Of a stretch of 53,595 nucleotides of DNA, positions 1 to 53,595 are shown in pieces. Both the position numbers and the translations under genes were made by a program. Position 1 is the first letter of the stretch. Each line of letters begins with the position of its first letter. Under the pieces are notes generated by a model, which saw nothing but the letters and a program-made list of their open reading frames with translations, did no database searches and was not told the origin of the DNA. Source of the stretch: a virus (taxonomy: Duplodnaviria; Caudoviricetes); the IMG/VR virus record IMGVR_UViG_3300040734_000009, positions 1 to 53,595 of that record. One strand, given 5' to 3'.

Positions 1-4
1 TGTC

Positions 5-55
5 TGAGCGGGAAACGAGATTCGAACTCGCGGCCCTCAGCTTGGGAAGCTGATG
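5..55 (-). other. 3' half of tRNA-Gly(CCC); probable att core (attR or attP)
   Basis: Reverse complement reads CATCAGC-TT-CCC-AA-GCTGA-GGGCC-GCGAG-TTCGAAT-CTCGT-TTCCCGCTCA, giving anticodon arm, T arm and 3' acceptor strand. The 5' half (D arm) is absent and replaced by AT-rich sequence. Confidence 0.85.
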
Positions 56-227
56 ATTCAATTACCCTATTAAGCTGTTAATATGATAATTGCAAGGTTT
101 TAAAAACATCATCCGCAAACATTTCTCAAAACAAGCCCTCATTTTCTCAAATATCCTATTGTAAATATGGCAGAAATTTACCATCTTTGTGACGTCATTC
201 AATCGCTTGTTTTGCCAAGCACTGTGT

Positions 228-258
228 AAAAAAAATCCCTGCCATCTGACAGGGATTT
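228..258 (-). terminator. Intrinsic terminator closing the late operon
   Basis: Stem AAATCCCTG/CAGGGATTT followed by a T-run on the minus strand, just after the last minus-strand gene. Confidence 0.75.
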
Positions 259-306
259 CTCATTATTAGTCCGTGCAATTTACACGTAATATCCATCCAG
301 GGCAAT

Positions 307-1119
307 TTAAGAAAATATCTCTCCGTTCCTCCTAAGTGGGGTTTTTCTTTGCGAAAGCGCCTGTTTGATCTTAACCAACTCAATCTCGTATTGCGTCGTC
401 TCGATCTGAGCATCATCCATGTACCGGTTGACAATGAACCACTCTTTTACAAAGTAGGTGATTAGGGCCTCCAGTGTTGATCCCCATGCCTGGTGAATCA
501 TATTCAGGTCCCAAGTGGTGTTCATGTCGAGATAGTACACTATGAAGTCATCTGTCTGTGTCATCACGGCATACTCAAGGCTATCCACATCGGTAGTGAA
601 TGCGCTGTCAAGGGTGATGGTGTCGGCGGTATTACTCACAATAGTCCTCTCCTGGTTCTGTTCCAAGCCGGCAGAGGTTATCACCAGCTTGTAGCCGGCA
701 AGCTCATTTACGACAAATGCCTGTTCAGAATCGGTCAGTACGGCGGTCGTTCCTCCGGAGGTAACGGATCCACTCTCCACCGGCTCCCCGAATTTCACAT
801 TGAACCGGTTGGCTCCGGCAATATTCTTGGCCCATGCTGACATCTTCATGAATACCTCATTGCATCCCCTTTTCATCAGGTCATCAAACATATCGCGCTC
901 GTCATCGGTGATGGCAAGGTGATCTATCCTGGATTCCCCCTGTTCATTCTTTGCAAACCGGGATCTCCATGCGGTCCTCTTCTTGGTGCCCTCGAAGAGA
1001 GTATCAAGGTTGAATAACATGATGAGCCGGTAGTTGTTGCCGGCACTTGCCTCTATGCTCGTAAGGTAGGTCGTTACGTTAACATAGGTCTTGTCCGAGG
1101 TATTGTATAGCAGTATCAT
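307..1119 (-). CDS. Putative virion structural protein (adaptor-like) with an inserted beta-rich domain
   Basis: 270 aa; helical ends flank a T/S/G-rich segment (GSVTSGGTTAVLTD...TITLDSAFTT) typical of phage structural proteins; 4-nt overlap with the upstream gene. Confidence 0.55.
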   Translation of the reverse strand: MILLYNTSDKTYVNVTTYLTSIEASAGNNYRLIMLFNLDTLFEGTKKRTAWRSRFAKNEQGESRIDHLAITDDERDMFDDLMKRGCNEVFMKMSAWAKNIAGANRFNVKFGEPVESGSVTSGGTTAVLTDSEQAFVVNELAGYKLVITSAGLEQNQERTIVSNTADTITLDSAFTTDVDSLEYAVMTQTDDFIVYYLDMNTTWDLNMIHQAWGSTLEALITYFVKEWFIVNRYMDDAQIETTQYEIELVKIKQALSQRKTPLRRNGEIFS

Positions 1120-1616
1120 ATTATGATGAGTTTGAAATGATCCGGGAGTGTCGCGCGAAGCATATCCATTGCCCGGGTTGATTCTGCAATATCCAGGGTG
1201 CCATCATCGTTAAGGTCCACAAACCGGAGTCCTGGCATGATGCATCCTTCGGTGTCCACCTTACGGGGATTGCTAACCTGATCTCTTGGAACGATCTTGA
1301 ATAACCTTCTGAATATAAGGATAAGCCGCAGGATATGTTTCAGTCCTCTTTCGCTGGCAAAATTACCGATGTGGAGGAGAATACCATCCCGCCCGGGAAC
1401 ATCTTTCACAAGCCAGCAATGGCCATACTTGGGGTGTTGTATCCGCTCGCAGTCATAAGTGCCGGCAGGAATACAGCTGACCTTCCTTTCATTGTTCAGC
1501 CATGGAAGCTCAAGGGATTTAATGTTGAGTGCAATCCGGTCCTGCTCAAAGACAATGAGGCTCCCAGGGGTCTGGGATGCCTCATATCGTCTTGCTATGA
1601 CTGCTGTGACGTTCAC
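1116..1616 (-). CDS. DUF5675-family putative endolysin (L,D-transpeptidase-like)
   Basis: Motifs LELPWLNN..SCIPAGTY, DVPGRDGILLHIGN and DTEGCI; adjacent to a holin-like gene. Confidence 0.8.
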   Translation of the reverse strand: MNVTAVIARRYEASQTPGSLIVFEQDRIALNIKSLELPWLNNERKVSCIPAGTYDCERIQHPKYGHCWLVKDVPGRDGILLHIGNFASERGLKHILRLILIFRRLFKIVPRDQVSNPRKVDTEGCIMPGLRFVDLNDDGTLDIAESTRAMDMLRATLPDHFKLIII

Positions 1617-1627
1617 GGCTTATTAAC

Positions 1628-2722
1628 TTAATTAGGCAGGGCAATCTTTATTCCCGGAGACAAATAGAATCTCTCTTTTGGCAAGAGGTTGCTGTTTGCA
1701 TTGTACCCTATCCCTACACTGAAGTTAATGCCCTTAAATATCTCCCATCGGTACCCAAGATCATAGACAGAGATGGCGGCCATAAAGGACCAATACCCAT
1801 AAATATCATTCCCGGGAATAGGTGGCAGAACATACCCTCCGATACCATAATCCTTAAATACTGCATCTCCTACAGCTGTACAATGATCGAAGACTAATCC
1901 ATAGCCGGGTCGGGCAAAGTTATCTGGTATAAACCTCCCTTCATCTGCCGAATAGTGATACTGAAATCCCTGAAAAGTCAAAGCTGTTCGCAAAAACAAT
2001 GCTCCATTATCATTGAAATAAAGAGTATCAATTCCGCGATTAGATTTGCGAACCTTCACTATGGATGCTTTCACCTTTACCATATCTGAAGTAAGCGGAG
2101 TTATGAGCCTGGCAACAAAGGACTGTTTCCGGGGCTCATATATATCTTTCTTTTCATTGAATAGCGACTCAACAAATGCTCTGGTCACATATCCTCCATG
2201 ATACTGATTGGAATCTGCGAGCGCTATTCCTTCAACGGTATTAGAAGCATCAAACGTTATTGGTTGTGCCTTAATTCCAATGACCATTATTCCAAGGAGG
2301 ATAATTGTCATTGTCCCTCTTTTCAGGGCCCTGGACGTGGCCGGCGAGATAAACCCTCGTACAGCATTCTTGTTATGCTGTGGCGCAAAGAACGTAGTAC
2401 CGAGGTAGGTAAATGAGGCTGCCGCTACGATCTTCCATACAACATTCCATACAACAACTCCCTCGATGAAATAGGTAGTGAATCCCTCGACAATACATGT
2501 CCCGATGGCGATGAGTAGTCCCGATGCCAGGTTGATCCACGAGAGAGCGCCTGCAGGAGAGTCAGAGTGAAAGAATTTAACGATGTTCTTGCCGAAGTAT
2601 ATGAGTATCGTACTCACTGCTGTTACTCCGAGCAGAACCCAGTTGATAGGCTGTACAGCGAACGCTGCCACAATTACTCCTATGAGCATTTGTGCAAGTC
2701 CTTTCCAAAACTGCTGATTCAT
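1628..2722 (-). CDS. Holin-like 4-TM domain fused through a signal-peptide-like segment to a beta-strand-rich domain
   Basis: aa 1-113 are two internally repeated hydrophobic hairpins; aa 131-152 RALKRGTMTIILLGIMVIGIKA are followed by Q; the C-terminus has alternating beta-strand patterns. Confidence 0.6.
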   Translation of the reverse strand: MNQQFWKGLAQMLIGVIVAAFAVQPINWVLLGVTAVSTILIYFGKNIVKFFHSDSPAGALSWINLASGLLIAIGTCIVEGFTTYFIEGVVVWNVVWKIVAAASFTYLGTTFFAPQHNKNAVRGFISPATSRALKRGTMTIILLGIMVIGIKAQPITFDASNTVEGIALADSNQYHGGYVTRAFVESLFNEKKDIYEPRKQSFVARLITPLTSDMVKVKASIVKVRKSNRGIDTLYFNDNGALFLRTALTFQGFQYHYSADEGRFIPDNFARPGYGLVFDHCTAVGDAVFKDYGIGGYVLPPIPGNDIYGYWSFMAAISVYDLGYRWEIFKGINFSVGIGYNANSNLLPKERFYLSPGIKIALPN

Positions 2723-2785
2723 GATTTTGTGATTTGGTTAAACATTAATGTTTTAGCGTAGTAAAGTTATCACTTTTGTTGTATA

Positions 2786-2804
2786 ATACTGCGTATTTGC
2801 CGTA
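2786..2804 (-). promoter_or_regulatory. Operator-like motif, copy 1 (TACGGCAAATACGCAGTAT)
   Basis: Matches TACRRC-N4-AYGCAGTA; intergenic, upstream of the holin-like gene. Confidence 0.7.
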
Positions 2805-2819
2805 TGATGTTCAAAAAAA

Positions 2820-3656
2820 TTAAGCCGCATCAACCTCAAAGGGAAACTCATACATACGCTTCTCGCTGCCGGTGAGTGATGGACTCTGTGGAAAGTCTTT
2901 TGACGGAAGATACTTTTCAACATCCTTCTGCCAGTTGATATTGAATACTCCCGGGCGCATGATCTGTGCAAAATAGAAGGTGAACGCACCGGTATATTCA
3001 TTATTGATGTAGGCATCGCTGGCGGTTTCCCTTTCTCCGCATGCCGCGAACACTATCCAATCAATCTCCTCGTTGATGATCTCCCGCTTGGATACATGGA
3101 AGTTCTCGGGAAGGGGTTCAGAAAGCAGGAACCTGGGCTGCCTGTAATGAGGATTGTTCATCACTCTCGGGATCGTGATCCCGGTGGAGAAACAGCAGTC
3201 AAGGATGAACGTAACCTTCAGGCCGGCCGGCTTCTTCTTCATGAGTTCATAAAGCTGATAATCCGCATAGGTCCCGTTATAGAAATAGAACGCCTCGGAG
3301 AACCCGTCTATCTCCCGGGGATTCCGCTTATAGGTACCATGACCGGAGTAATGGATGACCAGGTGCCCGATAGGCATGTTCTCAAATGCCTTGAGGATCT
3401 CTGCCTCGAATCTTTGCCATGTGCATTGACTGTCCTGGAAGAGCCGAAATACAAACTGCGACCAGAATTGTTTTATCCGGGCAACAATCTTCTTCTGATC
3501 GTTAAGGCATCCCCGGAGCGGTCTCTGGGTGTATTTATTGATGGCAAAGGATAGGCAGCAGAACAACCCATAGTTGAACGGTGCCTCCGGTGCCGGGGTG
3601 AATAGGTTCTTAAAGAAGCGAGCTATCTTCATAATGAGTGTGTTTTTTGTTGTCAT
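2820..3656 (-). CDS. Caspase-family (peptidase C14, metacaspase-like) protease
   Basis: LRGCLND, HYSGHG (catalytic His), ILDCCFS (catalytic Cys), FAAC..E.ASD, GAFT and Q.P.L motifs. True start may be Met9 (3632). Confidence 0.9.
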   Translation of the reverse strand: MTTKNTLIMKIARFFKNLFTPAPEAPFNYGLFCCLSFAINKYTQRPLRGCLNDQKKIVARIKQFWSQFVFRLFQDSQCTWQRFEAEILKAFENMPIGHLVIHYSGHGTYKRNPREIDGFSEAFYFYNGTYADYQLYELMKKKPAGLKVTFILDCCFSTGITIPRVMNNPHYRQPRFLLSEPLPENFHVSKREIINEEIDWIVFAACGERETASDAYINNEYTGAFTFYFAQIMRPGVFNINWQKDVEKYLPSKDFPQSPSLTGSEKRMYEFPFEVDAA

Positions 3657-3831
3657 ACTTTTCTTTTTGCGGGAGCGGAGTACGCAATCCCAGGTTACAA
3701 AAGATAATTCCGTATTGGTTCCTGGAGTAGTCTATGTAAACCTCAAACAGGGTGATCTTACCTATCCTGATCTTGATGGCGTACTTATCCCACCCCTTCT
3801 TCTTCGACTTCCAACTGTTGATTACTGCCAT
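3610..3831 (-). CDS. Small hypothetical protein
   Basis: 73-aa ORF, co-oriented and tightly packed in the operon. Confidence 0.55.
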   Translation of the reverse strand: MAVINSWKSKKKGWDKYAIKIRIGKITLFEVYIDYSRNQYGIIFCNLGLRTPLPQKEKYDNKKHTHYEDSSLL

Positions 3832-3833
3832 GG

Positions 3834-4160
3834 CTATGCGATGAGTGCAATTATTATTGCGGCTACAGCGGTAATGGCTATGGCCGCATTAAACACGGTG
3901 TTCCATGCAATGTTTTTCTTTGCCCCTTCCTCCTTTTGCAATCTCTCCCGTTCCTTAAACTGAGTGATAAACTCTGTGGAAACTTTCACATCTGCAGCCA
4001 TGGGAGTTACTATTGATAGAAGAGTGGCAATCTGACCCTTCATTCCTGGATCTTCACTGCCTGCACCATTAATGTTATCATCAATCTTATCAACCTTCTC
4101 TTTTAGGCTCCTAATCTCTGCCTCTTTGATGCAAGTATGTGGTGTCCTCGGAGGTGTCAT
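3834..4160 (-). CDS. Coiled-coil protein with C-terminal TM helix (holin or lysis accessory-like)
   Basis: 108 aa; hydrophobic C-terminus AAIAITAVAAIIIALIA; position at the start of the lysis region. Confidence 0.6.
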   Translation of the reverse strand: MTPPRTPHTCIKEAEIRSLKEKVDKIDDNINGAGSEDPGMKGQIATLLSIVTPMAADVKVSTEFITQFKERERLQKEEGAKKNIAWNTVFNAAIAITAVAAIIIALIA

Positions 4161-4172
4161 GGCGGTAAGAAT

Positions 4173-4451
4173 TTAAAATATTGCATTAATAATTGTTTCG
4201 CCGATGAGCCATGCAAAGCATGTTACCCATCCGGCTACCCATGTTGCAAAAAAGTCATAGAAGTCTGCCGTACCTTTCCTGAGTAGTTTATCCCATACAA
4301 TTTCTTTCCCCGCGCCGACAATCAAAACCAGACCGAATACTGCGGCCCTGTCCCAATTATACATATACTCATGAGGGATGAATGTTACCAGGGCCATACC
4401 CATCAAGGCGATGAGTATGCCAGCTATTGCATGAAGTCGTTTGTCTTTCAT
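4173..4451 (-). CDS. Small membrane protein (YfiM/DUF2279/VanZ-like), paralog A
   Basis: DKRLH..G, GAGKE..WD and D..D...TW..G motifs with about 3 hydrophobic segments. Confidence 0.65.
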   Translation of the reverse strand: MKDKRLHAIAGILIALMGMALVTFIPHEYMYNWDRAAVFGLVLIVGAGKEIVWDKLLRKGTADFYDFFATWVAGWVTCFAWLIGETIINAIF

Positions 4452-4452
4452 T

Positions 4453-6759
4453 TTACTGTTTCTTAATTGGTTTGCCAGATAATGTTTTCAACATGATTCC
4501 GGATGGTGATTTAAGAGCAGATGTGATTCCGGGTGATAATGGCAGTTCATGTTCATAAGCTCCAAGATCAGGACCATCACCTATAAAAGATATTCCAACG
4601 TCAACCCCTGTATCAATAAGATCACTACCAACCGCGAGATGAAGGAAACTGAGAACGGGTTTATTATTACCGGTACGACTACCAGATACGCCGGTACTGT
4701 CTATACTTGCAAAGTCAGTTGAGTTGACCACATAGCTTGTGTTATTATTACCATTTATCAAGAATGTATTATGACTTAGCACACTCTCGGCATTCCATGT
4801 CCCATTACCTAAAGTGTTGTCGTAGGATATGTTATTATTGGATTGATTGACGGCTGTCCCCATGTTAAACAAGAAATACCCGTATCCACCATTTCCATAA
4901 GAGGTATTATTCCTGATAAGGATTATTGTATAGGTGGCATTCTGATTGAATCCGGCGCCTCTATTACGGAATGATACATTATTAGTTACAATTCTTAGTG
5001 TGTCGCTGTAAGCTGATGCGCCACTATATAGCCGCCCGAGCTTAATGCCATTGCCGTCACCCCCTGTTGTAGTCCCGTCCTCTCTGTATCCATTGTGCCA
5101 TGTCCAGCAGCTATCAATAGATACCTTCTTCCCACTATCCCACAGGTCAATGCCGTCATCAGAGTTATTCCAGGATCGGTGCCCGCGTATGATTGTCTCG
5201 GTTCCTTCGCCCATATCTGTCACCTCTAATCCATCACCGTCACCGTAGGGATCACTGCCGTAAGGATCTATCGGGTCGTAATTATGGTGAGTATCGCAGT
5301 AAAGAATTTGAGGATCACCACACGCATAAACAAGTATCCCGTGTCCGTTATGGTCGCTCTCTACACGTTCAATGATACAGTTGTCGGAGTTATACAGGGT
5401 AAGCCCGGAGCATATAGACGACAGTGCCGTGTCCTGTTCAAAGCCGGTTATCCGCAGGTCCTTCAGGTAAATGTAATTTGCACCACTTACCTTCAATAAC
5501 GCTACCGGCCAGCTCACGGCACCGAACTCTCCCGCAGCACGGGTAAATACAGGGGATTCACCCGGATAGGCCCATACATTGATATAGTTACCAGCACTCC
5601 CGCTCTTGCCACTCATCACCTGGTCGTCATTATACTCATACGTACCGCCACGGCAATAGATAACATCGCCGGCATCCACCGATGCCCATGCGTGGTTTAT
5701 GGTAAACCAGGGCGAAGCCAATGTTCCTGCTCCTGCATCACTGCCCGTAGGGGAAATATAAAATGTATCTCCCTGATATATCCTTGCTCCTACCTGCCAT
5801 GTACTTCCCTGTAATGTTGTATCGGGATCACCGCTTCCCCATACGGCATCCACGGATAATCCGTAATCAAATGAACTTCCGAGATCTGTTCCATAGAATA
5901 AGGGTTCAGACGGAACAAAATCAACGGTATCAATGAAAGCAGGGTTTACCACCTGCGAATGTGTGTCATATCCAAGCGCCTGCCATTGGGCAAAAGTCAT
6001 AGACGTTCCACAGAAATTAAACAGCGGTGTTCCTGCCTCGCAATAGTAGACGTTAAAGTCGCACTCAAGACCTACGGTATCACTTAACTCATATACATAG
6101 ATGTTGTATATCTGGTTCTTCGTGTAGAAGATGTTGTTCATGATCTTTACCCCGGTGGATGCTGCCACAGGGCTGTCATTCTCATAAACATCCACCAGTC
6201 CCCGCCATGTCCCCGCCCCGGGAGCTGTATAAGACACATTAGACGAGTAGAACGTATTACCATATACCCTCACTCCGTTCATGCCTTTAATGGCTATTGC
6301 CGTTGCCTCCGGTGAACGAAAGATGTTATAAGCTACCGATCCGTTGGTATCGGTCATACCATCGGATTTCCTGACCACTCCCATCGGCACACGGTCAACA
6401 TAGTTGTAACGAATGACAGCATCAATGTTATACCCCGTAAAAATACCATGCGTGACAGTTGCATCGGTTCCGTCGCCTACCCACAAAAACCTATTGCCAG
6501 TTATCTTCTCCCCGTCAAGATTATTGTTATAAGCTCCAACGGTTTCATCCCCGGCCTGTAGCAGATAACCTACGGTGTTCTGTGACTGGATGATGCTGTT
6601 TTTAAAGGTAAAGTCAATGGCTGAAGTTCTGGTGACATTGTACCCATACCATGTAGCTTCGGTGTTGGTTATTGTCTCATTCTCAACGACTACCTGTGCA
6701 GTAATTAGCCATGGCAGAAATAACAGGGCAAGGCAAACTATGTTTCTCAATACAGCCAT
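4453..6759 (-). CDS. Tandem right-handed beta-helix protein with Sec signal; C-terminal module resembles PL9 polysaccharide lyase
   Basis: Signal peptide ending LITA/Q; Asn-ladder repeats; YISPTGSD..GT...PW, DGDG, NSDDGID, GDGNGIKLG and PDLGAYE motifs. Confidence 0.8.
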   Translation of the reverse strand: MAVLRNIVCLALLFLPWLITAQVVVENETITNTEATWYGYNVTRTSAIDFTFKNSIIQSQNTVGYLLQAGDETVGAYNNNLDGEKITGNRFLWVGDGTDATVTHGIFTGYNIDAVIRYNYVDRVPMGVVRKSDGMTDTNGSVAYNIFRSPEATAIAIKGMNGVRVYGNTFYSSNVSYTAPGAGTWRGLVDVYENDSPVAASTGVKIMNNIFYTKNQIYNIYVYELSDTVGLECDFNVYYCEAGTPLFNFCGTSMTFAQWQALGYDTHSQVVNPAFIDTVDFVPSEPLFYGTDLGSSFDYGLSVDAVWGSGDPDTTLQGSTWQVGARIYQGDTFYISPTGSDAGAGTLASPWFTINHAWASVDAGDVIYCRGGTYEYNDDQVMSGKSGSAGNYINVWAYPGESPVFTRAAGEFGAVSWPVALLKVSGANYIYLKDLRITGFEQDTALSSICSGLTLYNSDNCIIERVESDHNGHGILVYACGDPQILYCDTHHNYDPIDPYGSDPYGDGDGLEVTDMGEGTETIIRGHRSWNNSDDGIDLWDSGKKVSIDSCWTWHNGYREDGTTTGGDGNGIKLGRLYSGASAYSDTLRIVTNNVSFRNRGAGFNQNATYTIILIRNNTSYGNGGYGYFLFNMGTAVNQSNNNISYDNTLGNGTWNAESVLSHNTFLINGNNNTSYVVNSTDFASIDSTGVSGSRTGNNKPVLSFLHLAVGSDLIDTGVDVGISFIGDGPDLGAYEHELPLSPGITSALKSPSGIMLKTLSGKPIKKQ

Positions 6760-7820
6760 ATCACAGGTATTTCATTACTTGCTGTTACGTCCACCCCTGT
6801 CTCTGTTGCCGGAGGGGTTATCTGCGCGGTCACAATCCCAGCTATTTTATTTGTTCCGGTCAGTGCTGAAAATGCCGCATGTAAGAAATCATTATTGAAA
6901 TAAATCTTCGGAGCGGTTGTTTGCGCGGATGAATTATAAACCAGAAATACGTAATAAAGCCCGGGATTTAGTGTATGCGGTCCTGTTGCAAATGCCCTTG
7001 TTGCAGAGGTGTTGGCCGTTGTCTTCCATATGTCACCATCATTAGCTGTGCTGTCAATGTACGTGTAGGTAGTCCCGGATACGCTATATATGGCAAATCC
7101 GTTATAGTTGTCTGCCGTGTATGCCCCTTGTGTATCCTGAATAAATCCTACACCAGTCACTTCGAGGGTATCAAAAAAATAGAATTGGGTGTATATTGCC
7201 TGTGCATCATAAAGCGAGTGCGATACTCTGGGGTACAAGCCGAAAGAGGGACCGGCCTTGATGGACATTCCTGCAGCCTGGAGGGCTTTAATATAGTTAT
7301 CCTCAATCCCGTTATTCCACTGAGTCAGGACAACCCCTACTTCCCCGTCTGCAATGTATTGGTCAATCGAATCAATTACATCTTCGGGCGTTGCATATCC
7401 GGAATTGGCGATGCTATCCACAAGCGCCTTTCTGGTCACATAGTTGCCGGCAGAAGTCAGGGTGCTATCCACTGCCCTTATACGGCCGTTGATCTGTGTC
7501 TGTACCGCAGAGGTTACTCCCGCGATCCTATTAAGCTCGGCCGTGGTCACAGTTGCTCCCCGGAGGATGGCCAACTCAGTCGGCTCAAGGTAATAGGTCT
7601 GCAGTCGGTTCAACTCAGCGATCCCCTTATCTGCCTTGTCAAAGGCCGTTCTCGCCTTGTCAGCCGAAGGGTCATTGTTGTATGCCCCTATGTTTATACG
7701 TTCCAGGGCAATATTGGGAGCCCGCGATGTTGTTTGCATCTTCCGTAAAGACCCGCAGCTGGTTACTGCTAACGCTATGGTAACTATTATAAGCAGTGAT
7801 AGTTTTTTCATATTGTGCAC
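6747..7820 (-). CDS. Lipoprotein-signal protein carrying phage tail-fibre motifs
   Basis: MKKLSLLIIVTIALAVTS-C lipobox; INIGAYNNDPSADKARTAFDK and TELAILRGATVTTAELNRIAGVTSAVQTQIN motifs. Likely start is Met4 (7811). Confidence 0.65.
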   Translation of the reverse strand: MHNMKKLSLLIIVTIALAVTSCGSLRKMQTTSRAPNIALERINIGAYNNDPSADKARTAFDKADKGIAELNRLQTYYLEPTELAILRGATVTTAELNRIAGVTSAVQTQINGRIRAVDSTLTSAGNYVTRKALVDSIANSGYATPEDVIDSIDQYIADGEVGVVLTQWNNGIEDNYIKALQAAGMSIKAGPSFGLYPRVSHSLYDAQAIYTQFYFFDTLEVTGVGFIQDTQGAYTADNYNGFAIYSVSGTTYTYIDSTANDGDIWKTTANTSATRAFATGPHTLNPGLYYVFLVYNSSAQTTAPKIYFNNDFLHAAFSALTGTNKIAGIVTAQITPPATETGVDVTASNEIPVIWLY

Positions 7821-7842
7821 TTTTAAGAAATGTTGAATACTT

Positions 7843-8109
7843 TCATCGCTTCAGCCAATCTGTTAGTCCGATAAATATTGCCGTGATTATACCGCCAGCC
7901 CACGTAAAGGTGATATCGGCCACTTCCGGCTGTCCCCAATTAAACCACAGGTCGCCCGCTTCTTTTGCGCCGCCGACCAACAAGGGTAACAGGCATGATA
8001 CGGCTATCACCCAATCCTGCCTTTTCCCGTTTATCGCTCGCCCGAAAACGAGCATTATCACCGCTGCTATTGCGGCTCCTGAATACAAGTGAAGTAGTAA
8101 GTCTGTCAT
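7843..8109 (-). CDS. Small membrane protein (YfiM/DUF2279/VanZ-like), paralog B
   Basis: LLH..SG, GGAKE..D and E.AD...TW.GG; same motif pattern as 4173-4451. Confidence 0.65.
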   Translation of the reverse strand: MTDLLLHLYSGAAIAAVIMLVFGRAINGKRQDWVIAVSCLLPLLVGGAKEAGDLWFNWGQPEVADITFTWAGGIITAIFIGLTDWLKR

Positions 8110-9029
8110 AATTCTACCATATTAGGAAATCCCATTTTTATTCTCTCGTTTACAAGGCCGCACTGCTTCTTCAAGTAGTGAGCCGTAGCTGAGAGATTCG
8201 TGTGTCTGAGCTGATCCATAAGCTCTCTCATGCTTATTCCGCTCATGTGCAGGAGTGACGCTCCGGTATGCTTGAATGAGTAGAACTTGTAAGCCTTCGG
8301 TAGATTAAGTTCATCCCTGAAGGCATTAAACCGACACCGGAGCATATTCACCGAGCAGGGTTTTTTATTGAACCTGCGCTTCGTTCCGAACACAAACAGA
8401 TTCTTATCTGCCTTATCAATCCCGTACTCATAACAGAGATCAATAAGTTGCTGCGGCATAGTCACGGACTGCTTGCGCTTGTTCTTGGCTATCTCCTGCC
8501 GGATGGTTATCATGCCATTAATCATATCAATGTCGCCTATCCGCAGAAGCCTTAACTCCTTGCCCGGCCGGATGAAGCAATAGAACTGAATATTACAGGC
8601 AAGGAATAATTGCGGGTCTTTCTCCTTAATGTGCGTCATCAGGGTCTTCATGTCATCTCTCTGGATCATGCTTGCCCCCTGATCTTTCTTCTTTCGTGGG
8701 AATGATATCAGGCTAAAAGGCAGTTCCGTTGCCTCACCCCACTTGACGCAATATTTCCATAATGCCCGCAGGGAAACAAAATACTTCTCGCAAGTTGTAC
8801 GGTCAAGTCCCTTTCCACGCCCTATATGGAAGAAGAAATCAGCCATCATCTGAGGGGTGATCTTTCTCAGAGGGTAGTGTGAATAGCCCTTCTCTTTAAG
8901 CCAGTACGAAAATACTCTCGTATGGTTGTTATATGGATACATGGATCGGGTCTGTACTTCCCCCTCCTTTTCAAGTAAAAATCCGGGGACAATTTCGTCG
9001 AAGGTCTTATATCTCCTGAAGATATCCAC
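8106..9029 (-). CDS. Tyrosine recombinase (short, no evident arm-binding domain)
   Basis: 307 aa; IRPGKELR (R), AKN (K), YSFKHTG, LRH and TAHY (catalytic Tyr); helical core-binding region at the N-terminus; GTG start. Confidence 0.9.
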   Translation of the reverse strand: MDIFRRYKTFDEIVPGFLLEKEGEVQTRSMYPYNNHTRVFSYWLKEKGYSHYPLRKITPQMMADFFFHIGRGKGLDRTTCEKYFVSLRALWKYCVKWGEATELPFSLISFPRKKKDQGASMIQRDDMKTLMTHIKEKDPQLFLACNIQFYCFIRPGKELRLLRIGDIDMINGMITIRQEIAKNKRKQSVTMPQQLIDLCYEYGIDKADKNLFVFGTKRRFNKKPCSVNMLRCRFNAFRDELNLPKAYKFYSFKHTGASLLHMSGISMRELMDQLRHTNLSATAHYLKKQCGLVNERIKMGFPNMVEL

Positions 9030-9096
9030 TTTTTTATTTTACTCACTATTAATTATTTACTATATACTTTCGTTAAAAATGTTCGTAGGTCACGGT

Positions 9097-10680
9097 TTAA
9101 ACATAAGCCGCAACATTATCAATCAAGTCTGCAACATACCCGCAGATGACGTTGATCTCGTTTTCATAAACAGTTCCCGCCGTAAAGACTTCATAACTCG
9201 CTGCTTTTACATAAGCCTTCCCCCTATTTGATCCCATATTATACAGGAATGATTGCTCGGATGAGCCACGCCCATTTGCTGCCGGATCAGGCACATCAAA
9301 CCGAAGGATGATATTTTCATAATCCCCCCCCTCTGTATTATTGTAAACAAACACATGGCTCCTGTTAGCCCCGTCTGTAATATTTACAGTATCCAGATTA
9401 TCCGGCAGTGTAAGTTCTTGTTTATAATCGGACACAAAGCGGTTAAATACTGTATAATACCACGGAACCTGGACGCAGTATAAGGTGCTTATTAAAGTAT
9501 TCACAAGAACGTCATAACGATACTTCAGATTAACACCGGAGGTCGTTATGGTTATACTCGACGTAACGGTCATAAGATGCTCTTCGATGTTAGCAGCGTT
9601 AATCGCAAATGCAACATTCTCCATATGGTATTCGTCACACTCCTCAAGTACCGCATCTGACACAAGATTACCCGTGACCTCTACGTCATCTATCCAGTTC
9701 TGCATATCATAACCAGTATCATATTCAAGATATGCTGCAGCGGCGTGTTGTGGTATCCATCCCGGAGTATCTGCCGTACCCGCCTTGCTTATTGTTGTAG
9801 CCATCGTAAAATGCGGGAGGCTTTCGGGAATAAGGTGAGCAATAAGTTCTGTATAATTAATCGACGTTCCCCCCGTTACTTTAAACGATCTTTCTTTTAC
9901 CACATCGCCATCGCGAAGGGTTATTGTGTACGCACTTGACGATACATTCTTGGTATTTTTAGGTAATATTCCTAATTTATAAGTTCCCGCTGTTAAGCCT
10001 GAAAACAAAGTATATGTATCAAGTGTGGCAGTGCTTTCCGCATAAAAGTCAACATCAATGTATGTGTATTGTGCTTGGTGATATATCTGCCATGCTGATC
10101 CGGTATAATAAATAAGGTCATAAACTTCAAGTGCACTCATAGAGGCATCTATGTTTGAATAATTGCCCGCTTGCTGAACAATATAATATCGCCCTGCCGC
10201 CTTGTCTGCGTTTACGGCATTAGGCCCGTTAATGCCAACAACCAAATACCCCCGAAGTGTGCCATCAAACAGGATAAACCTACCTATGCCCTTACCACTA
10301 CCCTTGTATGCCGATAGTACCAGATCGGTGCCGTTGAACGTCATGGTATCAACAGTGGCTGAATCCCCGACAGAGTATGTGAGATTATTGGTCATGTTAT
10401 TCAATGACTTATCTCCGTTGTACATCCCGATCATTTGGCGATAGGTCAGTTCGCCTATTTCATACCAATCATCATTACCTTTTAATATTTTGTAATCAGC
10501 ACCATAATCCATGCCTTGCCATTTATGGAAAATATGAATTGACCTCTCCGCCCCACTGATATTATCCCACCAGTAATACTGTTTTTCTATTACTGGTTTA
10601 AATTGGTTAGTCCAGTACGAACTCCAACTTTTTCCACCGATACGGTGCGGGCTTATTGCTATGGGTGAGAGAATAGGCAT
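9097..10680 (-). CDS. Putative receptor-binding or tail-fibre-associated protein
   Basis: 527 aa, beta-rich, at the end of the tail gene series; short N-terminal leader ending GGKSWSSYW; body looks AT-richer than its neighbours. Confidence 0.55.
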   Translation of the reverse strand: MPILSPIAISPHRIGGKSWSSYWTNQFKPVIEKQYYWWDNISGAERSIHIFHKWQGMDYGADYKILKGNDDWYEIGELTYRQMIGMYNGDKSLNNMTNNLTYSVGDSATVDTMTFNGTDLVLSAYKGSGKGIGRFILFDGTLRGYLVVGINGPNAVNADKAAGRYYIVQQAGNYSNIDASMSALEVYDLIYYTGSAWQIYHQAQYTYIDVDFYAESTATLDTYTLFSGLTAGTYKLGILPKNTKNVSSSAYTITLRDGDVVKERSFKVTGGTSINYTELIAHLIPESLPHFTMATTISKAGTADTPGWIPQHAAAAYLEYDTGYDMQNWIDDVEVTGNLVSDAVLEECDEYHMENVAFAINAANIEEHLMTVTSSITITTSGVNLKYRYDVLVNTLISTLYCVQVPWYYTVFNRFVSDYKQELTLPDNLDTVNITDGANRSHVFVYNNTEGGDYENIILRFDVPDPAANGRGSSEQSFLYNMGSNRGKAYVKAASYEVFTAGTVYENEINVICGYVADLIDNVAAYV

Positions 10681-10692
10681 GATGGGGCTCTC

Positions 10693-11292
10693 TTATATCG
10701 TATAGTAAACATAGAAACTACCCTTACCAGGGGTGAACTTGCTCGCTGGATTATCCGGAGTTATCATCCTGTTTTCGTTAATGGCGAAAACTTTGTTGGC
10801 AGTCGCAACAGCAGCTGTCCCGGCAAGATCGCCGGTCGCGTTAGCTCCAGAGGATGCCCCCGTAGAATCTTCTCCTGCCACAGATGACGTGAATATTAAC
10901 ACAGCTCCGTCGCTTGTTAATACCCAGCCCGCAGCGAGGTAATCAGCAGCGTTAGCTGCAACAAATGCTGCTGCTGTAGCTGTCAGTCCCTCCGCATCCC
11001 AAGTGCATGTTTTTGTAACACCATCATGAACAATAGTGCAGGTCCCGGATGTCCCGGCAAGTGTGATCCTCACTACCTTTTTGGTGCTCATGTATGATCG
11101 TCCGATAGCCAAAACGTCAGTCCGTGCTCCCTGGATGTCAACACTCTCGGTAATATTTTCAATTCTGCTATCGTCCTCGTTAGCTATGATGGCATATATG
11201 CGGCCCTTACGTGCCGTATATTCAGCAACTCCGCTGACTACATCACAGCCCAGGCCTCCTGATATTTTGTTGATGTCTATGTCTGTATTCAT
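10693..11292 (-). CDS. Putative structural protein with inserted A/T/G-rich domain
   Basis: 199 aa; ITLAGTSGT...LTATAAAFV...NATGDLAGT segment typical of virion proteins. Confidence 0.55.
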   Translation of the reverse strand: MNTDIDINKISGGLGCDVVSGVAEYTARKGRIYAIIANEDDSRIENITESVDIQGARTDVLAIGRSYMSTKKVVRITLAGTSGTCTIVHDGVTKTCTWDAEGLTATAAAFVAANAADYLAAGWVLTSDGAVLIFTSSVAGEDSTGASSGANATGDLAGTAAVATANKVFAINENRMITPDNPASKFTPGKGSFYVYYTI

Positions 11293-11303
11293 GGCATATG
11301 TTT

Positions 11304-11606
11304 TTATTGTTTGTCCAACATTTTGTATATCTGTGAAAAGAGGATCACCGGGAGCCCCTTTATGTTTGCTTTGATAATATCGGCCTCTGCCTGGGTGATC
11401 TCAATCTCTCCCTTAGATGTCCATATCCTCTCCACCAGGCCGGCTATCATCATCTTTTCCTCATCCTTCCCCATTGTAATGGCAGAGAGTATCCGGCATA
11501 CTCCATCCTTGAGAGGTATATCAATTCCCTTTTCATCCTTCAGGGCCTCACCCTTGAAGTTGCGGGCCGGTATGTTAAAGTTTACTTTCATGCTATTGAT
11601 TGCCAA
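11304..11606 (-). CDS. Hypothetical protein (tail-fibre chaperone-like)
   Basis: 100 aa, helical, directly after the fibre genes. Confidence 0.5.
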   Translation of the reverse strand: MAINSMKVNFNIPARNFKGEALKDEKGIDIPLKDGVCRILSAITMGKDEEKMMIAGLVERIWTSKGEIEITQAEADIIKANIKGLPVILFSQIYKMLDKQ

Positions 11607-12733
11607 TGTTGAAGTGCTGTTCCGAGGTTATCTACATCAATCCAGGTCTCCCCTCCATCTACCGAGATCTCCACGGTCAGCACAAAGGTCCCGTTGTAGA
11701 GTGTTGCCGGCAGACTTACCCCATCATTGTTATAGAAGTTATGGGCATCGCTCGCCGGAATGGTTACCCCGGAGGTCAGCAGATATGTCTCATTAAACCA
11801 TGAATCATTATCCTCTGCCCTGAGTCTCACGGCAAGCGAGATTGCCTGGGCAGAAATGTTGTTCAGATCAAAGTCATAAGTAAAGGTTGTCGGGTTTCCT
11901 CCTACGGGCTCCTGGGTGTCAACCACATTTATTGTCACAGAGAGTGCGTCAGAGATATCCTCTGCAGTACCCCACATGCGGTAAGTGATTACTTCAACTC
12001 CTCCTTCGCATACAGCAAGTGGCGTTACTCCGTCCTCGTCCATGTACACCGGGCGCAGGCAAAGAGTATAAGTGGTTCCAATGACCTCACTGTTATCCCC
12101 CATTGTGAACATGAGGGTAGCAGTATCACCCGTTGGCTCGCTGAGATCTACGAAGTCGCTGGTGCCTACAAGCGAATATGCTCCGGCTCCGGCCTTCAGC
12201 CATGCCTGTACTTTTACCCTTGACCAGAATGTTTCAACTTCCGGGTTGCTTGAGAGGATAGGGCATAACCGGCCTCTCTGTAATCCTCCACGGATCGCGA
12301 TGGTATTATAAACCACCTGTCCGTCTGCATGAGGACTCGCCCAATAAACAGGGCGGGTAGCCTCATTATGATTGTATCCGGCAAAGTCACCAAGTGCAGC
12401 GCCGGCTTCTGTGGGAGGAGTATATGTAAATGTCGGGTTCGCATCACAAGCTGACGGAAGGGCTTCATCATACGCCGTCTGGCCGGGTTTATACCTGGCC
12501 CATGCGTTGATCTTGGCGTTCTCCCCACCGGCAACAAATGTCCCGGGAAGGTTGCAAACGCTGTAAAGGTCCGGATTGGGAGCACCGACAAGGACTCTCA
12601 CAGCACTCAGGCTGATATTCTTGCAATCAAGATACCCCGCTCCGGTAGTGATATCGGCCTGTGCTGGGATATCAGCATCGGTTTTCAGATCCGATGGCAG
12701 CCAGAAGGTTGTATTGAGTCTCTTTGCTCCCAT
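11588..12733 (-). CDS. Putative tail/fibre structural protein
   Basis: 381 aa; INAWARYKP and LGDFAGYNH motifs recalled from Bacteroidota phage tail proteins; Ig-like C-terminus. Confidence 0.6.
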   Translation of the reverse strand: MGAKRLNTTFWLPSDLKTDADIPAQADITTGAGYLDCKNISLSAVRVLVGAPNPDLYSVCNLPGTFVAGGENAKINAWARYKPGQTAYDEALPSACDANPTFTYTPPTEAGAALGDFAGYNHNEATRPVYWASPHADGQVVYNTIAIRGGLQRGRLCPILSSNPEVETFWSRVKVQAWLKAGAGAYSLVGTSDFVDLSEPTGDTATLMFTMGDNSEVIGTTYTLCLRPVYMDEDGVTPLAVCEGGVEVITYRMWGTAEDISDALSVTINVVDTQEPVGGNPTTFTYDFDLNNISAQAISLAVRLRAEDNDSWFNETYLLTSGVTIPASDAHNFYNNDGVSLPATLYNGTFVLTVEISVDGGETWIDVDNLGTALQHWQSIA

Positions 12734-12736
12734 TGA

Positions 12737-13750
12737 TCAAGGTGTTCCAAATGCAACAACATCATCTGCCGCAGTTACCAACCCTGCAGCAGTGAAGCTC
12801 GCTATCACAGTCGTGCCGTTCTTTATCACCAGCTTTCCGCTCTCTTCGACAACAGAGAAGTTTGCCGTATTGACTGCCGGATGGCTGTGTGATGTTATGG
12901 CTCCGGTCAGTTGCGCCTCTATCATTGCCTTGGTGATGGCAGTCAGATACCCGGCAAGGGCATGATTCCCCCAACCGAAGGCAGAGACAGCATTGGCCCC
13001 ATGAGTAGTCACCCAGGTAGCAGCTTCGTTCCATCCGGAGGAATTGTCGGTAAGTGAAGCGGCCCATCCGGATCCGGTTGACCTTGCGATCCCAACACCA
13101 GGGTAAACCATTTCTCCCCCTCCTTCACCGGCCGGCACCTCCCATGCCCCATCTTCCCGGAGGTATTTTGTAGCCGGCGATGCCCCGGTGAACTGTATTC
13201 CTCCCCTGACCGTGGCAGAAGCATAGGGCATGGAAGCCCATATGTCCGGCGGCAACCATCCGGTGTCTGCATAAGAGATCATGTTCTGATCACAGGCTAC
13301 CGGGAGTTTGATCCTCAGATAAGGATTAGCCCCACCTACATACTCAAAGGCATTATACAGAGCAGCAGAGAAGTGATAATACTCATCGGTTACTCCTCCC
13401 TGGAGACCAAGCAGGGCATTGTGATACTCAACCCCGGTTCCAGATCCCCCAGAGGGAGGTATAATCCATGACCGGGTGCCGTTGGCCTTAGATGAAAGTA
13501 TGTAGTCATCTGCCGGAGGCGCACCAAGATGTCGTTCGTACCTGACATCACCACGGACCTGGTTGAAGTATTGAAGGTGATCGTCATCTCCAAGTCCTGA
13601 GAGATTTCCGTGGTCGCTGACAAGTTCAGAGGCTACATTGATACCAAGCATCCCGTCAAGCAGGACATCAATAGTGAGAGCATCCCGGAGTTCCTGTATG
13701 AATACTCCGGGGCTCTCCATGATGGTGATATCAACTCTGCCTTCGCTCAT
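12737..13750 (-). CDS. Tail fibre protein
   Basis: DHGNLSGLGDDDHLQY, HNALLGLQGG..EYYH, KYLREDGAW and WGNHALAGYLT fibre-type motifs. Confidence 0.75.
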   Translation of the reverse strand: MSEGRVDITIMESPGVFIQELRDALTIDVLLDGMLGINVASELVSDHGNLSGLGDDDHLQYFNQVRGDVRYERHLGAPPADDYILSSKANGTRSWIIPPSGGSGTGVEYHNALLGLQGGVTDEYYHFSAALYNAFEYVGGANPYLRIKLPVACDQNMISYADTGWLPPDIWASMPYASATVRGGIQFTGASPATKYLREDGAWEVPAGEGGGEMVYPGVGIARSTGSGWAASLTDNSSGWNEAATWVTTHGANAVSAFGWGNHALAGYLTAITKAMIEAQLTGAITSHSHPAVNTANFSVVEESGKLVIKNGTTVIASFTAAGLVTAADDVVAFGTP

Positions 13751-14130
13751 AATTTGGCCTTGAGTATCTCGTGAAATTTCCCCCTGTTCTTGATGATTCT
13801 CACACCGCCCGTCACATCAGCATCAGGTACATGGATGTCAATCTGTATCTCGTTGCGGGCTCCGGCTGCTGCCGATGTCATGGCGGAGGTAAGCACCATA
13901 AGTACCCTCACATCGCCTGTCTCAACCACCTTTGTGGATAACCTGGTGAATCCCGATGGCAGAGGCGATTCCCGCAGGATGAAACGGCCAACATACTCTC
14001 CGGTGATGGCATTATAAATGAACACCTTCACCTCAAGCACCTGAGACAGGTTCGAAGGGTCAAGCTGGACTCCGGCTTCGTTATATAAGCGAAGCAGGTA
14101 CTTTGGTGTACTCCCCGCCAGGACTGCCAT
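13747..14130 (-). CDS. Small structural protein (BppU-like Ig fold)
   Basis: 127 aa, beta-rich, precedes the fibre gene with a 4-nt overlap. Confidence 0.5.
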   Translation of the reverse strand: MAVLAGSTPKYLLRLYNEAGVQLDPSNLSQVLEVKVFIYNAITGEYVGRFILRESPLPSGFTRLSTKVVETGDVRVLMVLTSAMTSAAAGARNEIQIDIHVPDADVTGGVRIIKNRGKFHEILKAKL

Positions 14131-14142
14131 ATCGCGTAGGGC

Positions 14143-14904
14143 TTAGAATTCTATGTAGTTGAGAGCTACTTCGACAACCCCGCTGGTTATGTTCGCCCAG
14201 AATACGTTTGGCGTAGCTGCAACGTATACATTGCCTGCTGTAGCCGCCGGGGCAACCGTCATAGAATGGTCGGATGCCATGCAGGTGATTGCATTTGCAG
14301 CCTTGATAGTTGTGCTCCCGATAAGCTCATGACCGCTTGATGTGGTGCCTGTCTCAGCAACGAGGGTCACAGTCGGCGTAGCGGTACCAGTCGTGTCTGC
14401 GGTAGTTGTTGCATCCGCATGGGTAAGCGAGAATGTAAAGGTTGTGGTGTTGGTCACGGTTACTGACCTGGTACCGTTACATGCCGCCTCAGTCATCCCT
14501 GCAATGACAACTGAGTTGCCGGTTACAAGACCGTGGACTGCTGCGGTAACGATGGTACATACGTTGGACGATACAGCCCATGAGGCAATAGCTATGGACT
14601 TTGAGTTGAATGCCGCAGTCGTCTTGGTTTTAGCATCAAGGATCCTGGCGAATGCCGGGATAATAGCTCCGAGGTCAATGACCTGTTCGGTCGCGTTGGC
14701 TGCAGTTGCGAAATTGAAATCACATCCGGCTACTCCTACGCCACCAATGGTGAATCTTTTGGTCTTGACGTTTGAAAACTCCACTCCCTGGTGGGTGAGT
14801 TGTGTTGCGTTAATACCGATAGTGTGCTTCACACTCAAGAGCCTTGAGATCAGCTCTATTTTCGGGTAGTTGCGCATGATGGTAATAAGATCGCTTGTTT
14901 TCAT
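14143..14904 (-). CDS. Structural or decoration protein with inserted beta domain
   Basis: 253 aa, T/A-rich; HGLVTGNSVVIAG...NGT..VT....FT module common in phage structural proteins. Confidence 0.6.
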   Translation of the reverse strand: MKTSDLITIMRNYPKIELISRLLSVKHTIGINATQLTHQGVEFSNVKTKRFTIGGVGVAGCDFNFATAANATEQVIDLGAIIPAFARILDAKTKTTAAFNSKSIAIASWAVSSNVCTIVTAAVHGLVTGNSVVIAGMTEAACNGTRSVTVTNTTTFTFSLTHADATTTADTTGTATPTVTLVAETGTTSSGHELIGSTTIKAANAITCMASDHSMTVAPAATAGNVYVAATPNVFWANITSGVVEVALNYIEF

Positions 14905-14927
14905 CTGTTTTTGTTATTAGTTAATAC

Positions 14928-15554
14928 TTAGACTATTAACTTACTGAGGTGTACCGCCGATTGCTCGAGGGCCACTTTTGCGCGATTTGCATCTCCCAGG
15001 GTAAGCATCACCTTTGCGGCAGCTCTCCATGTGAGGGTATCTACAAACTCATCAGCAAGATCTTCTGGTAATGTTTTTTTGACATACAGGGCAGTGTCAG
15101 GCACAGCATTGGCAAGCACCTTACCGCATTCGAAATACCGCTTCAATGTATCGCCTGTGAATAGTTTCCGTATCAGAGCGACAAAGGGCCTTCCATAGCC
15201 CGAGCGCAGGTATTCATTCTCCTGCATGTTATACTTTTCGTTCTCCTGGGAGATGGCCTCACTGACCGATCTCTTCCACAGGGGAAATTTTATTTCATGC
15301 AATCGCACGAAGTCAGCCGGGACCGGGATATAGGCTTTATCATCGGCATACTTCAGCATGCTTGTGGCCGGGTCTCCGGTAGTAAGAGGAATAGCAAGCG
15401 GGATTAACAAATAAAGTGGCCCTTCCAGGATGATCTCATTGGCACTCTCGTCAAGGAGAGGACCTATATACTCTTCAAAGGGTGTTCCTACACCTTCGGG
15501 AGCGAACTCATCAAGGATGACCTTAACCTTATTTATTAATCCCGTCCTGTCCAT
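14928..15554 (-). CDS. Head-tail adaptor / tail ring-like protein
   Basis: 208 aa; IPVPADFVRL and LPEDL..TL.W.AA patterns; two genes downstream of the capsid gene. Confidence 0.6.
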   Translation of the reverse strand: MDRTGLINKVKVILDEFAPEGVGTPFEEYIGPLLDESANEIILEGPLYLLIPLAIPLTTGDPATSMLKYADDKAYIPVPADFVRLHEIKFPLWKRSVSEAISQENEKYNMQENEYLRSGYGRPFVALIRKLFTGDTLKRYFECGKVLANAVPDTALYVKKTLPEDLADEFVDTLTWRAAAKVMLTLGDANRAKVALEQSAVHLSKLIV

Positions 15555-15556
15555 GG

Positions 15557-16051
15557 TTACTGTAGATCAATGAAGTTGACCTTGTTTTCAGCTGCAGCCT
15601 TCTTTACGGAGGGTCCGTTAGGCAGCTTGCTCACAGATAGCCCGAAGTTTTCCACCAGGTATGCCCTTGCGGCCTGAATGGTGGTAATCCCGGGAACCTT
15701 TGTTACTTCTCCCTCTGCATGGGTTTCATCCTCTCCTTCCGGGGTCTCATCCTCGGAGGTTTCAGGTGCTTCAGTCGGGGCCGGTTTCGGCGCAGGTTTC
15801 TTGGCTACTGCTTTGGGTAGTGGCTCGGGATCATCGGTTGGTTCTGAGTGGATACATTTGAATGTGATCCCGTAGCTGGTGGAGTTATCCATTGCAGCAA
15901 TGATAGCAGGATTAGAGGTAGTGTAGTGGCCCTTGGCTGTTGGCGACTGACTCGCGTTTCTGAACTCGATTAGTGTCTTGACGCCGTTAACCATCTCATA
16001 AGTATCGAGGCTCTTGAACTCAATAGCCTGATAGATTTTTGTTACTCCCAT
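15557..16051 (-). CDS. Hypothetical protein with acidic/Pro linker (capsid operon)
   Basis: The ORF track gives 15557-16108, but that start lies inside a hairpin. ATG at 16051 follows an A-rich leader. Confidence 0.6.
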   Translation of the reverse strand: MGVTKIYQAIEFKSLDTYEMVNGVKTLIEFRNASQSPTAKGHYTTSNPAIIAAMDNSTSYGITFKCIHSEPTDDPEPLPKAVAKKPAPKPAPTEAPETSEDETPEGEDETHAEGEVTKVPGITTIQAARAYLVENFGLSVSKLPNGPSVKKAAAENKVNFIDLQ

Positions 16052-16083
16052 TGTCTGATTGTTTTGGTTATTGATTGTCAGGT

Positions 16084-16120
16084 AAAGAGCCAGGGATGCA
16101 CGGGGCACCCCTGGTCTTTT
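16084..16120 (-). terminator. Stem-loop/terminator after the capsid gene
   Basis: AGACCAGGGGTGC/GCATCCCTGGCTCT hairpin on the minus strand, immediately after the capsid stop codon. Confidence 0.6.
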
Positions 16121-16130
16121 GCCTTATTGC

Positions 16131-17504
16131 TTACGCTTTCGGACGTATAATTGCGTGTGTGTCAGGATAACGGGTAACAATACCGGAGGTCTCTTCGATC
16201 ACAACGGCATCGGCGTTCCTTTGGCCGGATTTTTTAAGGTCCAGCGTAGTAGTGGAAAGAGGCTTCCATGTGTGTTTCTCGATGAAGGCGAGGTCGAGAA
16301 CAATACCGTTCTCATCCCATCCTGCCTGATCAAGTCCCGGGTGATGGAAGAACCTCAGAAGGCCGAAGTTGGTCTCGATCTCCTTGAAGGTAAGACCATA
16401 TTTCACCATCGTCTGCTTACCCTGGATCTGCTTGATCACAGTGTCAACCTTCATCAGTGCGGCCATAAGGCTATTACCCCCGAAGAGATATCTTACCTCG
16501 GATCCGCTGTTCCCGGAGAATAATGATTTGGTTGCATCAACAAACCATGCGTTGTCAATAGTCCTGTCGGTCCCGCCAAGTCCATACTCAATAGCCTTAG
16601 AAATGAACCTGGTTGTTCCGCCGGTTGCGTACCTCTCCTTGCTATGCACAAGGTCAGTAAACTGAGCCCTTACTCCAAACAAATAAGCCATCTCCATGGT
16701 ATTCTTCATATCAAGGATGTTCTGGGCTTCATAATCAGTAAAGCTCCAGTCAACCTCTTTTGCATGATCTCTCTGGAAAATTGATTCTTCCACCTGTGCC
16801 ATGAAACGCTGCACAAAGTTGTAGCTCTTAGCAGGCAGGATAGCATAAGGTGAGGTCTGAGCAGCAAGCTCATCCTTACAAGGTCCTACGCGAACTATGC
16901 GGGTGCCTACAGGGATTGTGGCAGGTATGATCATCATGTCTGCAGTCGTTCCCGAACCGGCAGTACCGTTAAGAGGCTGCAGTTTGATGGTACCTGCGGA
17001 TACATCCTTGGATATGACAAAGCATACAAGGTCCTTGCTGTCAACACCGGTAATACCTTTTACCATGACGTTCTCGTCAGCGGTAAATGTGCTAATGTTA
17101 TTTACAGCCAGGTCAATAGAGGTATGACCATCACCCGATTTGGTATAAGCAGTCTTGACGGTATCGTACAGAGGACGGCTGTCAACGGCATAATATTCAG
17201 TCTTCCATGAATGAATAGGAGTAGCCTTACGGATCTGCCTCATGATTGTATCAAGAGGAGTGGCCGCGGGCCTCATCTCAGTCACCAACTTGGATACATA
17301 TTCCATATCCAGGTCGGCTGCATTAGCATTCACCTGAGTGGTAGTGACGGTACCCGTACCATCGGTGCCTCCCGTTACAGGAGCACCAACAGCCACCGTT
17401 ATACCGGCAGCACCAGCCATAAGCGAAGTGCAAAGTATTGCCACAAGCATGAATGCAAAGGCAAGTACCTTGGTTCCGATATTAAAAATGTTTGTGTTTC
17501 TCAT
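16131..17504 (-). CDS. Major capsid protein (SU10/DUF5309-like) with hydrophobic N-terminal leader
   Basis: 457 aa; TPLDTI, NFVQRF, E.AYLFG, TGG...FI and ETNFG.L...HH motifs; follows the scaffold gene. Confidence 0.85.
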   Translation of the reverse strand: MRNTNIFNIGTKVLAFAFMLVAILCTSLMAGAAGITVAVGAPVTGGTDGTGTVTTTQVNANAADLDMEYVSKLVTEMRPAATPLDTIMRQIRKATPIHSWKTEYYAVDSRPLYDTVKTAYTKSGDGHTSIDLAVNNISTFTADENVMVKGITGVDSKDLVCFVISKDVSAGTIKLQPLNGTAGSGTTADMMIIPATIPVGTRIVRVGPCKDELAAQTSPYAILPAKSYNFVQRFMAQVEESIFQRDHAKEVDWSFTDYEAQNILDMKNTMEMAYLFGVRAQFTDLVHSKERYATGGTTRFISKAIEYGLGGTDRTIDNAWFVDATKSLFSGNSGSEVRYLFGGNSLMAALMKVDTVIKQIQGKQTMVKYGLTFKEIETNFGLLRFFHHPGLDQAGWDENGIVLDLAFIEKHTWKPLSTTTLDLKKSGQRNADAVVIEETSGIVTRYPDTHAIIRPKA

Positions 17505-17522
17505 TGTGTGTTAAAGTGTTAG

Positions 17523-18524
17523 TTATCTTTCTGATCCAATAATCCCGCGATCTTTCATTCGGTCGCGAAGTCCTTCGAAGTAGCCTCCCTTTGCCCTACT
17601 GCCATCGGGAGAATCGGGTGAACCGCCAACTTTCGGAATGCCATCACCTTTCTGATCTTCATCCTTTTCTCTCTCAGCGGTGATCTTCTCATTCCTGCCG
17701 GCTATTCTACCCTCCTCACGGGCATCTTCAATATCTTTTTCGTAGGTCATCGCCCGGCGCATCAGCGTCAGCGTGTCCTTGGTTATCTTCCCGTTGTTGA
17801 AGTCATCGAGAACACCCTGCATCTTTTCAAGGAATTCATCGGTGGCCTTCTCATCGAGTTTGTGTTCCTTCGCAAATGCCTCAAGCTCCTTCTCGGCAGC
17901 TTTGAGATTATTTGCATAGTTCGCCTCGTAGTCCCTGCGCTTCTTGGCCTTGTCTTCCCTCTCGGTCTTGTTCTTGGTCCATCCTTCATAGTCGGGATCT
18001 CCCTCGCTTGGAGTGAAATCCTCGGCAGAGAAGTGTCTTGCTGCTGCTTCGCGGAAGGAAGCTCCGTTCATCATATCACGGACCATCTCTCCCACTGCGG
18101 GTTCTGATTCAAAGAGCGCAAGGAGTTTCTGGTTTGCCACCTTCCCCCTCTCACGGTACCCTTCAAGCTCATTGAGGTGTTCATCAAGAGCTGAATCATA
18201 GTCCTCGGCCTTCTCAAACTTGCGGTTCGGGAATGCCTTGGTCAGCTTCTCATGATACTTGTGAGGCGGTTTCTCCTCTTTCTTCTCCTCCTTCTTTTCG
18301 GGTTCTGCGCCCTCTTCGGGAGTATGATCTTTTTTCTCAGCTTCCTGGCCCTCCGGCTTTACCTTCCCTGCTTCTGCACCATCCTCTCCCTGAGTGTCTT
18401 GTGCCTTAGCTTCGGTGCCGGTAGCTTCGGTTGCTGCTCCCTGTGCCTGGGTACCCTGTGATGAGGATTCTCCCCCTGTGGCTCCGGTGCCGGATGTGCT
18501 ACTGTTACCTGATGATTCTGACAT
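17523..18524 (-). CDS. Capsid scaffolding protein
   Basis: 333 aa; acidic low-complexity N-terminus and coiled coil; directly upstream of the capsid gene. Confidence 0.7.
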   Translation of the reverse strand: MSESSGNSSTSGTGATGGESSSQGTQAQGAATEATGTEAKAQDTQGEDGAEAGKVKPEGQEAEKKDHTPEEGAEPEKKEEKKEEKPPHKYHEKLTKAFPNRKFEKAEDYDSALDEHLNELEGYRERGKVANQKLLALFESEPAVGEMVRDMMNGASFREAAARHFSAEDFTPSEGDPDYEGWTKNKTEREDKAKKRRDYEANYANNLKAAEKELEAFAKEHKLDEKATDEFLEKMQGVLDDFNNGKITKDTLTLMRRAMTYEKDIEDAREEGRIAGRNEKITAEREKDEDQKGDGIPKVGGSPDSPDGSRAKGGYFEGLRDRMKDRGIIGSER

Positions 18525-18528
18525 AACG

Positions 18529-18547
18529 ATACTGCGTTTTGGTTGTA
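18529..18547 (-). promoter_or_regulatory. Operator-like motif, copy 2 (TACAACCAAAACGCAGTAT)
   Basis: Matches the consensus; lies between the promoter and the scaffold start codon. Confidence 0.65.
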
Positions 18548-18557
18548 GTTATACTGC

Positions 18558-18565
18558 CAAATCTA
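18558..18565 (-). promoter_or_regulatory. Bacteroidota -7 promoter element (TAGATTTG) for the scaffold/capsid operon
   Basis: Exact TAnnTTTG 34 nt upstream of the scaffold ATG. Confidence 0.6.
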
Positions 18566-18583
18566 TTTAATGTGTTGAAAAGG

Positions 18584-18605
18584 TTACGGACAATTAGGCC
18601 TGAAG
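18584..18605. repeat. 22-bp element, copy A (TTACGGACAATTAGGCCTGAAG)
   Basis: 19/22 identical to 45306-45327. Confidence 0.75.
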
Positions 18606-18627
18606 TGCGGACAAATTGACCTATATT

Positions 18628-18646
18628 TACGGCATATACGCAGTAT
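18628..18646 (+). promoter_or_regulatory. Operator-like motif, copy 3 (TACGGCATATACGCAGTAT)
   Basis: Imperfect palindrome ending 2 nt before the ATG at 18648. Confidence 0.7.
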
Positions 18647-18647
18647 A

Positions 18648-18845
18648 ATGGAAACACCCGGGGAAAATACCATTGAGAGACGGCGAAAGATCTATCAGGA
18701 ATACGAAAGAGTCTTAGCTGAAATGGGGCCCGAAAGGGCAACTGAAACACTGAAGAAAAAAATTTACTCTAAAGTTGCTGATAATCTTGGCTATGCGCCG
18801 GATTTTGTACGGAAGGTAGTCGCATACTTCTTGAAGAATAAATGA
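18648..18845 (+). CDS. Small HTH-like protein upstream of terminase
   Basis: 65 aa; IYSKVADNLGYAPDFVRKVV helix-turn-helix pattern; ATGA overlap with terminase. Confidence 0.65.
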   Translation: METPGENTIERRRKIYQEYERVLAEMGPERATETLKKKIYSKVADNLGYAPDFVRKVVAYFLKNK

Positions 18846-20848
18846 ACGCGACCGATATTAATAGAATAATCAGGGAGAATACAACCCGGAGAAAGGCCCT
18901 CTTTGCCCCTTATAATCCAATTACGGGGCTTGGCTCTCCAATCGAAAGAGAACTAATTGAATTCTCTGTTGAAGGCACTGAGCTCCAGTGGGGTATACCA
19001 AAGAACATGTATAATGATAATGAAGCCCTGATAGATTCTATTGTTCGCAACCACAAACTTGAAACGGTTCTCTCCCGTAGCGGAATAGCTGTTGATCTAA
19101 ACTCTCTTGATTTATTCCTCCGCGACCTAATCAATCAGCGGTTCCGTTATGACTTTGAGTTCTGGGCCGCTACGGCTGCCAGGATACAGGATAAAAAGAC
19201 AAAACAGATTGTTCCGTTCATCCTGAATCAGCCACAAAGAAAGGTATTGGCTGTGCTTATGGCCATGTTGATCGCTGGAGTGCCTATCAGGATCATCATT
19301 GACAAGGCACGGCAGTGGGGAGGGTCAACCCTTGTTCAGATCTTCATGGCCTGGATCCAGCTTATTCACAATACAAGGTGGCACTCATGTATCGTCACCG
19401 ATGTGGAAGAACAGGCCCGTAATATCCGCGCGATGTATTCAAGGCTTATCGGCAACTATCCTAAGACCCTTGGAGGATTTGAGCTGGCTCCCTTGGAAGG
19501 ATCAAACAAAAACCGTAGGATAGTCGAACGGGATTGTTCAATCATAATTGGCTCTTCTCAGAAGCCTGACAGTCTTAGGACCTTTGACCTTGCTATGGCG
19601 CACCTTTCAGAGGTGAGTTTTTGGAGGACTACTGAGCTTCGTAGTGCAGAGGACCTTGCTCAGAGTGTCCGAGCTGGGGTTACACAGGTACCATTCTCTC
19701 TCGTTGCCCTTGAGTCAACCGCCAAGGGTGTTGGGAACTTTTTTCACAGGGAGTGGATGACCGCTATTGATGGGAAGAGCGCCTATGCACCTGTGTTTAT
19801 CCCATGGTTTGAGATTGAGATGTACCAGAAGGATATAACGGAGGCTGATCTGCCAGCATTCATCAAGTGGATGGACTCTGAACATTATGCCTCCTACCTG
19901 TGGTCCCTGGGGGCTACTCTTGAGGGAATAAGGTGGTATTTCGATTTTCGCCAGGGGGAAAACTATGACGAGTGGCGAATGAAGAGTGAATATCCTTCAA
20001 CCTGGGAAGAGTCATTTCAGGCCACCGGTGCAAGGGTATTCTCCCCGGCCTATGTCAACAAGGCACGCCGGCATAAGATGGCACCGGAGTTTGTGGGTGA
20101 CATTCGTGGCAGGGAACAGAGAGGTAATGGTGCCCTTGAGGATATTGAGTTGATTGAATCCCACCGTGGCAACCTATTCATATGGATGTTCCCTGACACT
20201 GAAGAGCCGGTTTCCGACAGGTACGTGGTATCAATGGATATCGGGGGACGTACACCGAAAGCAGACTATACGGTATTGAGAGTTTTTGATCGTTACCCTA
20301 TTATGGATGGAGGAGTGACTGAGGCGATTGCTACATGGCACGGACACATTGATCAGGACCTTGCGGCCTGGAAAGCAGTGCAACTCGCGAAGTTTTACAA
20401 CAACGCATTATTCATCCCTGAATCCAATACCTATGACAAGAAGAGTGTGCTGGCTGAAGGTGATCACTTCCTGACTATCCTTGATGAGGTTGTAAAATAC
20501 TATTCGAACATCTATGCCAGGACTGATCCAGAGAAGATCAGGCAGGGAATCCCGATTAAATATGGGTTCCACTCCAATGCGTCAAGCAAACCGATGGTCA
20601 TTAACTTCCTTAATGGAGCACTGCGCGATGACTTATACTATGAACGAGATGAGAGGGTTTGCTCTGAACTTGACACATATGAGATTAAGGCAGATGGCTC
20701 GTATGGTGCCGTTGAAGGATGCCATGATGACCTGGTGATGGCAACCGCAATAGGCCTATGGGCTTGTCTTAAACACCTTCCATCTCCAAAGATCATTAGG
20801 CCGTCTGTCAGGCGGAGGACGGGGAGAATAACCGAAGCTACGATATGA
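18842..20848 (+). CDS. terL: Terminase large subunit
   Basis: KARQWGGST (Walker A), AHLSEV (Walker B), ESTAKG, nuclease motifs MDIGG and HDDLVM. Confidence 0.93.
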   Translation: MNATDINRIIRENTTRRKALFAPYNPITGLGSPIERELIEFSVEGTELQWGIPKNMYNDNEALIDSIVRNHKLETVLSRSGIAVDLNSLDLFLRDLINQRFRYDFEFWAATAARIQDKKTKQIVPFILNQPQRKVLAVLMAMLIAGVPIRIIIDKARQWGGSTLVQIFMAWIQLIHNTRWHSCIVTDVEEQARNIRAMYSRLIGNYPKTLGGFELAPLEGSNKNRRIVERDCSIIIGSSQKPDSLRTFDLAMAHLSEVSFWRTTELRSAEDLAQSVRAGVTQVPFSLVALESTAKGVGNFFHREWMTAIDGKSAYAPVFIPWFEIEMYQKDITEADLPAFIKWMDSEHYASYLWSLGATLEGIRWYFDFRQGENYDEWRMKSEYPSTWEESFQATGARVFSPAYVNKARRHKMAPEFVGDIRGREQRGNGALEDIELIESHRGNLFIWMFPDTEEPVSDRYVVSMDIGGRTPKADYTVLRVFDRYPIMDGGVTEAIATWHGHIDQDLAAWKAVQLAKFYNNALFIPESNTYDKKSVLAEGDHFLTILDEVVKYYSNIYARTDPEKIRQGIPIKYGFHSNASSKPMVINFLNGALRDDLYYERDERVCSELDTYEIKADGSYGAVEGCHDDLVMATAIGLWACLKHLPSPKIIRPSVRRRTGRITEATI

Positions 20849-20855
20849 GCGGATT

Positions 20856-22151
20856 ATGATGTCGTTAGTTGACCATATAAAACTTATTAATGATGACTGT
20901 CTTATAGCAATGAGGCAACTGGAAGACAATTCTATTGATAGCATTGTTACTGACCCGCCCTATGGCATATCGTTTATGGGCAAGCATTGGGATTACGATG
21001 TGCCGTCTGTGGAGATATGGAAGGAGGCGCTAAGGGTGCTGAAACCGGGTGGGCATATTCTATGTGCTTGTGGCACGAGAACGCAGCATAGAATGGCGGT
21101 TAATATTGAGGATGCGGGCTTCGAGATACGAGATATAGTTGGTTGGGTGTACGGCTCGGGCTTCCCCAAGAGTCTCAATATAGGCAAGGCGGTGGATAAG
21201 TTAACGGGAGGAGAGCGTAGCGTTATCGGCATCAAAACAAGACACGGGGGCGGGGTTAAAAGCGAGAAGATATCTCAAATAAATCCATCATGGAAGGAAA
21301 CTCCGTTGACGGCGGGTACCTCCGAATGGGAGGGATGGGGTACTGCCCTGAAACCCGCAATGGAGCTATGGACGCTTGCCCGAAAGCCGCTATCCGAAAA
21401 GAGTGTTGCCGAGAACGTGTTGAAACACGGCACGGGCGGGATAAATATTGACGAGTGTAGAATAGCTACTGCCGATAATTGCGGAAGGGAACAAAAAGAT
21501 GGGCCACTACCGCCCAAATATGGTTTTAATAATAATCACATGGGGAATAGATTTCAAGAGGGTTCTCCTCTTGGCCGTTTCCCGGCGAATTTTATCCATG
21601 ATGGCAGTGACGAGGTGACGGGGCGGTTCCCGAATGGCGGTGCTGCCGCACTCGTATCTCGTGGTATGAATGGCAAGAGCAGGGGCATTTATAGTGACTT
21701 CGCTGAAAAGGGTGACGATGGAGCGTCCTTCTATGGCGATAGTGGCTCTGCCGCCCGATTCTTCTATTGCGCTAAAGCGAGTAAGAGCGAGAGGGATAGG
21801 GGGCTGCAAGAGTTTGAGGACAAACTTAAACTTACGCAGATGCGTGGGGCTAACGGCACGGGAGAAAAGAACTTCGAGGGTGGCTTCCGAGACCAAGTGA
21901 TGAAAAACACGCATCCTACCGTAAAGCCCGTTGCCCTCATGCGTTATCTCTGCCGACTGACAACCCCAAAGGGTGGTACGGTCTTAGACCCGTTTATGGG
22001 TAGCGGAAGTACGGGGATAGGAGCAAAAGTCGAAGGCTTCTCTTTTATCGGGATAGAAAGAGAGAAAGAATATTTTGAGATAGCCCAAGCAAGAATAGCT
22101 GCATGGATGGAAGAAAAGCCCGTGATGGATACACAGCAAAAACTATTCTAA
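20856..22151 (+). CDS. DNA N6-adenine/N4-cytosine methyltransferase (beta-class order)
   Basis: TDPPY, HPTVKP and LDPFMGSGSTG motifs. Confidence 0.93.
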   Translation: MMSLVDHIKLINDDCLIAMRQLEDNSIDSIVTDPPYGISFMGKHWDYDVPSVEIWKEALRVLKPGGHILCACGTRTQHRMAVNIEDAGFEIRDIVGWVYGSGFPKSLNIGKAVDKLTGGERSVIGIKTRHGGGVKSEKISQINPSWKETPLTAGTSEWEGWGTALKPAMELWTLARKPLSEKSVAENVLKHGTGGINIDECRIATADNCGREQKDGPLPPKYGFNNNHMGNRFQEGSPLGRFPANFIHDGSDEVTGRFPNGGAAALVSRGMNGKSRGIYSDFAEKGDDGASFYGDSGSAARFFYCAKASKSERDRGLQEFEDKLKLTQMRGANGTGEKNFEGGFRDQVMKNTHPTVKPVALMRYLCRLTTPKGGTVLDPFMGSGSTGIGAKVEGFSFIGIEREKEYFEIAQARIAAWMEEKPVMDTQQKLF

Positions 22152-22396
22152 TGATACTCAAAGACCAGATACAAGCATACCTCGAGAAGAAGTACAGCAA
22201 AACCCGCTGGCCTAATGTGTACCTGTCAGAGATCATGAGAGAGTTCGGGCCGGAGGCTACAAATGCACTCAATGACCTGGCTGCCGAGGGAATTGTTCGC
22301 CCCGGGAAGGGAATCAATGGCATGTTAGTGATATACACTGAGGATCAGGAGGAGATAGAACTTAATAAGAAGCAATTCGCAAAAAAACAGTCATGA
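22152..22396 (+). CDS. Small hypothetical protein (winged-helix-like)
   Basis: ORF track start is 22103; the ATG at 22152 abuts the MTase stop and is more plausible. Confidence 0.55.
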
Positions 22397-22815
22397 ACTA
22401 CTTACAGGATTTTATAACAAGAGTTAAAGCCGATTGGCAGGAATGGACTCTCTATCAGAAGATAGCATGGGTGGAGAGATTCAAGCAGCGCAGGGCTAAG
22501 AGAGATGTCCTCCGGGACCAAAAGATGATTGATGCTGCACTTGAGCGGGCCCGGATCAAGAATGCCAAGAACAATATGACCTACTACATCATGAAGGATA
22601 AGTGGGGTGGCATCAATGAGATCAATAAGTATGAGCTTGATATGCTCGTCCGTAGAAAGGTATTCCCGAAGATGAACTACATGCAGAGGCTACAGAACTC
22701 AATAGCCATCGTGACAAGCAATCAATACAAGCAGAAGGACTTTAATCGCATTCAGGCAAACAAGAATAAAAAACAGAACAATGAACAACCACACAATGCA
22801 GAAGATCGCCGATAA
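22393..22815 (+). CDS. Hypothetical protein
   Basis: 140-aa basic ORF coupled to its neighbours. Confidence 0.6.
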   Translation: MNYLQDFITRVKADWQEWTLYQKIAWVERFKQRRAKRDVLRDQKMIDAALERARIKNAKNNMTYYIMKDKWGGINEINKYELDMLVRRKVFPKMNYMQRLQNSIAIVTSNQYKQKDFNRIQANKNKKQNNEQPHNAEDRR

Positions 22816-23368
22816 GGTGCTCTTCCAGATGGAAGTTGAGAAACTCATGAATGCCGAGGTTGGAAAGATTCTCGACATCAATCCGGCATATCTCAGTATA
22901 ATCAAAAAGCCGGAGCAGTTTGGGAAATGCCCGATGAAGGCATGGAGAAAGATGCATATTTGGTACCACTCTGGCAGCCCCTTAAAAGGCTATGATCCTA
23001 CCAAGGCCCCAGAGGTACCGGATGTCAATCCCGGAGAAGAAGAATCAGGAACAATCCCTGAGATCAGAAGGTCGGCACCTCCTAAAACAGAGCCGGCACC
23101 AACAGGGCAACCCGAATCACCTGCAGCACCAACGCCAATTCCGGAGTTTAAGCATACTCATGCAGGGCCCGGAATGACCATTGATGCCAGCACCAGGAAG
23201 GTTGTGCTTAATGCTAAGAATCCCAAGACCAAGCGCGGTCCCAAGGTTAAAGATGAAGGGAAGCCGGGCAAGAATGACAAAGGCAAGCCCTCGCAGGAAG
23301 AGATCGAGCGTGTTCTCGCAACACTTGATATTGAAATCACAATCAAACTTAAAAGCAAACAGGACTAA
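22781..23368 (+). CDS. Putative DNA-binding protein (N-terminal HTH, Pro-rich linker)
   Basis: NAEVGKILDINPAYLSII HTH-like pattern. Confidence 0.55.
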   Translation: MNNHTMQKIADKVLFQMEVEKLMNAEVGKILDINPAYLSIIKKPEQFGKCPMKAWRKMHIWYHSGSPLKGYDPTKAPEVPDVNPGEEESGTIPEIRRSAPPKTEPAPTGQPESPAAPTPIPEFKHTHAGPGMTIDASTRKVVLNAKNPKTKRGPKVKDEGKPGKNDKGKPSQEEIERVLATLDIEITIKLKSKQD

Positions 23369-23721
23369 TGGGAAACTTAAAGAACACGGTCCGTCTCAAT
23401 GGTAATCTGGGACAGGACCCCCAGGTGAAATACCTTGACAATGGCCGGGCAAAGGCTGAATTCTCTATTGCTGTCAATGAGAACTATACGGATAAGACCA
23501 CACGGGAGAAGAAACAGCATACCGAGTGGGTGAACCTCGTCGCCTGGGACAAGGTAGCTGAGAACGTGGAGAAGCTACTCCGGAAGGGATCGAAAGTGTC
23601 TATTGACGGTAAGCTCCGCTCTGAGTCATGGCAGGACAAGGACGGCAAGACCAAGTACAAGACCTATGTTCTCCTGGATGAGTTTTCACTTGAAGGCGCA
23701 GGACCGGGACAGGGGGAGTAA
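23368..23721 (+). CDS. ssb: Single-stranded DNA-binding protein
   Basis: N.V.L.GNLGQDP, TEW.N.VAW, KGSKV.I.GKL and W.DKDG OB-fold motifs. Confidence 0.92.
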   Translation: MGNLKNTVRLNGNLGQDPQVKYLDNGRAKAEFSIAVNENYTDKTTREKKQHTEWVNLVAWDKVAENVEKLLRKGSKVSIDGKLRSESWQDKDGKTKYKTYVLLDEFSLEGAGPGQGE

Positions 23722-23724
23722 GCT

Positions 23725-23895
23725 ATGAAAAAACTTGCAATCATCATGGTAGTCCTACTACTCACATCTTGCATGGGAGAACAGGGGAATGTCCCACTTA
23801 AAGATCTCACGGCATCAGGATGGCTCGATTTCATCACCTGTATCGCAATCATCATCCTGGTTGTTGCTTATCTACTGAGAAAGGACAAAGATTAA
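23725..23895 (+). CDS. 56-aa lipoprotein with C-terminal TM helix (absent from the ORF track)
   Basis: Hand translation: MKKLAIIMVVLLLTSCMGEQGNVPLKDLTASGWLDFITCIAIIILVVAYLLRKDKD; fills the gap between ssb and the next gene exactly. Confidence 0.7.
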   Translation: MKKLAIIMVVLLLTSCMGEQGNVPLKDLTASGWLDFITCIAIIILVVAYLLRKDKD

Positions 23896-23896
23896 G

Positions 23897-24319
23897 ATGG
23901 ACTTCGCAGTGATCCGAAACAACCGTCAGAGGGATGCGCTTATAGCTCATCTCCAGGAGAGACGATTGCCCTTTAATGCGGCACTGCAAGATATTTATCC
24001 TGTCCGATCCATTGACTTCAATGCATACCTGTGGGGAGTGATATACTATGAAATCGCACAGGCAACCGGGCATACCCGAGAGGAGGTTCATGAAGCCTGC
24101 AAGCGCAGGTATAACTTCCGGCATGACTTCAAATACAATAAAAAGACCGGCAAGTGGAAGCTGGTATCGAAGGTGGATTCAACCACGGCAATGATGACCA
24201 AGGAGATCATTGAGTATGCTATGAGGATCCGTGCTGATGCTGAGATCGAATTGCATTTGACCATCGCCATGCCCAACGAGGCTTTTGTTCCGGAGTTGGC
24301 ATTTGAGACTGAACTATGA
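23897..24319 (+). CDS. NinB/YbcN-like recombination-associated protein
   Basis: RS...NAYLWG...EIA..TG..REEVHE..K and ST..M...E patterns. Confidence 0.65.
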   Translation: MDFAVIRNNRQRDALIAHLQERRLPFNAALQDIYPVRSIDFNAYLWGVIYYEIAQATGHTREEVHEACKRRYNFRHDFKYNKKTGKWKLVSKVDSTTAMMTKEIIEYAMRIRADAEIELHLTIAMPNEAFVPELAFETEL

Positions 24320-24513
24320 TGATAATGGGAACAGATGGATACAAGAGGCTGACAAAGGCTCTTGAACGGTATCAAAGAAAGCAGAACAAGAAGGCAAAAA
24401 AGAAGCCTTCTATTGATCCGCGATTTAAGTCAATGACCTATCCTTCAACGGACGGTTCGCCGATGACTATATACTATATTCCGATGCCGCTACTTGATGA
24501 TACGAAGAAATGA
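24316..24513 (+). CDS. Hypothetical protein
   Basis: 65 aa; 4-nt overlaps on both sides. Confidence 0.5.
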   Translation: MMIMGTDGYKRLTKALERYQRKQNKKAKKKPSIDPRFKSMTYPSTDGSPMTIYYIPMPLLDDTKK

Positions 24514-24701
24514 CCTACCACATCATACCCCTGGGAGAGAAGGACCTGCATGAGGACAATACCGAGTGTGTATGTAAACCCCATGTCTCAATAGAGAGAG
24601 AGCACATCTTTATTCGTCATTGGTCGCTTCTGATACCTGAAAAAGAGGAGGAGGAATGGAGCGGCGTGGTCTCATTGGACTTATCAAAATCAAAGAACTG
24701 A
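24510..24701 (+). CDS. Small His/Cys protein
   Basis: HIIP..E.DLH....C.C.P......H pattern recalled from small phage proteins. Confidence 0.55.
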   Translation: MTYHIIPLGEKDLHEDNTECVCKPHVSIEREHIFIRHWSLLIPEKEEEEWSGVVSLDLSKSKN

Positions 24702-24702
24702 C

Positions 24703-25194
24703 ATGAAAAAGTACGGCTCATATATAAAGGACATCACCCTTGATGTGTTTGAGGTAGATATCCATATTATAATCACTCAGGATCCAAATTACTTCGTAGA
24801 GGCAGAAGGTTTGTCGGGATGGTGCAAGAATGACCCTGACGATAATCTCATGCACTACACAGATGCCCTGACCTTCCGGGTGAGGATGTCAGACTACTAT
24901 ATTCTGCTCTCTCCGAATGCTACACCTGGTATCATGGCTCATGAATGTATTCACACCATCGGCAGCATCTTCTTTGACCGGGGAGTGAAGGCAAGCTATG
25001 AATGCACAGAGAATCTTGCCTATCATGTAGGATGGCTCACAGACATTGCAGCAAAAGCACTTAACGAATACCTTAAACCACATGAACGAAAAAAGAGAGT
25101 TCGTAGGAACAGTGATCTCCGGGGGACCGGTGACAACACAGAAAGCCCGGGAGGCGGGGATAATAAAGAAAAGCAAGGTGACGGACAAGCCTGA
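24703..25194 (+). CDS. Putative zinc metallopeptidase-like protein
   Basis: AHECIH (HExxH) with downstream E.LAY. Confidence 0.65.
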   Translation: MKKYGSYIKDITLDVFEVDIHIIITQDPNYFVEAEGLSGWCKNDPDDNLMHYTDALTFRVRMSDYYILLSPNATPGIMAHECIHTIGSIFFDRGVKASYECTENLAYHVGWLTDIAAKALNEYLKPHERKKRVRRNSDLRGTGDNTESPGGGDNKEKQGDGQA

Positions 25195-25220
25195 AGAGAA
25201 ACCAATAAAAACTGATAACA

Positions 25221-26066
25221 ATGGCGGAACCAATGTTTAATGTAGGAGACAAGGTGTACATTATCTCGGATGATGTGCCGAGAATCTACACAATCACTTC
25301 GCGTAATCTCGACCAGTACTTGCAATGGGTATATAATATCTATTCCAAGAAGGGAGACTACACATCCCAAGGTTTTAATGTTCCACAATTAGATCTTACA
25401 CATGCAATTATTCATAAACAAAACAATACTATGGTAACAACAGATTTTGCTTATGCCTTAAAGGCACTCAAGGGGGGCCGCAAGGTCTATCGTGAAGGAT
25501 GGAACGGAAAAGGAATGTGGCTCGCTTATGTAAAAGAGAACGAAGCCCTATCGCATGTTGGTGATTCATGGGATCATGCTCCATGGATCGGTATGAAAAC
25601 CGCGGATGGCAAGTTCGTCCCCTGGCTGGCATCACAGACTGACATGCTCGCTACCGATTGGTGCATCATGGGAGAAGAGAAAGAGGAGAAAAAGGATGAT
25701 AGGATACCGGTGCCGGAGAATATCAAGTTCTTTACTAATGGTGACTTATTCTTTTTGATATCTCCAAACGGAAAGATTGGAGTAAGATCTATAAAGGGGC
25801 TACCACGACTACTCCCGGCATATGAATGGCCGCAAGAGAATTATACCGGTAAAGCCTTTCTCGTTCCATGCAAGCGAAGCGATATGAAGCCGGGGGATAT
25901 AGGATTCTATTCTTACGGGTACGACCTCAATCTTGAAATTGAAAAGGTTGGTCACTACTGTGTCATCTTAGATGAAACAGATCATGCACGATGGGACAGA
26001 GAAATGGACATGCTATTATGCCATAATTCAATGAAAAACACCTGGTACAAGGTAATCTTCAAATGA
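25221..26066 (+). CDS. Multi-domain protein with a central DUF2829 (Tad2-like) domain
   Basis: F..AL.ALK.G.KV.R.GWNGKGMW and MKTADGKFVPWLASQTDMLA.DW motifs. Confidence 0.85.
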   Translation: MAEPMFNVGDKVYIISDDVPRIYTITSRNLDQYLQWVYNIYSKKGDYTSQGFNVPQLDLTHAIIHKQNNTMVTTDFAYALKALKGGRKVYREGWNGKGMWLAYVKENEALSHVGDSWDHAPWIGMKTADGKFVPWLASQTDMLATDWCIMGEEKEEKKDDRIPVPENIKFFTNGDLFFLISPNGKIGVRSIKGLPRLLPAYEWPQENYTGKAFLVPCKRSDMKPGDIGFYSYGYDLNLEIEKVGHYCVILDETDHARWDREMDMLLCHNSMKNTWYKVIFK

Positions 26067-26188
26067 CCCTCTTCACCCTCATAGTGATCTTTGCCTACCT
26101 GGGAGCCATAGTTGACGGAGCTCTCAGGTTAGGCAGGTTCATGAAAGAGGTGGAGGACGATGCAATGAAATCCTTAAAGAAAAAGTGA
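26063..26188 (+). CDS. 41-aa single-TM protein (absent from the ORF track)
   Basis: MTLFTLIVIFAYLGAIVDGALRLGRFMKEVEDDAMKSLKKK; ATGA-coupled and fills the gap. Confidence 0.55.
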   Translation: MTLFTLIVIFAYLGAIVDGALRLGRFMKEVEDDAMKSLKKK

Positions 26189-26189
26189 A

Positions 26190-26579
26190 ATGGAAAACGT
26201 AAAACTAACACCGGAGGTAAAAGATTTCCTCCAAAATCAAGGGACTGTTGTTACGGACCCGGATGGCAAGCGCTTTCTGGGCCTTACCGGATGGTTTGAG
26301 GAGGTTGACGAGAAGGAAAGACTATTCAAGTTCCATGAGGAGCATAGCCTCCCGTCAATTATCCTGGAATACATGGCCGGCGACAATGTAAAGAGAGTGC
26401 TGACACTGCCCGTTGAGTCAATACCCGATGGGTATACTATTCAGGACTTAACTGACATATGGAAGCGAGGAGAGTCTATACCGGTAAAAGGTACCGCTTT
26501 GCCGAGAATATTATTGTTTGATCAGAAGGACCGATTTCTGAGATCTGAAGGTACAACCTGTCATCCTGTAAGGTCATAA
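26190..26579 (+). CDS. Hypothetical protein
   Basis: 129-aa ORF in the operon. Confidence 0.6.
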   Translation: MENVKLTPEVKDFLQNQGTVVTDPDGKRFLGLTGWFEEVDEKERLFKFHEEHSLPSIILEYMAGDNVKRVLTLPVESIPDGYTIQDLTDIWKRGESIPVKGTALPRILLFDQKDRFLRSEGTTCHPVRS

Positions 26580-26626
26580 AACTGCTAATCATCCTCATCG
26601 TACTATGGGCCCTCGCGCTCATCGTA

Positions 26627-27016
26627 GTGGTCTATGCTGCCATCCGGTTAATCTGTCTCTCCCGTAAGATGGAAAAAATCATCAAGGAGTACCAGGAGCC
26701 GGAGGCAGAGACCACCGAGGAAAGGATAATGAAGGAGTTCGGGGCTGATGACCCGATGTTTCAGCTGTTACAGAAAGAGATTGCCCCGAAAATGAGCAAC
26801 AAGCAGTTCCGCAAGATGATGGAAGAGGGTATGCGGGCTCATGAAGCGAGCCTTCAGCACCATATTGAGAATGCAGAGGAGGCTTTCGTTATGCACCTGG
26901 CCGGAGAGGAATCTTTAAATGTTTCCAAACCTCGCCTTAATCCTCCGAATTTCCCGGCACCGGGTGATAGTACCTTACCCAAATCATCCTCTCAGTGCAC
27001 CCCGAAGTCCAACTGA
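26627..27016 (+). CDS. Hypothetical protein; the frame extends upstream to ATA at 26576 with a TM helix
   Basis: Upstream in-frame codons give IKLLIILIVLWALALIVVV; start codon uncertain. Confidence 0.5.
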   Translation: MVYAAIRLICLSRKMEKIIKEYQEPEAETTEERIMKEFGADDPMFQLLQKEIAPKMSNKQFRKMMEEGMRAHEASLQHHIENAEEAFVMHLAGEESLNVSKPRLNPPNFPAPGDSTLPKSSSQCTPKSN

Positions 27017-27387
27017 ATAAGATCAAACAATGGTACCGCCTCCATTATCCACTGTGCCTGTTCTGCGGTCACTACGTTTACGAAGGGGACCTGGCTCACA
27101 TCATACGCCGGTCATATACCTCAGAGATCATGACGCTGAAACTCAATACGGGCCTTGCGCACAGGGAATGTCACGATTGTTACGATAATGATGCGGAGCA
27201 GGCACAATTCCTTCCCCGGATGCCGGAGGTCCTATTCATTGCCTTCCTTCTGGATCCGGAATACTTCTACCAGGTGGCCGACAAATACCCTCTGCTGCAC
27301 CCGTTCTTTGAGCGGTTCCCGGAGGTGGAGATAGGAAAGATTGAACATCATGGAGAAATACTTTCACTTCAATACTTAGTACAATGA
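26995..27387 (+). CDS. HNH-like / Zn-binding nuclease-like protein
   Basis: CLFCG, DLAHII and N...AHRECH..YD motifs. Confidence 0.6.
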   Translation: MHPEVQLNKIKQWYRLHYPLCLFCGHYVYEGDLAHIIRRSYTSEIMTLKLNTGLAHRECHDCYDNDAEQAQFLPRMPEVLFIAFLLDPEYFYQVADKYPLLHPFFERFPEVEIGKIEHHGEILSLQYLVQ

Positions 27388-27674
27388 ATGAACTGCACGA
27401 ACCAATGGTTGTGACAAAATACCCGAATATGCATGTGATCATCACTCCCGTAGAGATGCCTGTGAAACCATACACCAAGGAGGACCGGCGAAGAGATATA
27501 CTTCGATTCGTTAGGCAAGTCCTTACCTATATAGGGTTTGTTATACTCATGCTCGGACTGTGTGTAGGGGTATCGTTATTGCTGGCCGGGACAAAATGGT
27601 TAGGAATATGGCTGATGGTCTGCCTATGGCTTGGATGGCTTACATCGGCAGTGAGAGTGTTATTTTTCAACTGA
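27384..27674 (+). CDS. Two-TM membrane protein
   Basis: Two hydrophobic C-terminal segments. Confidence 0.6.
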   Translation: MNELHEPMVVTKYPNMHVIITPVEMPVKPYTKEDRRRDILRFVRQVLTYIGFVILMLGLCVGVSLLLAGTKWLGIWLMVCLWLGWLTSAVRVLFFN

Positions 27675-27688
27675 ATTGATATTTTTCA

Positions 27689-27696
27689 TAACTTTG
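27689..27696 (+). promoter_or_regulatory. Bacteroidota -7 promoter element (TAACTTTG)
   Basis: Exact TAnnTTTG in the intergenic gap, 23 nt before the ATG at 27719. Confidence 0.55.
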
Positions 27697-27718
27697 ATTA
27701 GTTCTTAATCAAATCACC

Positions 27719-28555
27719 ATGAAGAATCACAAGATAGATGATGGCTATTTTAAGATGGTTAGAGATGCAATGACAAATGCAAAGCCGGGCGAGATGGTCT
27801 TTTTGGAGCCCAATAAACAGCCTATTGTTGTAACTACTATGAGTGATCTTGAGATTCAAATGTCAAGGCTTGGGAAAATACCGAAGCCGGAAGGTTCGTT
27901 TCTTCTGATTCATTATAGTGGACACCTAAAGCCTGCGCCAACTGCAATGACGGAAGAGGAAGCGAATAAAATCCTTGACGATTCAAAGCACAAAAAACGA
28001 GTGATAAGGGAAATCTGGGATTATCTGACATTCGGCATAAATAGATACCACATAAAACTATTATTTATTTTACTTGCTGCACTTCTGCTATGCACCTCCT
28101 GTTATGTCACCACCCTCACCCACTCTGAGGCTATGGATCAGTCGGTCCTCGGAGATACCAAAGAGGGCATCATTGCCCGGGCCGGTCTGCCGGACGCAAA
28201 ACAAGTCGAGGGCGAATATGAGCAATGGACCTATTATGGCAATCAGACCATCACAACATACAAGCGCCCGGTCACCACTACTACAACCGGATCCATTGTA
28301 CCGGGATCTCACAACGCCTCCGGGGACATCAATAGCGCCAATGTAGCCACAAGCACTTATTCATACGGCGGAGGGTCCACATCCCAGGTATCAAACCAAT
28401 ACCTCAAGCTCATGTTTAAGGATGGTATTGTGGTAGGCTGGGATACTCAGGGGATTGATCTTTCAGAGAAGGAGCCTGATACCAAAACCACTTCGATAGT
28501 AGCTGTTTTCACAGTAATTCTCGCTATTATTTTGGGAGTTTCATTGGGATTATAG
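27719..28555 (+). CDS. Membrane protein with internal lipobox, SmpA/BamE-like domain and C-terminal TM
   Basis: IKLLFILLAALLLCTS-C at aa 112-128; G.TKE.II...GLPD.....EQWTY and L.FKDG.V..W patterns; hydrophobic C-terminus. Confidence 0.6.
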   Translation: MKNHKIDDGYFKMVRDAMTNAKPGEMVFLEPNKQPIVVTTMSDLEIQMSRLGKIPKPEGSFLLIHYSGHLKPAPTAMTEEEANKILDDSKHKKRVIREIWDYLTFGINRYHIKLLFILLAALLLCTSCYVTTLTHSEAMDQSVLGDTKEGIIARAGLPDAKQVEGEYEQWTYYGNQTITTYKRPVTTTTTGSIVPGSHNASGDINSANVATSTYSYGGGSTSQVSNQYLKLMFKDGIVVGWDTQGIDLSEKEPDTKTTSIVAVFTVILAIILGVSLGL

Positions 28556-28556
28556 T

Positions 28557-28580
28557 AAAACCCCGACATCTCTGCCGGGG
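28557..28580 (-). terminator. Intrinsic terminator after the portal gene
   Basis: CCCCGGCA-GAGA-TGTCGGGG-TTTT on the minus strand, between convergent genes. Confidence 0.7.
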
Positions 28581-28625
28581 CTCCAACCCTAAAACTAACC
28601 TAAAACAACCCCGCCGGGTATTTCA

Positions 28626-30629
28626 TTATGCAGCTGGCATCTGTCTGCCACCCTTCATTCCTATAGCCTGTTGTAGCATAGCCATTGCCCTCGGGTCAGC
28701 CTGTCCGACCTGTGCGGCGATCTCGGGAGGTAGTTGCCCTGGCATTCCACCAGCATTGAGTGATTCCATACGTGTACGGACCGATGCTAATAGCTTCTCA
28801 GCAAATGGCATGGATGTATGTTCGAGAAACATTTCAAGGTCAATAAGATTACTTTTAAGAAGCTCGAAGAGCATGTCATCAACCATCTGGCGATACACAG
28901 GGGTATCCTTTCCTTGTGCGATAGCCATATCCCAATCAAGGTCCCTTGCAAGTTCCGGGTCATAAATCTTCTCTTCTTTAGTGGCAGCCAGACCATTGAT
29001 AGCCAGGTACCTCTTATCCTTATAGAACTGAGTGATAACCTTCAGGGCCTTACGGTTCCTGCGGAGTATCATGCTTTGATAGCTCTGCAGCTGGTCCACC
29101 ACATTCAAGGTTGCGTTCTGTGCCTCCTGTGCGTATAGTGCTGCCGGCGTTCCTGACGGTGCCCTTTGACCCTGGATTGATTCATTGATACCTGAATTCT
29201 TCTCAAGCAGCCCCATCTGCAGGTTAAGCATCTCCATAATACCTGCCGGTACTGATGATGCGGCAATCTGCTTCGGGAGCTGTCCGTCCGCACGAGGTTT
29301 ATAGAAAATAACTCCATTGAATCGGCGGTACTCATCAGCGAACTGTTCCGGAGTCATACCTTCAGGCACACAATCTTCTGGCACCATAAGCACTCCCTTG
29401 GCTGACGCTCCGATAATAAAGTCAAGCATTATGACCATACGGTTGATATACCTCTGTTGATCAAGCATATCTTCGACAAAACCCCACACTTCACCGTCAA
29501 GCAAGGGGAACAATACCAATGAGTACGGATGCTCTTCATGCTTGTAGGGAGATTCGGCCTCGAACAGGCAATGGCCCAATGGAGTAAGAAACTTCACATA
29601 CCAGAACTGTTCATGCTTGGCTTCGGCTTCCAGGAGAGGAACCTCGGTCTTGTCTATCCCATTTGCCAACGCCATTTCAAGCCTGGCATTATTCTCCTTT
29701 GCGATCTCCGACATTGGTGTGTCAGTGATAGTATAAGAACCATCCATGGGATCATGCACATAGGTCCTCCATGCACTCCGGAGCTGCCATATCTCAAACA
29801 GGCGAGCTTTGTTGCTGTCCCTGGGAATATAGAAATCGAGGCTATCCACCCTCCGGGCATCGAATCCATAATCAGAGAAGAAGTCCTTGGAAGATATGTT
29901 TGCATATACTTCCCGGATTCTTTGCTCCTGTGCTGTGTTCTTGGCGAAGGCGCTGACTATGTTATCTACCGTGGTATCTATGATCTCCCCTATTAATCTC
30001 AGGTCTTTCAGCCTGACATCTGATACATCGGTATTAAGGAAGAGCCTGTTTATATTGGTGTTCTCGATAGTAAGGTCCTCAAGGTTGCGCTCTTTCCAAT
30101 AGTCATAACCTATTTTTTGACAGCCCACACCAGACATTAAGTAAACCTCCAGCTGTCTTGCATCAAGTTCCTTTACCTCGTTAAGCTCAAGAGCACACTG
30201 CAAGGTATTCGTAAGCATTTCACCCAGGGAGGCTTCCTCTCGACCACGCGCAATAACCACGGCCTTAGTCGGGTTACTACGAAACTGCCCTATAAGGTTC
30301 GCAACCAGAGGACGTATGCGGTTCTGTTTCAATGGCACCTTGCCTTGGTTCATAAGGTGTGTTTCCTCAGTGATCCATCGGCCCGTATCCGGATCCTGCA
30401 TCTCATCTGACCACTGATCTCCACGGTAGTATTTGCGGTTGCGCCTTGCCCTGGTGCGAAGATCTCTCATACTCTCCCACCACCTGCGGGCCTCTTCGAG
30501 AAGCTGCATGTTCTCCCGGGTATCGCTGTCAAGGGATGCAACCGGCAGAGGAACAACCTTCTGCTTTCGCATGCCTATCTTGCTGTTGGGACGCTTCTTT
30601 AATTCTTCTACTGATATGCTCTTTTTCAT
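28626..30629 (-). CDS. Portal protein (P22-like)
   Basis: 667 aa; YYRGDQW, N.IRP.V....G, G.VEDM.D.QR.IN and SGIN....G motifs. Confidence 0.88.
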   Translation of the reverse strand: MKKSISVEELKKRPNSKIGMRKQKVVPLPVASLDSDTRENMQLLEEARRWWESMRDLRTRARRNRKYYRGDQWSDEMQDPDTGRWITEETHLMNQGKVPLKQNRIRPLVANLIGQFRSNPTKAVVIARGREEASLGEMLTNTLQCALELNEVKELDARQLEVYLMSGVGCQKIGYDYWKERNLEDLTIENTNINRLFLNTDVSDVRLKDLRLIGEIIDTTVDNIVSAFAKNTAQEQRIREVYANISSKDFFSDYGFDARRVDSLDFYIPRDSNKARLFEIWQLRSAWRTYVHDPMDGSYTITDTPMSEIAKENNARLEMALANGIDKTEVPLLEAEAKHEQFWYVKFLTPLGHCLFEAESPYKHEEHPYSLVLFPLLDGEVWGFVEDMLDQQRYINRMVIMLDFIIGASAKGVLMVPEDCVPEGMTPEQFADEYRRFNGVIFYKPRADGQLPKQIAASSVPAGIMEMLNLQMGLLEKNSGINESIQGQRAPSGTPAALYAQEAQNATLNVVDQLQSYQSMILRRNRKALKVITQFYKDKRYLAINGLAATKEEKIYDPELARDLDWDMAIAQGKDTPVYRQMVDDMLFELLKSNLIDLEMFLEHTSMPFAEKLLASVRTRMESLNAGGMPGQLPPEIAAQVGQADPRAMAMLQQAIGMKGGRQMPAA

Positions 30630-30633
30630 GTGC

Positions 30634-33600
30634 TTAGTATTTTCTGTTGTATCTTGCTTCGAGTTCTTTTATCTGGCCAATACAACGATCCATCATCTCA
30701 ATGACCAGGCTTGCCGTTTCCATGTCATCCTTGGTCTCTGTCTTAGTCATGTCGCTGATCTGATCCTCATACATATCAAAGAGCTGTTTGCGCTCGATAC
30801 GGTACTTATCGTTAGCCATGCGAGAATACTGTGATATATCCCCTGTTTCGCGGCCTTTCTTTTCATACTCTTTCATTAGGGCCACATCACGATCATTATC
30901 TCCCTTCAACTCATAGTATTCAGAGATAATCGCCCATTTGGCCTCGGGGGTCTTGCGAATAAACCGGTCCACAAATGGCACGTTCCTGAAATCTATTTCT
31001 TCATCCGGGTTAAGGGCCTGCTTGACTGTGGTGATGAGATCCGAGAACACACCTCCGGTACCTCCGGTATATCCCTTGAACAGGTGTTCCACTGTTGAAG
31101 GGTTAACATCGAGCAATACCTTTCGGGTGCGTCCCTGTTTGTCGGTGTAATACTTATACCGGCTGTCACCACCACTCCATCGGAATAGCATATCTGTAAA
31201 GAATTTGGCTGCAGGGTTCACGTTATCCTTCCCGAGAGCGGAATGTGCCAGGTATTTCTTCTGTTCCCTGGTAAAGGGCTCCTTCTTGATAGTATAACCC
31301 ATGTAGTTGCGATTCTCTGCCAGCTCTGCAACGGGTTTGAATATGGTAGGGACAATAGGTGCAATGGAGAATTCGCCTGACTTATAGAAACCACCGATAT
31401 CCACCGGCAGTAATCCTCCCATGAAGTTACCGAGAGCTGTAGTCACGGCCTCACCTGCTTTCATTCTTCCGGTAGCCACATCAAAACCGACAGACCCAAT
31501 GGATTTGAATCCCCGCCAGAACTGAGGAAGGGGTATGCTCAGATATTTATTGCTCTTCTTGCTCATATCCCCGATCTTTGGCAGAGGTATCACAAGGTAA
31601 TTCTGCCTCATGTAGGGATTGAGGTTATAGTATGAGCTGTCCGGATCGTCATCATCATCAGTCAAGGCGTTCATCATTGCTTCAAGGAATCCCAACATAA
31701 CGAATGAGAAGGCTATCTGGGTAAACCGTTTCGGTGTATCCTTTGCCAGCTTGAAGTTTTTCTGCATTGACTGTACTGCCACATTGAAGAATGCGAACCA
31801 TGCGTCCCATGCCTTGCTCCCCTTACCTTTCCGGTTAAAGTTCACGGAGGCTTCTTTTGCATCCATGGCCGCATCCTCCTTGGTGTTCCCTATGGCAAGT
31901 GATGACAGGTACACGGAGAACCTTGTGGCATCCTCAAATATCTTATTCCAGTGTTCAACGGCATCAAGCAGGGCATAACCGGCATCACCAATTCCTCCGG
32001 CAATAGTACCTTTGCGGATCATCCGGGCAACCTCCTTATTGATATCCTTCTCTATCTCCTCTGGGGTCTTTGAGTGTGTGTAACCGGTGGCGCCTCCGTA
32101 GTTATAGAAGTCCTCGAGATCCTGGTCCACGGACCGGCGAAGGTCCTGTTTGCCCTGTATCCTGCGTATAATAGCCGGGAATGCAGCTCGATAGCTCTTA
32201 ATGACCTTACCGCCTGTCTTGGATTTGATCTGTTGGGTAATAGATGCCTCCTGGAAGTCACGCATGAAGTTCGTGAAGGGGAACACTATGTTCCAGCTGG
32301 TATAAAGTGCCTTCAGCATGTTATTCATGTGTCCCATCAAGGCCATAACCTTATTGAGATCCCGGGCATCGTATATGTTACCGAAGATGGTCCGGTACAT
32401 ATAGTTCTGTTTGTTCATTGCCTGGGCCGTGGATAGCTGCCTGTTGTTGAATACCATCACCATATCACCACCGGGCTTGTGTACTATCACCTCATGTTCA
32501 CGGGACTGCCGTGGTTTACGGAGCCTCTCATGCTCGGTATGTATCTTCAGCCTGGCATCACCGGCATCAAACATCTCCTGCGGTGGCCGGCTGATAGTGG
32601 GCTCCCATTCCTCGGTACCATCCGGAAGAGTAATCCTGATATAGTACAGCTTCTTAATGGTAGCAAGTTCATGGATCTCGTTGTTTGCAAGGTTACGGAC
32701 GATAAGGTTCAGCATTGATGTCTTGACCTCGTTATCCACCTGTTCAGCGATAGCCTGGAACTGCACATTGAGCAGATATGCAAGCGGGTTATCGGCAAGC
32801 GACTTACGGCCCTTGGCATACTGCAATGACCTGCTGAATCCCTCACCCTTGGTGTATATAAGTTCCTTGGCCGCTCCTTCCCTCCATCCTCTTAGTGGCA
32901 CAAAGTATCTGAACTGCGAGAGATATTCCTGTTTCTGATCCGGAGATATCTGGTTGCCCTTCTCCCAGGTATCGAGTATGGCAGAGGTAGCAGACCCTAT
33001 TTTCTTCCACAGGTTGTCAATGAGTTTCTTATCCACCTGCCCTTCGAACTCGGCGACTATATCAGCCGCAAGCTGATCCGGGCTTGTATATGTGCCTTCG
33101 GTATCGAATCCCATCACCCCGGAGTAATCCTTATCCTTCAGCTCATCCATCTTGGCATTGACCTCATCCTGCGGCACGTTCTCTTTATGGCTCTCAACCC
33201 ACTCCTTCAGCTCACGACTGCGGAACGCCGGGTTACGCTCCATGGCATGTTTGGCAATGATATACGGAAGCACATCCTCTCCTGGCATACCGGCACGTTT
33301 GATGTCTGCTACAGCCTGCAGGATAGGTTTCATCTTGCCCTCGAAGTAATCCGTGTAAAGTTTCTCCTGCCGTCCGAATGATAGGCTAATATCGCGGTAA
33401 GGCTTGCTGTCATTATCCTGTTTTCCTCCGCGCATAAGCACCTCTTCCTCGAACTTACGGATAGGCAACGAGAGATCCTGGATGTATTCACGGATCCCCT
33501 GCAGCGTCTCTTCCCCGGTGCGGATGGCTTTTCTCTCAGAGTATGCCTCTACTGCTCGACCAAGTGTAGTGTTGCGTTTGGCTGCTGCCTTCTTGCGGGA

Positions 33601-36600
33601 CCGGAAATGTGCCCCTGATGCCTGTATGTATTCACCGGCATATTCAAAGTTCTCCGGTTGCGGACGGCTGCGGTAGAATCCCTTTTCACCTTCCGGAGTC
33701 TTTTCAAGATTGGTACGGCTCTGCCGGAGTAGAGAATAGATATCATTGTCAGTGAATGCGATGTCAAATATCTTGCGAAGTAATTCCCGTATCTTTGCTA
33801 TAATGCGCTGAAATAGTGACGGATTCACATTATCCTCTGCCATCATGCCAAGGTATTCCTCGGCAATGAGCTTGCGGTTCTCAGTCCAGTCATACTGATA
33901 TCTGATAAGAGTGAGGTCATCATCCGGGATGCTGTCATAGATCTCGGCCAGCAGATTATCATAACCCTTGTCACCTAGGAGAATCGGCAGGCCCTTATGT
34001 GCAACTGCCTCATGCAGGACAGTCTTAATCCCTTCGTCAATGGCCCTCGGATAACCGAGTTTCATCAGGTCATCAAGGAGAACATACATGGTGCCAGTCT
34101 TTTCATTCCATGCACCGTACATTGTCTCGTTCTCCCATACCCCTATGCGCTTTGCCTGTGCCTGAATATTCGGAGGTAATTCCGTCCGATTATTGATTGC
34201 CTGAATGGGTGTTTTAAGCTCCAGCCCCAGGTTCTCTATCATGATCCTTACTTTATACTTCTGGTCATCCAGCTCATCAGCTTCCAGAAGATCCGAGAGA
34301 GCATTCCATCCGGTAGCCTGTTCCGTTCTGGGTATGACACCCCTGCGGAAGGAAGAAACGTCGCCATCTTGTTTTTTGGCACCTGGCATAATATTTCCAG
34401 AAATAATACTTGGATTTTGGAATGCATTGATTATCTTTACGGCAGAATTAAGCTGTTTTACAGCGTCAGCGGGGCTACTGCTGAATGTATTGCGGCTTAT
34501 TTTCTTTTTATCATTTATCCAGTCTGTCATCCGCCCAACGTCTGCATAGTCCATCAAATCGCTGTTAATCCAGTCAATAATATTTGAGGTCGTGCGAGGA
34601 TGAATGCTTCTTATGCTGTTGATGCGGATATTCCCTTGTTCTCTGTTTGTTTCAATGGCTACCACAAAACTTCTGTTACCTTGTTTTAATTCCGTAAGAA
34701 TAACATTACTTCCTATGCGAGTGGCACTACGGAATACTGCAAGTGGGTTTTGAATTGCACTTGGCAAATCTTTTACTTCTGTCAAATCGAATGGATGGTT
34801 CTCCTGATTAGATTTATGAGTTAAGCGGAGTGAACTCATCTCTATCGGAAGATTAGGTATGCCTGCAGACTGTAAAATATCCGAAGGCATTCCTAATTGA
34901 TACACGTGTCCTTTTGTAAGCGTTCCTTCAATCTGCTGTTCCAGTTCCCTATTGAATGTTTCATTTATAACACTGATTGACTGCCCGCCTGTCCTAAATA
35001 TGGCAACTTTGCCATTTTCTTCCTTGGTCTGAATGGTCTTGAATAACTCATCGAATGCCTCCGATATGGGTCCTATCTCCTCATTAGTGGGATAAGGGTA
35101 TTTGCTCTCCGCTCCGCCTGCCTGCACGATATAGTCAACCATATCCCGAAGTGCAACCAGGTATTCGTTCTTTAAGCCCTTATCAATGAGTTTTGCCCTT
35201 GCATAAGCCTCGAATGACCTGGCTCCCATCTCAATAGTGGTGCTCCAATAGTCTTTTGATCTCAGTTTATCAAGTTCTCTCGATCTGTTAGGCAGGCCGG
35301 ATTTGTTAATAGCCTTTACCACTCCGTTGAATGCCTCAAGGACCTCTGGACGGATTGATTCATCCGTGCTCCCATCCTGTTTGATCAGGGGCCTGGGGCG
35401 GTCAGTAATAAACTCAGTCCTTCGACCTCTCATGCGGGAGAAATAACTGTCAACTGCGTGGAACCATTCATGCGCAAGGCTACCCGGTCCGCTCCCCTTT
35501 GTCAGGTTGATGACTATCTCCCCGGGCTCATAGTGAGCAGCGGCCGGATTCTTCCCTCCCGTTCCGCGAGCGCCAAAGGCTATTCCAAGTTCTCCTGTCA
35601 AGCTGAGGGCTTTTGGCGGTACAGTAATTATCTCAGAGAGATCCATGAGGGCATCATAAGCCTCATTCAGATCTTCTTGCCGGCGCTGTTGTTCTACATA
35701 ATTACCAAACTGCACACCTCGGAAACCGAATGTCTCTGCAAACATCTCAGGTGTAACGTCCTTGCCTCCACGATAGTCCTTGCCAATCCTCATACCGCGG
35801 GACTCCGGACGCTCAAATGGGATAATTTTCTTTTCGTCAAGCATCTTCTCGAGCTCTTCCTGATGGTTCTCGATATATCTCCTGGCCTCAGATACCTTAT
35901 CGAATCCCTGTGCCAGTGTGATGAACTTACCGGGACCTACCTTCTTGCCGACAAATATTCCTTTCTTATCCCTCTCCCGCCACATATCAAATTTCACCTT
36001 CTGAGGAGCCTCTGTTTCTGTGGTGAGGATATACTTCAGGCCGGCAACCGCATCTTCCCGTTTATTAAACTCTTGGATGATATACCTGCCCTTGACTATA
36101 CCAAATGTGCCGGAGCTGCTGAATCGCTTTATCTCGTAACCCTTCAGAGATGTGATCTCCGGGAAGCCAAGTTCTATCAGAGTGCCGGTATGCACCTTCA
36201 TCTGCATAATAGCATAGCTATCTTCCTTCTCGTTCATGAGGTCCATAAACGATTTACCCTTGTGCTCTGCTTTGAATTCTTCTTTATTAGTAATCCATCT
36301 GAGAACGTCCTTATAGGCATTCACTCCCCTGAGCCATTTCTGTAACTTATATGTTGCCTTTGGTTTGGGGCCAATCTCCTGGCGGAAGTAATGAAGGAAT
36401 GCGGCCTCTTCTTTTGTGGCCGTTCCGCTATTAATCAATTCCTTGTAGTCAATCGGTGGTAGGACCTTGGATATGGAATTATTCAGAATATCCTCATCGG
36501 TAGTATCAAGCTGTTTCTTAATCTGCCCACGGATCTCCTTCTTAGCCCCTGCTATATGCTCACCGAAGTCCTCAATCTTCTGTGTCGGTTTGGATACACC

Positions 36601-39600
36601 GACATATTCCATCTTGAGAACGTCTACCTCTTCCTTGGTTGGCGTTTCGGCCTTCTCATCTGATTCTGCCGGCGGCTCATCAAAATCCATTGCCTGCTGC
36701 TGAAGAGCAGATTCTATCTTCCCTTTCTGCTCTCTTTTTAGGGACTCGATATCCTTTCTGAGTCCCGCGATCTTCTCTTCAAAGGGCTTGCGGACAGCGG
36801 CACGGGTAGCCTCATTATATGTGAATCCCTGCTCGTCACGGCCAATGACCTCATCCTTTTCAACCGGCTTGGTATCACCGAATAGGCCATTGCGTTCATC
36901 TGCCTTAACGAGAGCCTCCCGCATATCCTTCTCGGCCTGAGTGATTGCTTCTTCTTTTTTGGCAATAAGGCCAGTATACTCCTTATTGATATTGTCAATT
37001 TTCTTCTGTTGGGAAGGAGTATACTTAGGAGTAGAGGTTTGCTCGAGATATTCGCCAGCGAACTCAGGCTTCTTAGTATCTGAATTTGGTTTTCCCTGGA
37101 CTTTCTTAATTGTTCCGGCTTCAGACCATTCATTATACCACTGTCGAAGCGGTACAGAATTTGGCTCTGCGTTCATTGAGTAGGTTACTATTTCTTCCCC
37201 GTCGAAATAGTAATGTATTGTGTCGTGGTCATCATCAATCTTATTGGTCAGGGCCCTCTTAAAATCAATGAATTGAATGTCTTTAGGATTTGATCTCTTC
37301 ACATATTCAAGCCAATCTGCCTGTGATGCTGTTCTTGGATCTGGTTTTTCCAATACCTCTCCGGCAAATTCAGGTTTCTTGGCTGATTCTGTAGTTTTTG
37401 CAAAGGCTTCGATGTCATCCTTCAGCTGACTGAATGCCTTTACAGTGGCCTCTCCGGATTTTTGGGCTATGCCATTGAGCGCAACACTAACCTTGTCGTA
37501 AAGTGATTGTATGGCATCGAGGTCATTCTTTACCATAGCCTCTTCGAAGGCATCTCTCCATGATTTAAGATCGTCTGCACCTTCGGGCTTCTTGGTGCCA
37601 CTATCCTCAATCTCCTGTGCCTGCTCAATGGTTATTTCTCCTGCATTAACAAGATCCATGAGCTGCTTGTACTTTACATCACGGAGGTTTACCTGAGTGC
37701 CGGCATAGAAATGATTAGCATTGCCCTTGAATTGTCCCGTAGATATAGCCAAAAATACTCCGTTTTTGAACCATATGCGGTTTGCATCGGCGTTCTCAAC
37801 CAAATTGATATCAAAGCCTTTTCCCTTTAGTATCTCTCCTGGTATTCTCTGATCACGGTGATTAACATAGTCAAAGAAGCTATTGATCTTACTCCCGACG
37901 TATGGCACAAATCCCTTACCAAATACTGACCAGGTATCCGAGGTGCTCTCTGATTTCTTGAGGCTATTGAAGAAGCTAAATACTTCCTTTGGGAGGGTCA
38001 GCTCTGAAAGGTATTTCTCGGGTTTTTCGAGACTGTTAACCTCTGAGACAATAGCCTTTGCCTTATCAATAGCAGATAACTTAGGCTCTTGTGTTGGTTG
38101 TTCAAAGTAATCTCCTGCAAATTCAGGGGATGCCGGTTTGGACGGTTTTGCTCCTGTCTCCTCTGGGAATTTTACTCCTTCCTCAATAAGCTCATCACGG
38201 GATAGGTTTATAATGCGCTCATCTCTCCCCTTGAAGATTTCAAGGGTCTGACCGTCCCATTCATAAGATATGTAGTCGCTGTGTTCGGAGTCGGGTAGCC
38301 ACTCCTCTATTGCGTGGATTTCCCTTTCGTAGGCTGGGAATTCTCCGAAGGATTCTCCTGTCTCTCCCTCTCCTCCTTCCTCTCCATCATCTCGGCCTTC
38401 AGTTGCAGGGCCTCCTGGTACTTCGTTGTTCCCTTCGCTGCTGCTCTCAACGCTACTAACCTGGTCAACCAGGCCGTTAATTTGCTTTTGTCTTTCGTTG
38501 TCATTGAGAATGTTTTTAAGTTCGCTAAACTGCTTCTCGTTCAGCCCATAAGGGAAGGAGCTTGTAAAATATGCGGGATCGGATTCGGCAAGTGCCCTGA
38601 TGTCATCAAGGGTCTTGCCTAACTCACTGATCTCGACCTCAAAGATACGCAAAATTTCCGAATCTTCCGCTGCCATCGGGCTTAATTCTTCAGCAATCAC
38701 CTGGCTGGCATCAATGTCGTCCTGCTGCTCGGGAGATTCGTATTCGGGCTGATCGTTATTAACGGCATCAGCCTTGGCTTGCATCTCGTCTATCCTTGTA
38801 CGGATATCATTCATACCATGGACCGACAGTAGTATATCCATGAATGCCCTTTCGGCCATTTGTGAGTCCTCAAACTCAGCGAGCAACTCCGGATGCGTCT
38901 GGAATATCAGTGTCTCATTAAGCTTGTCTGTCTTAATCCCGTCACCCTTGTGGGCCCATATGTATGATGCATAGTCTTGCCGGCTACGGGTGCCAAGGTG
39001 ATGCTTGAGTGATGCTGTGCTTATCCTTCCACGATTGAGGAAGAACTGATACACCCCTTCCTCGAATGATTGCGGTTCCCGAGAGAGTCTTGCCTGATCG
39101 GCCTTGCTCATCGGCCAACCCTTCTTCTCTTTCAGTGGCTTGATAGGACGGGTGTCCTTGGTCTGTGCCTGTGGCAGTTCTGCAGAAGGAGTGTATTTGA
39201 CCCCTCCTTTGATTTCGTCAAATAGTTCTTTCAGGCTGAATATCTCAGAAACCTCTTTGCCATTAAGTTTGGATACCGCAATCTGATCCCCTCTGACATT
39301 CTTGTTTTTAGCATATCCTCCTATTTGTGCATCATACGCCCCTCCCATTGTGCCAAGGAAACTTCCTTTCAGTGACTCATATGAATCTCCTCTTTCAACA
39401 TAGGCACGGATAAGGTCAATGGCTGCCTCTCTTGGTGTTGTGATCTTCGGTTTCTCTGTCTGCTTAGTCTTTAAGTTAAGATCAGCCGGCTTCCGGGTTC
39501 TATTTGCATCACCGAGCCACTCCTTGAACCCCTCCATTGACATCTTGGTAATGGAGCCGAAGCCCTTCCATCCGGGCTCATAGTTAGCCATGTAGTTCGC

Positions 39601-42600
39601 CTTCGCTGACTCTTCGCCGTCGAATCCCATCATGACCTTATGCTCATCAAATGCGCCTGTCTCAGGGTTCACCTGGTCAACGACATATACATCCGGGGCA
39701 TTGAGGTTATCTCCCAGAAATACGTCAACCTGGTCGCCATCCTTGCCCTCAGTCCTGCGGAAGTATCCATAGGTGTTATTCATGAGTACGGACCACTTCT
39801 TGCCGCTCTTATCCACTCCAGAGCGCACTGAGCCGGCGGGATTCTCGATTGATATATCGAATCCTGCGAAGTTCAAGTGTCCCTTTTGATAGTTGCCTGC
39901 CTCCTTCTGTGCCTCTGTTGGTCTGGTATCTACCTCTGTCTCTGCCTTGGCAAGGTCAGTCTGTATAGATGGCTCAATAGCACTTTTAAGCCATACATTC
40001 GATGCTTCCGTCGCCCTCTTCTCCTGGGGTGAGTTTATATACTCATCCCACTTGTCAGGCATTATTATTGCCTCAGTGTCGTTAAGATGGGAGATTTCGT
40101 GTAATAGTGCAAAATAGGCGTGTATGTATTCTGAACCCTCTCCCATTAGAAACACGTCGGGAACGTCGGACTTGGAATCGAGATTAATATTGATCTGTTT
40201 CAGCTTTTGTATGCTTGATGTGGGAGTTTTGTTTACGGAGTTATCGTAGAGATAAAAGGTTACATCCCCTTCGTTCCATGTTTCCATCTTCCCACTTGCT
40301 CTGAAAGCATCAACATGTTTCTTGAAGTCATCTGGAATAGTCTTCTCGATTCTCTCTATTACCATCTGTGTATCCACGGGTTTCCCGTCCTCCGTTTCCC
40401 AACTCCCTGTTTCTGTGTTTACCACAAATTTCCCCCGTTCTTCCTTGACAAGATCAGCAGCAGGAGCTGCAGTCTCGTCCGGGGTAGATGGAGCTTGGGC
40501 TATAGGTTGCTCGACTACGGGCTGTTCAGCCTCGATCTCAGGAATGGCCGTAGCTTCTGCAGGCTGTTCAACTTGTGCTGTTTCTGCAACAGTTGGTGCC
40601 GGTGCTGCCCCTGCTTTCTTCTTCGGAGTGGCAATAATAGAGTAAGTATCAGGGATGAATAGATCTCCGGAATCCGTTACCTCTGCTTTCCATGTGAGCT
40701 TCGGGTATCTCTCCTGTAGTTTTTTCAGTGCTGCATAGGCCTCCTTCTGTGTCTCGAAGGATTCATTCATACGGAAGTTACCATCCTCCTGCGGTACGAT
40801 GGTGAATTCATTCTTCCCGTCCGATACCTTGCGTGACTTTGGACTGACGGTGGCAGTTGTGGCAGGAGTGGCAGTTGTGGCAGGAGTAACCGGCTGATTT
40901 TCAACAGGTGCAGTTTGGGGCATTGACGAGGGAGTACTCCCTGGCTGTGCTTCCGGAGCGGTTTGATCTGCCGGCATACCGAATACCTCCCCGTATTTAT
41001 CCGGGGTTATGACCTGTGCATTGGCCGTCAGATTCCCTTCCTTGTCAATCTCATTGAGTGTGATACCCTCGGGAGTGACCTGAGTAACATTGAATAGCTG
41101 CTCTCCGATGGGAATTGTAGCTCCTTCCTGTACCGGAGCGGTAGCCCGGGCCACCTCATTGCTTATCTGTGACTGAGTAGCCTGGTAGTTTCGCATCTCA
41201 TTGGCAACCCACTCTTCGTAGGGCACATCCATTGAGTTTATGATCATGGTACCCTTGACCATATAGGGCTTACTCTCGGGATTCTCGGCATCCACCACGG
41301 CCACAAGCATCTTCTCGGGGTCAGTGGCGAAGTTTGTGGACTTGATGATGACCTTCTTTCCATCCTTCAGGTCGCCGTACTTGATAAAGTTCTGCTCCGG
41401 CAGCTGGTCATTAAATCCACCATAGGCATATGAGCGGCCCAGGTCACGTATCATCTGCTCGGGATCCTGCTCTTCGATTGTCAATGGGCCTATTACAGGG
41501 CCGGCCTTGCCTTCGCGGGCAATCTTATATTTCTCAGCCGCCTTCTCAGTCATGGTGAACATACCACCCATGCCGGCACCAATCAGCACACTGTCCCAGA
41601 ATCCGTCACCGATCTTCCGTTCGGGATCTTCACCTGAGAGTATTGCAGCAGCGTTCTGTCCGAGGGTGGTCAGACCTTCAGATATACCTTCATGAACCGG
41701 AGCAAACCATACTCCGAGCTTTTTATATGCCTTGGCGATTAGGTTCTGAGCAGCTGGTGAGTTGATTGCGTTGACAACTCCCTGCTTACCGGATTTCTTA
41801 TAGATATCCATGAGGTATTTTCCCATCTCCCGGGAGCCATACCTTTCAAACAGCCATTCGAATATACCGGTAGTTACGGCATCGGCTATCTTCATGCCCT
41901 CTGCCATATCCTCGCGGTCTTTTACCTCATCATATGATGTTGCACCCACTCCGATACCGAGAGCTGCAGCGCCACCGGGAATAAATGCAGCCGCAACTGT
42001 TGGGAATAGAGATTCTGCAACACCCCCGGAGATTGCACCCAGGGCTTTGCCAAACTGACCGGACTTGATATAATCAGTAACGGACTGTTCATATCTTGTG
42101 GCCTCACTGCTTAATCTCTCTTTATTCTTTTCAAACCAGGTATTAAGGTCTCCCTCAGCCAGCATTTCCCCCGGCATCTGATCTGCCATGATCATATTAC
42201 CGGTAAGGGTGCGCCTTGGAGTCATGGTTTTTGATTCCTTCATGAGATAGTTACCTGTTTCCTGGTCTATCTCTCCCCGACGCATCTTGCGCCTGATCAT
42301 TGCCTCTGTAAATATTGCTGCCGGCGCATTGGCAAAAGCCTCGATACCCTGCGGTATCTCCATCACCATCTCGCCAAGGCCCATAGCCGATGAGCCGAGT
42401 TTCTTGCCAATATACTTACCGTATCCCTGTCTCTTCTCAGTGCCAGCTTCAGGTGTTGCCGGCTGCGGTGCGAGAGTTGCCTGCGGTACCTCCGGGGTGG
42501 TATTTGCACCTCCGTATTTCTTCAGCAGCTCCTGAAGTTCGGGGTCATCGGTTGTACCTGGGGTGTTCGGCTGATTAGAAGGGATCTGACCGGTACGCTC

Positions 42601-42663
42601 GGCATTAAAGCGTTCCAACAGTTCCCTTGATGACAGCACCTTGGGCTTTTCCTGTGGATACAT
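30634..42663 (-). CDS. Giant polyvalent (probably ejected/internal virion) protein with InPase-like, LPD5-, LPD1-, MuF-C-like, metallopeptidase and LPD38-like domains
   Basis: PTEAQKEAGNY.KGH...DGD.VDVF; KIEDFGEHIAGAKK; FRGVQFGN...AFGARG...AHYEP...LAHEWFHA; HPF....KDLP.AIQNPLAVF; VLHEAVAH; VNFNRKG...FFNVAVQ. Confidence 0.85.
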   Translation of the reverse strand: MYPQEKPKVLSSRELLERFNAERTGQIPSNQPNTPGTTDDPELQELLKKYGGANTTPEVPQATLAPQPATPEAGTEKRQGYGKYIGKKLGSSAMGLGEMVMEIPQGIEAFANAPAAIFTEAMIRRKMRRGEIDQETGNYLMKESKTMTPRRTLTGNMIMADQMPGEMLAEGDLNTWFEKNKERLSSEATRYEQSVTDYIKSGQFGKALGAISGGVAESLFPTVAAAFIPGGAAALGIGVGATSYDEVKDREDMAEGMKIADAVTTGIFEWLFERYGSREMGKYLMDIYKKSGKQGVVNAINSPAAQNLIAKAYKKLGVWFAPVHEGISEGLTTLGQNAAAILSGEDPERKIGDGFWDSVLIGAGMGGMFTMTEKAAEKYKIAREGKAGPVIGPLTIEEQDPEQMIRDLGRSYAYGGFNDQLPEQNFIKYGDLKDGKKVIIKSTNFATDPEKMLVAVVDAENPESKPYMVKGTMIINSMDVPYEEWVANEMRNYQATQSQISNEVARATAPVQEGATIPIGEQLFNVTQVTPEGITLNEIDKEGNLTANAQVITPDKYGEVFGMPADQTAPEAQPGSTPSSMPQTAPVENQPVTPATTATPATTATVSPKSRKVSDGKNEFTIVPQEDGNFRMNESFETQKEAYAALKKLQERYPKLTWKAEVTDSGDLFIPDTYSIIATPKKKAGAAPAPTVAETAQVEQPAEATAIPEIEAEQPVVEQPIAQAPSTPDETAAPAADLVKEERGKFVVNTETGSWETEDGKPVDTQMVIERIEKTIPDDFKKHVDAFRASGKMETWNEGDVTFYLYDNSVNKTPTSSIQKLKQININLDSKSDVPDVFLMGEGSEYIHAYFALLHEISHLNDTEAIIMPDKWDEYINSPQEKRATEASNVWLKSAIEPSIQTDLAKAETEVDTRPTEAQKEAGNYQKGHLNFAGFDISIENPAGSVRSGVDKSGKKWSVLMNNTYGYFRRTEGKDGDQVDVFLGDNLNAPDVYVVDQVNPETGAFDEHKVMMGFDGEESAKANYMANYEPGWKGFGSITKMSMEGFKEWLGDANRTRKPADLNLKTKQTEKPKITTPREAAIDLIRAYVERGDSYESLKGSFLGTMGGAYDAQIGGYAKNKNVRGDQIAVSKLNGKEVSEIFSLKELFDEIKGGVKYTPSAELPQAQTKDTRPIKPLKEKKGWPMSKADQARLSREPQSFEEGVYQFFLNRGRISTASLKHHLGTRSRQDYASYIWAHKGDGIKTDKLNETLIFQTHPELLAEFEDSQMAERAFMDILLSVHGMNDIRTRIDEMQAKADAVNNDQPEYESPEQQDDIDASQVIAEELSPMAAEDSEILRIFEVEISELGKTLDDIRALAESDPAYFTSSFPYGLNEKQFSELKNILNDNERQKQINGLVDQVSSVESSSEGNNEVPGGPATEGRDDGEEGGEGETGESFGEFPAYEREIHAIEEWLPDSEHSDYISYEWDGQTLEIFKGRDERIINLSRDELIEEGVKFPEETGAKPSKPASPEFAGDYFEQPTQEPKLSAIDKAKAIVSEVNSLEKPEKYLSELTLPKEVFSFFNSLKKSESTSDTWSVFGKGFVPYVGSKINSFFDYVNHRDQRIPGEILKGKGFDINLVENADANRIWFKNGVFLAISTGQFKGNANHFYAGTQVNLRDVKYKQLMDLVNAGEITIEQAQEIEDSGTKKPEGADDLKSWRDAFEEAMVKNDLDAIQSLYDKVSVALNGIAQKSGEATVKAFSQLKDDIEAFAKTTESAKKPEFAGEVLEKPDPRTASQADWLEYVKRSNPKDIQFIDFKRALTNKIDDDHDTIHYYFDGEEIVTYSMNAEPNSVPLRQWYNEWSEAGTIKKVQGKPNSDTKKPEFAGEYLEQTSTPKYTPSQQKKIDNINKEYTGLIAKKEEAITQAEKDMREALVKADERNGLFGDTKPVEKDEVIGRDEQGFTYNEATRAAVRKPFEEKIAGLRKDIESLKREQKGKIESALQQQAMDFDEPPAESDEKAETPTKEEVDVLKMEYVGVSKPTQKIEDFGEHIAGAKKEIRGQIKKQLDTTDEDILNNSISKVLPPIDYKELINSGTATKEEAAFLHYFRQEIGPKPKATYKLQKWLRGVNAYKDVLRWITNKEEFKAEHKGKSFMDLMNEKEDSYAIMQMKVHTGTLIELGFPEITSLKGYEIKRFSSSGTFGIVKGRYIIQEFNKREDAVAGLKYILTTETEAPQKVKFDMWRERDKKGIFVGKKVGPGKFITLAQGFDKVSEARRYIENHQEELEKMLDEKKIIPFERPESRGMRIGKDYRGGKDVTPEMFAETFGFRGVQFGNYVEQQRRQEDLNEAYDALMDLSEIITVPPKALSLTGELGIAFGARGTGGKNPAAAHYEPGEIVINLTKGSGPGSLAHEWFHAVDSYFSRMRGRRTEFITDRPRPLIKQDGSTDESIRPEVLEAFNGVVKAINKSGLPNRSRELDKLRSKDYWSTTIEMGARSFEAYARAKLIDKGLKNEYLVALRDMVDYIVQAGGAESKYPYPTNEEIGPISEAFDELFKTIQTKEENGKVAIFRTGGQSISVINETFNRELEQQIEGTLTKGHVYQLGMPSDILQSAGIPNLPIEMSSLRLTHKSNQENHPFDLTEVKDLPSAIQNPLAVFRSATRIGSNVILTELKQGNRSFVVAIETNREQGNIRINSIRSIHPRTTSNIIDWINSDLMDYADVGRMTDWINDKKKISRNTFSSSPADAVKQLNSAVKIINAFQNPSIISGNIMPGAKKQDGDVSSFRRGVIPRTEQATGWNALSDLLEADELDDQKYKVRIMIENLGLELKTPIQAINNRTELPPNIQAQAKRIGVWENETMYGAWNEKTGTMYVLLDDLMKLGYPRAIDEGIKTVLHEAVAHKGLPILLGDKGYDNLLAEIYDSIPDDDLTLIRYQYDWTENRKLIAEEYLGMMAEDNVNPSLFQRIIAKIRELLRKIFDIAFTDNDIYSLLRQSRTNLEKTPEGEKGFYRSRPQPENFEYAGEYIQASGAHFRSRKKAAAKRNTTLGRAVEAYSERKAIRTGEETLQGIREYIQDLSLPIRKFEEEVLMRGGKQDNDSKPYRDISLSFGRQEKLYTDYFEGKMKPILQAVADIKRAGMPGEDVLPYIIAKHAMERNPAFRSRELKEWVESHKENVPQDEVNAKMDELKDKDYSGVMGFDTEGTYTSPDQLAADIVAEFEGQVDKKLIDNLWKKIGSATSAILDTWEKGNQISPDQKQEYLSQFRYFVPLRGWREGAAKELIYTKGEGFSRSLQYAKGRKSLADNPLAYLLNVQFQAIAEQVDNEVKTSMLNLIVRNLANNEIHELATIKKLYYIRITLPDGTEEWEPTISRPPQEMFDAGDARLKIHTEHERLRKPRQSREHEVIVHKPGGDMVMVFNNRQLSTAQAMNKQNYMYRTIFGNIYDARDLNKVMALMGHMNNMLKALYTSWNIVFPFTNFMRDFQEASITQQIKSKTGGKVIKSYRAAFPAIIRRIQGKQDLRRSVDQDLEDFYNYGGATGYTHSKTPEEIEKDINKEVARMIRKGTIAGGIGDAGYALLDAVEHWNKIFEDATRFSVYLSSLAIGNTKEDAAMDAKEASVNFNRKGKGSKAWDAWFAFFNVAVQSMQKNFKLAKDTPKRFTQIAFSFVMLGFLEAMMNALTDDDDDPDSSYYNLNPYMRQNYLVIPLPKIGDMSKKSNKYLSIPLPQFWRGFKSIGSVGFDVATGRMKAGEAVTTALGNFMGGLLPVDIGGFYKSGEFSIAPIVPTIFKPVAELAENRNYMGYTIKKEPFTREQKKYLAHSALGKDNVNPAAKFFTDMLFRWSGGDSRYKYYTDKQGRTRKVLLDVNPSTVEHLFKGYTGGTGGVFSDLITTVKQALNPDEEIDFRNVPFVDRFIRKTPEAKWAIISEYYELKGDNDRDVALMKEYEKKGRETGDISQYSRMANDKYRIERKQLFDMYEDQISDMTKTETKDDMETASLVIEMMDRCIGQIKELEARYNRKY

Positions 42664-43838
42664 TATAACTGGTTTAAAATGTAGTCAACATACTCTCCGG
42701 CCATCTTCTCATCATTCCCTGCATCCTTCAGGATACCCATGAGGACTTTCTTCTTTGTCTGAGCGTCCCACCCTTGGGCATTGATGATCTTGTCAATCCT
42801 TGCTTCATCCTCGGGCTTGAGCTGAAGTGTTCCAGGTTGTGCCACTCCTTCATCGAACAGGTCAGCATACTCCTTGTTAAGAGCTTCGAGCTGTTTGGCT
42901 CCTTTCTTCTTTGTGATGTCAATAGATTGCCGGCGTGATTCATATTCACCTGTACGCTTTGCACGGAGACCGGCTTCATACATTGCTTTTTCGTCTCCCG
43001 GTGTGATTTTATCACCGGAAGCCATCTTGCGGACCAGTGGTGCATACCGGTCCCAATTATTCATCACAATATTCTTGAAGGCAAGATTATTAGTGAGATT
43101 GGATGGATTTATATTGAGTTTGTCGATCTCGTCAACTGCCGGGTCGTTACGCATCCACTTCAACAGCTGCATAGCATCTGTATCACTGAGCGGTATGTCA
43201 ACACCCGTCTCAAGGTCAGGGATTGCCATGAATGGCGCCTTATTGCCATACACGGACTTGTAACGTTTAAGAAATGGATTGTTCTTATCTATAACTGCCT
43301 GTTGTGCTGCCTCACGGGCATATATTTCTTTGACTGTATTGGCTGATCTCTTATCCTCTAAAGCACTGGCACCCTGGCGCTGCTTCTCTGCCTCCTCGGC
43401 CCTGAATGTCTGCTCTGCTGCTTTATCTGCCTGGTCCCATTCGCGGCTCTGACCTATCTCATTAGCCCGTCTGCCGGCAGCCCTGGCCTCTGCGTCAAGG
43501 CCCTGCTGGTATGCCACATCCTTCTGACGGTTACTCAGGTCAGTGAGTCGGAGGCGCTGAAGGGTATCATCGCTCTGGGCCTGTATCTGATTTATACGGT
43601 CAGATGCCCGGATGATACCGGGGTTGGCACCCTTGGGTGTTACAGTTGCGCCGCCAGCTGCACCAACCGAATCCACCAGAAGGCGTAAGGCTTCGCCAAT
43701 GACATTTGTTTTCTGTATACGCTGCTGGCCGGCAATGAGTTTTTGTTTCTTCTCCTCTTCCTCCTTTGCAAGTTCCTCGTAAGGAAAGACGGCTGAGAAG
43801 GGACCGTCAATATAAGGCTGTGTATTGGGCATGGTCAA
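42663..43838 (-). CDS. Putative DNA ejection protein
   Basis: 391 aa, helical and Q/A/E-rich, upstream of the giant protein. Confidence 0.55.
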   Translation of the reverse strand: MTMPNTQPYIDGPFSAVFPYEELAKEEEEKKQKLIAGQQRIQKTNVIGEALRLLVDSVGAAGGATVTPKGANPGIIRASDRINQIQAQSDDTLQRLRLTDLSNRQKDVAYQQGLDAEARAAGRRANEIGQSREWDQADKAAEQTFRAEEAEKQRQGASALEDKRSANTVKEIYAREAAQQAVIDKNNPFLKRYKSVYGNKAPFMAIPDLETGVDIPLSDTDAMQLLKWMRNDPAVDEIDKLNINPSNLTNNLAFKNIVMNNWDRYAPLVRKMASGDKITPGDEKAMYEAGLRAKRTGEYESRRQSIDITKKKGAKQLEALNKEYADLFDEGVAQPGTLQLKPEDEARIDKIINAQGWDAQTKKKVLMGILKDAGNDEKMAGEYVDYILNQL

Positions 43839-44659
43839 TTAAATATGAGTTCTGGTAGAATATCTTTTTGTTTCGATCTGACTCCGTTTCTATTTCCCAT
43901 CAGAGCTTCGCTCAGTTTCTTTCTCGTCTCCTCAGAGAATGTTCTCCCCTTTCTGGCCTCGCTCATCCTCTGCTTTGTTTCCTCTGAATGATGTTTGCCG
44001 AGCATATTCTGATTCCCCTTACTCCGTAGGCCTATTTTCTGTTTTGCTTCCTCTGATAGCTTTTTGCCTTTATTTATCTGCCTGAGTTTCTCCTTTGTTT
44101 CTTCAGTCATTGGAGGTTTTCGCTTTGCGGATTCACTTGCTTTAAGCCTTGATTCAGGAGTGTGCTTTCTTCCCCTCCAAGCCGTATTACCCTTTGATCT
44201 TTCACTTAGCTTTGCCTTAAACTCTTCCGAGTTCTGCCAGTGTTTCCCTGTTTGATCTGGCGGTTTAGTACCAGCCTTTAACTTAGCTTCTCGTTGCTTT
44301 GCCTTTGTCTCAGGAGATGCTCTTCTTGCGCTTAATTTAGTCCTGGTCTCTGTAGTGTGTTTATATCCGAGTTGGCTCCCTGCGGTTGGGCTTTCGTTAA
44401 AATATGGCTTATAGAAATCAATATAATACTGCTCGAATGGTATTAAGTCAATTCTATCTGCCAAGATCAGAATCGAAAACTCCAGATCAGAGATTGTGTA
44501 TTTGTTGAAATGTCTTTGAAGTTTCCTTGAATGATGAGTGCCTTTTTCAAGCATGGTACAATGCTGTTTCCATCTTTTATGAATATCCACAGCGCTGCCG
44601 ATATAAAGTCTGTCGGGCTTAATAGCTGAACGAATCTGATATATGCCTGATATCTTCAT
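43835..44659 (-). CDS. GIY-YIG homing endonuclease with NUMOD3 repeats
   Basis: SGIYQI...LYIGSA..I.KRW.QH; repeated H(T/S)EETK.K(L/M)S motifs. Confidence 0.92.
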   Translation of the reverse strand: MKISGIYQIRSAIKPDRLYIGSAVDIHKRWKQHCTMLEKGTHHSRKLQRHFNKYTISDLEFSILILADRIDLIPFEQYYIDFYKPYFNESPTAGSQLGYKHTTETRTKLSARRASPETKAKQREAKLKAGTKPPDQTGKHWQNSEEFKAKLSERSKGNTAWRGRKHTPESRLKASESAKRKPPMTEETKEKLRQINKGKKLSEEAKQKIGLRSKGNQNMLGKHHSEETKQRMSEARKGRTFSEETRKKLSEALMGNRNGVRSKQKDILPELIFN

Positions 44660-45234
44660 ATTCCCTCAAGGACATTCATAGGACTTTTTTTCTTCCGAAG
44701 GGATCCAAAGAGGCCGTCCAGGCCTTCTCCCCCGGCGAGCTCGGCACCAGCTATTCCAAGATTAGCTGCGTTTGCCATTAAATTATTCCACGAAGCACTC
44801 TTCCGCGCAAGGTTATCCTGCTGCATGTTCTCGAGATTCATCTTCAGTCCCTGGTATTCCCTGCGGATAGCATCGCGGTATTGCGTACCGTACCCGGCAA
44901 GACGCATGACAGAATCTGCCAAACCTCGCTGTACCTTGTCCCCGGTGGCTACTTTCGCCTCATCGGAAGCTCCAGTAATAGCACTGTTCTGCCCTACTCT
45001 TTTCATGGCATCGCCATAGTAAGTACGAAGAGATCCGAGGGCTGACTTGCCGGCGGTTGTATCGAGATAAGGTGTATTATATTCGGTGTTGTACCAGGAT
45101 TCCAGGTCGGACATCCGCTTGTTAAGGTACTTATCGTAACGGTTGTTTGCCCCCGCTGAACCGATTGCTCCTGCTGCTGAACCAAATAGTGATAATAAAG
45201 TAGAGCCAAGGGCTATTGCTGATCCTATTGGCAT
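44656..45234 (-). CDS. Putative ejection/pilot protein
   Basis: G/A-rich hydrophobic N-terminus followed by a helical body; first gene of the ejection operon. Confidence 0.6.
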   Translation of the reverse strand: MPIGSAIALGSTLLSLFGSAAGAIGSAGANNRYDKYLNKRMSDLESWYNTEYNTPYLDTTAGKSALGSLRTYYGDAMKRVGQNSAITGASDEAKVATGDKVQRGLADSVMRLAGYGTQYRDAIRREYQGLKMNLENMQQDNLARKSASWNNLMANAANLGIAGAELAGGEGLDGLFGSLRKKKSPMNVLEGI

Positions 45235-45305
45235 GGCTTTGTGTGTTAATTAACTCAATAAACATAAAGACTATCCATCTCTTATTGTGGTTTTTTTGTC
45301 CGCAG

Positions 45306-45327
45306 TTGCGGCCAATTAGGCCAGAAG
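45306..45327. repeat. 22-bp element, copy B (TTGCGGCCAATTAGGCCAGAAG)
   Basis: 19/22 identical to 18584-18605, same orientation. Confidence 0.75.
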
Positions 45328-45371
45328 ATAGCCGGCCAATGGCCGACCTTTGAGAATAAATACAATCAGGG

Positions 45372-45962
45372 ATGACAAAAGCGACAGGGAGACAGTATAC
45401 AATGTCCGCAAATAAAGAGATGCTGGCCAAACTGAAGGGCAAGTCCAATAACAAGGACCTAAAGGGAAGGCCCCCTATTTACAGTGACGAGGAGGTAAAT
45501 GCAGTAATGAAGTCCCTTGATCAAAACAATGGCAACATTGCCAAAACCGCCCAGCAGACGGGAGTAAATGGTAAGACCATCAAGATATGGAGGAATAGGC
45601 GTATGCTTGAGGCTCGATATATCATGTTGACCAGGGAGAGAGAAGCTGAGACGAAAGGTATAACTATTGAACAACTTCGGGAAAATTATGAGAGAGAAGT
45701 AATAAACTCAAAATCAAGCCTATTAAAGCTCATAATGGAAAACCTGACTGATTGCAAGAGCCCGAGGATACTACTTACTGCCCTTGTCAAGATTAGTGAG
45801 ACAATACAAACACCAGGTACAGCGGCAACGCCAAAGACACCTCCTGTCCCACCAAGGGAAGGATCTATTATGGCAGTGGTCGCCAATCAGGCCGTAATAA
45901 ATAACAACAATGGACCAAAAGACAATCGAGCTGGCGGGGATAGTGAGGAACCTGCCGGATAA
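45372..45962 (+). CDS. HTH protein, possible terminase small subunit
   Basis: GRPPIYS...GNIAKTAQQTGVNGKTIKIW HTH followed by a helical region. Confidence 0.55.
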   Translation: MTKATGRQYTMSANKEMLAKLKGKSNNKDLKGRPPIYSDEEVNAVMKSLDQNNGNIAKTAQQTGVNGKTIKIWRNRRMLEARYIMLTREREAETKGITIEQLRENYEREVINSKSSLLKLIMENLTDCKSPRILLTALVKISETIQTPGTAATPKTPPVPPREGSIMAVVANQAVINNNNGPKDNRAGGDSEEPAG

Positions 45963-48483
45963 TCGTGTCGCCGATGGCACGATGCAAGAAATAATCAATC
46001 TCCGGCCTGTAGATGGAGCATGGAGACCCGTAGGACCAAAGGAGAGTTATCCAATGGCTACCTCCGATGTGAGGTTCATTCATACAGTAAGCGAATCATT
46101 CAAGGTTTACCTTGGCACTCCCGGAGGATCCTTATGGTATTGGGTGTACGAGAACGATGTTATCCAGGCATCCGTCAATACCGGCATAGTATTAACGGGA
46201 AAACAGATCACCTTTGCACAGCTTCATAATACCATGATCGTTAGCAATATCACTGATGAGACAATGCACATCTTTGTCTTTGACTATGACAGTGAGCGAT
46301 ACAGAATCATGAGTGATGGAATGCCTGATATCCCGGATATCATCATTGAGAGGGATGCTGGCGACCTGGGCTCCGAAGATATTGAGGGCACAGATGCGGA
46401 GAGTTACTTTGCAAACTCTGTCAAGGTGGTTGCTGACAAGATGAAGCGAACATTTACAGGGAAGGTACTGATCCGGTTCGCCTGGGAGCTATCGGGCGGC
46501 AGCGTAGTCAAACATTCACCCATATATGAGGTTGAAGGGTCTGAGCTGGAAATAACTTACGCTGATTCAACATACTCTGCCTCTATCTCTACAGTCATAT
46601 GGACCGGGTATCATATCGTATTCGATTGCCTCATGGAGACATCAGCCCGGCAGGCAATCATTGATACATACAGGGGCATCATTGCATCCCTGAATATTTA
46701 CATGACCCGTCCGAACCCGGTGGAGTTTACAGAGAGGAGCGACCAGGAAGATACCTTCGGTATTAAAGATCCGGTTGTGAGTGACAACAACCTGTTCTAC
46801 CTCGTTCATTCCATCCCTCTTGAGTCTCTTGCTGATGTAACTACCTTGGATGGTGTGCTGGCGAACTCAGGACTTGATAAGGACCTGACGGATATAGTCA
46901 CCTTCAATACGATGCCGACAGACAACTTTACGCATCATACACTCTCGGCAAAGAGCCTGTTCAGCTACAATGACAGGTATTTCCTCGGCGATATCGTGGT
47001 GAGGCTGTATGGAGGCCCGAATAATGCCCTGCCTACCGGAGGGAGAAGGACTACCACTGGATTGCCTTATGAGGTGGGCCTTATTTATGAGCTGCATACC
47101 GCAGAGAAGACCATGCACCTTTTCTCGGGATGGAAAACAATGAACTCATACAAGGATGATGGCACAACCCCATCATTCTACTTCCCGTTCCTCTTTTATC
47201 CGGATGCCAGGGCATACAGGGTGCATATACTGACCAGGTGGGGGAGTGATATCTACTTGATGGCAACGGAGTATCTCACACAGTCAGGCATCAATAACTT
47301 TTCATACCATGACTTTTTCACTGTCCAGGTGATGCCAACAGTGGCTTATACCATGCCAAATACCGGGAATGTGATCACTGATCCCAACCGGGTACAGCTC
47401 ACCGAACAAAGCAACCCGTTCTACTACCCGGCAATCAACTCATACCGATGTGGTAATGGCAGGGTCCTCGGTATGGCCACCAATGCTGTGGCTCTCTCCC
47501 AGGGGCAGTTCGGGCAGTTCCCGGTATATGTGTTCACTTCAGATGGCATATGGGCTCTGACCATTGGCACCGGGGATCCGCTCATTCAATCCATTATTCC
47601 GGTGTCACGCGAGGTATGCAACAACGCCCGGAGTATCACTCAGATTGATGGAGGGGTGGCATTCACAACGGAGAAAGGGCTTTATATTATTACCGGTGCC
47701 AATCCTATCGAGATAAGTGACCTGGCAGAAGGCGAATATATGTCAAGGCTTACTGGCACTGTCAATTATGAAGCCATAGCCAATAACCCAAATTTATACC
47801 AGATTAAGCCATACCTCTGCAATACCAGTCTACTAAGTTACTTACAGGGTGCAGCGCTGGGATACGACCATATTCATAAGGAGATCATTGCTTCAAACCC
47901 GGCAAAGAACTATTCATGGATATATTCTATCAAGTCAAAGGTATGGTTCAAGGTATCGGAGAGCTGGGAGAGGTTTGTACAGGATTTCCCGAGAGTATAT
48001 GGATACCGGTCAATAAGCACTGAGGGTACAACTCCCTTCCTTGCATCATCAACAGATATAAGTGCCTCTGATGATACCGTGCTGGCATCAGCCGAATATA
48101 TTGAAGGCACCATCACATACCAGCTCTGTGACATCTCCCTGGAGGACTTTACAGCCCTGGTGCCGGTTCACATGGAGACAAGACCGCTGAAGATCACCGG
48201 CCGGAAGTTAAAAAAGATTAACAGGCTGCTCATCGGTGGAAGGGTGAGCGATAGCATCATCAATCCGTTTTCGGTGAATCTTTTCGGATCTCCGGATGAC
48301 AAAGGCTGGTATCTCATGAACAACGGCCATGCCTTTGGAAACAAGAACCGGCTACTGATAGGCCGGAGCCTGTTCTCATGTCAGTACTACATCCTGGTGT
48401 TTGGAGGGATGGTGGATGAAGAAGCCTACTTCACTCATCTTGAGATAGAATTCGAGGAGAGGTTCGGAGGGAAGCTCCGGTAA
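45910..48483 (+). CDS. Tail nozzle/stabilisation protein (P22 gp10-like)
   Basis: 857 aa, beta-propeller-like; ALSQGQFGQFP.YVFT.DGIW and SREVC.N..SI motifs. Confidence 0.7.
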   Translation: MDQKTIELAGIVRNLPDNRVADGTMQEIINLRPVDGAWRPVGPKESYPMATSDVRFIHTVSESFKVYLGTPGGSLWYWVYENDVIQASVNTGIVLTGKQITFAQLHNTMIVSNITDETMHIFVFDYDSERYRIMSDGMPDIPDIIIERDAGDLGSEDIEGTDAESYFANSVKVVADKMKRTFTGKVLIRFAWELSGGSVVKHSPIYEVEGSELEITYADSTYSASISTVIWTGYHIVFDCLMETSARQAIIDTYRGIIASLNIYMTRPNPVEFTERSDQEDTFGIKDPVVSDNNLFYLVHSIPLESLADVTTLDGVLANSGLDKDLTDIVTFNTMPTDNFTHHTLSAKSLFSYNDRYFLGDIVVRLYGGPNNALPTGGRRTTTGLPYEVGLIYELHTAEKTMHLFSGWKTMNSYKDDGTTPSFYFPFLFYPDARAYRVHILTRWGSDIYLMATEYLTQSGINNFSYHDFFTVQVMPTVAYTMPNTGNVITDPNRVQLTEQSNPFYYPAINSYRCGNGRVLGMATNAVALSQGQFGQFPVYVFTSDGIWALTIGTGDPLIQSIIPVSREVCNNARSITQIDGGVAFTTEKGLYIITGANPIEISDLAEGEYMSRLTGTVNYEAIANNPNLYQIKPYLCNTSLLSYLQGAALGYDHIHKEIIASNPAKNYSWIYSIKSKVWFKVSESWERFVQDFPRVYGYRSISTEGTTPFLASSTDISASDDTVLASAEYIEGTITYQLCDISLEDFTALVPVHMETRPLKITGRKLKKINRLLIGGRVSDSIINPFSVNLFGSPDDKGWYLMNNGHAFGNKNRLLIGRSLFSCQYYILVFGGMVDEEAYFTHLEIEFEERFGGKLR

Positions 48484-48500
48484 TCACATAACCGTCACAT

Positions 48501-48530
48501 AAAAAAGCCCCTCGATTATAGGGGCTTTTC
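48501..48530. terminator. Bidirectional intrinsic terminator
   Basis: AAAAAAGCCCCT-CGATTAT-AGGGGCTTTTC between convergent genes. Confidence 0.8.
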
Positions 48531-48545
48531 TTTCTTCATTGCATC

Positions 48546-48791
48546 TCACGATGCTTTTCGCTCACATAATTTAACATATGCCTCGGTCCTTGCAAGAAAG
48601 TGATCGAGGTTTGCATAGGTGTCATAAACCTCTCTCCGGTAATTTGCATCTTCATCAGAAAGCAGAAATGCGTCAGCCATTTCTCTCAGATGTTGCCTCA
48701 TCCGGGGAAGTTCATCTGATAGAATAATGTCCTTCACCAACTCTTCGGGTGTCGTCTGAAATGTTATTGCATCAGTCATCACACCCCCCAC
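48546..48791 (-). CDS. Hypothetical protein downstream of the antirepressor
   Basis: 81-aa helical ORF overlapping the antirepressor stop codon. Confidence 0.6.
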   Translation of the reverse strand: MGGVMTDAITFQTTPEELVKDIILSDELPRMRQHLREMADAFLLSDEDANYRREVYDTYANLDHFLARTEAYVKLCERKAS

Positions 48792-49573
48792 TTTCTTAGA
48801 TTATGAAGATACATTCTGCCCTTTTCGGTAACGACAGTTGATAGGCTGGTACCTATTGTGTTATCACTCTTAATGTACCTTGCGGTGCGGGTTGTAAAAA
48901 ATCCCTTATCGGCAACCTTAACTGTTGGCTGCCATTGCTCGCTCTGATGGAACAGGATGCCCTTCTCTTTGCACCAGGCAGTAAAAGCATACACACTCCT
49001 GAATCCAAGGTCGTGAGCAACCTGAGTGAGGGTGAATGTGCTTGTTGACTGAAGTACCTCATTGGTATATTCAGCCTTTGGTGCAAGAACCTTTCTCTCC
49101 GATTGCAAAACATCAACCTCGCCCTCGAGCATCTGGACCTTCTGCTTGTGGTTCTCGATGGTCTTCTGGGCGACAATGAGAGCCCTGGCCATGATCTGCT
49201 CGGGAGTTTCCTCTGGAGAGGCGGCGATGTAGCCTCCATTTTTGCGGATAGCCGGGAGGACTTCTGAAGTAACCCACTTGCGGAATTTTTTTGCTTCCAG
49301 CTTCCGGCTGTCAAGGATAACATCATAAAGACCATCCTCATTAACAAAGTTTGCAACCTGCTGACGGCCCATGCTGTCCGTGATGGGGTGACTTGAAATC
49401 ACCTCATCTGTCAAGCGCCTGGATACCGCTGCTGTTTGTAATTCTAAAATCCTACAGACGTCTGTAAGACAGAATAAAGGATTTTGGCTTGATCCGGTCG
49501 TGCGGATCTCCCCGAATTCGGGGTTACTGAAAATCTGAACGCCCGTAGCGTTCTTGTCCAATGAGTCACGCAT
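48779..49573 (-). CDS. ant: Phage antirepressor (Bro-N plus ANT/KilAC)
   Basis: F.N.EFGEIR, FV.E.GLY..I..SRK..AKKF.KWVT.EVLP.IRK.GGY, IMARAL..A, PKA.Y and VTEKGR motifs. Confidence 0.92.
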   Translation of the reverse strand: MRDSLDKNATGVQIFSNPEFGEIRTTGSSQNPLFCLTDVCRILELQTAAVSRRLTDEVISSHPITDSMGRQQVANFVNEDGLYDVILDSRKLEAKKFRKWVTSEVLPAIRKNGGYIAASPEETPEQIMARALIVAQKTIENHKQKVQMLEGEVDVLQSERKVLAPKAEYTNEVLQSTSTFTLTQVAHDLGFRSVYAFTAWCKEKGILFHQSEQWQPTVKVADKGFFTTRTARYIKSDNTIGTSLSTVVTEKGRMYLHNLRKWGV

Positions 49574-49819
49574 AATGATTTGGATTTAGTTAAACAAAGG
49601 GGGAAGGTCGCTGCGTGACTCACCAATGCGAAGCACCAGTAGGACTGCGGGACTCTCACCCGTTCGCCTTCCCTTTGGCTTTGTTTCAGTCTGTTTGTGA
49701 TGTAGTACTTCATCTCCTGGTAAATCACGCACCACAAACATATGTAAAAAATCATTAACTTGCATCAGATTGTGCGATTATTTTATTAACACAACCAAAG
49801 GTAGTAAATTACTTAAATC

Positions 49820-49838
49820 TACGGCATAAATGCAGTAT
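49820..49838 (+). promoter_or_regulatory. Operator-like motif, copy 4 (TACGGCATAAATGCAGTAT)
   Basis: 17/19 identical to copy 3; in the divergent region upstream of ant, overlapping the ATG at 49830. Confidence 0.7.
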
Positions 49839-50039
49839 CAAATAAACAAAAAGGCACTAATTATTGGATGGATAATTGCTGTTTTATTAATTGCAGGTGG
49901 ATTATTCCTTTCTGCGCAGTCCAAAAGATATGCGGTGATGAAGGATCATTACATTCTTGACAAGTGGACTGGCATTGTAACACAGTATGGGCAAAAGATT
50001 TATAACATCCGGACAGGTGAAATATATCAGGTGCCGTAA
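49830..50039 (+). CDS. Small single-TM protein (moron-like)
   Basis: N-terminal TM helix, then RY...ILDKWTG; lone plus-strand gene in this block. Confidence 0.6.
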   Translation: MQYQINKKALIIGWIIAVLLIAGGLFLSAQSKRYAVMKDHYILDKWTGIVTQYGQKIYNIRTGEIYQVP

Positions 50040-50067
50040 AAAGCCCCGAGATCGTAACCCCGGGGCG
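50039..50067 (-). terminator. Intrinsic terminator
   Basis: GCCCCG/CGGGGC stem with a T-run on the minus strand. Confidence 0.5.
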
Positions 50068-50120
50068 GTCCCGTAAACCAGTTGCGGGAGGTAGATATTG
50101 AAAGAACGAAAATATTATCT

Positions 50121-50855
50121 TTAGAGTTCAGAAAGTAAGAGCATTTCTTTGTCCCAGGCACCAATTATCTGCCAATAAAAACCAAATGGGCTCTGCACAA
50201 GCAGTATAGGGTCTCTTCTTTTGTATTTATCCTGAAAAAGATCGGGAGCAGCAATAACATAAAACACAGGCTTTTTGCCACAAAGTTTTTCTGTTTGCTC
50301 AGTATAGGCCTTCATCGCGGTTATCGCTACATCAGGAAACTCAGGTATAAAGATATCAGATGTATTCATAAGAAGATCATACTTTTGAAGTAGTTCCTCA
50401 ATCTTCTCATCGGTGGTATTTTGATAACCATCATAGAATGTTTTAAATTCAAGATACCTTTTTCTGTTCTCAATTCTCTGTATCATACCATCAATATCTT
50501 TTCTGGCATATAACTGAACAATTAAGGTCCTCTTTTCCTGAAGTATTGATATCTTCTCATCCAGTAGAGTCAAAGCAAAAGGCGTTGGGACAGTTTCAAG
50601 TTCCTTTAAAGCATCAATAGGCTTAATTTTTATTTTATGATTGGCATATTGACTTTCACTACCCATGGTTGTACTTGCAAAGACTGGATTAGCAGGCACG
50701 CCATTGTATTGACTTGCATAATTTTTGAAGTCAAACAGATATGTCTCATCAAGACCTGAATTAGCTGTTAGAATTGGCGCTCTCAGATTGTCGATTGATT
50801 TCTGAAATGTTTCAAGATCCATTCCAGTTAACATATGAAACAAAAACTTTCTCAT
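50121..50855 (-). CDS. Conserved-looking phage hypothetical protein
   Basis: 244 aa; FIPEFP and DPILLVQSPFG.YWQI.GAWD motifs recalled from Bacteroidota phages. Confidence 0.7.
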   Translation of the reverse strand: MRKFLFHMLTGMDLETFQKSIDNLRAPILTANSGLDETYLFDFKNYASQYNGVPANPVFASTTMGSESQYANHKIKIKPIDALKELETVPTPFALTLLDEKISILQEKRTLIVQLYARKDIDGMIQRIENRKRYLEFKTFYDGYQNTTDEKIEELLQKYDLLMNTSDIFIPEFPDVAITAMKAYTEQTEKLCGKKPVFYVIAAPDLFQDKYKRRDPILLVQSPFGFYWQIIGAWDKEMLLLSEL

Positions 50856-51118
50856 AATGGGATTTTGTATTTAATGTTTTAATTAAAATGCCGCTCTGTT
50901 CCCGGCTGCCAGGGGAGCAAGATCCCCGCCTATCTGTCTGCTTGCTGGCCGTCATCATTACAGTATCGCCCTTTGTAGCTCTCCACCGGCTTGCTTGCTT
51001 ACCGGACTCGGATCCAGGGGAGAGGTACGCACACCCTGGACCGCAACCCTAACCGCTGTAATTATGCTGATAGGCCCTCTCTCTATTGGGATTATCATTG
51101 TTTAAAAGAACTCTCTCG

Positions 51119-51153
51119 AAAAGCCCCCGGGGGTCATAACTTCCCGGGAGCTG
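51119..51153 (-). terminator. Terminator-like hairpin
   Basis: AGCTCCCGGGAA/CCCCCGGGGGCT stem followed by TTT on the minus strand. Confidence 0.5.
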
Positions 51154-51213
51154 AAACAACAACTGTTAATATGGCTAAACGGTAACTCAAATATACAACA
51201 TTCCTGTTACATA

Positions 51214-51231
51214 TACAACCGGAATGCAGTA
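51214..51231 (+). promoter_or_regulatory. Operator-like motif, copy 5 (TACAACCGGAATGCAGTA)
   Basis: Matches the consensus; intergenic. Confidence 0.55.
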
Positions 51232-51341
51232 ATAAGGAACGGGCGGGTGGCCTGGAAATATTTGATTGAATCACTGTCTGTCTGTCTTCGGCCGTGGATC
51301 CCGCCCGATTCTAATATGGCTATTTTGGATAACAACATAGT

Positions 51342-51689
51342 CTAAGCTACATCCTTTTTTGCCATAAAGCTCTCTTTGCTAATGGCTATATGTTTGTTAA
51401 TCAATGCTTTTATTTCTTCATATGCACCAACTAACTCTTCTCTTTCCTGGCGGTTATGAGAACAGAAGGTGTCGGATGGAACATATTCATGGAACATCTC
51501 CTCCAACAAAAGACCATAAAGATCAGTGTTGTCTCTTAGAATAGGTTGTGAAGGCATAACAAAAAGTGTTAATGGATTAATCGAGAATGAAACATATCGG
51601 CTCTCCTTGCCCTGAGAGTCCAAGGTTTCTCGCAGAGCGAGCAACAACCATTCCGGTAAAGGAACGATATGTGGTCCTTTAAATTTCAA
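51342..51689 (-). CDS. Hypothetical protein
   Basis: 115-aa ORF with TTG start; start uncertain. Confidence 0.4.
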   Translation of the reverse strand: MKFKGPHIVPLPEWLLLALRETLDSQGKESRYVSFSINPLTLFVMPSQPILRDNTDLYGLLLEEMFHEYVPSDTFCSHNRQEREELVGAYEEIKALINKHIAISKESFMAKKDVA

Positions 51690-51734
51690 AAAACGATAAT
51701 CCTAATTGTTTCCGACAGTAAGGATTCCTATTCG

Positions 51735-51807
51735 TAGCGGCGACAGGATTCGAACCTGCGATCTCTGGATTATGAGTCCAGCGAGGACGCCACTCCTCCA
51801 CGCCACA
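51735..51807 (-). tRNA. tRNA-Met(CAT), initiator-like
   Basis: TGTGGCG TG GAGG AGTGGCGT CCTC G CTGGA CT CAT AA TCCAG AGATC GCAGG TTCGAAT CCTGT CGCCGCT A: complete cloverleaf, unpaired 1:72, CCA not encoded. Confidence 0.9.
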
Positions 51808-51842
51808 TTTTGTTATTCAAATTTAATAAATGATCTGAGAAA

Positions 51843-51860
51843 TACAACAGATATGCAGTA
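51843..51860 (+). promoter_or_regulatory. Operator-like motif, copy 6 (TACAACAGATATGCAGTA)
   Basis: Matches the consensus; 36 nt upstream of the tRNA 5' end. Confidence 0.55.
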
Positions 51861-51925
51861 ATATTTTCCTTTTGGAGCCAACTATTGTAAATGCCTGTTG
51901 TATGCCATTATGACTATTCTGGTGA

Positions 51926-52165
51926 TTACTCTGGTTGCCACTCACTGCCGCACTTATCACACATCCATGTATGAAAGCCAGTAAGGCCGACGAAAGCAGA
52001 TGTTCTGCAATTAGGACAGTGAGGCTTCCCGCCTGGTTCTTTTCTTTCCACTTTCTTCTTCCCTCTCTCGGAGAGGTAGCGGTCAACAAGATATGCTGGT
52101 GTGTCACTGTGCTTAATTTCTTTTACTACCCAAATGGTGTAGTCAATTAGTTCTTCTCTATCCAT
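51926..52165 (-). CDS. Small Zn-ribbon protein
   Basis: CPNC...W.CDKCG motif. Confidence 0.65.
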   Translation of the reverse strand: MDREELIDYTIWVVKEIKHSDTPAYLVDRYLSERGKKKVERKEPGGKPHCPNCRTSAFVGLTGFHTWMCDKCGSEWQPE

Positions 52166-52167
52166 GA

Positions 52168-52641
52168 CTATTTACCTGTTAATTGTTTGCGAAGTTCTTT
52201 CTGTCCAACTATAAATCCCGTCCTGAACATTAAAACAAACTCGCCCTTGTCACCAAAATGTTCAGTAGAGTTCTTTTTAATTTCTTCATCCGAAGGCATC
52301 TCTTCCAGCACCATTTCCCTGTGCTGCGCAAGAAGGGCGTCATTATCAACATTATCTCTACTATAATAGTAATTCATAATCTTCAAAAACATCTGCAATG
52401 CAGTCTTTTCATTACCATCGAGTAGTTTTGGTAAATGCGAGTAATTGCCTCCGAAATTTGCTGCCATTGTCACCTTAATTTCAGCCAATTCATCTTGTGG
52501 CGGATCTGCCGTTTTCTCATAATTGGCAAATAACTCAGATAGCGTTTTTACTTTAATCCCACTAATACCTGTACTATTAATGCGCTCATATTCTTTTTCA
52601 GCAAACTCTCTCTTTGCCTGTTCAAGTTCTTCTGGTTTCAT
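52168..52641 (-). CDS. Hypothetical protein
   Basis: 157-aa ORF coupled to its neighbours. Confidence 0.6.
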   Translation of the reverse strand: MKPEELEQAKREFAEKEYERINSTGISGIKVKTLSELFANYEKTADPPQDELAEIKVTMAANFGGNYSHLPKLLDGNEKTALQMFLKIMNYYYSRDNVDNDALLAQHREMVLEEMPSDEEIKKNSTEHFGDKGEFVLMFRTGFIVGQKELRKQLTGK

Positions 52642-53102
52642 TGCTTTCTTTCCACGTTAATATTGTAATATTTACATCCCTTGCAAGTCTTGTTTTTTGC
52701 AAGTACAAGACAATTATCCTCTGTAGTTATTGGATTTGAACAACATCCGGTCTCTTTCTTCTCATTTTGTTTCCAATACTCAAATAGCTCGGCGGTAGTG
52801 AACTCCTCAATTATATGGGTTTCTACCTCGACAACCCATTTGTGATATATCTCTGTTTCGGTTTCAATGTCAATCTTTTCAGCAAATTCAAGTATCCATT
52901 CTAAAAACTCAGGAGGGTAGAATTGACCCTCTCCCTCTGTTTCAATAGTCTCAGTAAATGTGACCGTCTTGTTACCGTTACAGACGGGGCAGCGCTCTGT
53001 TAGATTACCTGAAACTGTCGACAATGGGGTAAGAGTAGACATGATAATGCCCGTTCCAGCACAATACTTACATACCACCGGATACTGCCTTGTTGTTTTC
53101 AT
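52638..53102 (-). CDS. Zn-finger (CxxCxGxG) protein
   Basis: CKYCAGTG...CPVCNG; Cys-rich C-terminus. Confidence 0.6.
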   Translation of the reverse strand: MKTTRQYPVVCKYCAGTGIIMSTLTPLSTVSGNLTERCPVCNGNKTVTFTETIETEGEGQFYPPEFLEWILEFAEKIDIETETEIYHKWVVEVETHIIEEFTTAELFEYWKQNEKKETGCCSNPITTEDNCLVLAKNKTCKGCKYYNINVERKQ

Positions 53103-53511
53103 TTCTCTGCGGATTTATTGCTGATTCATCTAACCAATAGGCTACTGTTTCTGACCAGTATTTTTCGCTCTGAGGATTACCCCGGCGATATGTAGATACA
53201 TTGTATCTCCCATTATTTTCCTTGACTGGTATGCGGTAATTGGGTTTCGGGAGTCGATCTTTTACGCTCACCCATTTGGGCCGCTCATTCCCCTGCGTCA
53301 ACAACTCGCTCGGTAGTAAGCCGCACCGCTGATAGGTGTTACCGGCATCGGCGAATAACTTAGCTATTTTCTCATACTTAATTAGTGTGAGATATCCGCC
53401 GCCAACTTCTCCAATAAAACTGTGCTCAGTCTCAATATAAAAACCATTTCTTTCTACAGGTTGCGGCCGGAATGAGAACGTATCTCCCCGTGTGATTTCA
53501 AGGTTGCTCAT
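53068..53511 (-). CDS. Hypothetical protein with DUF551-like C-terminus
   Basis: WVSVKDRLP...V.YW motif. Confidence 0.6.
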   Translation of the reverse strand: MSNLEITRGDTFSFRPQPVERNGFYIETEHSFIGEVGGGYLTLIKYEKIAKLFADAGNTYQRCGLLPSELLTQGNERPKWVSVKDRLPKPNYRIPVKENNGRYNVSTYRRGNPQSEKYWSETVAYWLDESAINPQRNENNKAVSGGM

Positions 53512-53595
53512 GGCTCAATTATTTTTTCTTGTTTTCGTATTCAATCTCTGATTTTATAACAGTGAGATTATCCTTGATGTAGTCTCGCAATTCGC

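Follow-up and report, generated by a model that had tools for sequence, protein, structure and literature searches.

We have identified a gene for a metacaspase-type cysteine protease of family C14 as an integral, conserved part of a phage lysis cassette, which occupies bases 1116-4451 of the window, the 53,595-nucleotide stretch of Caudoviricetes DNA analysed here (IMG/VR record IMGVR_UViG_3300040734_000009). We tentatively propose that the protease is an integral, cytoplasmic component of this cassette and controls the membrane step of lysis. Dozens of distant relatives share the placement of the gene immediately before that of a cassette membrane protein, which suggests that a protease may control a so far unstudied step of phage release, and we found nothing in print on a protease arranged within a lysis cassette in this way.

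Results

The block lies on the minus strand, where all its genes are co-oriented and tightly spaced or overlapping. The first gene encodes p92 (bases 4173-4451; family c13), a small membrane protein of 92 residues, and ends 12 nt upstream of the gene for p108 (3834-4160), a 108-residue protein with a coiled coil and a C-terminal anchor. Two nucleotides further on begins the gene for p73 (3610-3831), a basic protein of 73 residues, which overlaps the C14 gene (2820-3656; 278 residues) by 20-47 nt, depending on the C14 start chosen. After a gap of 97 nt follows the gene for p364 (1628-2722), a fusion protein of 364 residues, and after another 11 nt that for a 166-residue DUF5675 protein (1116-1616), which shares 4 nt with the gene for the soluble downstream neighbour p270 (307-1119), itself conserved in relatives. 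The order and common orientation of the five genes from p108 to DUF5675 are those given in a preliminary description of this DNA. Because the DUF5675 protein models as a YkuD-fold peptidase and the scan of window ORFs (63 against PHROGs, 45 of them also against Pfam) brought up no further lysis gene, we assign bases 1116-4451 as the lysis cassette, as that description had done for 1116-4160; the DUF5675 protein is the sole recognised wall hydrolase of the 53.6-kb genome. The head module of the window combines a P22-type portal with an SU10 capsid protein, whose gene is directly preceded by a 333-aa gene. The phage is temperate, with an integrase (8106-9029) and an anti-repressor, and its host appears to be of Gram-negative type.

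The protease matches PF00656 in Pfam with E = 6.1e-13 and a score of 49.4 bits, where the cut-off is 21.4, and its catalytic motifs, HYSGHG with His106 and DCC with Cys155, are intact, in agreement with the preliminary description. All 35 distinct phage homologs keep Cys155 and 31 keep His106, the remaining four having gaps at this position, while CxND (Cys50-x-Asn52-Asp53) and an acidic residue at position 214 are each present in all 35. Compared with the PDB, the C14 profile matches AtMC4 (6w8s; E = 1.3e-23) as well as Yca1 (4f6o), TbMCA2 (4afr) and GSU0716 (3bij), with E values of 1e-23 to 1e-16 for the metacaspases AtMC4, Yca1 and TbMCA2, and the LRGCxND, HYSGHG, DxC and SAD motifs align. 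In solved metacaspases, the acidic residues of GCxND and SAD line the S1 pocket. These motifs mark the protein as a metacaspase-type protease whose His/Cys dyad is intact and whose S1 pocket is predicted to be acidic. Its true start is probably base 3629 (MKI...), the methionine at which its relatives start. No signal peptide or hydrophobic membrane segment was found in the protein, which is therefore expected to be cytoplasmic.

The p364 fusion has hydrophobic segments at residues 5-23, 26-44, 60-78 and 132-150. Residues 1-137 (bases 2312-2722) form a multi-pass holin-like membrane domain that is 43% identical to a free-standing 129-aa protein encoded between C14 and DUF5675 in locus L028; in PHROGs its only match is phrog_10328 (E = 0.006). 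Residues 138-153 (2264-2311; MTIILLGIMVIGIKAQ) read as an internal signal-peptide-like segment, and residues 154-364 (1628-2263) comprise a periplasmic linker and a beta-rich domain (residues about 240-361, bases 1640-2005) that is homologous to the secreted c2 family (hhalign probability 98.2%, E = 5e-14). In position the segment agrees with the signal peptide at the N terminus of P0016 and of the c2 family, free-standing homologs that start with MK[KR] and continue with a hydrophobic stretch ending in AQ. MAFFT left the signal-peptide copy of the window out of register because of a window-specific insert, which is carried in the linker. The preliminary description had proposed RALKR (residues 131-135), in the basic linker closing the holin-like domain, as a cleavage target. 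The domain that follows the signal-peptide-like segment occurs elsewhere as a free secreted protein starting MKR/MKK, and we read RALKR as the basic n-region of the internal signal peptide; split-gene relatives, in which there is nothing to separate, still have C14, and a general role of this site as a target finds no support.

An AlphaFold2 model for this C-terminal part of p364 has a mean pLDDT of 73, rising to about 90 in the strands. In a VIA-align comparison with 48,161 chains it came closest to designed barrels (Z = 8.7 and 6.0), followed by the OprF N-barrel (5.9), NspA (5.2) and OmpA (5.0-5.1), with OmpW and OprH also among the matches; Foldseek with this domain gave no significant match. 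The model suggests a small, outer-membrane-protein-like beta-barrel and hence a candidate outer-membrane component. The earlier view that the cassette has no spanins thus needs qualification: it stands for Rz/Rz1 insofar as no protein of this form was seen and none of the cassette proteins has both a coiled coil and a membrane segment at its N terminus, whereas the barrel domain may act at the outer membrane.

In other phages the holin-like and barrel parts are separate genes, c1 (about 77 aa, two membrane segments) and c2. Fusions of the two parts were seen at least twice, in p364 and in P0047, a c1-c2 fusion (c1 E = 4.7e-10; c2 probability 99.9%), and the p364 type was also seen in the independent proteins P0017 and P0018. 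We use "holin-like" on the basis of architecture, position and sub-threshold matches, namely Holin_SPP1 for c1 (E = 0.004), phrog_962 (E = 0.008) and phrog_689. The membrane families that partner C14 (c1, the p364 N-terminal type, and c29 with the membrane/signal-peptide type) are unrelated, with mutual hhalign probabilities of at most 4%, and one conserved cleavage motif is therefore unlikely; in c1, the conserved basic residue preceding the first membrane segment is absent from 3 of 13 sequences.

The DUF5675 protein matches PF18925 in Pfam (E = 2.7e-19), and H82, G124 and C125 are invariant in an alignment of 57 sequences. Its AlphaFold2 model (pLDDT 87.6, low in an insert region) superposed in VIA-align on 42 YkuD-fold entries with Z of 8.3-11.3 and an rmsd of 2.1-2.9 Å over 98-113 residues, beyond which Z falls to 2.8; the top six Foldseek matches are all YkuD-fold. 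It thus models as a YkuD-fold (MEROPS C82-like) L,D-peptidase with His82 and Cys125, a putative endolysin, and a preprint likewise groups DUF5675 lysins with C82 peptidases. No signal peptide was found in it. The R/K-rich insert (residues about 90-118), also put forward previously as a protease target, is lineage-specific and missing from 3/8 C14-linked DUF5675 proteins, which argues against such a general role. C14 is absent from 77 of 80 viral DUF5675 loci (the best 80 of 205 relatives) and from 22/22 distant metagenome loci, many of them short; the protease is therefore not needed for the DUF5675 lysin as such.

Among the smaller proteins, p108 has an N-terminal coiled-coil region and a single membrane anchor at residues 89-107. 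It matches phrog_689 ("holin", lysis; E = 0.0074), as does the analogous c6 protein of L007 (E = 1.9e-4), and an ESM Atlas lead points to an XhlA (PF10779) cluster (rank 21, score 0.92); Pfam gave no XhlA match at E<=0.1. We call p108 XhlA-like in architecture; homologs of 50-52% identity hold the same position in L001 and L139-L151. The hydrophobic segment-containing p92 clusters with 100-127-aa proteins whose genes precede those of the coiled-coil protein and C14 in L024, L025 and L028, is a weak paralog of p88 (7843-8109; 30% identity over 77 aa, pairwise E = 2e-4), and matches phrog_35767 of unknown function (E = 8e-4) and nothing in Pfam. A real conserved gene encodes p73 (seven aligned sequences, 60-81% identical to that of the window, 35 invariant columns), but it is clade-specific: among L001-L060 it occurs in the window and L001 only, and it recurs in L139-L151. 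Neither p73 nor p270 has a match in Pfam, PHROG, PADLOC or NCBIfam. The gene for p270 is always downstream of DUF5675 in L001 and L138-L151 (61-82% identity), and its one lead is an Atlas cluster with SU10_adaptor (PF24175) in 41% of members (score 0.94, 131 shared features); it is probably structural rather than lytic.

A survey of phage C14 homologs, proposed in the preliminary description, showed that the position of the protease gene is not random. A gene for a small (<=140 aa) membrane protein lies just downstream of C14 in 27/42 viral loci, against a background of 72/537 + strand genes in 43 loci (13%) for this class. Of these 43 loci, 24 have c1, 15 have c2, 11 have the coiled-coil, tail-anchored c6 and 7 have DUF5675. 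In a reverse test, a scan in which c1 was the only query recovered 29 loci, of which 13 lie on contigs missed by the C14 query; C14 was directly upstream of c1 in all 28 assessable loci, including 12/12 of the newly found ones. Close relatives (DUF5675 63-81% identical) keep the order p108-p73-C14-p364-like-DUF5675-p270 in 12/12 assessable cases. The lysins beside C14 belong to three different families: DUF5675, Amidase_3 (L004, E = 6e-24) and M15-like (L010), with a phrog_465 endolysin in L009 (E = 5e-19) and its cluster-mate in L003. No fusion of C14 to a holin or a lysin was found. Many loci are near-duplicates (L005-7; L011-13 with L015; L020-22; L149-151), so the counts overstate independent events. 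The recurrence of the arrangement in other contigs is far more than chance.

Discussion

These results place the gene of a cytoplasmic protease between those of the membrane proteins in a phage lysis cassette. In the role that we propose, it would cut after Arg/Lys in a cytoplasmic segment of a cassette membrane protein, the candidate regions being either terminal tail of the holin-like protein and the cytoplasmic coiled coil of the XhlA-like protein. Such a cut would license or time hole formation, after which the endolysin would gain access to the wall, and the beta-barrel domain may handle the outer membrane in place of spanins.

It is possible, although we consider it unlikely, that lysis is independent of C14 and that the gene is co-transcribed with the lysis genes since both are needed last. 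The protease would then act on proteins of the host cytoplasm, either particular ones (those of defence, stress or cell death) or in bulk, perhaps being activated by ion influx upon holin firing. Its lack of a signal peptide or membrane segment agrees with this, the variability of the membrane partners fits a target outside the cassette, most DUF5675 cassettes do without C14, and lysis genes are missing from the vicinity of C14 in the most distant of the 43 loci, about 10 in number; a preprint also lists viral metacaspase-1 among auxiliary genes. However, the invariable linkage to c1, with adjacency maintained across backbones between C14 proteins of just 23-37% identity, is a closer association than a free accessory gene normally shows. 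Homing endonucleases inserted next to C14 in L024 and L025 did not dislodge it, and its neighbours match no defence family.

A direct role of the protease in the envelope is improbable. The enzyme would leave through the holin holes, as the signal-less endolysin does, and attack proteins of the periplasm or outer membrane, for instance tethers between wall and outer membrane; this would aid outer-membrane breakdown in phages without Rz/Rz1. The missing Rz/Rz1-type pair, the outer-membrane-directed c2 and lipoprotein-like c4 in the cassette, and the absence of export signals from protease and endolysin alike would suit such a route. Proteolysis alone, however, is not enough to open a lipid bilayer; the beta-barrel-like domain of c2 is the more direct candidate for the outer membrane, and metacaspases act in the cytoplasm and have a free catalytic cysteine.

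We regard it as very unlikely that the genes form a prophage-borne cell-death or exclusion module, in which a caspase-type protease and a membrane effector act in abortive infection, comparable to bacterial gasdermin systems. The phage is temperate, the L001 block adjoins an integrase and a repressor, and a PADLOC caspase model matches part of C14 (E = 7.5e-8), but none of the neighbours has a match among the PADLOC families, the membrane partner, being helical and carrying a secreted beta-barrel, does not resemble a gasdermin, and the block, co-oriented and closely spaced with tail and lysin genes, contains the only recognised wall hydrolase. Least credible is the earlier alternative of a virion maturation protease, for although the window has no recognised prohead protease, C14-c1 lies just upstream of the portal and MuF in L005-L015 and C14 follows a gp23-type capsid gene in L033, the C14 gene of the window lies some 12 kb away from that for the capsid protein, past the tail-fibre genes, the 333-aa gene holds the usual position of a scaffold and may be one, P22-type heads require no protease, and C14 accompanies membrane and lysin genes across differing head modules (Phage_portal_3, MuF and a tail-tube-domain protein in L005-L015, unlike the window).

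Returning to the proposed control of the membrane step, the phage protease resembles metacaspases and prokaryotic orthocaspases (C14B) in its caspase-type domain, the His of HYSGHG, the Cys of DxC, the acidic residues of GCxND and SAD, and a p10-like C-terminal region that also aligns. Metacaspases typically cut after Arg/Lys, and calcium dependence and self-processing are among their traits. The phage protein is minimal (about 270 aa), has no prodomain or accessory domain, and is phage-encoded and fixed beside holin-like and lysin genes. Bacterial gasdermins, reportedly described by Johnson and colleagues in 2022, are said to act with an adjacent caspase-like protease in anti-phage cell death. 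In both systems the gene of a caspase-family protease adjoins one for a protein that permeabilises membranes, and the cell dies as a result, but the phage partner is a helical multi-pass protein (two-segment in other phages) rather than a gasdermin, the setting is the phage's own late operon, including an endolysin, and the neighbours of C14 have no PADLOC match.

The DUF5675 model superposes on L,D-transpeptidases and L,D-carboxypeptidases of YkuD fold (Pgp2 6xj7, Csd6 4xzz, LdtMt2, Ldtfm 1zat, Tlde1a and DpaA) and shares their HxGN...GC motif, whereas it is a short, phage-borne single domain without a signal peptide and, in the window, carries an amphipathic, basic insert of 25-30 residues between His82 and Cys125. 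Spanins comprise Rz/Rz1 and unimolecular spanins such as gp11 of phage T1, in which a single chain reaches both membranes. If its internal signal peptide stays uncleaved, p364 would likewise be one such chain, with its anchor in the inner membrane and an outer-membrane-type domain at its far end, but it ends in a beta-barrel-like domain instead of having a lipoprotein anchor or periplasmic coiled coil, and its halves are separate proteins in most relatives. In Bacillus cassettes of the PBSX/SPP1 type, XhlA (a coiled coil with a C-terminal anchor) is followed by the holin XhlB and the amidase XlyA. The order of tail-anchored coiled-coil protein, small holin-like protein and wall hydrolase is shared, with weak links through phrog_689 (p108 and c6), the Atlas lead to XhlA and Holin_SPP1 (c1), and no significant PF10779 match. 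The phage differs in its inferred Gram-negative-type host, in its extra secreted beta-barrel protein and in the protease gene that lies between the XhlA-like and holin-like genes.

Organization of the lysis locus

The window is a temperate tailed phage that encodes a P22-type portal (28626-30629), an SU10-type major capsid protein (16131-17504), an integrase (8106-9029, minus strand), a large terminase, an anti-repressor and a 4009-aa polyvalent protein. Since the whole assembly is this one contig, no host context is available, and no terminal repeats were found in its 53,595 bases. The style of the signal peptides, the only indication used, suggests a Bacteroidota-like host. The 4009-aa product is encoded by a single open reading frame between the portal gene and the upstream genes (30634-42663, minus strand); it contains InPase (E = 4e-58), LPD5, LPD38, MuF_C and LPD1 domains, matches phrog_10089 (DarB-like antirestriction) and is a giant polyvalent protein, probably packaged in the virion. 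The plus-strand gene at 25221-26066 encodes a protein of 281 aa, one domain of which is Tad2-like (Thoeris anti-defence 2; E = 5.3e-23). The integrase gene splits the late run, leaving the structural genes on one side and the fibre and lysis genes on the other; in the related locus L001 the integrase is found beyond the lysis block, adjoining a repressor gene.

The lysis block forms the end of a long run of late genes on the minus strand. Behind the gene at 4453-6759, which encodes a tail fibre or depolymerase with a beta helix (Pel9A-like, E = 4.5e-23), follow, all on the same strand and named by the length of their products in amino acids or by their family, p92 (4173-4451), p108 (3834-4160), p73 (3610-3831), the PF00656 protease C14 (2820-3656), the holin-like fusion p364 (1628-2722), DUF5675 (1116-1616) and p270 (307-1119). 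The genes are tightly packed, with 1 nt between fibre and p92, 12 nt between p92 and p108, 2 nt between p108 and p73, an overlap of 20-47 nt between p73 and C14, gaps of 97 nt before p364 and 11 nt before DUF5675, and a 4-nt overlap of DUF5675 with p270. The ORF coordinates thus confirm the preliminary description of a metacaspase gene within a holin/endolysin cassette, since every element that it named is present, in the co-oriented order that it gave. No other lysis gene was recognized among 63 window ORFs scanned with PHROGs, 45 of which were also scanned with Pfam. With DUF5675 as the putative endolysin, this block is the lysis locus of the genome and not an addition beside a second cassette. 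A promoter and terminator scan of positions 1-9200 returned counts no higher than those of shuffled sequences, and the promoter type of the likely host lies outside the models of that scan.

Upstream of C14, p108 consists of a coiled coil followed by a C-terminal membrane anchor, an XhlA-like architecture. It matched no family significantly. Pfam gave no match to XhlA (PF10779) at E ≤ 0.1, and the pointers to XhlA-like lysis proteins are weak: phrog_689 is matched by p108 at E = 0.0074 and, at 1.9e-4, by the c6 protein of locus L007, whose family has the same architecture, and an Atlas lead to the XhlA cluster stands at rank 21. Relatedness of p108 by sequence to c6 or to c29, another coiled-coil tail-anchored family, was unsupported (hhalign probabilities ≤15%). 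The p73 product is conserved solely within the clade of the window. The p92 product belongs to the small-membrane-protein family c13, which is found upstream of c6 and C14 in L024, L025 and L028. It is also a weak paralog (30% identity, E = 2e-4) of p88 (7843-8109, minus strand); p88 precedes the tail-fibre genes and p92 heads the lysis block, and the p88 type also keeps its place ahead of the fibre gene in L001, L147 and L149-151. Among the fibre genes, a 357-aa fibre-like protein (6747-7820, minus strand) begins with a signal of the lipoprotein type (…ALAVTSC); much longer proteins (514-1007 aa) share its N-terminal part, and those of 1007 aa, in L021 and L022, carry a Laminin_G_3 domain. 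At the other end of the block, p270 is found downstream of DUF5675 in every close relative and is probably structural because of a weak Atlas lead to the SU10 adaptor.

C14 is a predicted metacaspase

By its sequence, C14 belongs to family C14 and, within it, to the metacaspase kind (PF00656, 49.4 bits against a cut-off of 21.4, E = 6.1e-13, Pfam). Its relatives begin at the methionine of MKI..., corresponding to base 3629. A profile of 13 homologs (87-27% identity) drawn from a collection of 5.8 billion proteins matched solved metacaspases in the PDB at E values of 1e-23 to 1e-16, including AtMC4 (6w8s, E = 1.3e-23), Yca1 (4f6o), TbMCA2 (4afr) and the bacterial GSU0716 (3bij). The motifs LRGCxND, HYSGHG, DxC and SAD and a p10-like C-terminal part aligned with these structures. 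The catalytic dyad consists of His106 in HYSGHG and Cys155 in DCC; across 35 distinct phage homologs Cys155 is invariant and His106 is found in 31, the other four having gaps. Cys50, Asn52 and Asp53 of the acidic S1 pocket are conserved in 35/35; at position 214, 27 homologs have Asp and 8 have Glu. We take the acidic pocket residues of solved metacaspases to confer a preference for Arg/Lys, and by analogy the same preference is predicted for C14. Neither a hydrophobic segment nor a signal peptide was found in C14, which we read as an active, cytoplasmic, metacaspase-type enzyme.

No fused form of C14 was found at E ≤ 0.001 among longer proteins (472-2000 aa), which is weak evidence. Prediction of a complex of C14 with p73 returned a score of 0.00 and gave no answer, neither for nor against binding. 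One homolog, P0012 (259 aa), has its HYSGHGT histidine motif at the C-terminal end, behind the cysteine region, reflecting either a circular permutation or an assembly artefact. Searching 50,697 cultured-phage records by tblastn yielded one match, in an unannotated 485-kb uncultured phage (26% identity), and species-representative genomes held only distant relatives (24-36% identity) in cyanobacteria, Streptomyces and various metagenome-assembled genomes.

C14 is associated with membrane protein genes

From IMG/VR, the C14 alignment retrieved 43 loci (23-79% identity), in which ORFs were called, neighbours were clustered and local HMMs were built. The small membrane protein family c1 lies directly downstream of C14 in 24 of the 43 loci, c2 occurs in 15, c6 (an upstream coiled coil with a C-terminal anchor, the architectural counterpart of p108) in 11, the lipoprotein-like c4 in nine and DUF5675 in seven. 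In L032, L034 and L035, C14 is followed by c29 and then by a protein with a membrane segment and a signal-peptide-like segment. In 27 of 42 loci (L039 has no callable C14 ORF), the gene following C14 encodes a membrane protein of at most 140 aa, against a background of 72 among the 537 plus-strand genes of the 43 loci, these following genes included. The wall hydrolase beside C14 varies in family: L004 has Amidase_3 (E = 6.4e-24), L009 has an endolysin of phrog_465 (E = 4.9e-19; L003 encodes a protein of the same cluster), L010 has an M15-like protein (below threshold), and DUF5675 is found in other loci. The phage backbones differ as well: L005-L015 have Phage_portal_3, MuF and a lambda-type tail-tube-domain protein, and the window has the P22 portal and SU10 capsid. 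Lysis-like neighbours are missing from about 10 of the 43 loci, the most distant ones, and in L033 C14 follows a gp23-type capsid gene. All these counts are of contigs and not of independent events, as many loci are near-duplicates or share ancestry (L005-7; L011-13 and L015; L020-22; L149-151).

A reverse scan with c1 alone gave 29 loci, 13 of them on contigs that the C14 query had missed. C14 lies directly upstream of c1 in all 28 assessable loci, including 12/12 of the new ones (L192 starts at contig base 3). The window DUF5675 retrieved 36 loci from metagenome contigs, 14 of them close (63-81% identity), and the order p108, p73, C14, p364-like, DUF5675, p270 is kept in all 12 close loci with enough upstream DNA (L146 and L148 are cut short). 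Among the 22 distant metagenome loci, many of them short, C14 was found in none, and among the best 80 of 205 viral DUF5675 relatives it was found in three, the three most similar to the window. This census counts against a lysin-specific role. These reverse scans show that C14 travels with the membrane components (c1, c2, c4 and c6) and not with a lysin family. Its position is non-random.

Several insertions and additions were observed around these cassettes. Homing endonucleases related to a GIY-YIG/NUMOD3 enzyme of the window (43835-44659, minus strand) lie between C14 and c1 (L024:6751-7668, L025:4416-5333) or after DUF5675 (L028) and leave the cassette unbroken. In L004, L005, L007, L008 and L010, the gene just upstream of the c4/c6/lysin-C14 block encodes an ECF-type sigma factor (Sigma70_r2 and r4, E = 1e-12 to 1e-14), an adjacency that suggests phage-encoded control of late or lysis transcription. 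One metagenome contig of 144.5 kb carries the whole block twice, at 48330-60845 and 119899-132414; these copies, L149 and L151, show the same pattern of matches. In L007 (3868-5967), a 699-aa MuF-like protein is interrupted by an intein with a DUF559/Vsr-type endonuclease.

Holin-like and beta-barrel-like components

Residues 1-137 of p364 contain several hydrophobic segments and are 43% identical to a free-standing 129-aa protein encoded between C14 and DUF5675 in L028. They are followed by a signal-peptide-like stretch at residues 138-153 (MTIILLGIMVIGIKAQ), and the rest of the protein is homologous to c2 (hhalign probability 98.2%, E = 5e-14). As read from alignments, c2 members are free-standing proteins of about 150 aa with a signal peptide (MK[KR], a hydrophobic stretch, AQ) and a beta-rich body. 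Homologs of the p364 C-terminal domain likewise include a free secreted form (P0016, 180 aa) as well as two fusions that share the SRALKR junction of p364 (P0017 and P0018, 233 and 313 aa). The c1 proteins have 72-88 aa, two membrane segments and conserved N-terminal (SRNFYDKxVPSRNLVTTI) and C-terminal (LMFKAKD) motifs. Their profile matched 108 proteins, nearly all of 55-97 aa, among 1.84 billion representatives, and no C14-c1 fusion was found among these 108. An independent c1-c2 fusion exists in P0047 (227 aa; c1 E = 4.7e-10; c2 probability 99.9%, E = 3.5e-35), so that, counting p364, fusion of a holin-like to a beta-barrel part has happened at least twice. The database representatives P0042, P0051 and P0052 (140-159 aa) are tandem duplications with two c1 units each.

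Both the p364 N-terminal domain and c1 are holin candidates, being small or multi-segment membrane proteins encoded beside DUF5675, Amidase_3 or M15-like lysins. Their matches to holin families all fall below threshold (Holin_SPP1 at E = 0.004, 17.7 bits against a cut-off of 27; phrog_962 at E = 0.008; phrog_10328 at E = 0.006), and no NCBIfam match was found. A relationship by sequence between the p364 N-terminal domain and c1 was unsupported (hhalign probability 3.4%).

The AlphaFold2 model of the p364 C-terminal domain has a mean pLDDT of 73; its six long strands, found at residues 103-224 of the 227-aa query, reach about 90. Foldseek gave no match at E ≤ 0.001. An exhaustive VIA-align comparison with 48,161 chains ranked designed beta-barrels first (Z = 8.7 and 6.0), followed by outer-membrane barrels, namely the OprF N-terminal domain (5.9), NspA (5.2), OmpA (5.0-5.1), OmpW and OprH. 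The model thus points to an outer-membrane beta-barrel, a supported lead and not a result, because such Z values are possible from a common arrangement alone. A C-terminal aromatic residue is an insertion signal of outer-membrane barrels. Six of the 11 complete c2 members end in F and five in F plus 1-3 residues (a twelfth, L002, is cut by the contig end); p364 ends in ...IALPN and its closest homologs in ...LPN.

DUF5675 resembles YkuD-fold enzymes

The DUF5675 protein (PF18925, E = 2.7e-19) has an HxG...GC motif, of which His82, Gly124 and Cys125 are invariant in 57 sequences. Its sequence gave only chance-level matches in the PDB. With its AlphaFold2 model (pLDDT 87.6), the top six Foldseek rows were all of YkuD fold (Pgp2, Ldtfm, Csd6, YkuD and Bd1075), at probabilities of 0.75-0.98 and E values of only 0.05-0.2. 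VIA-align, run on the top 1000 Foldseek chains, placed 42 YkuD-fold entries first (Z = 8.3-11.3, rmsd 2.1-2.9 Å, 98-113 residues), with Pgp2 the best (Z = 11.3, rmsd 2.7 Å, 113 residues) and the following row at Z = 2.8. These results support DUF5675 as a YkuD-fold endolysin family; a 2026 preprint likewise places a DUF5675 lysin with the C82 peptidases (10.64898/2026.04.11.717860).

Candidate cleavage sites

Two basic segments had been put forward as exposed targets of C14. The first, RALKR (residues 131-135 of p364), is expected in a cytoplasmic loop immediately ahead of the signal-peptide-like stretch and would be reachable by a cytoplasmic protease, but it also has the exact look of a signal peptide's basic n-region, for which the free forms have MKR or MKK, and host signal peptidase could release the p364 C-terminal domain without a phage protease. 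We rejected the splitting of p364 at RALKR as the purpose of C14, since phages with separate c1 and c2 genes still carry C14. The second, the R/K-rich insert of the endolysin (25-30 residues, at about residues 90-118), is modelled as a low-confidence helix followed by a disordered stretch. It turned out to be lineage-specific: L001 and L028 share it with the window, L027 and L029 have a shorter version, and L008, L014 and L024 lack it; as these last three have C14, activation of DUF5675 by removal of the insert was also rejected. One or the other might be cleaved in the phage of the window, but neither segment can account for the role in which C14 is conserved.

Discussion

Phage lysis is thought to need a holin and an endolysin and, in hosts with two membranes, also spanins or a disruptin. 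To our knowledge, no phage-encoded protease has a place in this scheme, no proteolytic lysis clock has been described for any phage, and spanins are rarely found in phages of Bacteroidota-like hosts. Here, more than 50 environmental phage contigs have a caspase-family protease gene locked to a holin-like one. The protease, by its sequence a cytoplasmic metacaspase-type enzyme with intact catalytic residues, is a fixed member of the lysis cassette, alongside tail-anchored coiled-coil, holin-like membrane and secreted beta-barrel-like proteins and a signal-less wall peptidase. Since a wall hydrolase can be recognized in the cassette, C14 does not take the place of the endolysin. The arrangement is real, recurrent and apparently undescribed, and the cassette is a new variant of the phage lysis cassette for which a mechanism is only proposed.

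In the mechanism that we favour, C14 would cleave a cytoplasmic segment of one membrane protein of the cassette, and this cut would license or time hole formation; the lysin would then gain access to the wall, and the beta-barrel protein would act upon the outer membrane. We put its likelihood at a little under an even chance. That C14 is instead a late accessory protease with host proteins as its targets is rather unlikely, though it is the strongest competitor.

A bolder form of our proposal seems doubtful: the metacaspase would be the lysis trigger itself, its cut in the cytoplasmic tail of the holin-like or XhlA-like protein converting an inert membrane protein into an active hole-former, a proteolytic lysis clock, and the holin-like domain, fused to or paired with a small secreted beta-barrel, would provide a new outer-membrane breach in place of spanins. 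The absence of spanins noted in the preliminary description stands insofar as no cassette protein has the Rz form of an N-terminal membrane segment and a periplasmic coiled coil, the anchor of p108 being C-terminal; for a small outer-membrane lipoprotein of Rz1 type, it amounts to none having been noticed among minus-strand ORFs of at least 40 aa in 1-8000.

Exit of C14 through the holes, followed by cleavage of envelope proteins, is improbable. Still less probable is a prophage defence module, for although a generic PADLOC caspase model matches C14 (E = 7.5e-8), none of its neighbours has a PADLOC family. The earlier alternative of virion maturation is hardly tenable, as C14 lies outside the head module, on the far side of the tail-fibre genes and some 12 kb away from the capsid gene, and belongs to family C14 and not to a family of head proteases.

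If the protease controls hole formation, as we favour, this would be a new mechanism of lysis timing and a viral use of the caspase fold for cell killing, bearing on the origin of caspase-driven death, and would offer new parts for engineered lysis switches. The cassette also holds two further uncharacterized parts, the secreted beta-barrel protein and the tail-anchored coiled-coil protein, and is a candidate answer to how phages of Bacteroidota-like hosts open the outer membrane.

Our full-text literature search found no account of a metacaspase or caspase-like protease in a phage lysis cassette, nor did one for orthocaspases and phages. A 2012 survey reports four C14-Amidase_2 fusions and, in Clostridium botulinum, phage-related metacaspase operons (PMC3501461), a 2026 preprint counts viral metacaspase-1 among auxiliary genes, and cyanophage-induced proteolysis is raised only as a speculation in a 2020 review (PMC7475262). 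Among known systems, the cassette is laid out like XhlA-XhlB-XlyA of PBSX, to which it adds an inserted protease and an outer-membrane part. With gasdermin-protease systems it shares a logic and not membership: PADLOC found no gasdermin-family pore protein next to C14, and the membrane protein beside it is helical and multi-pass and carries a secreted beta-barrel-like domain.
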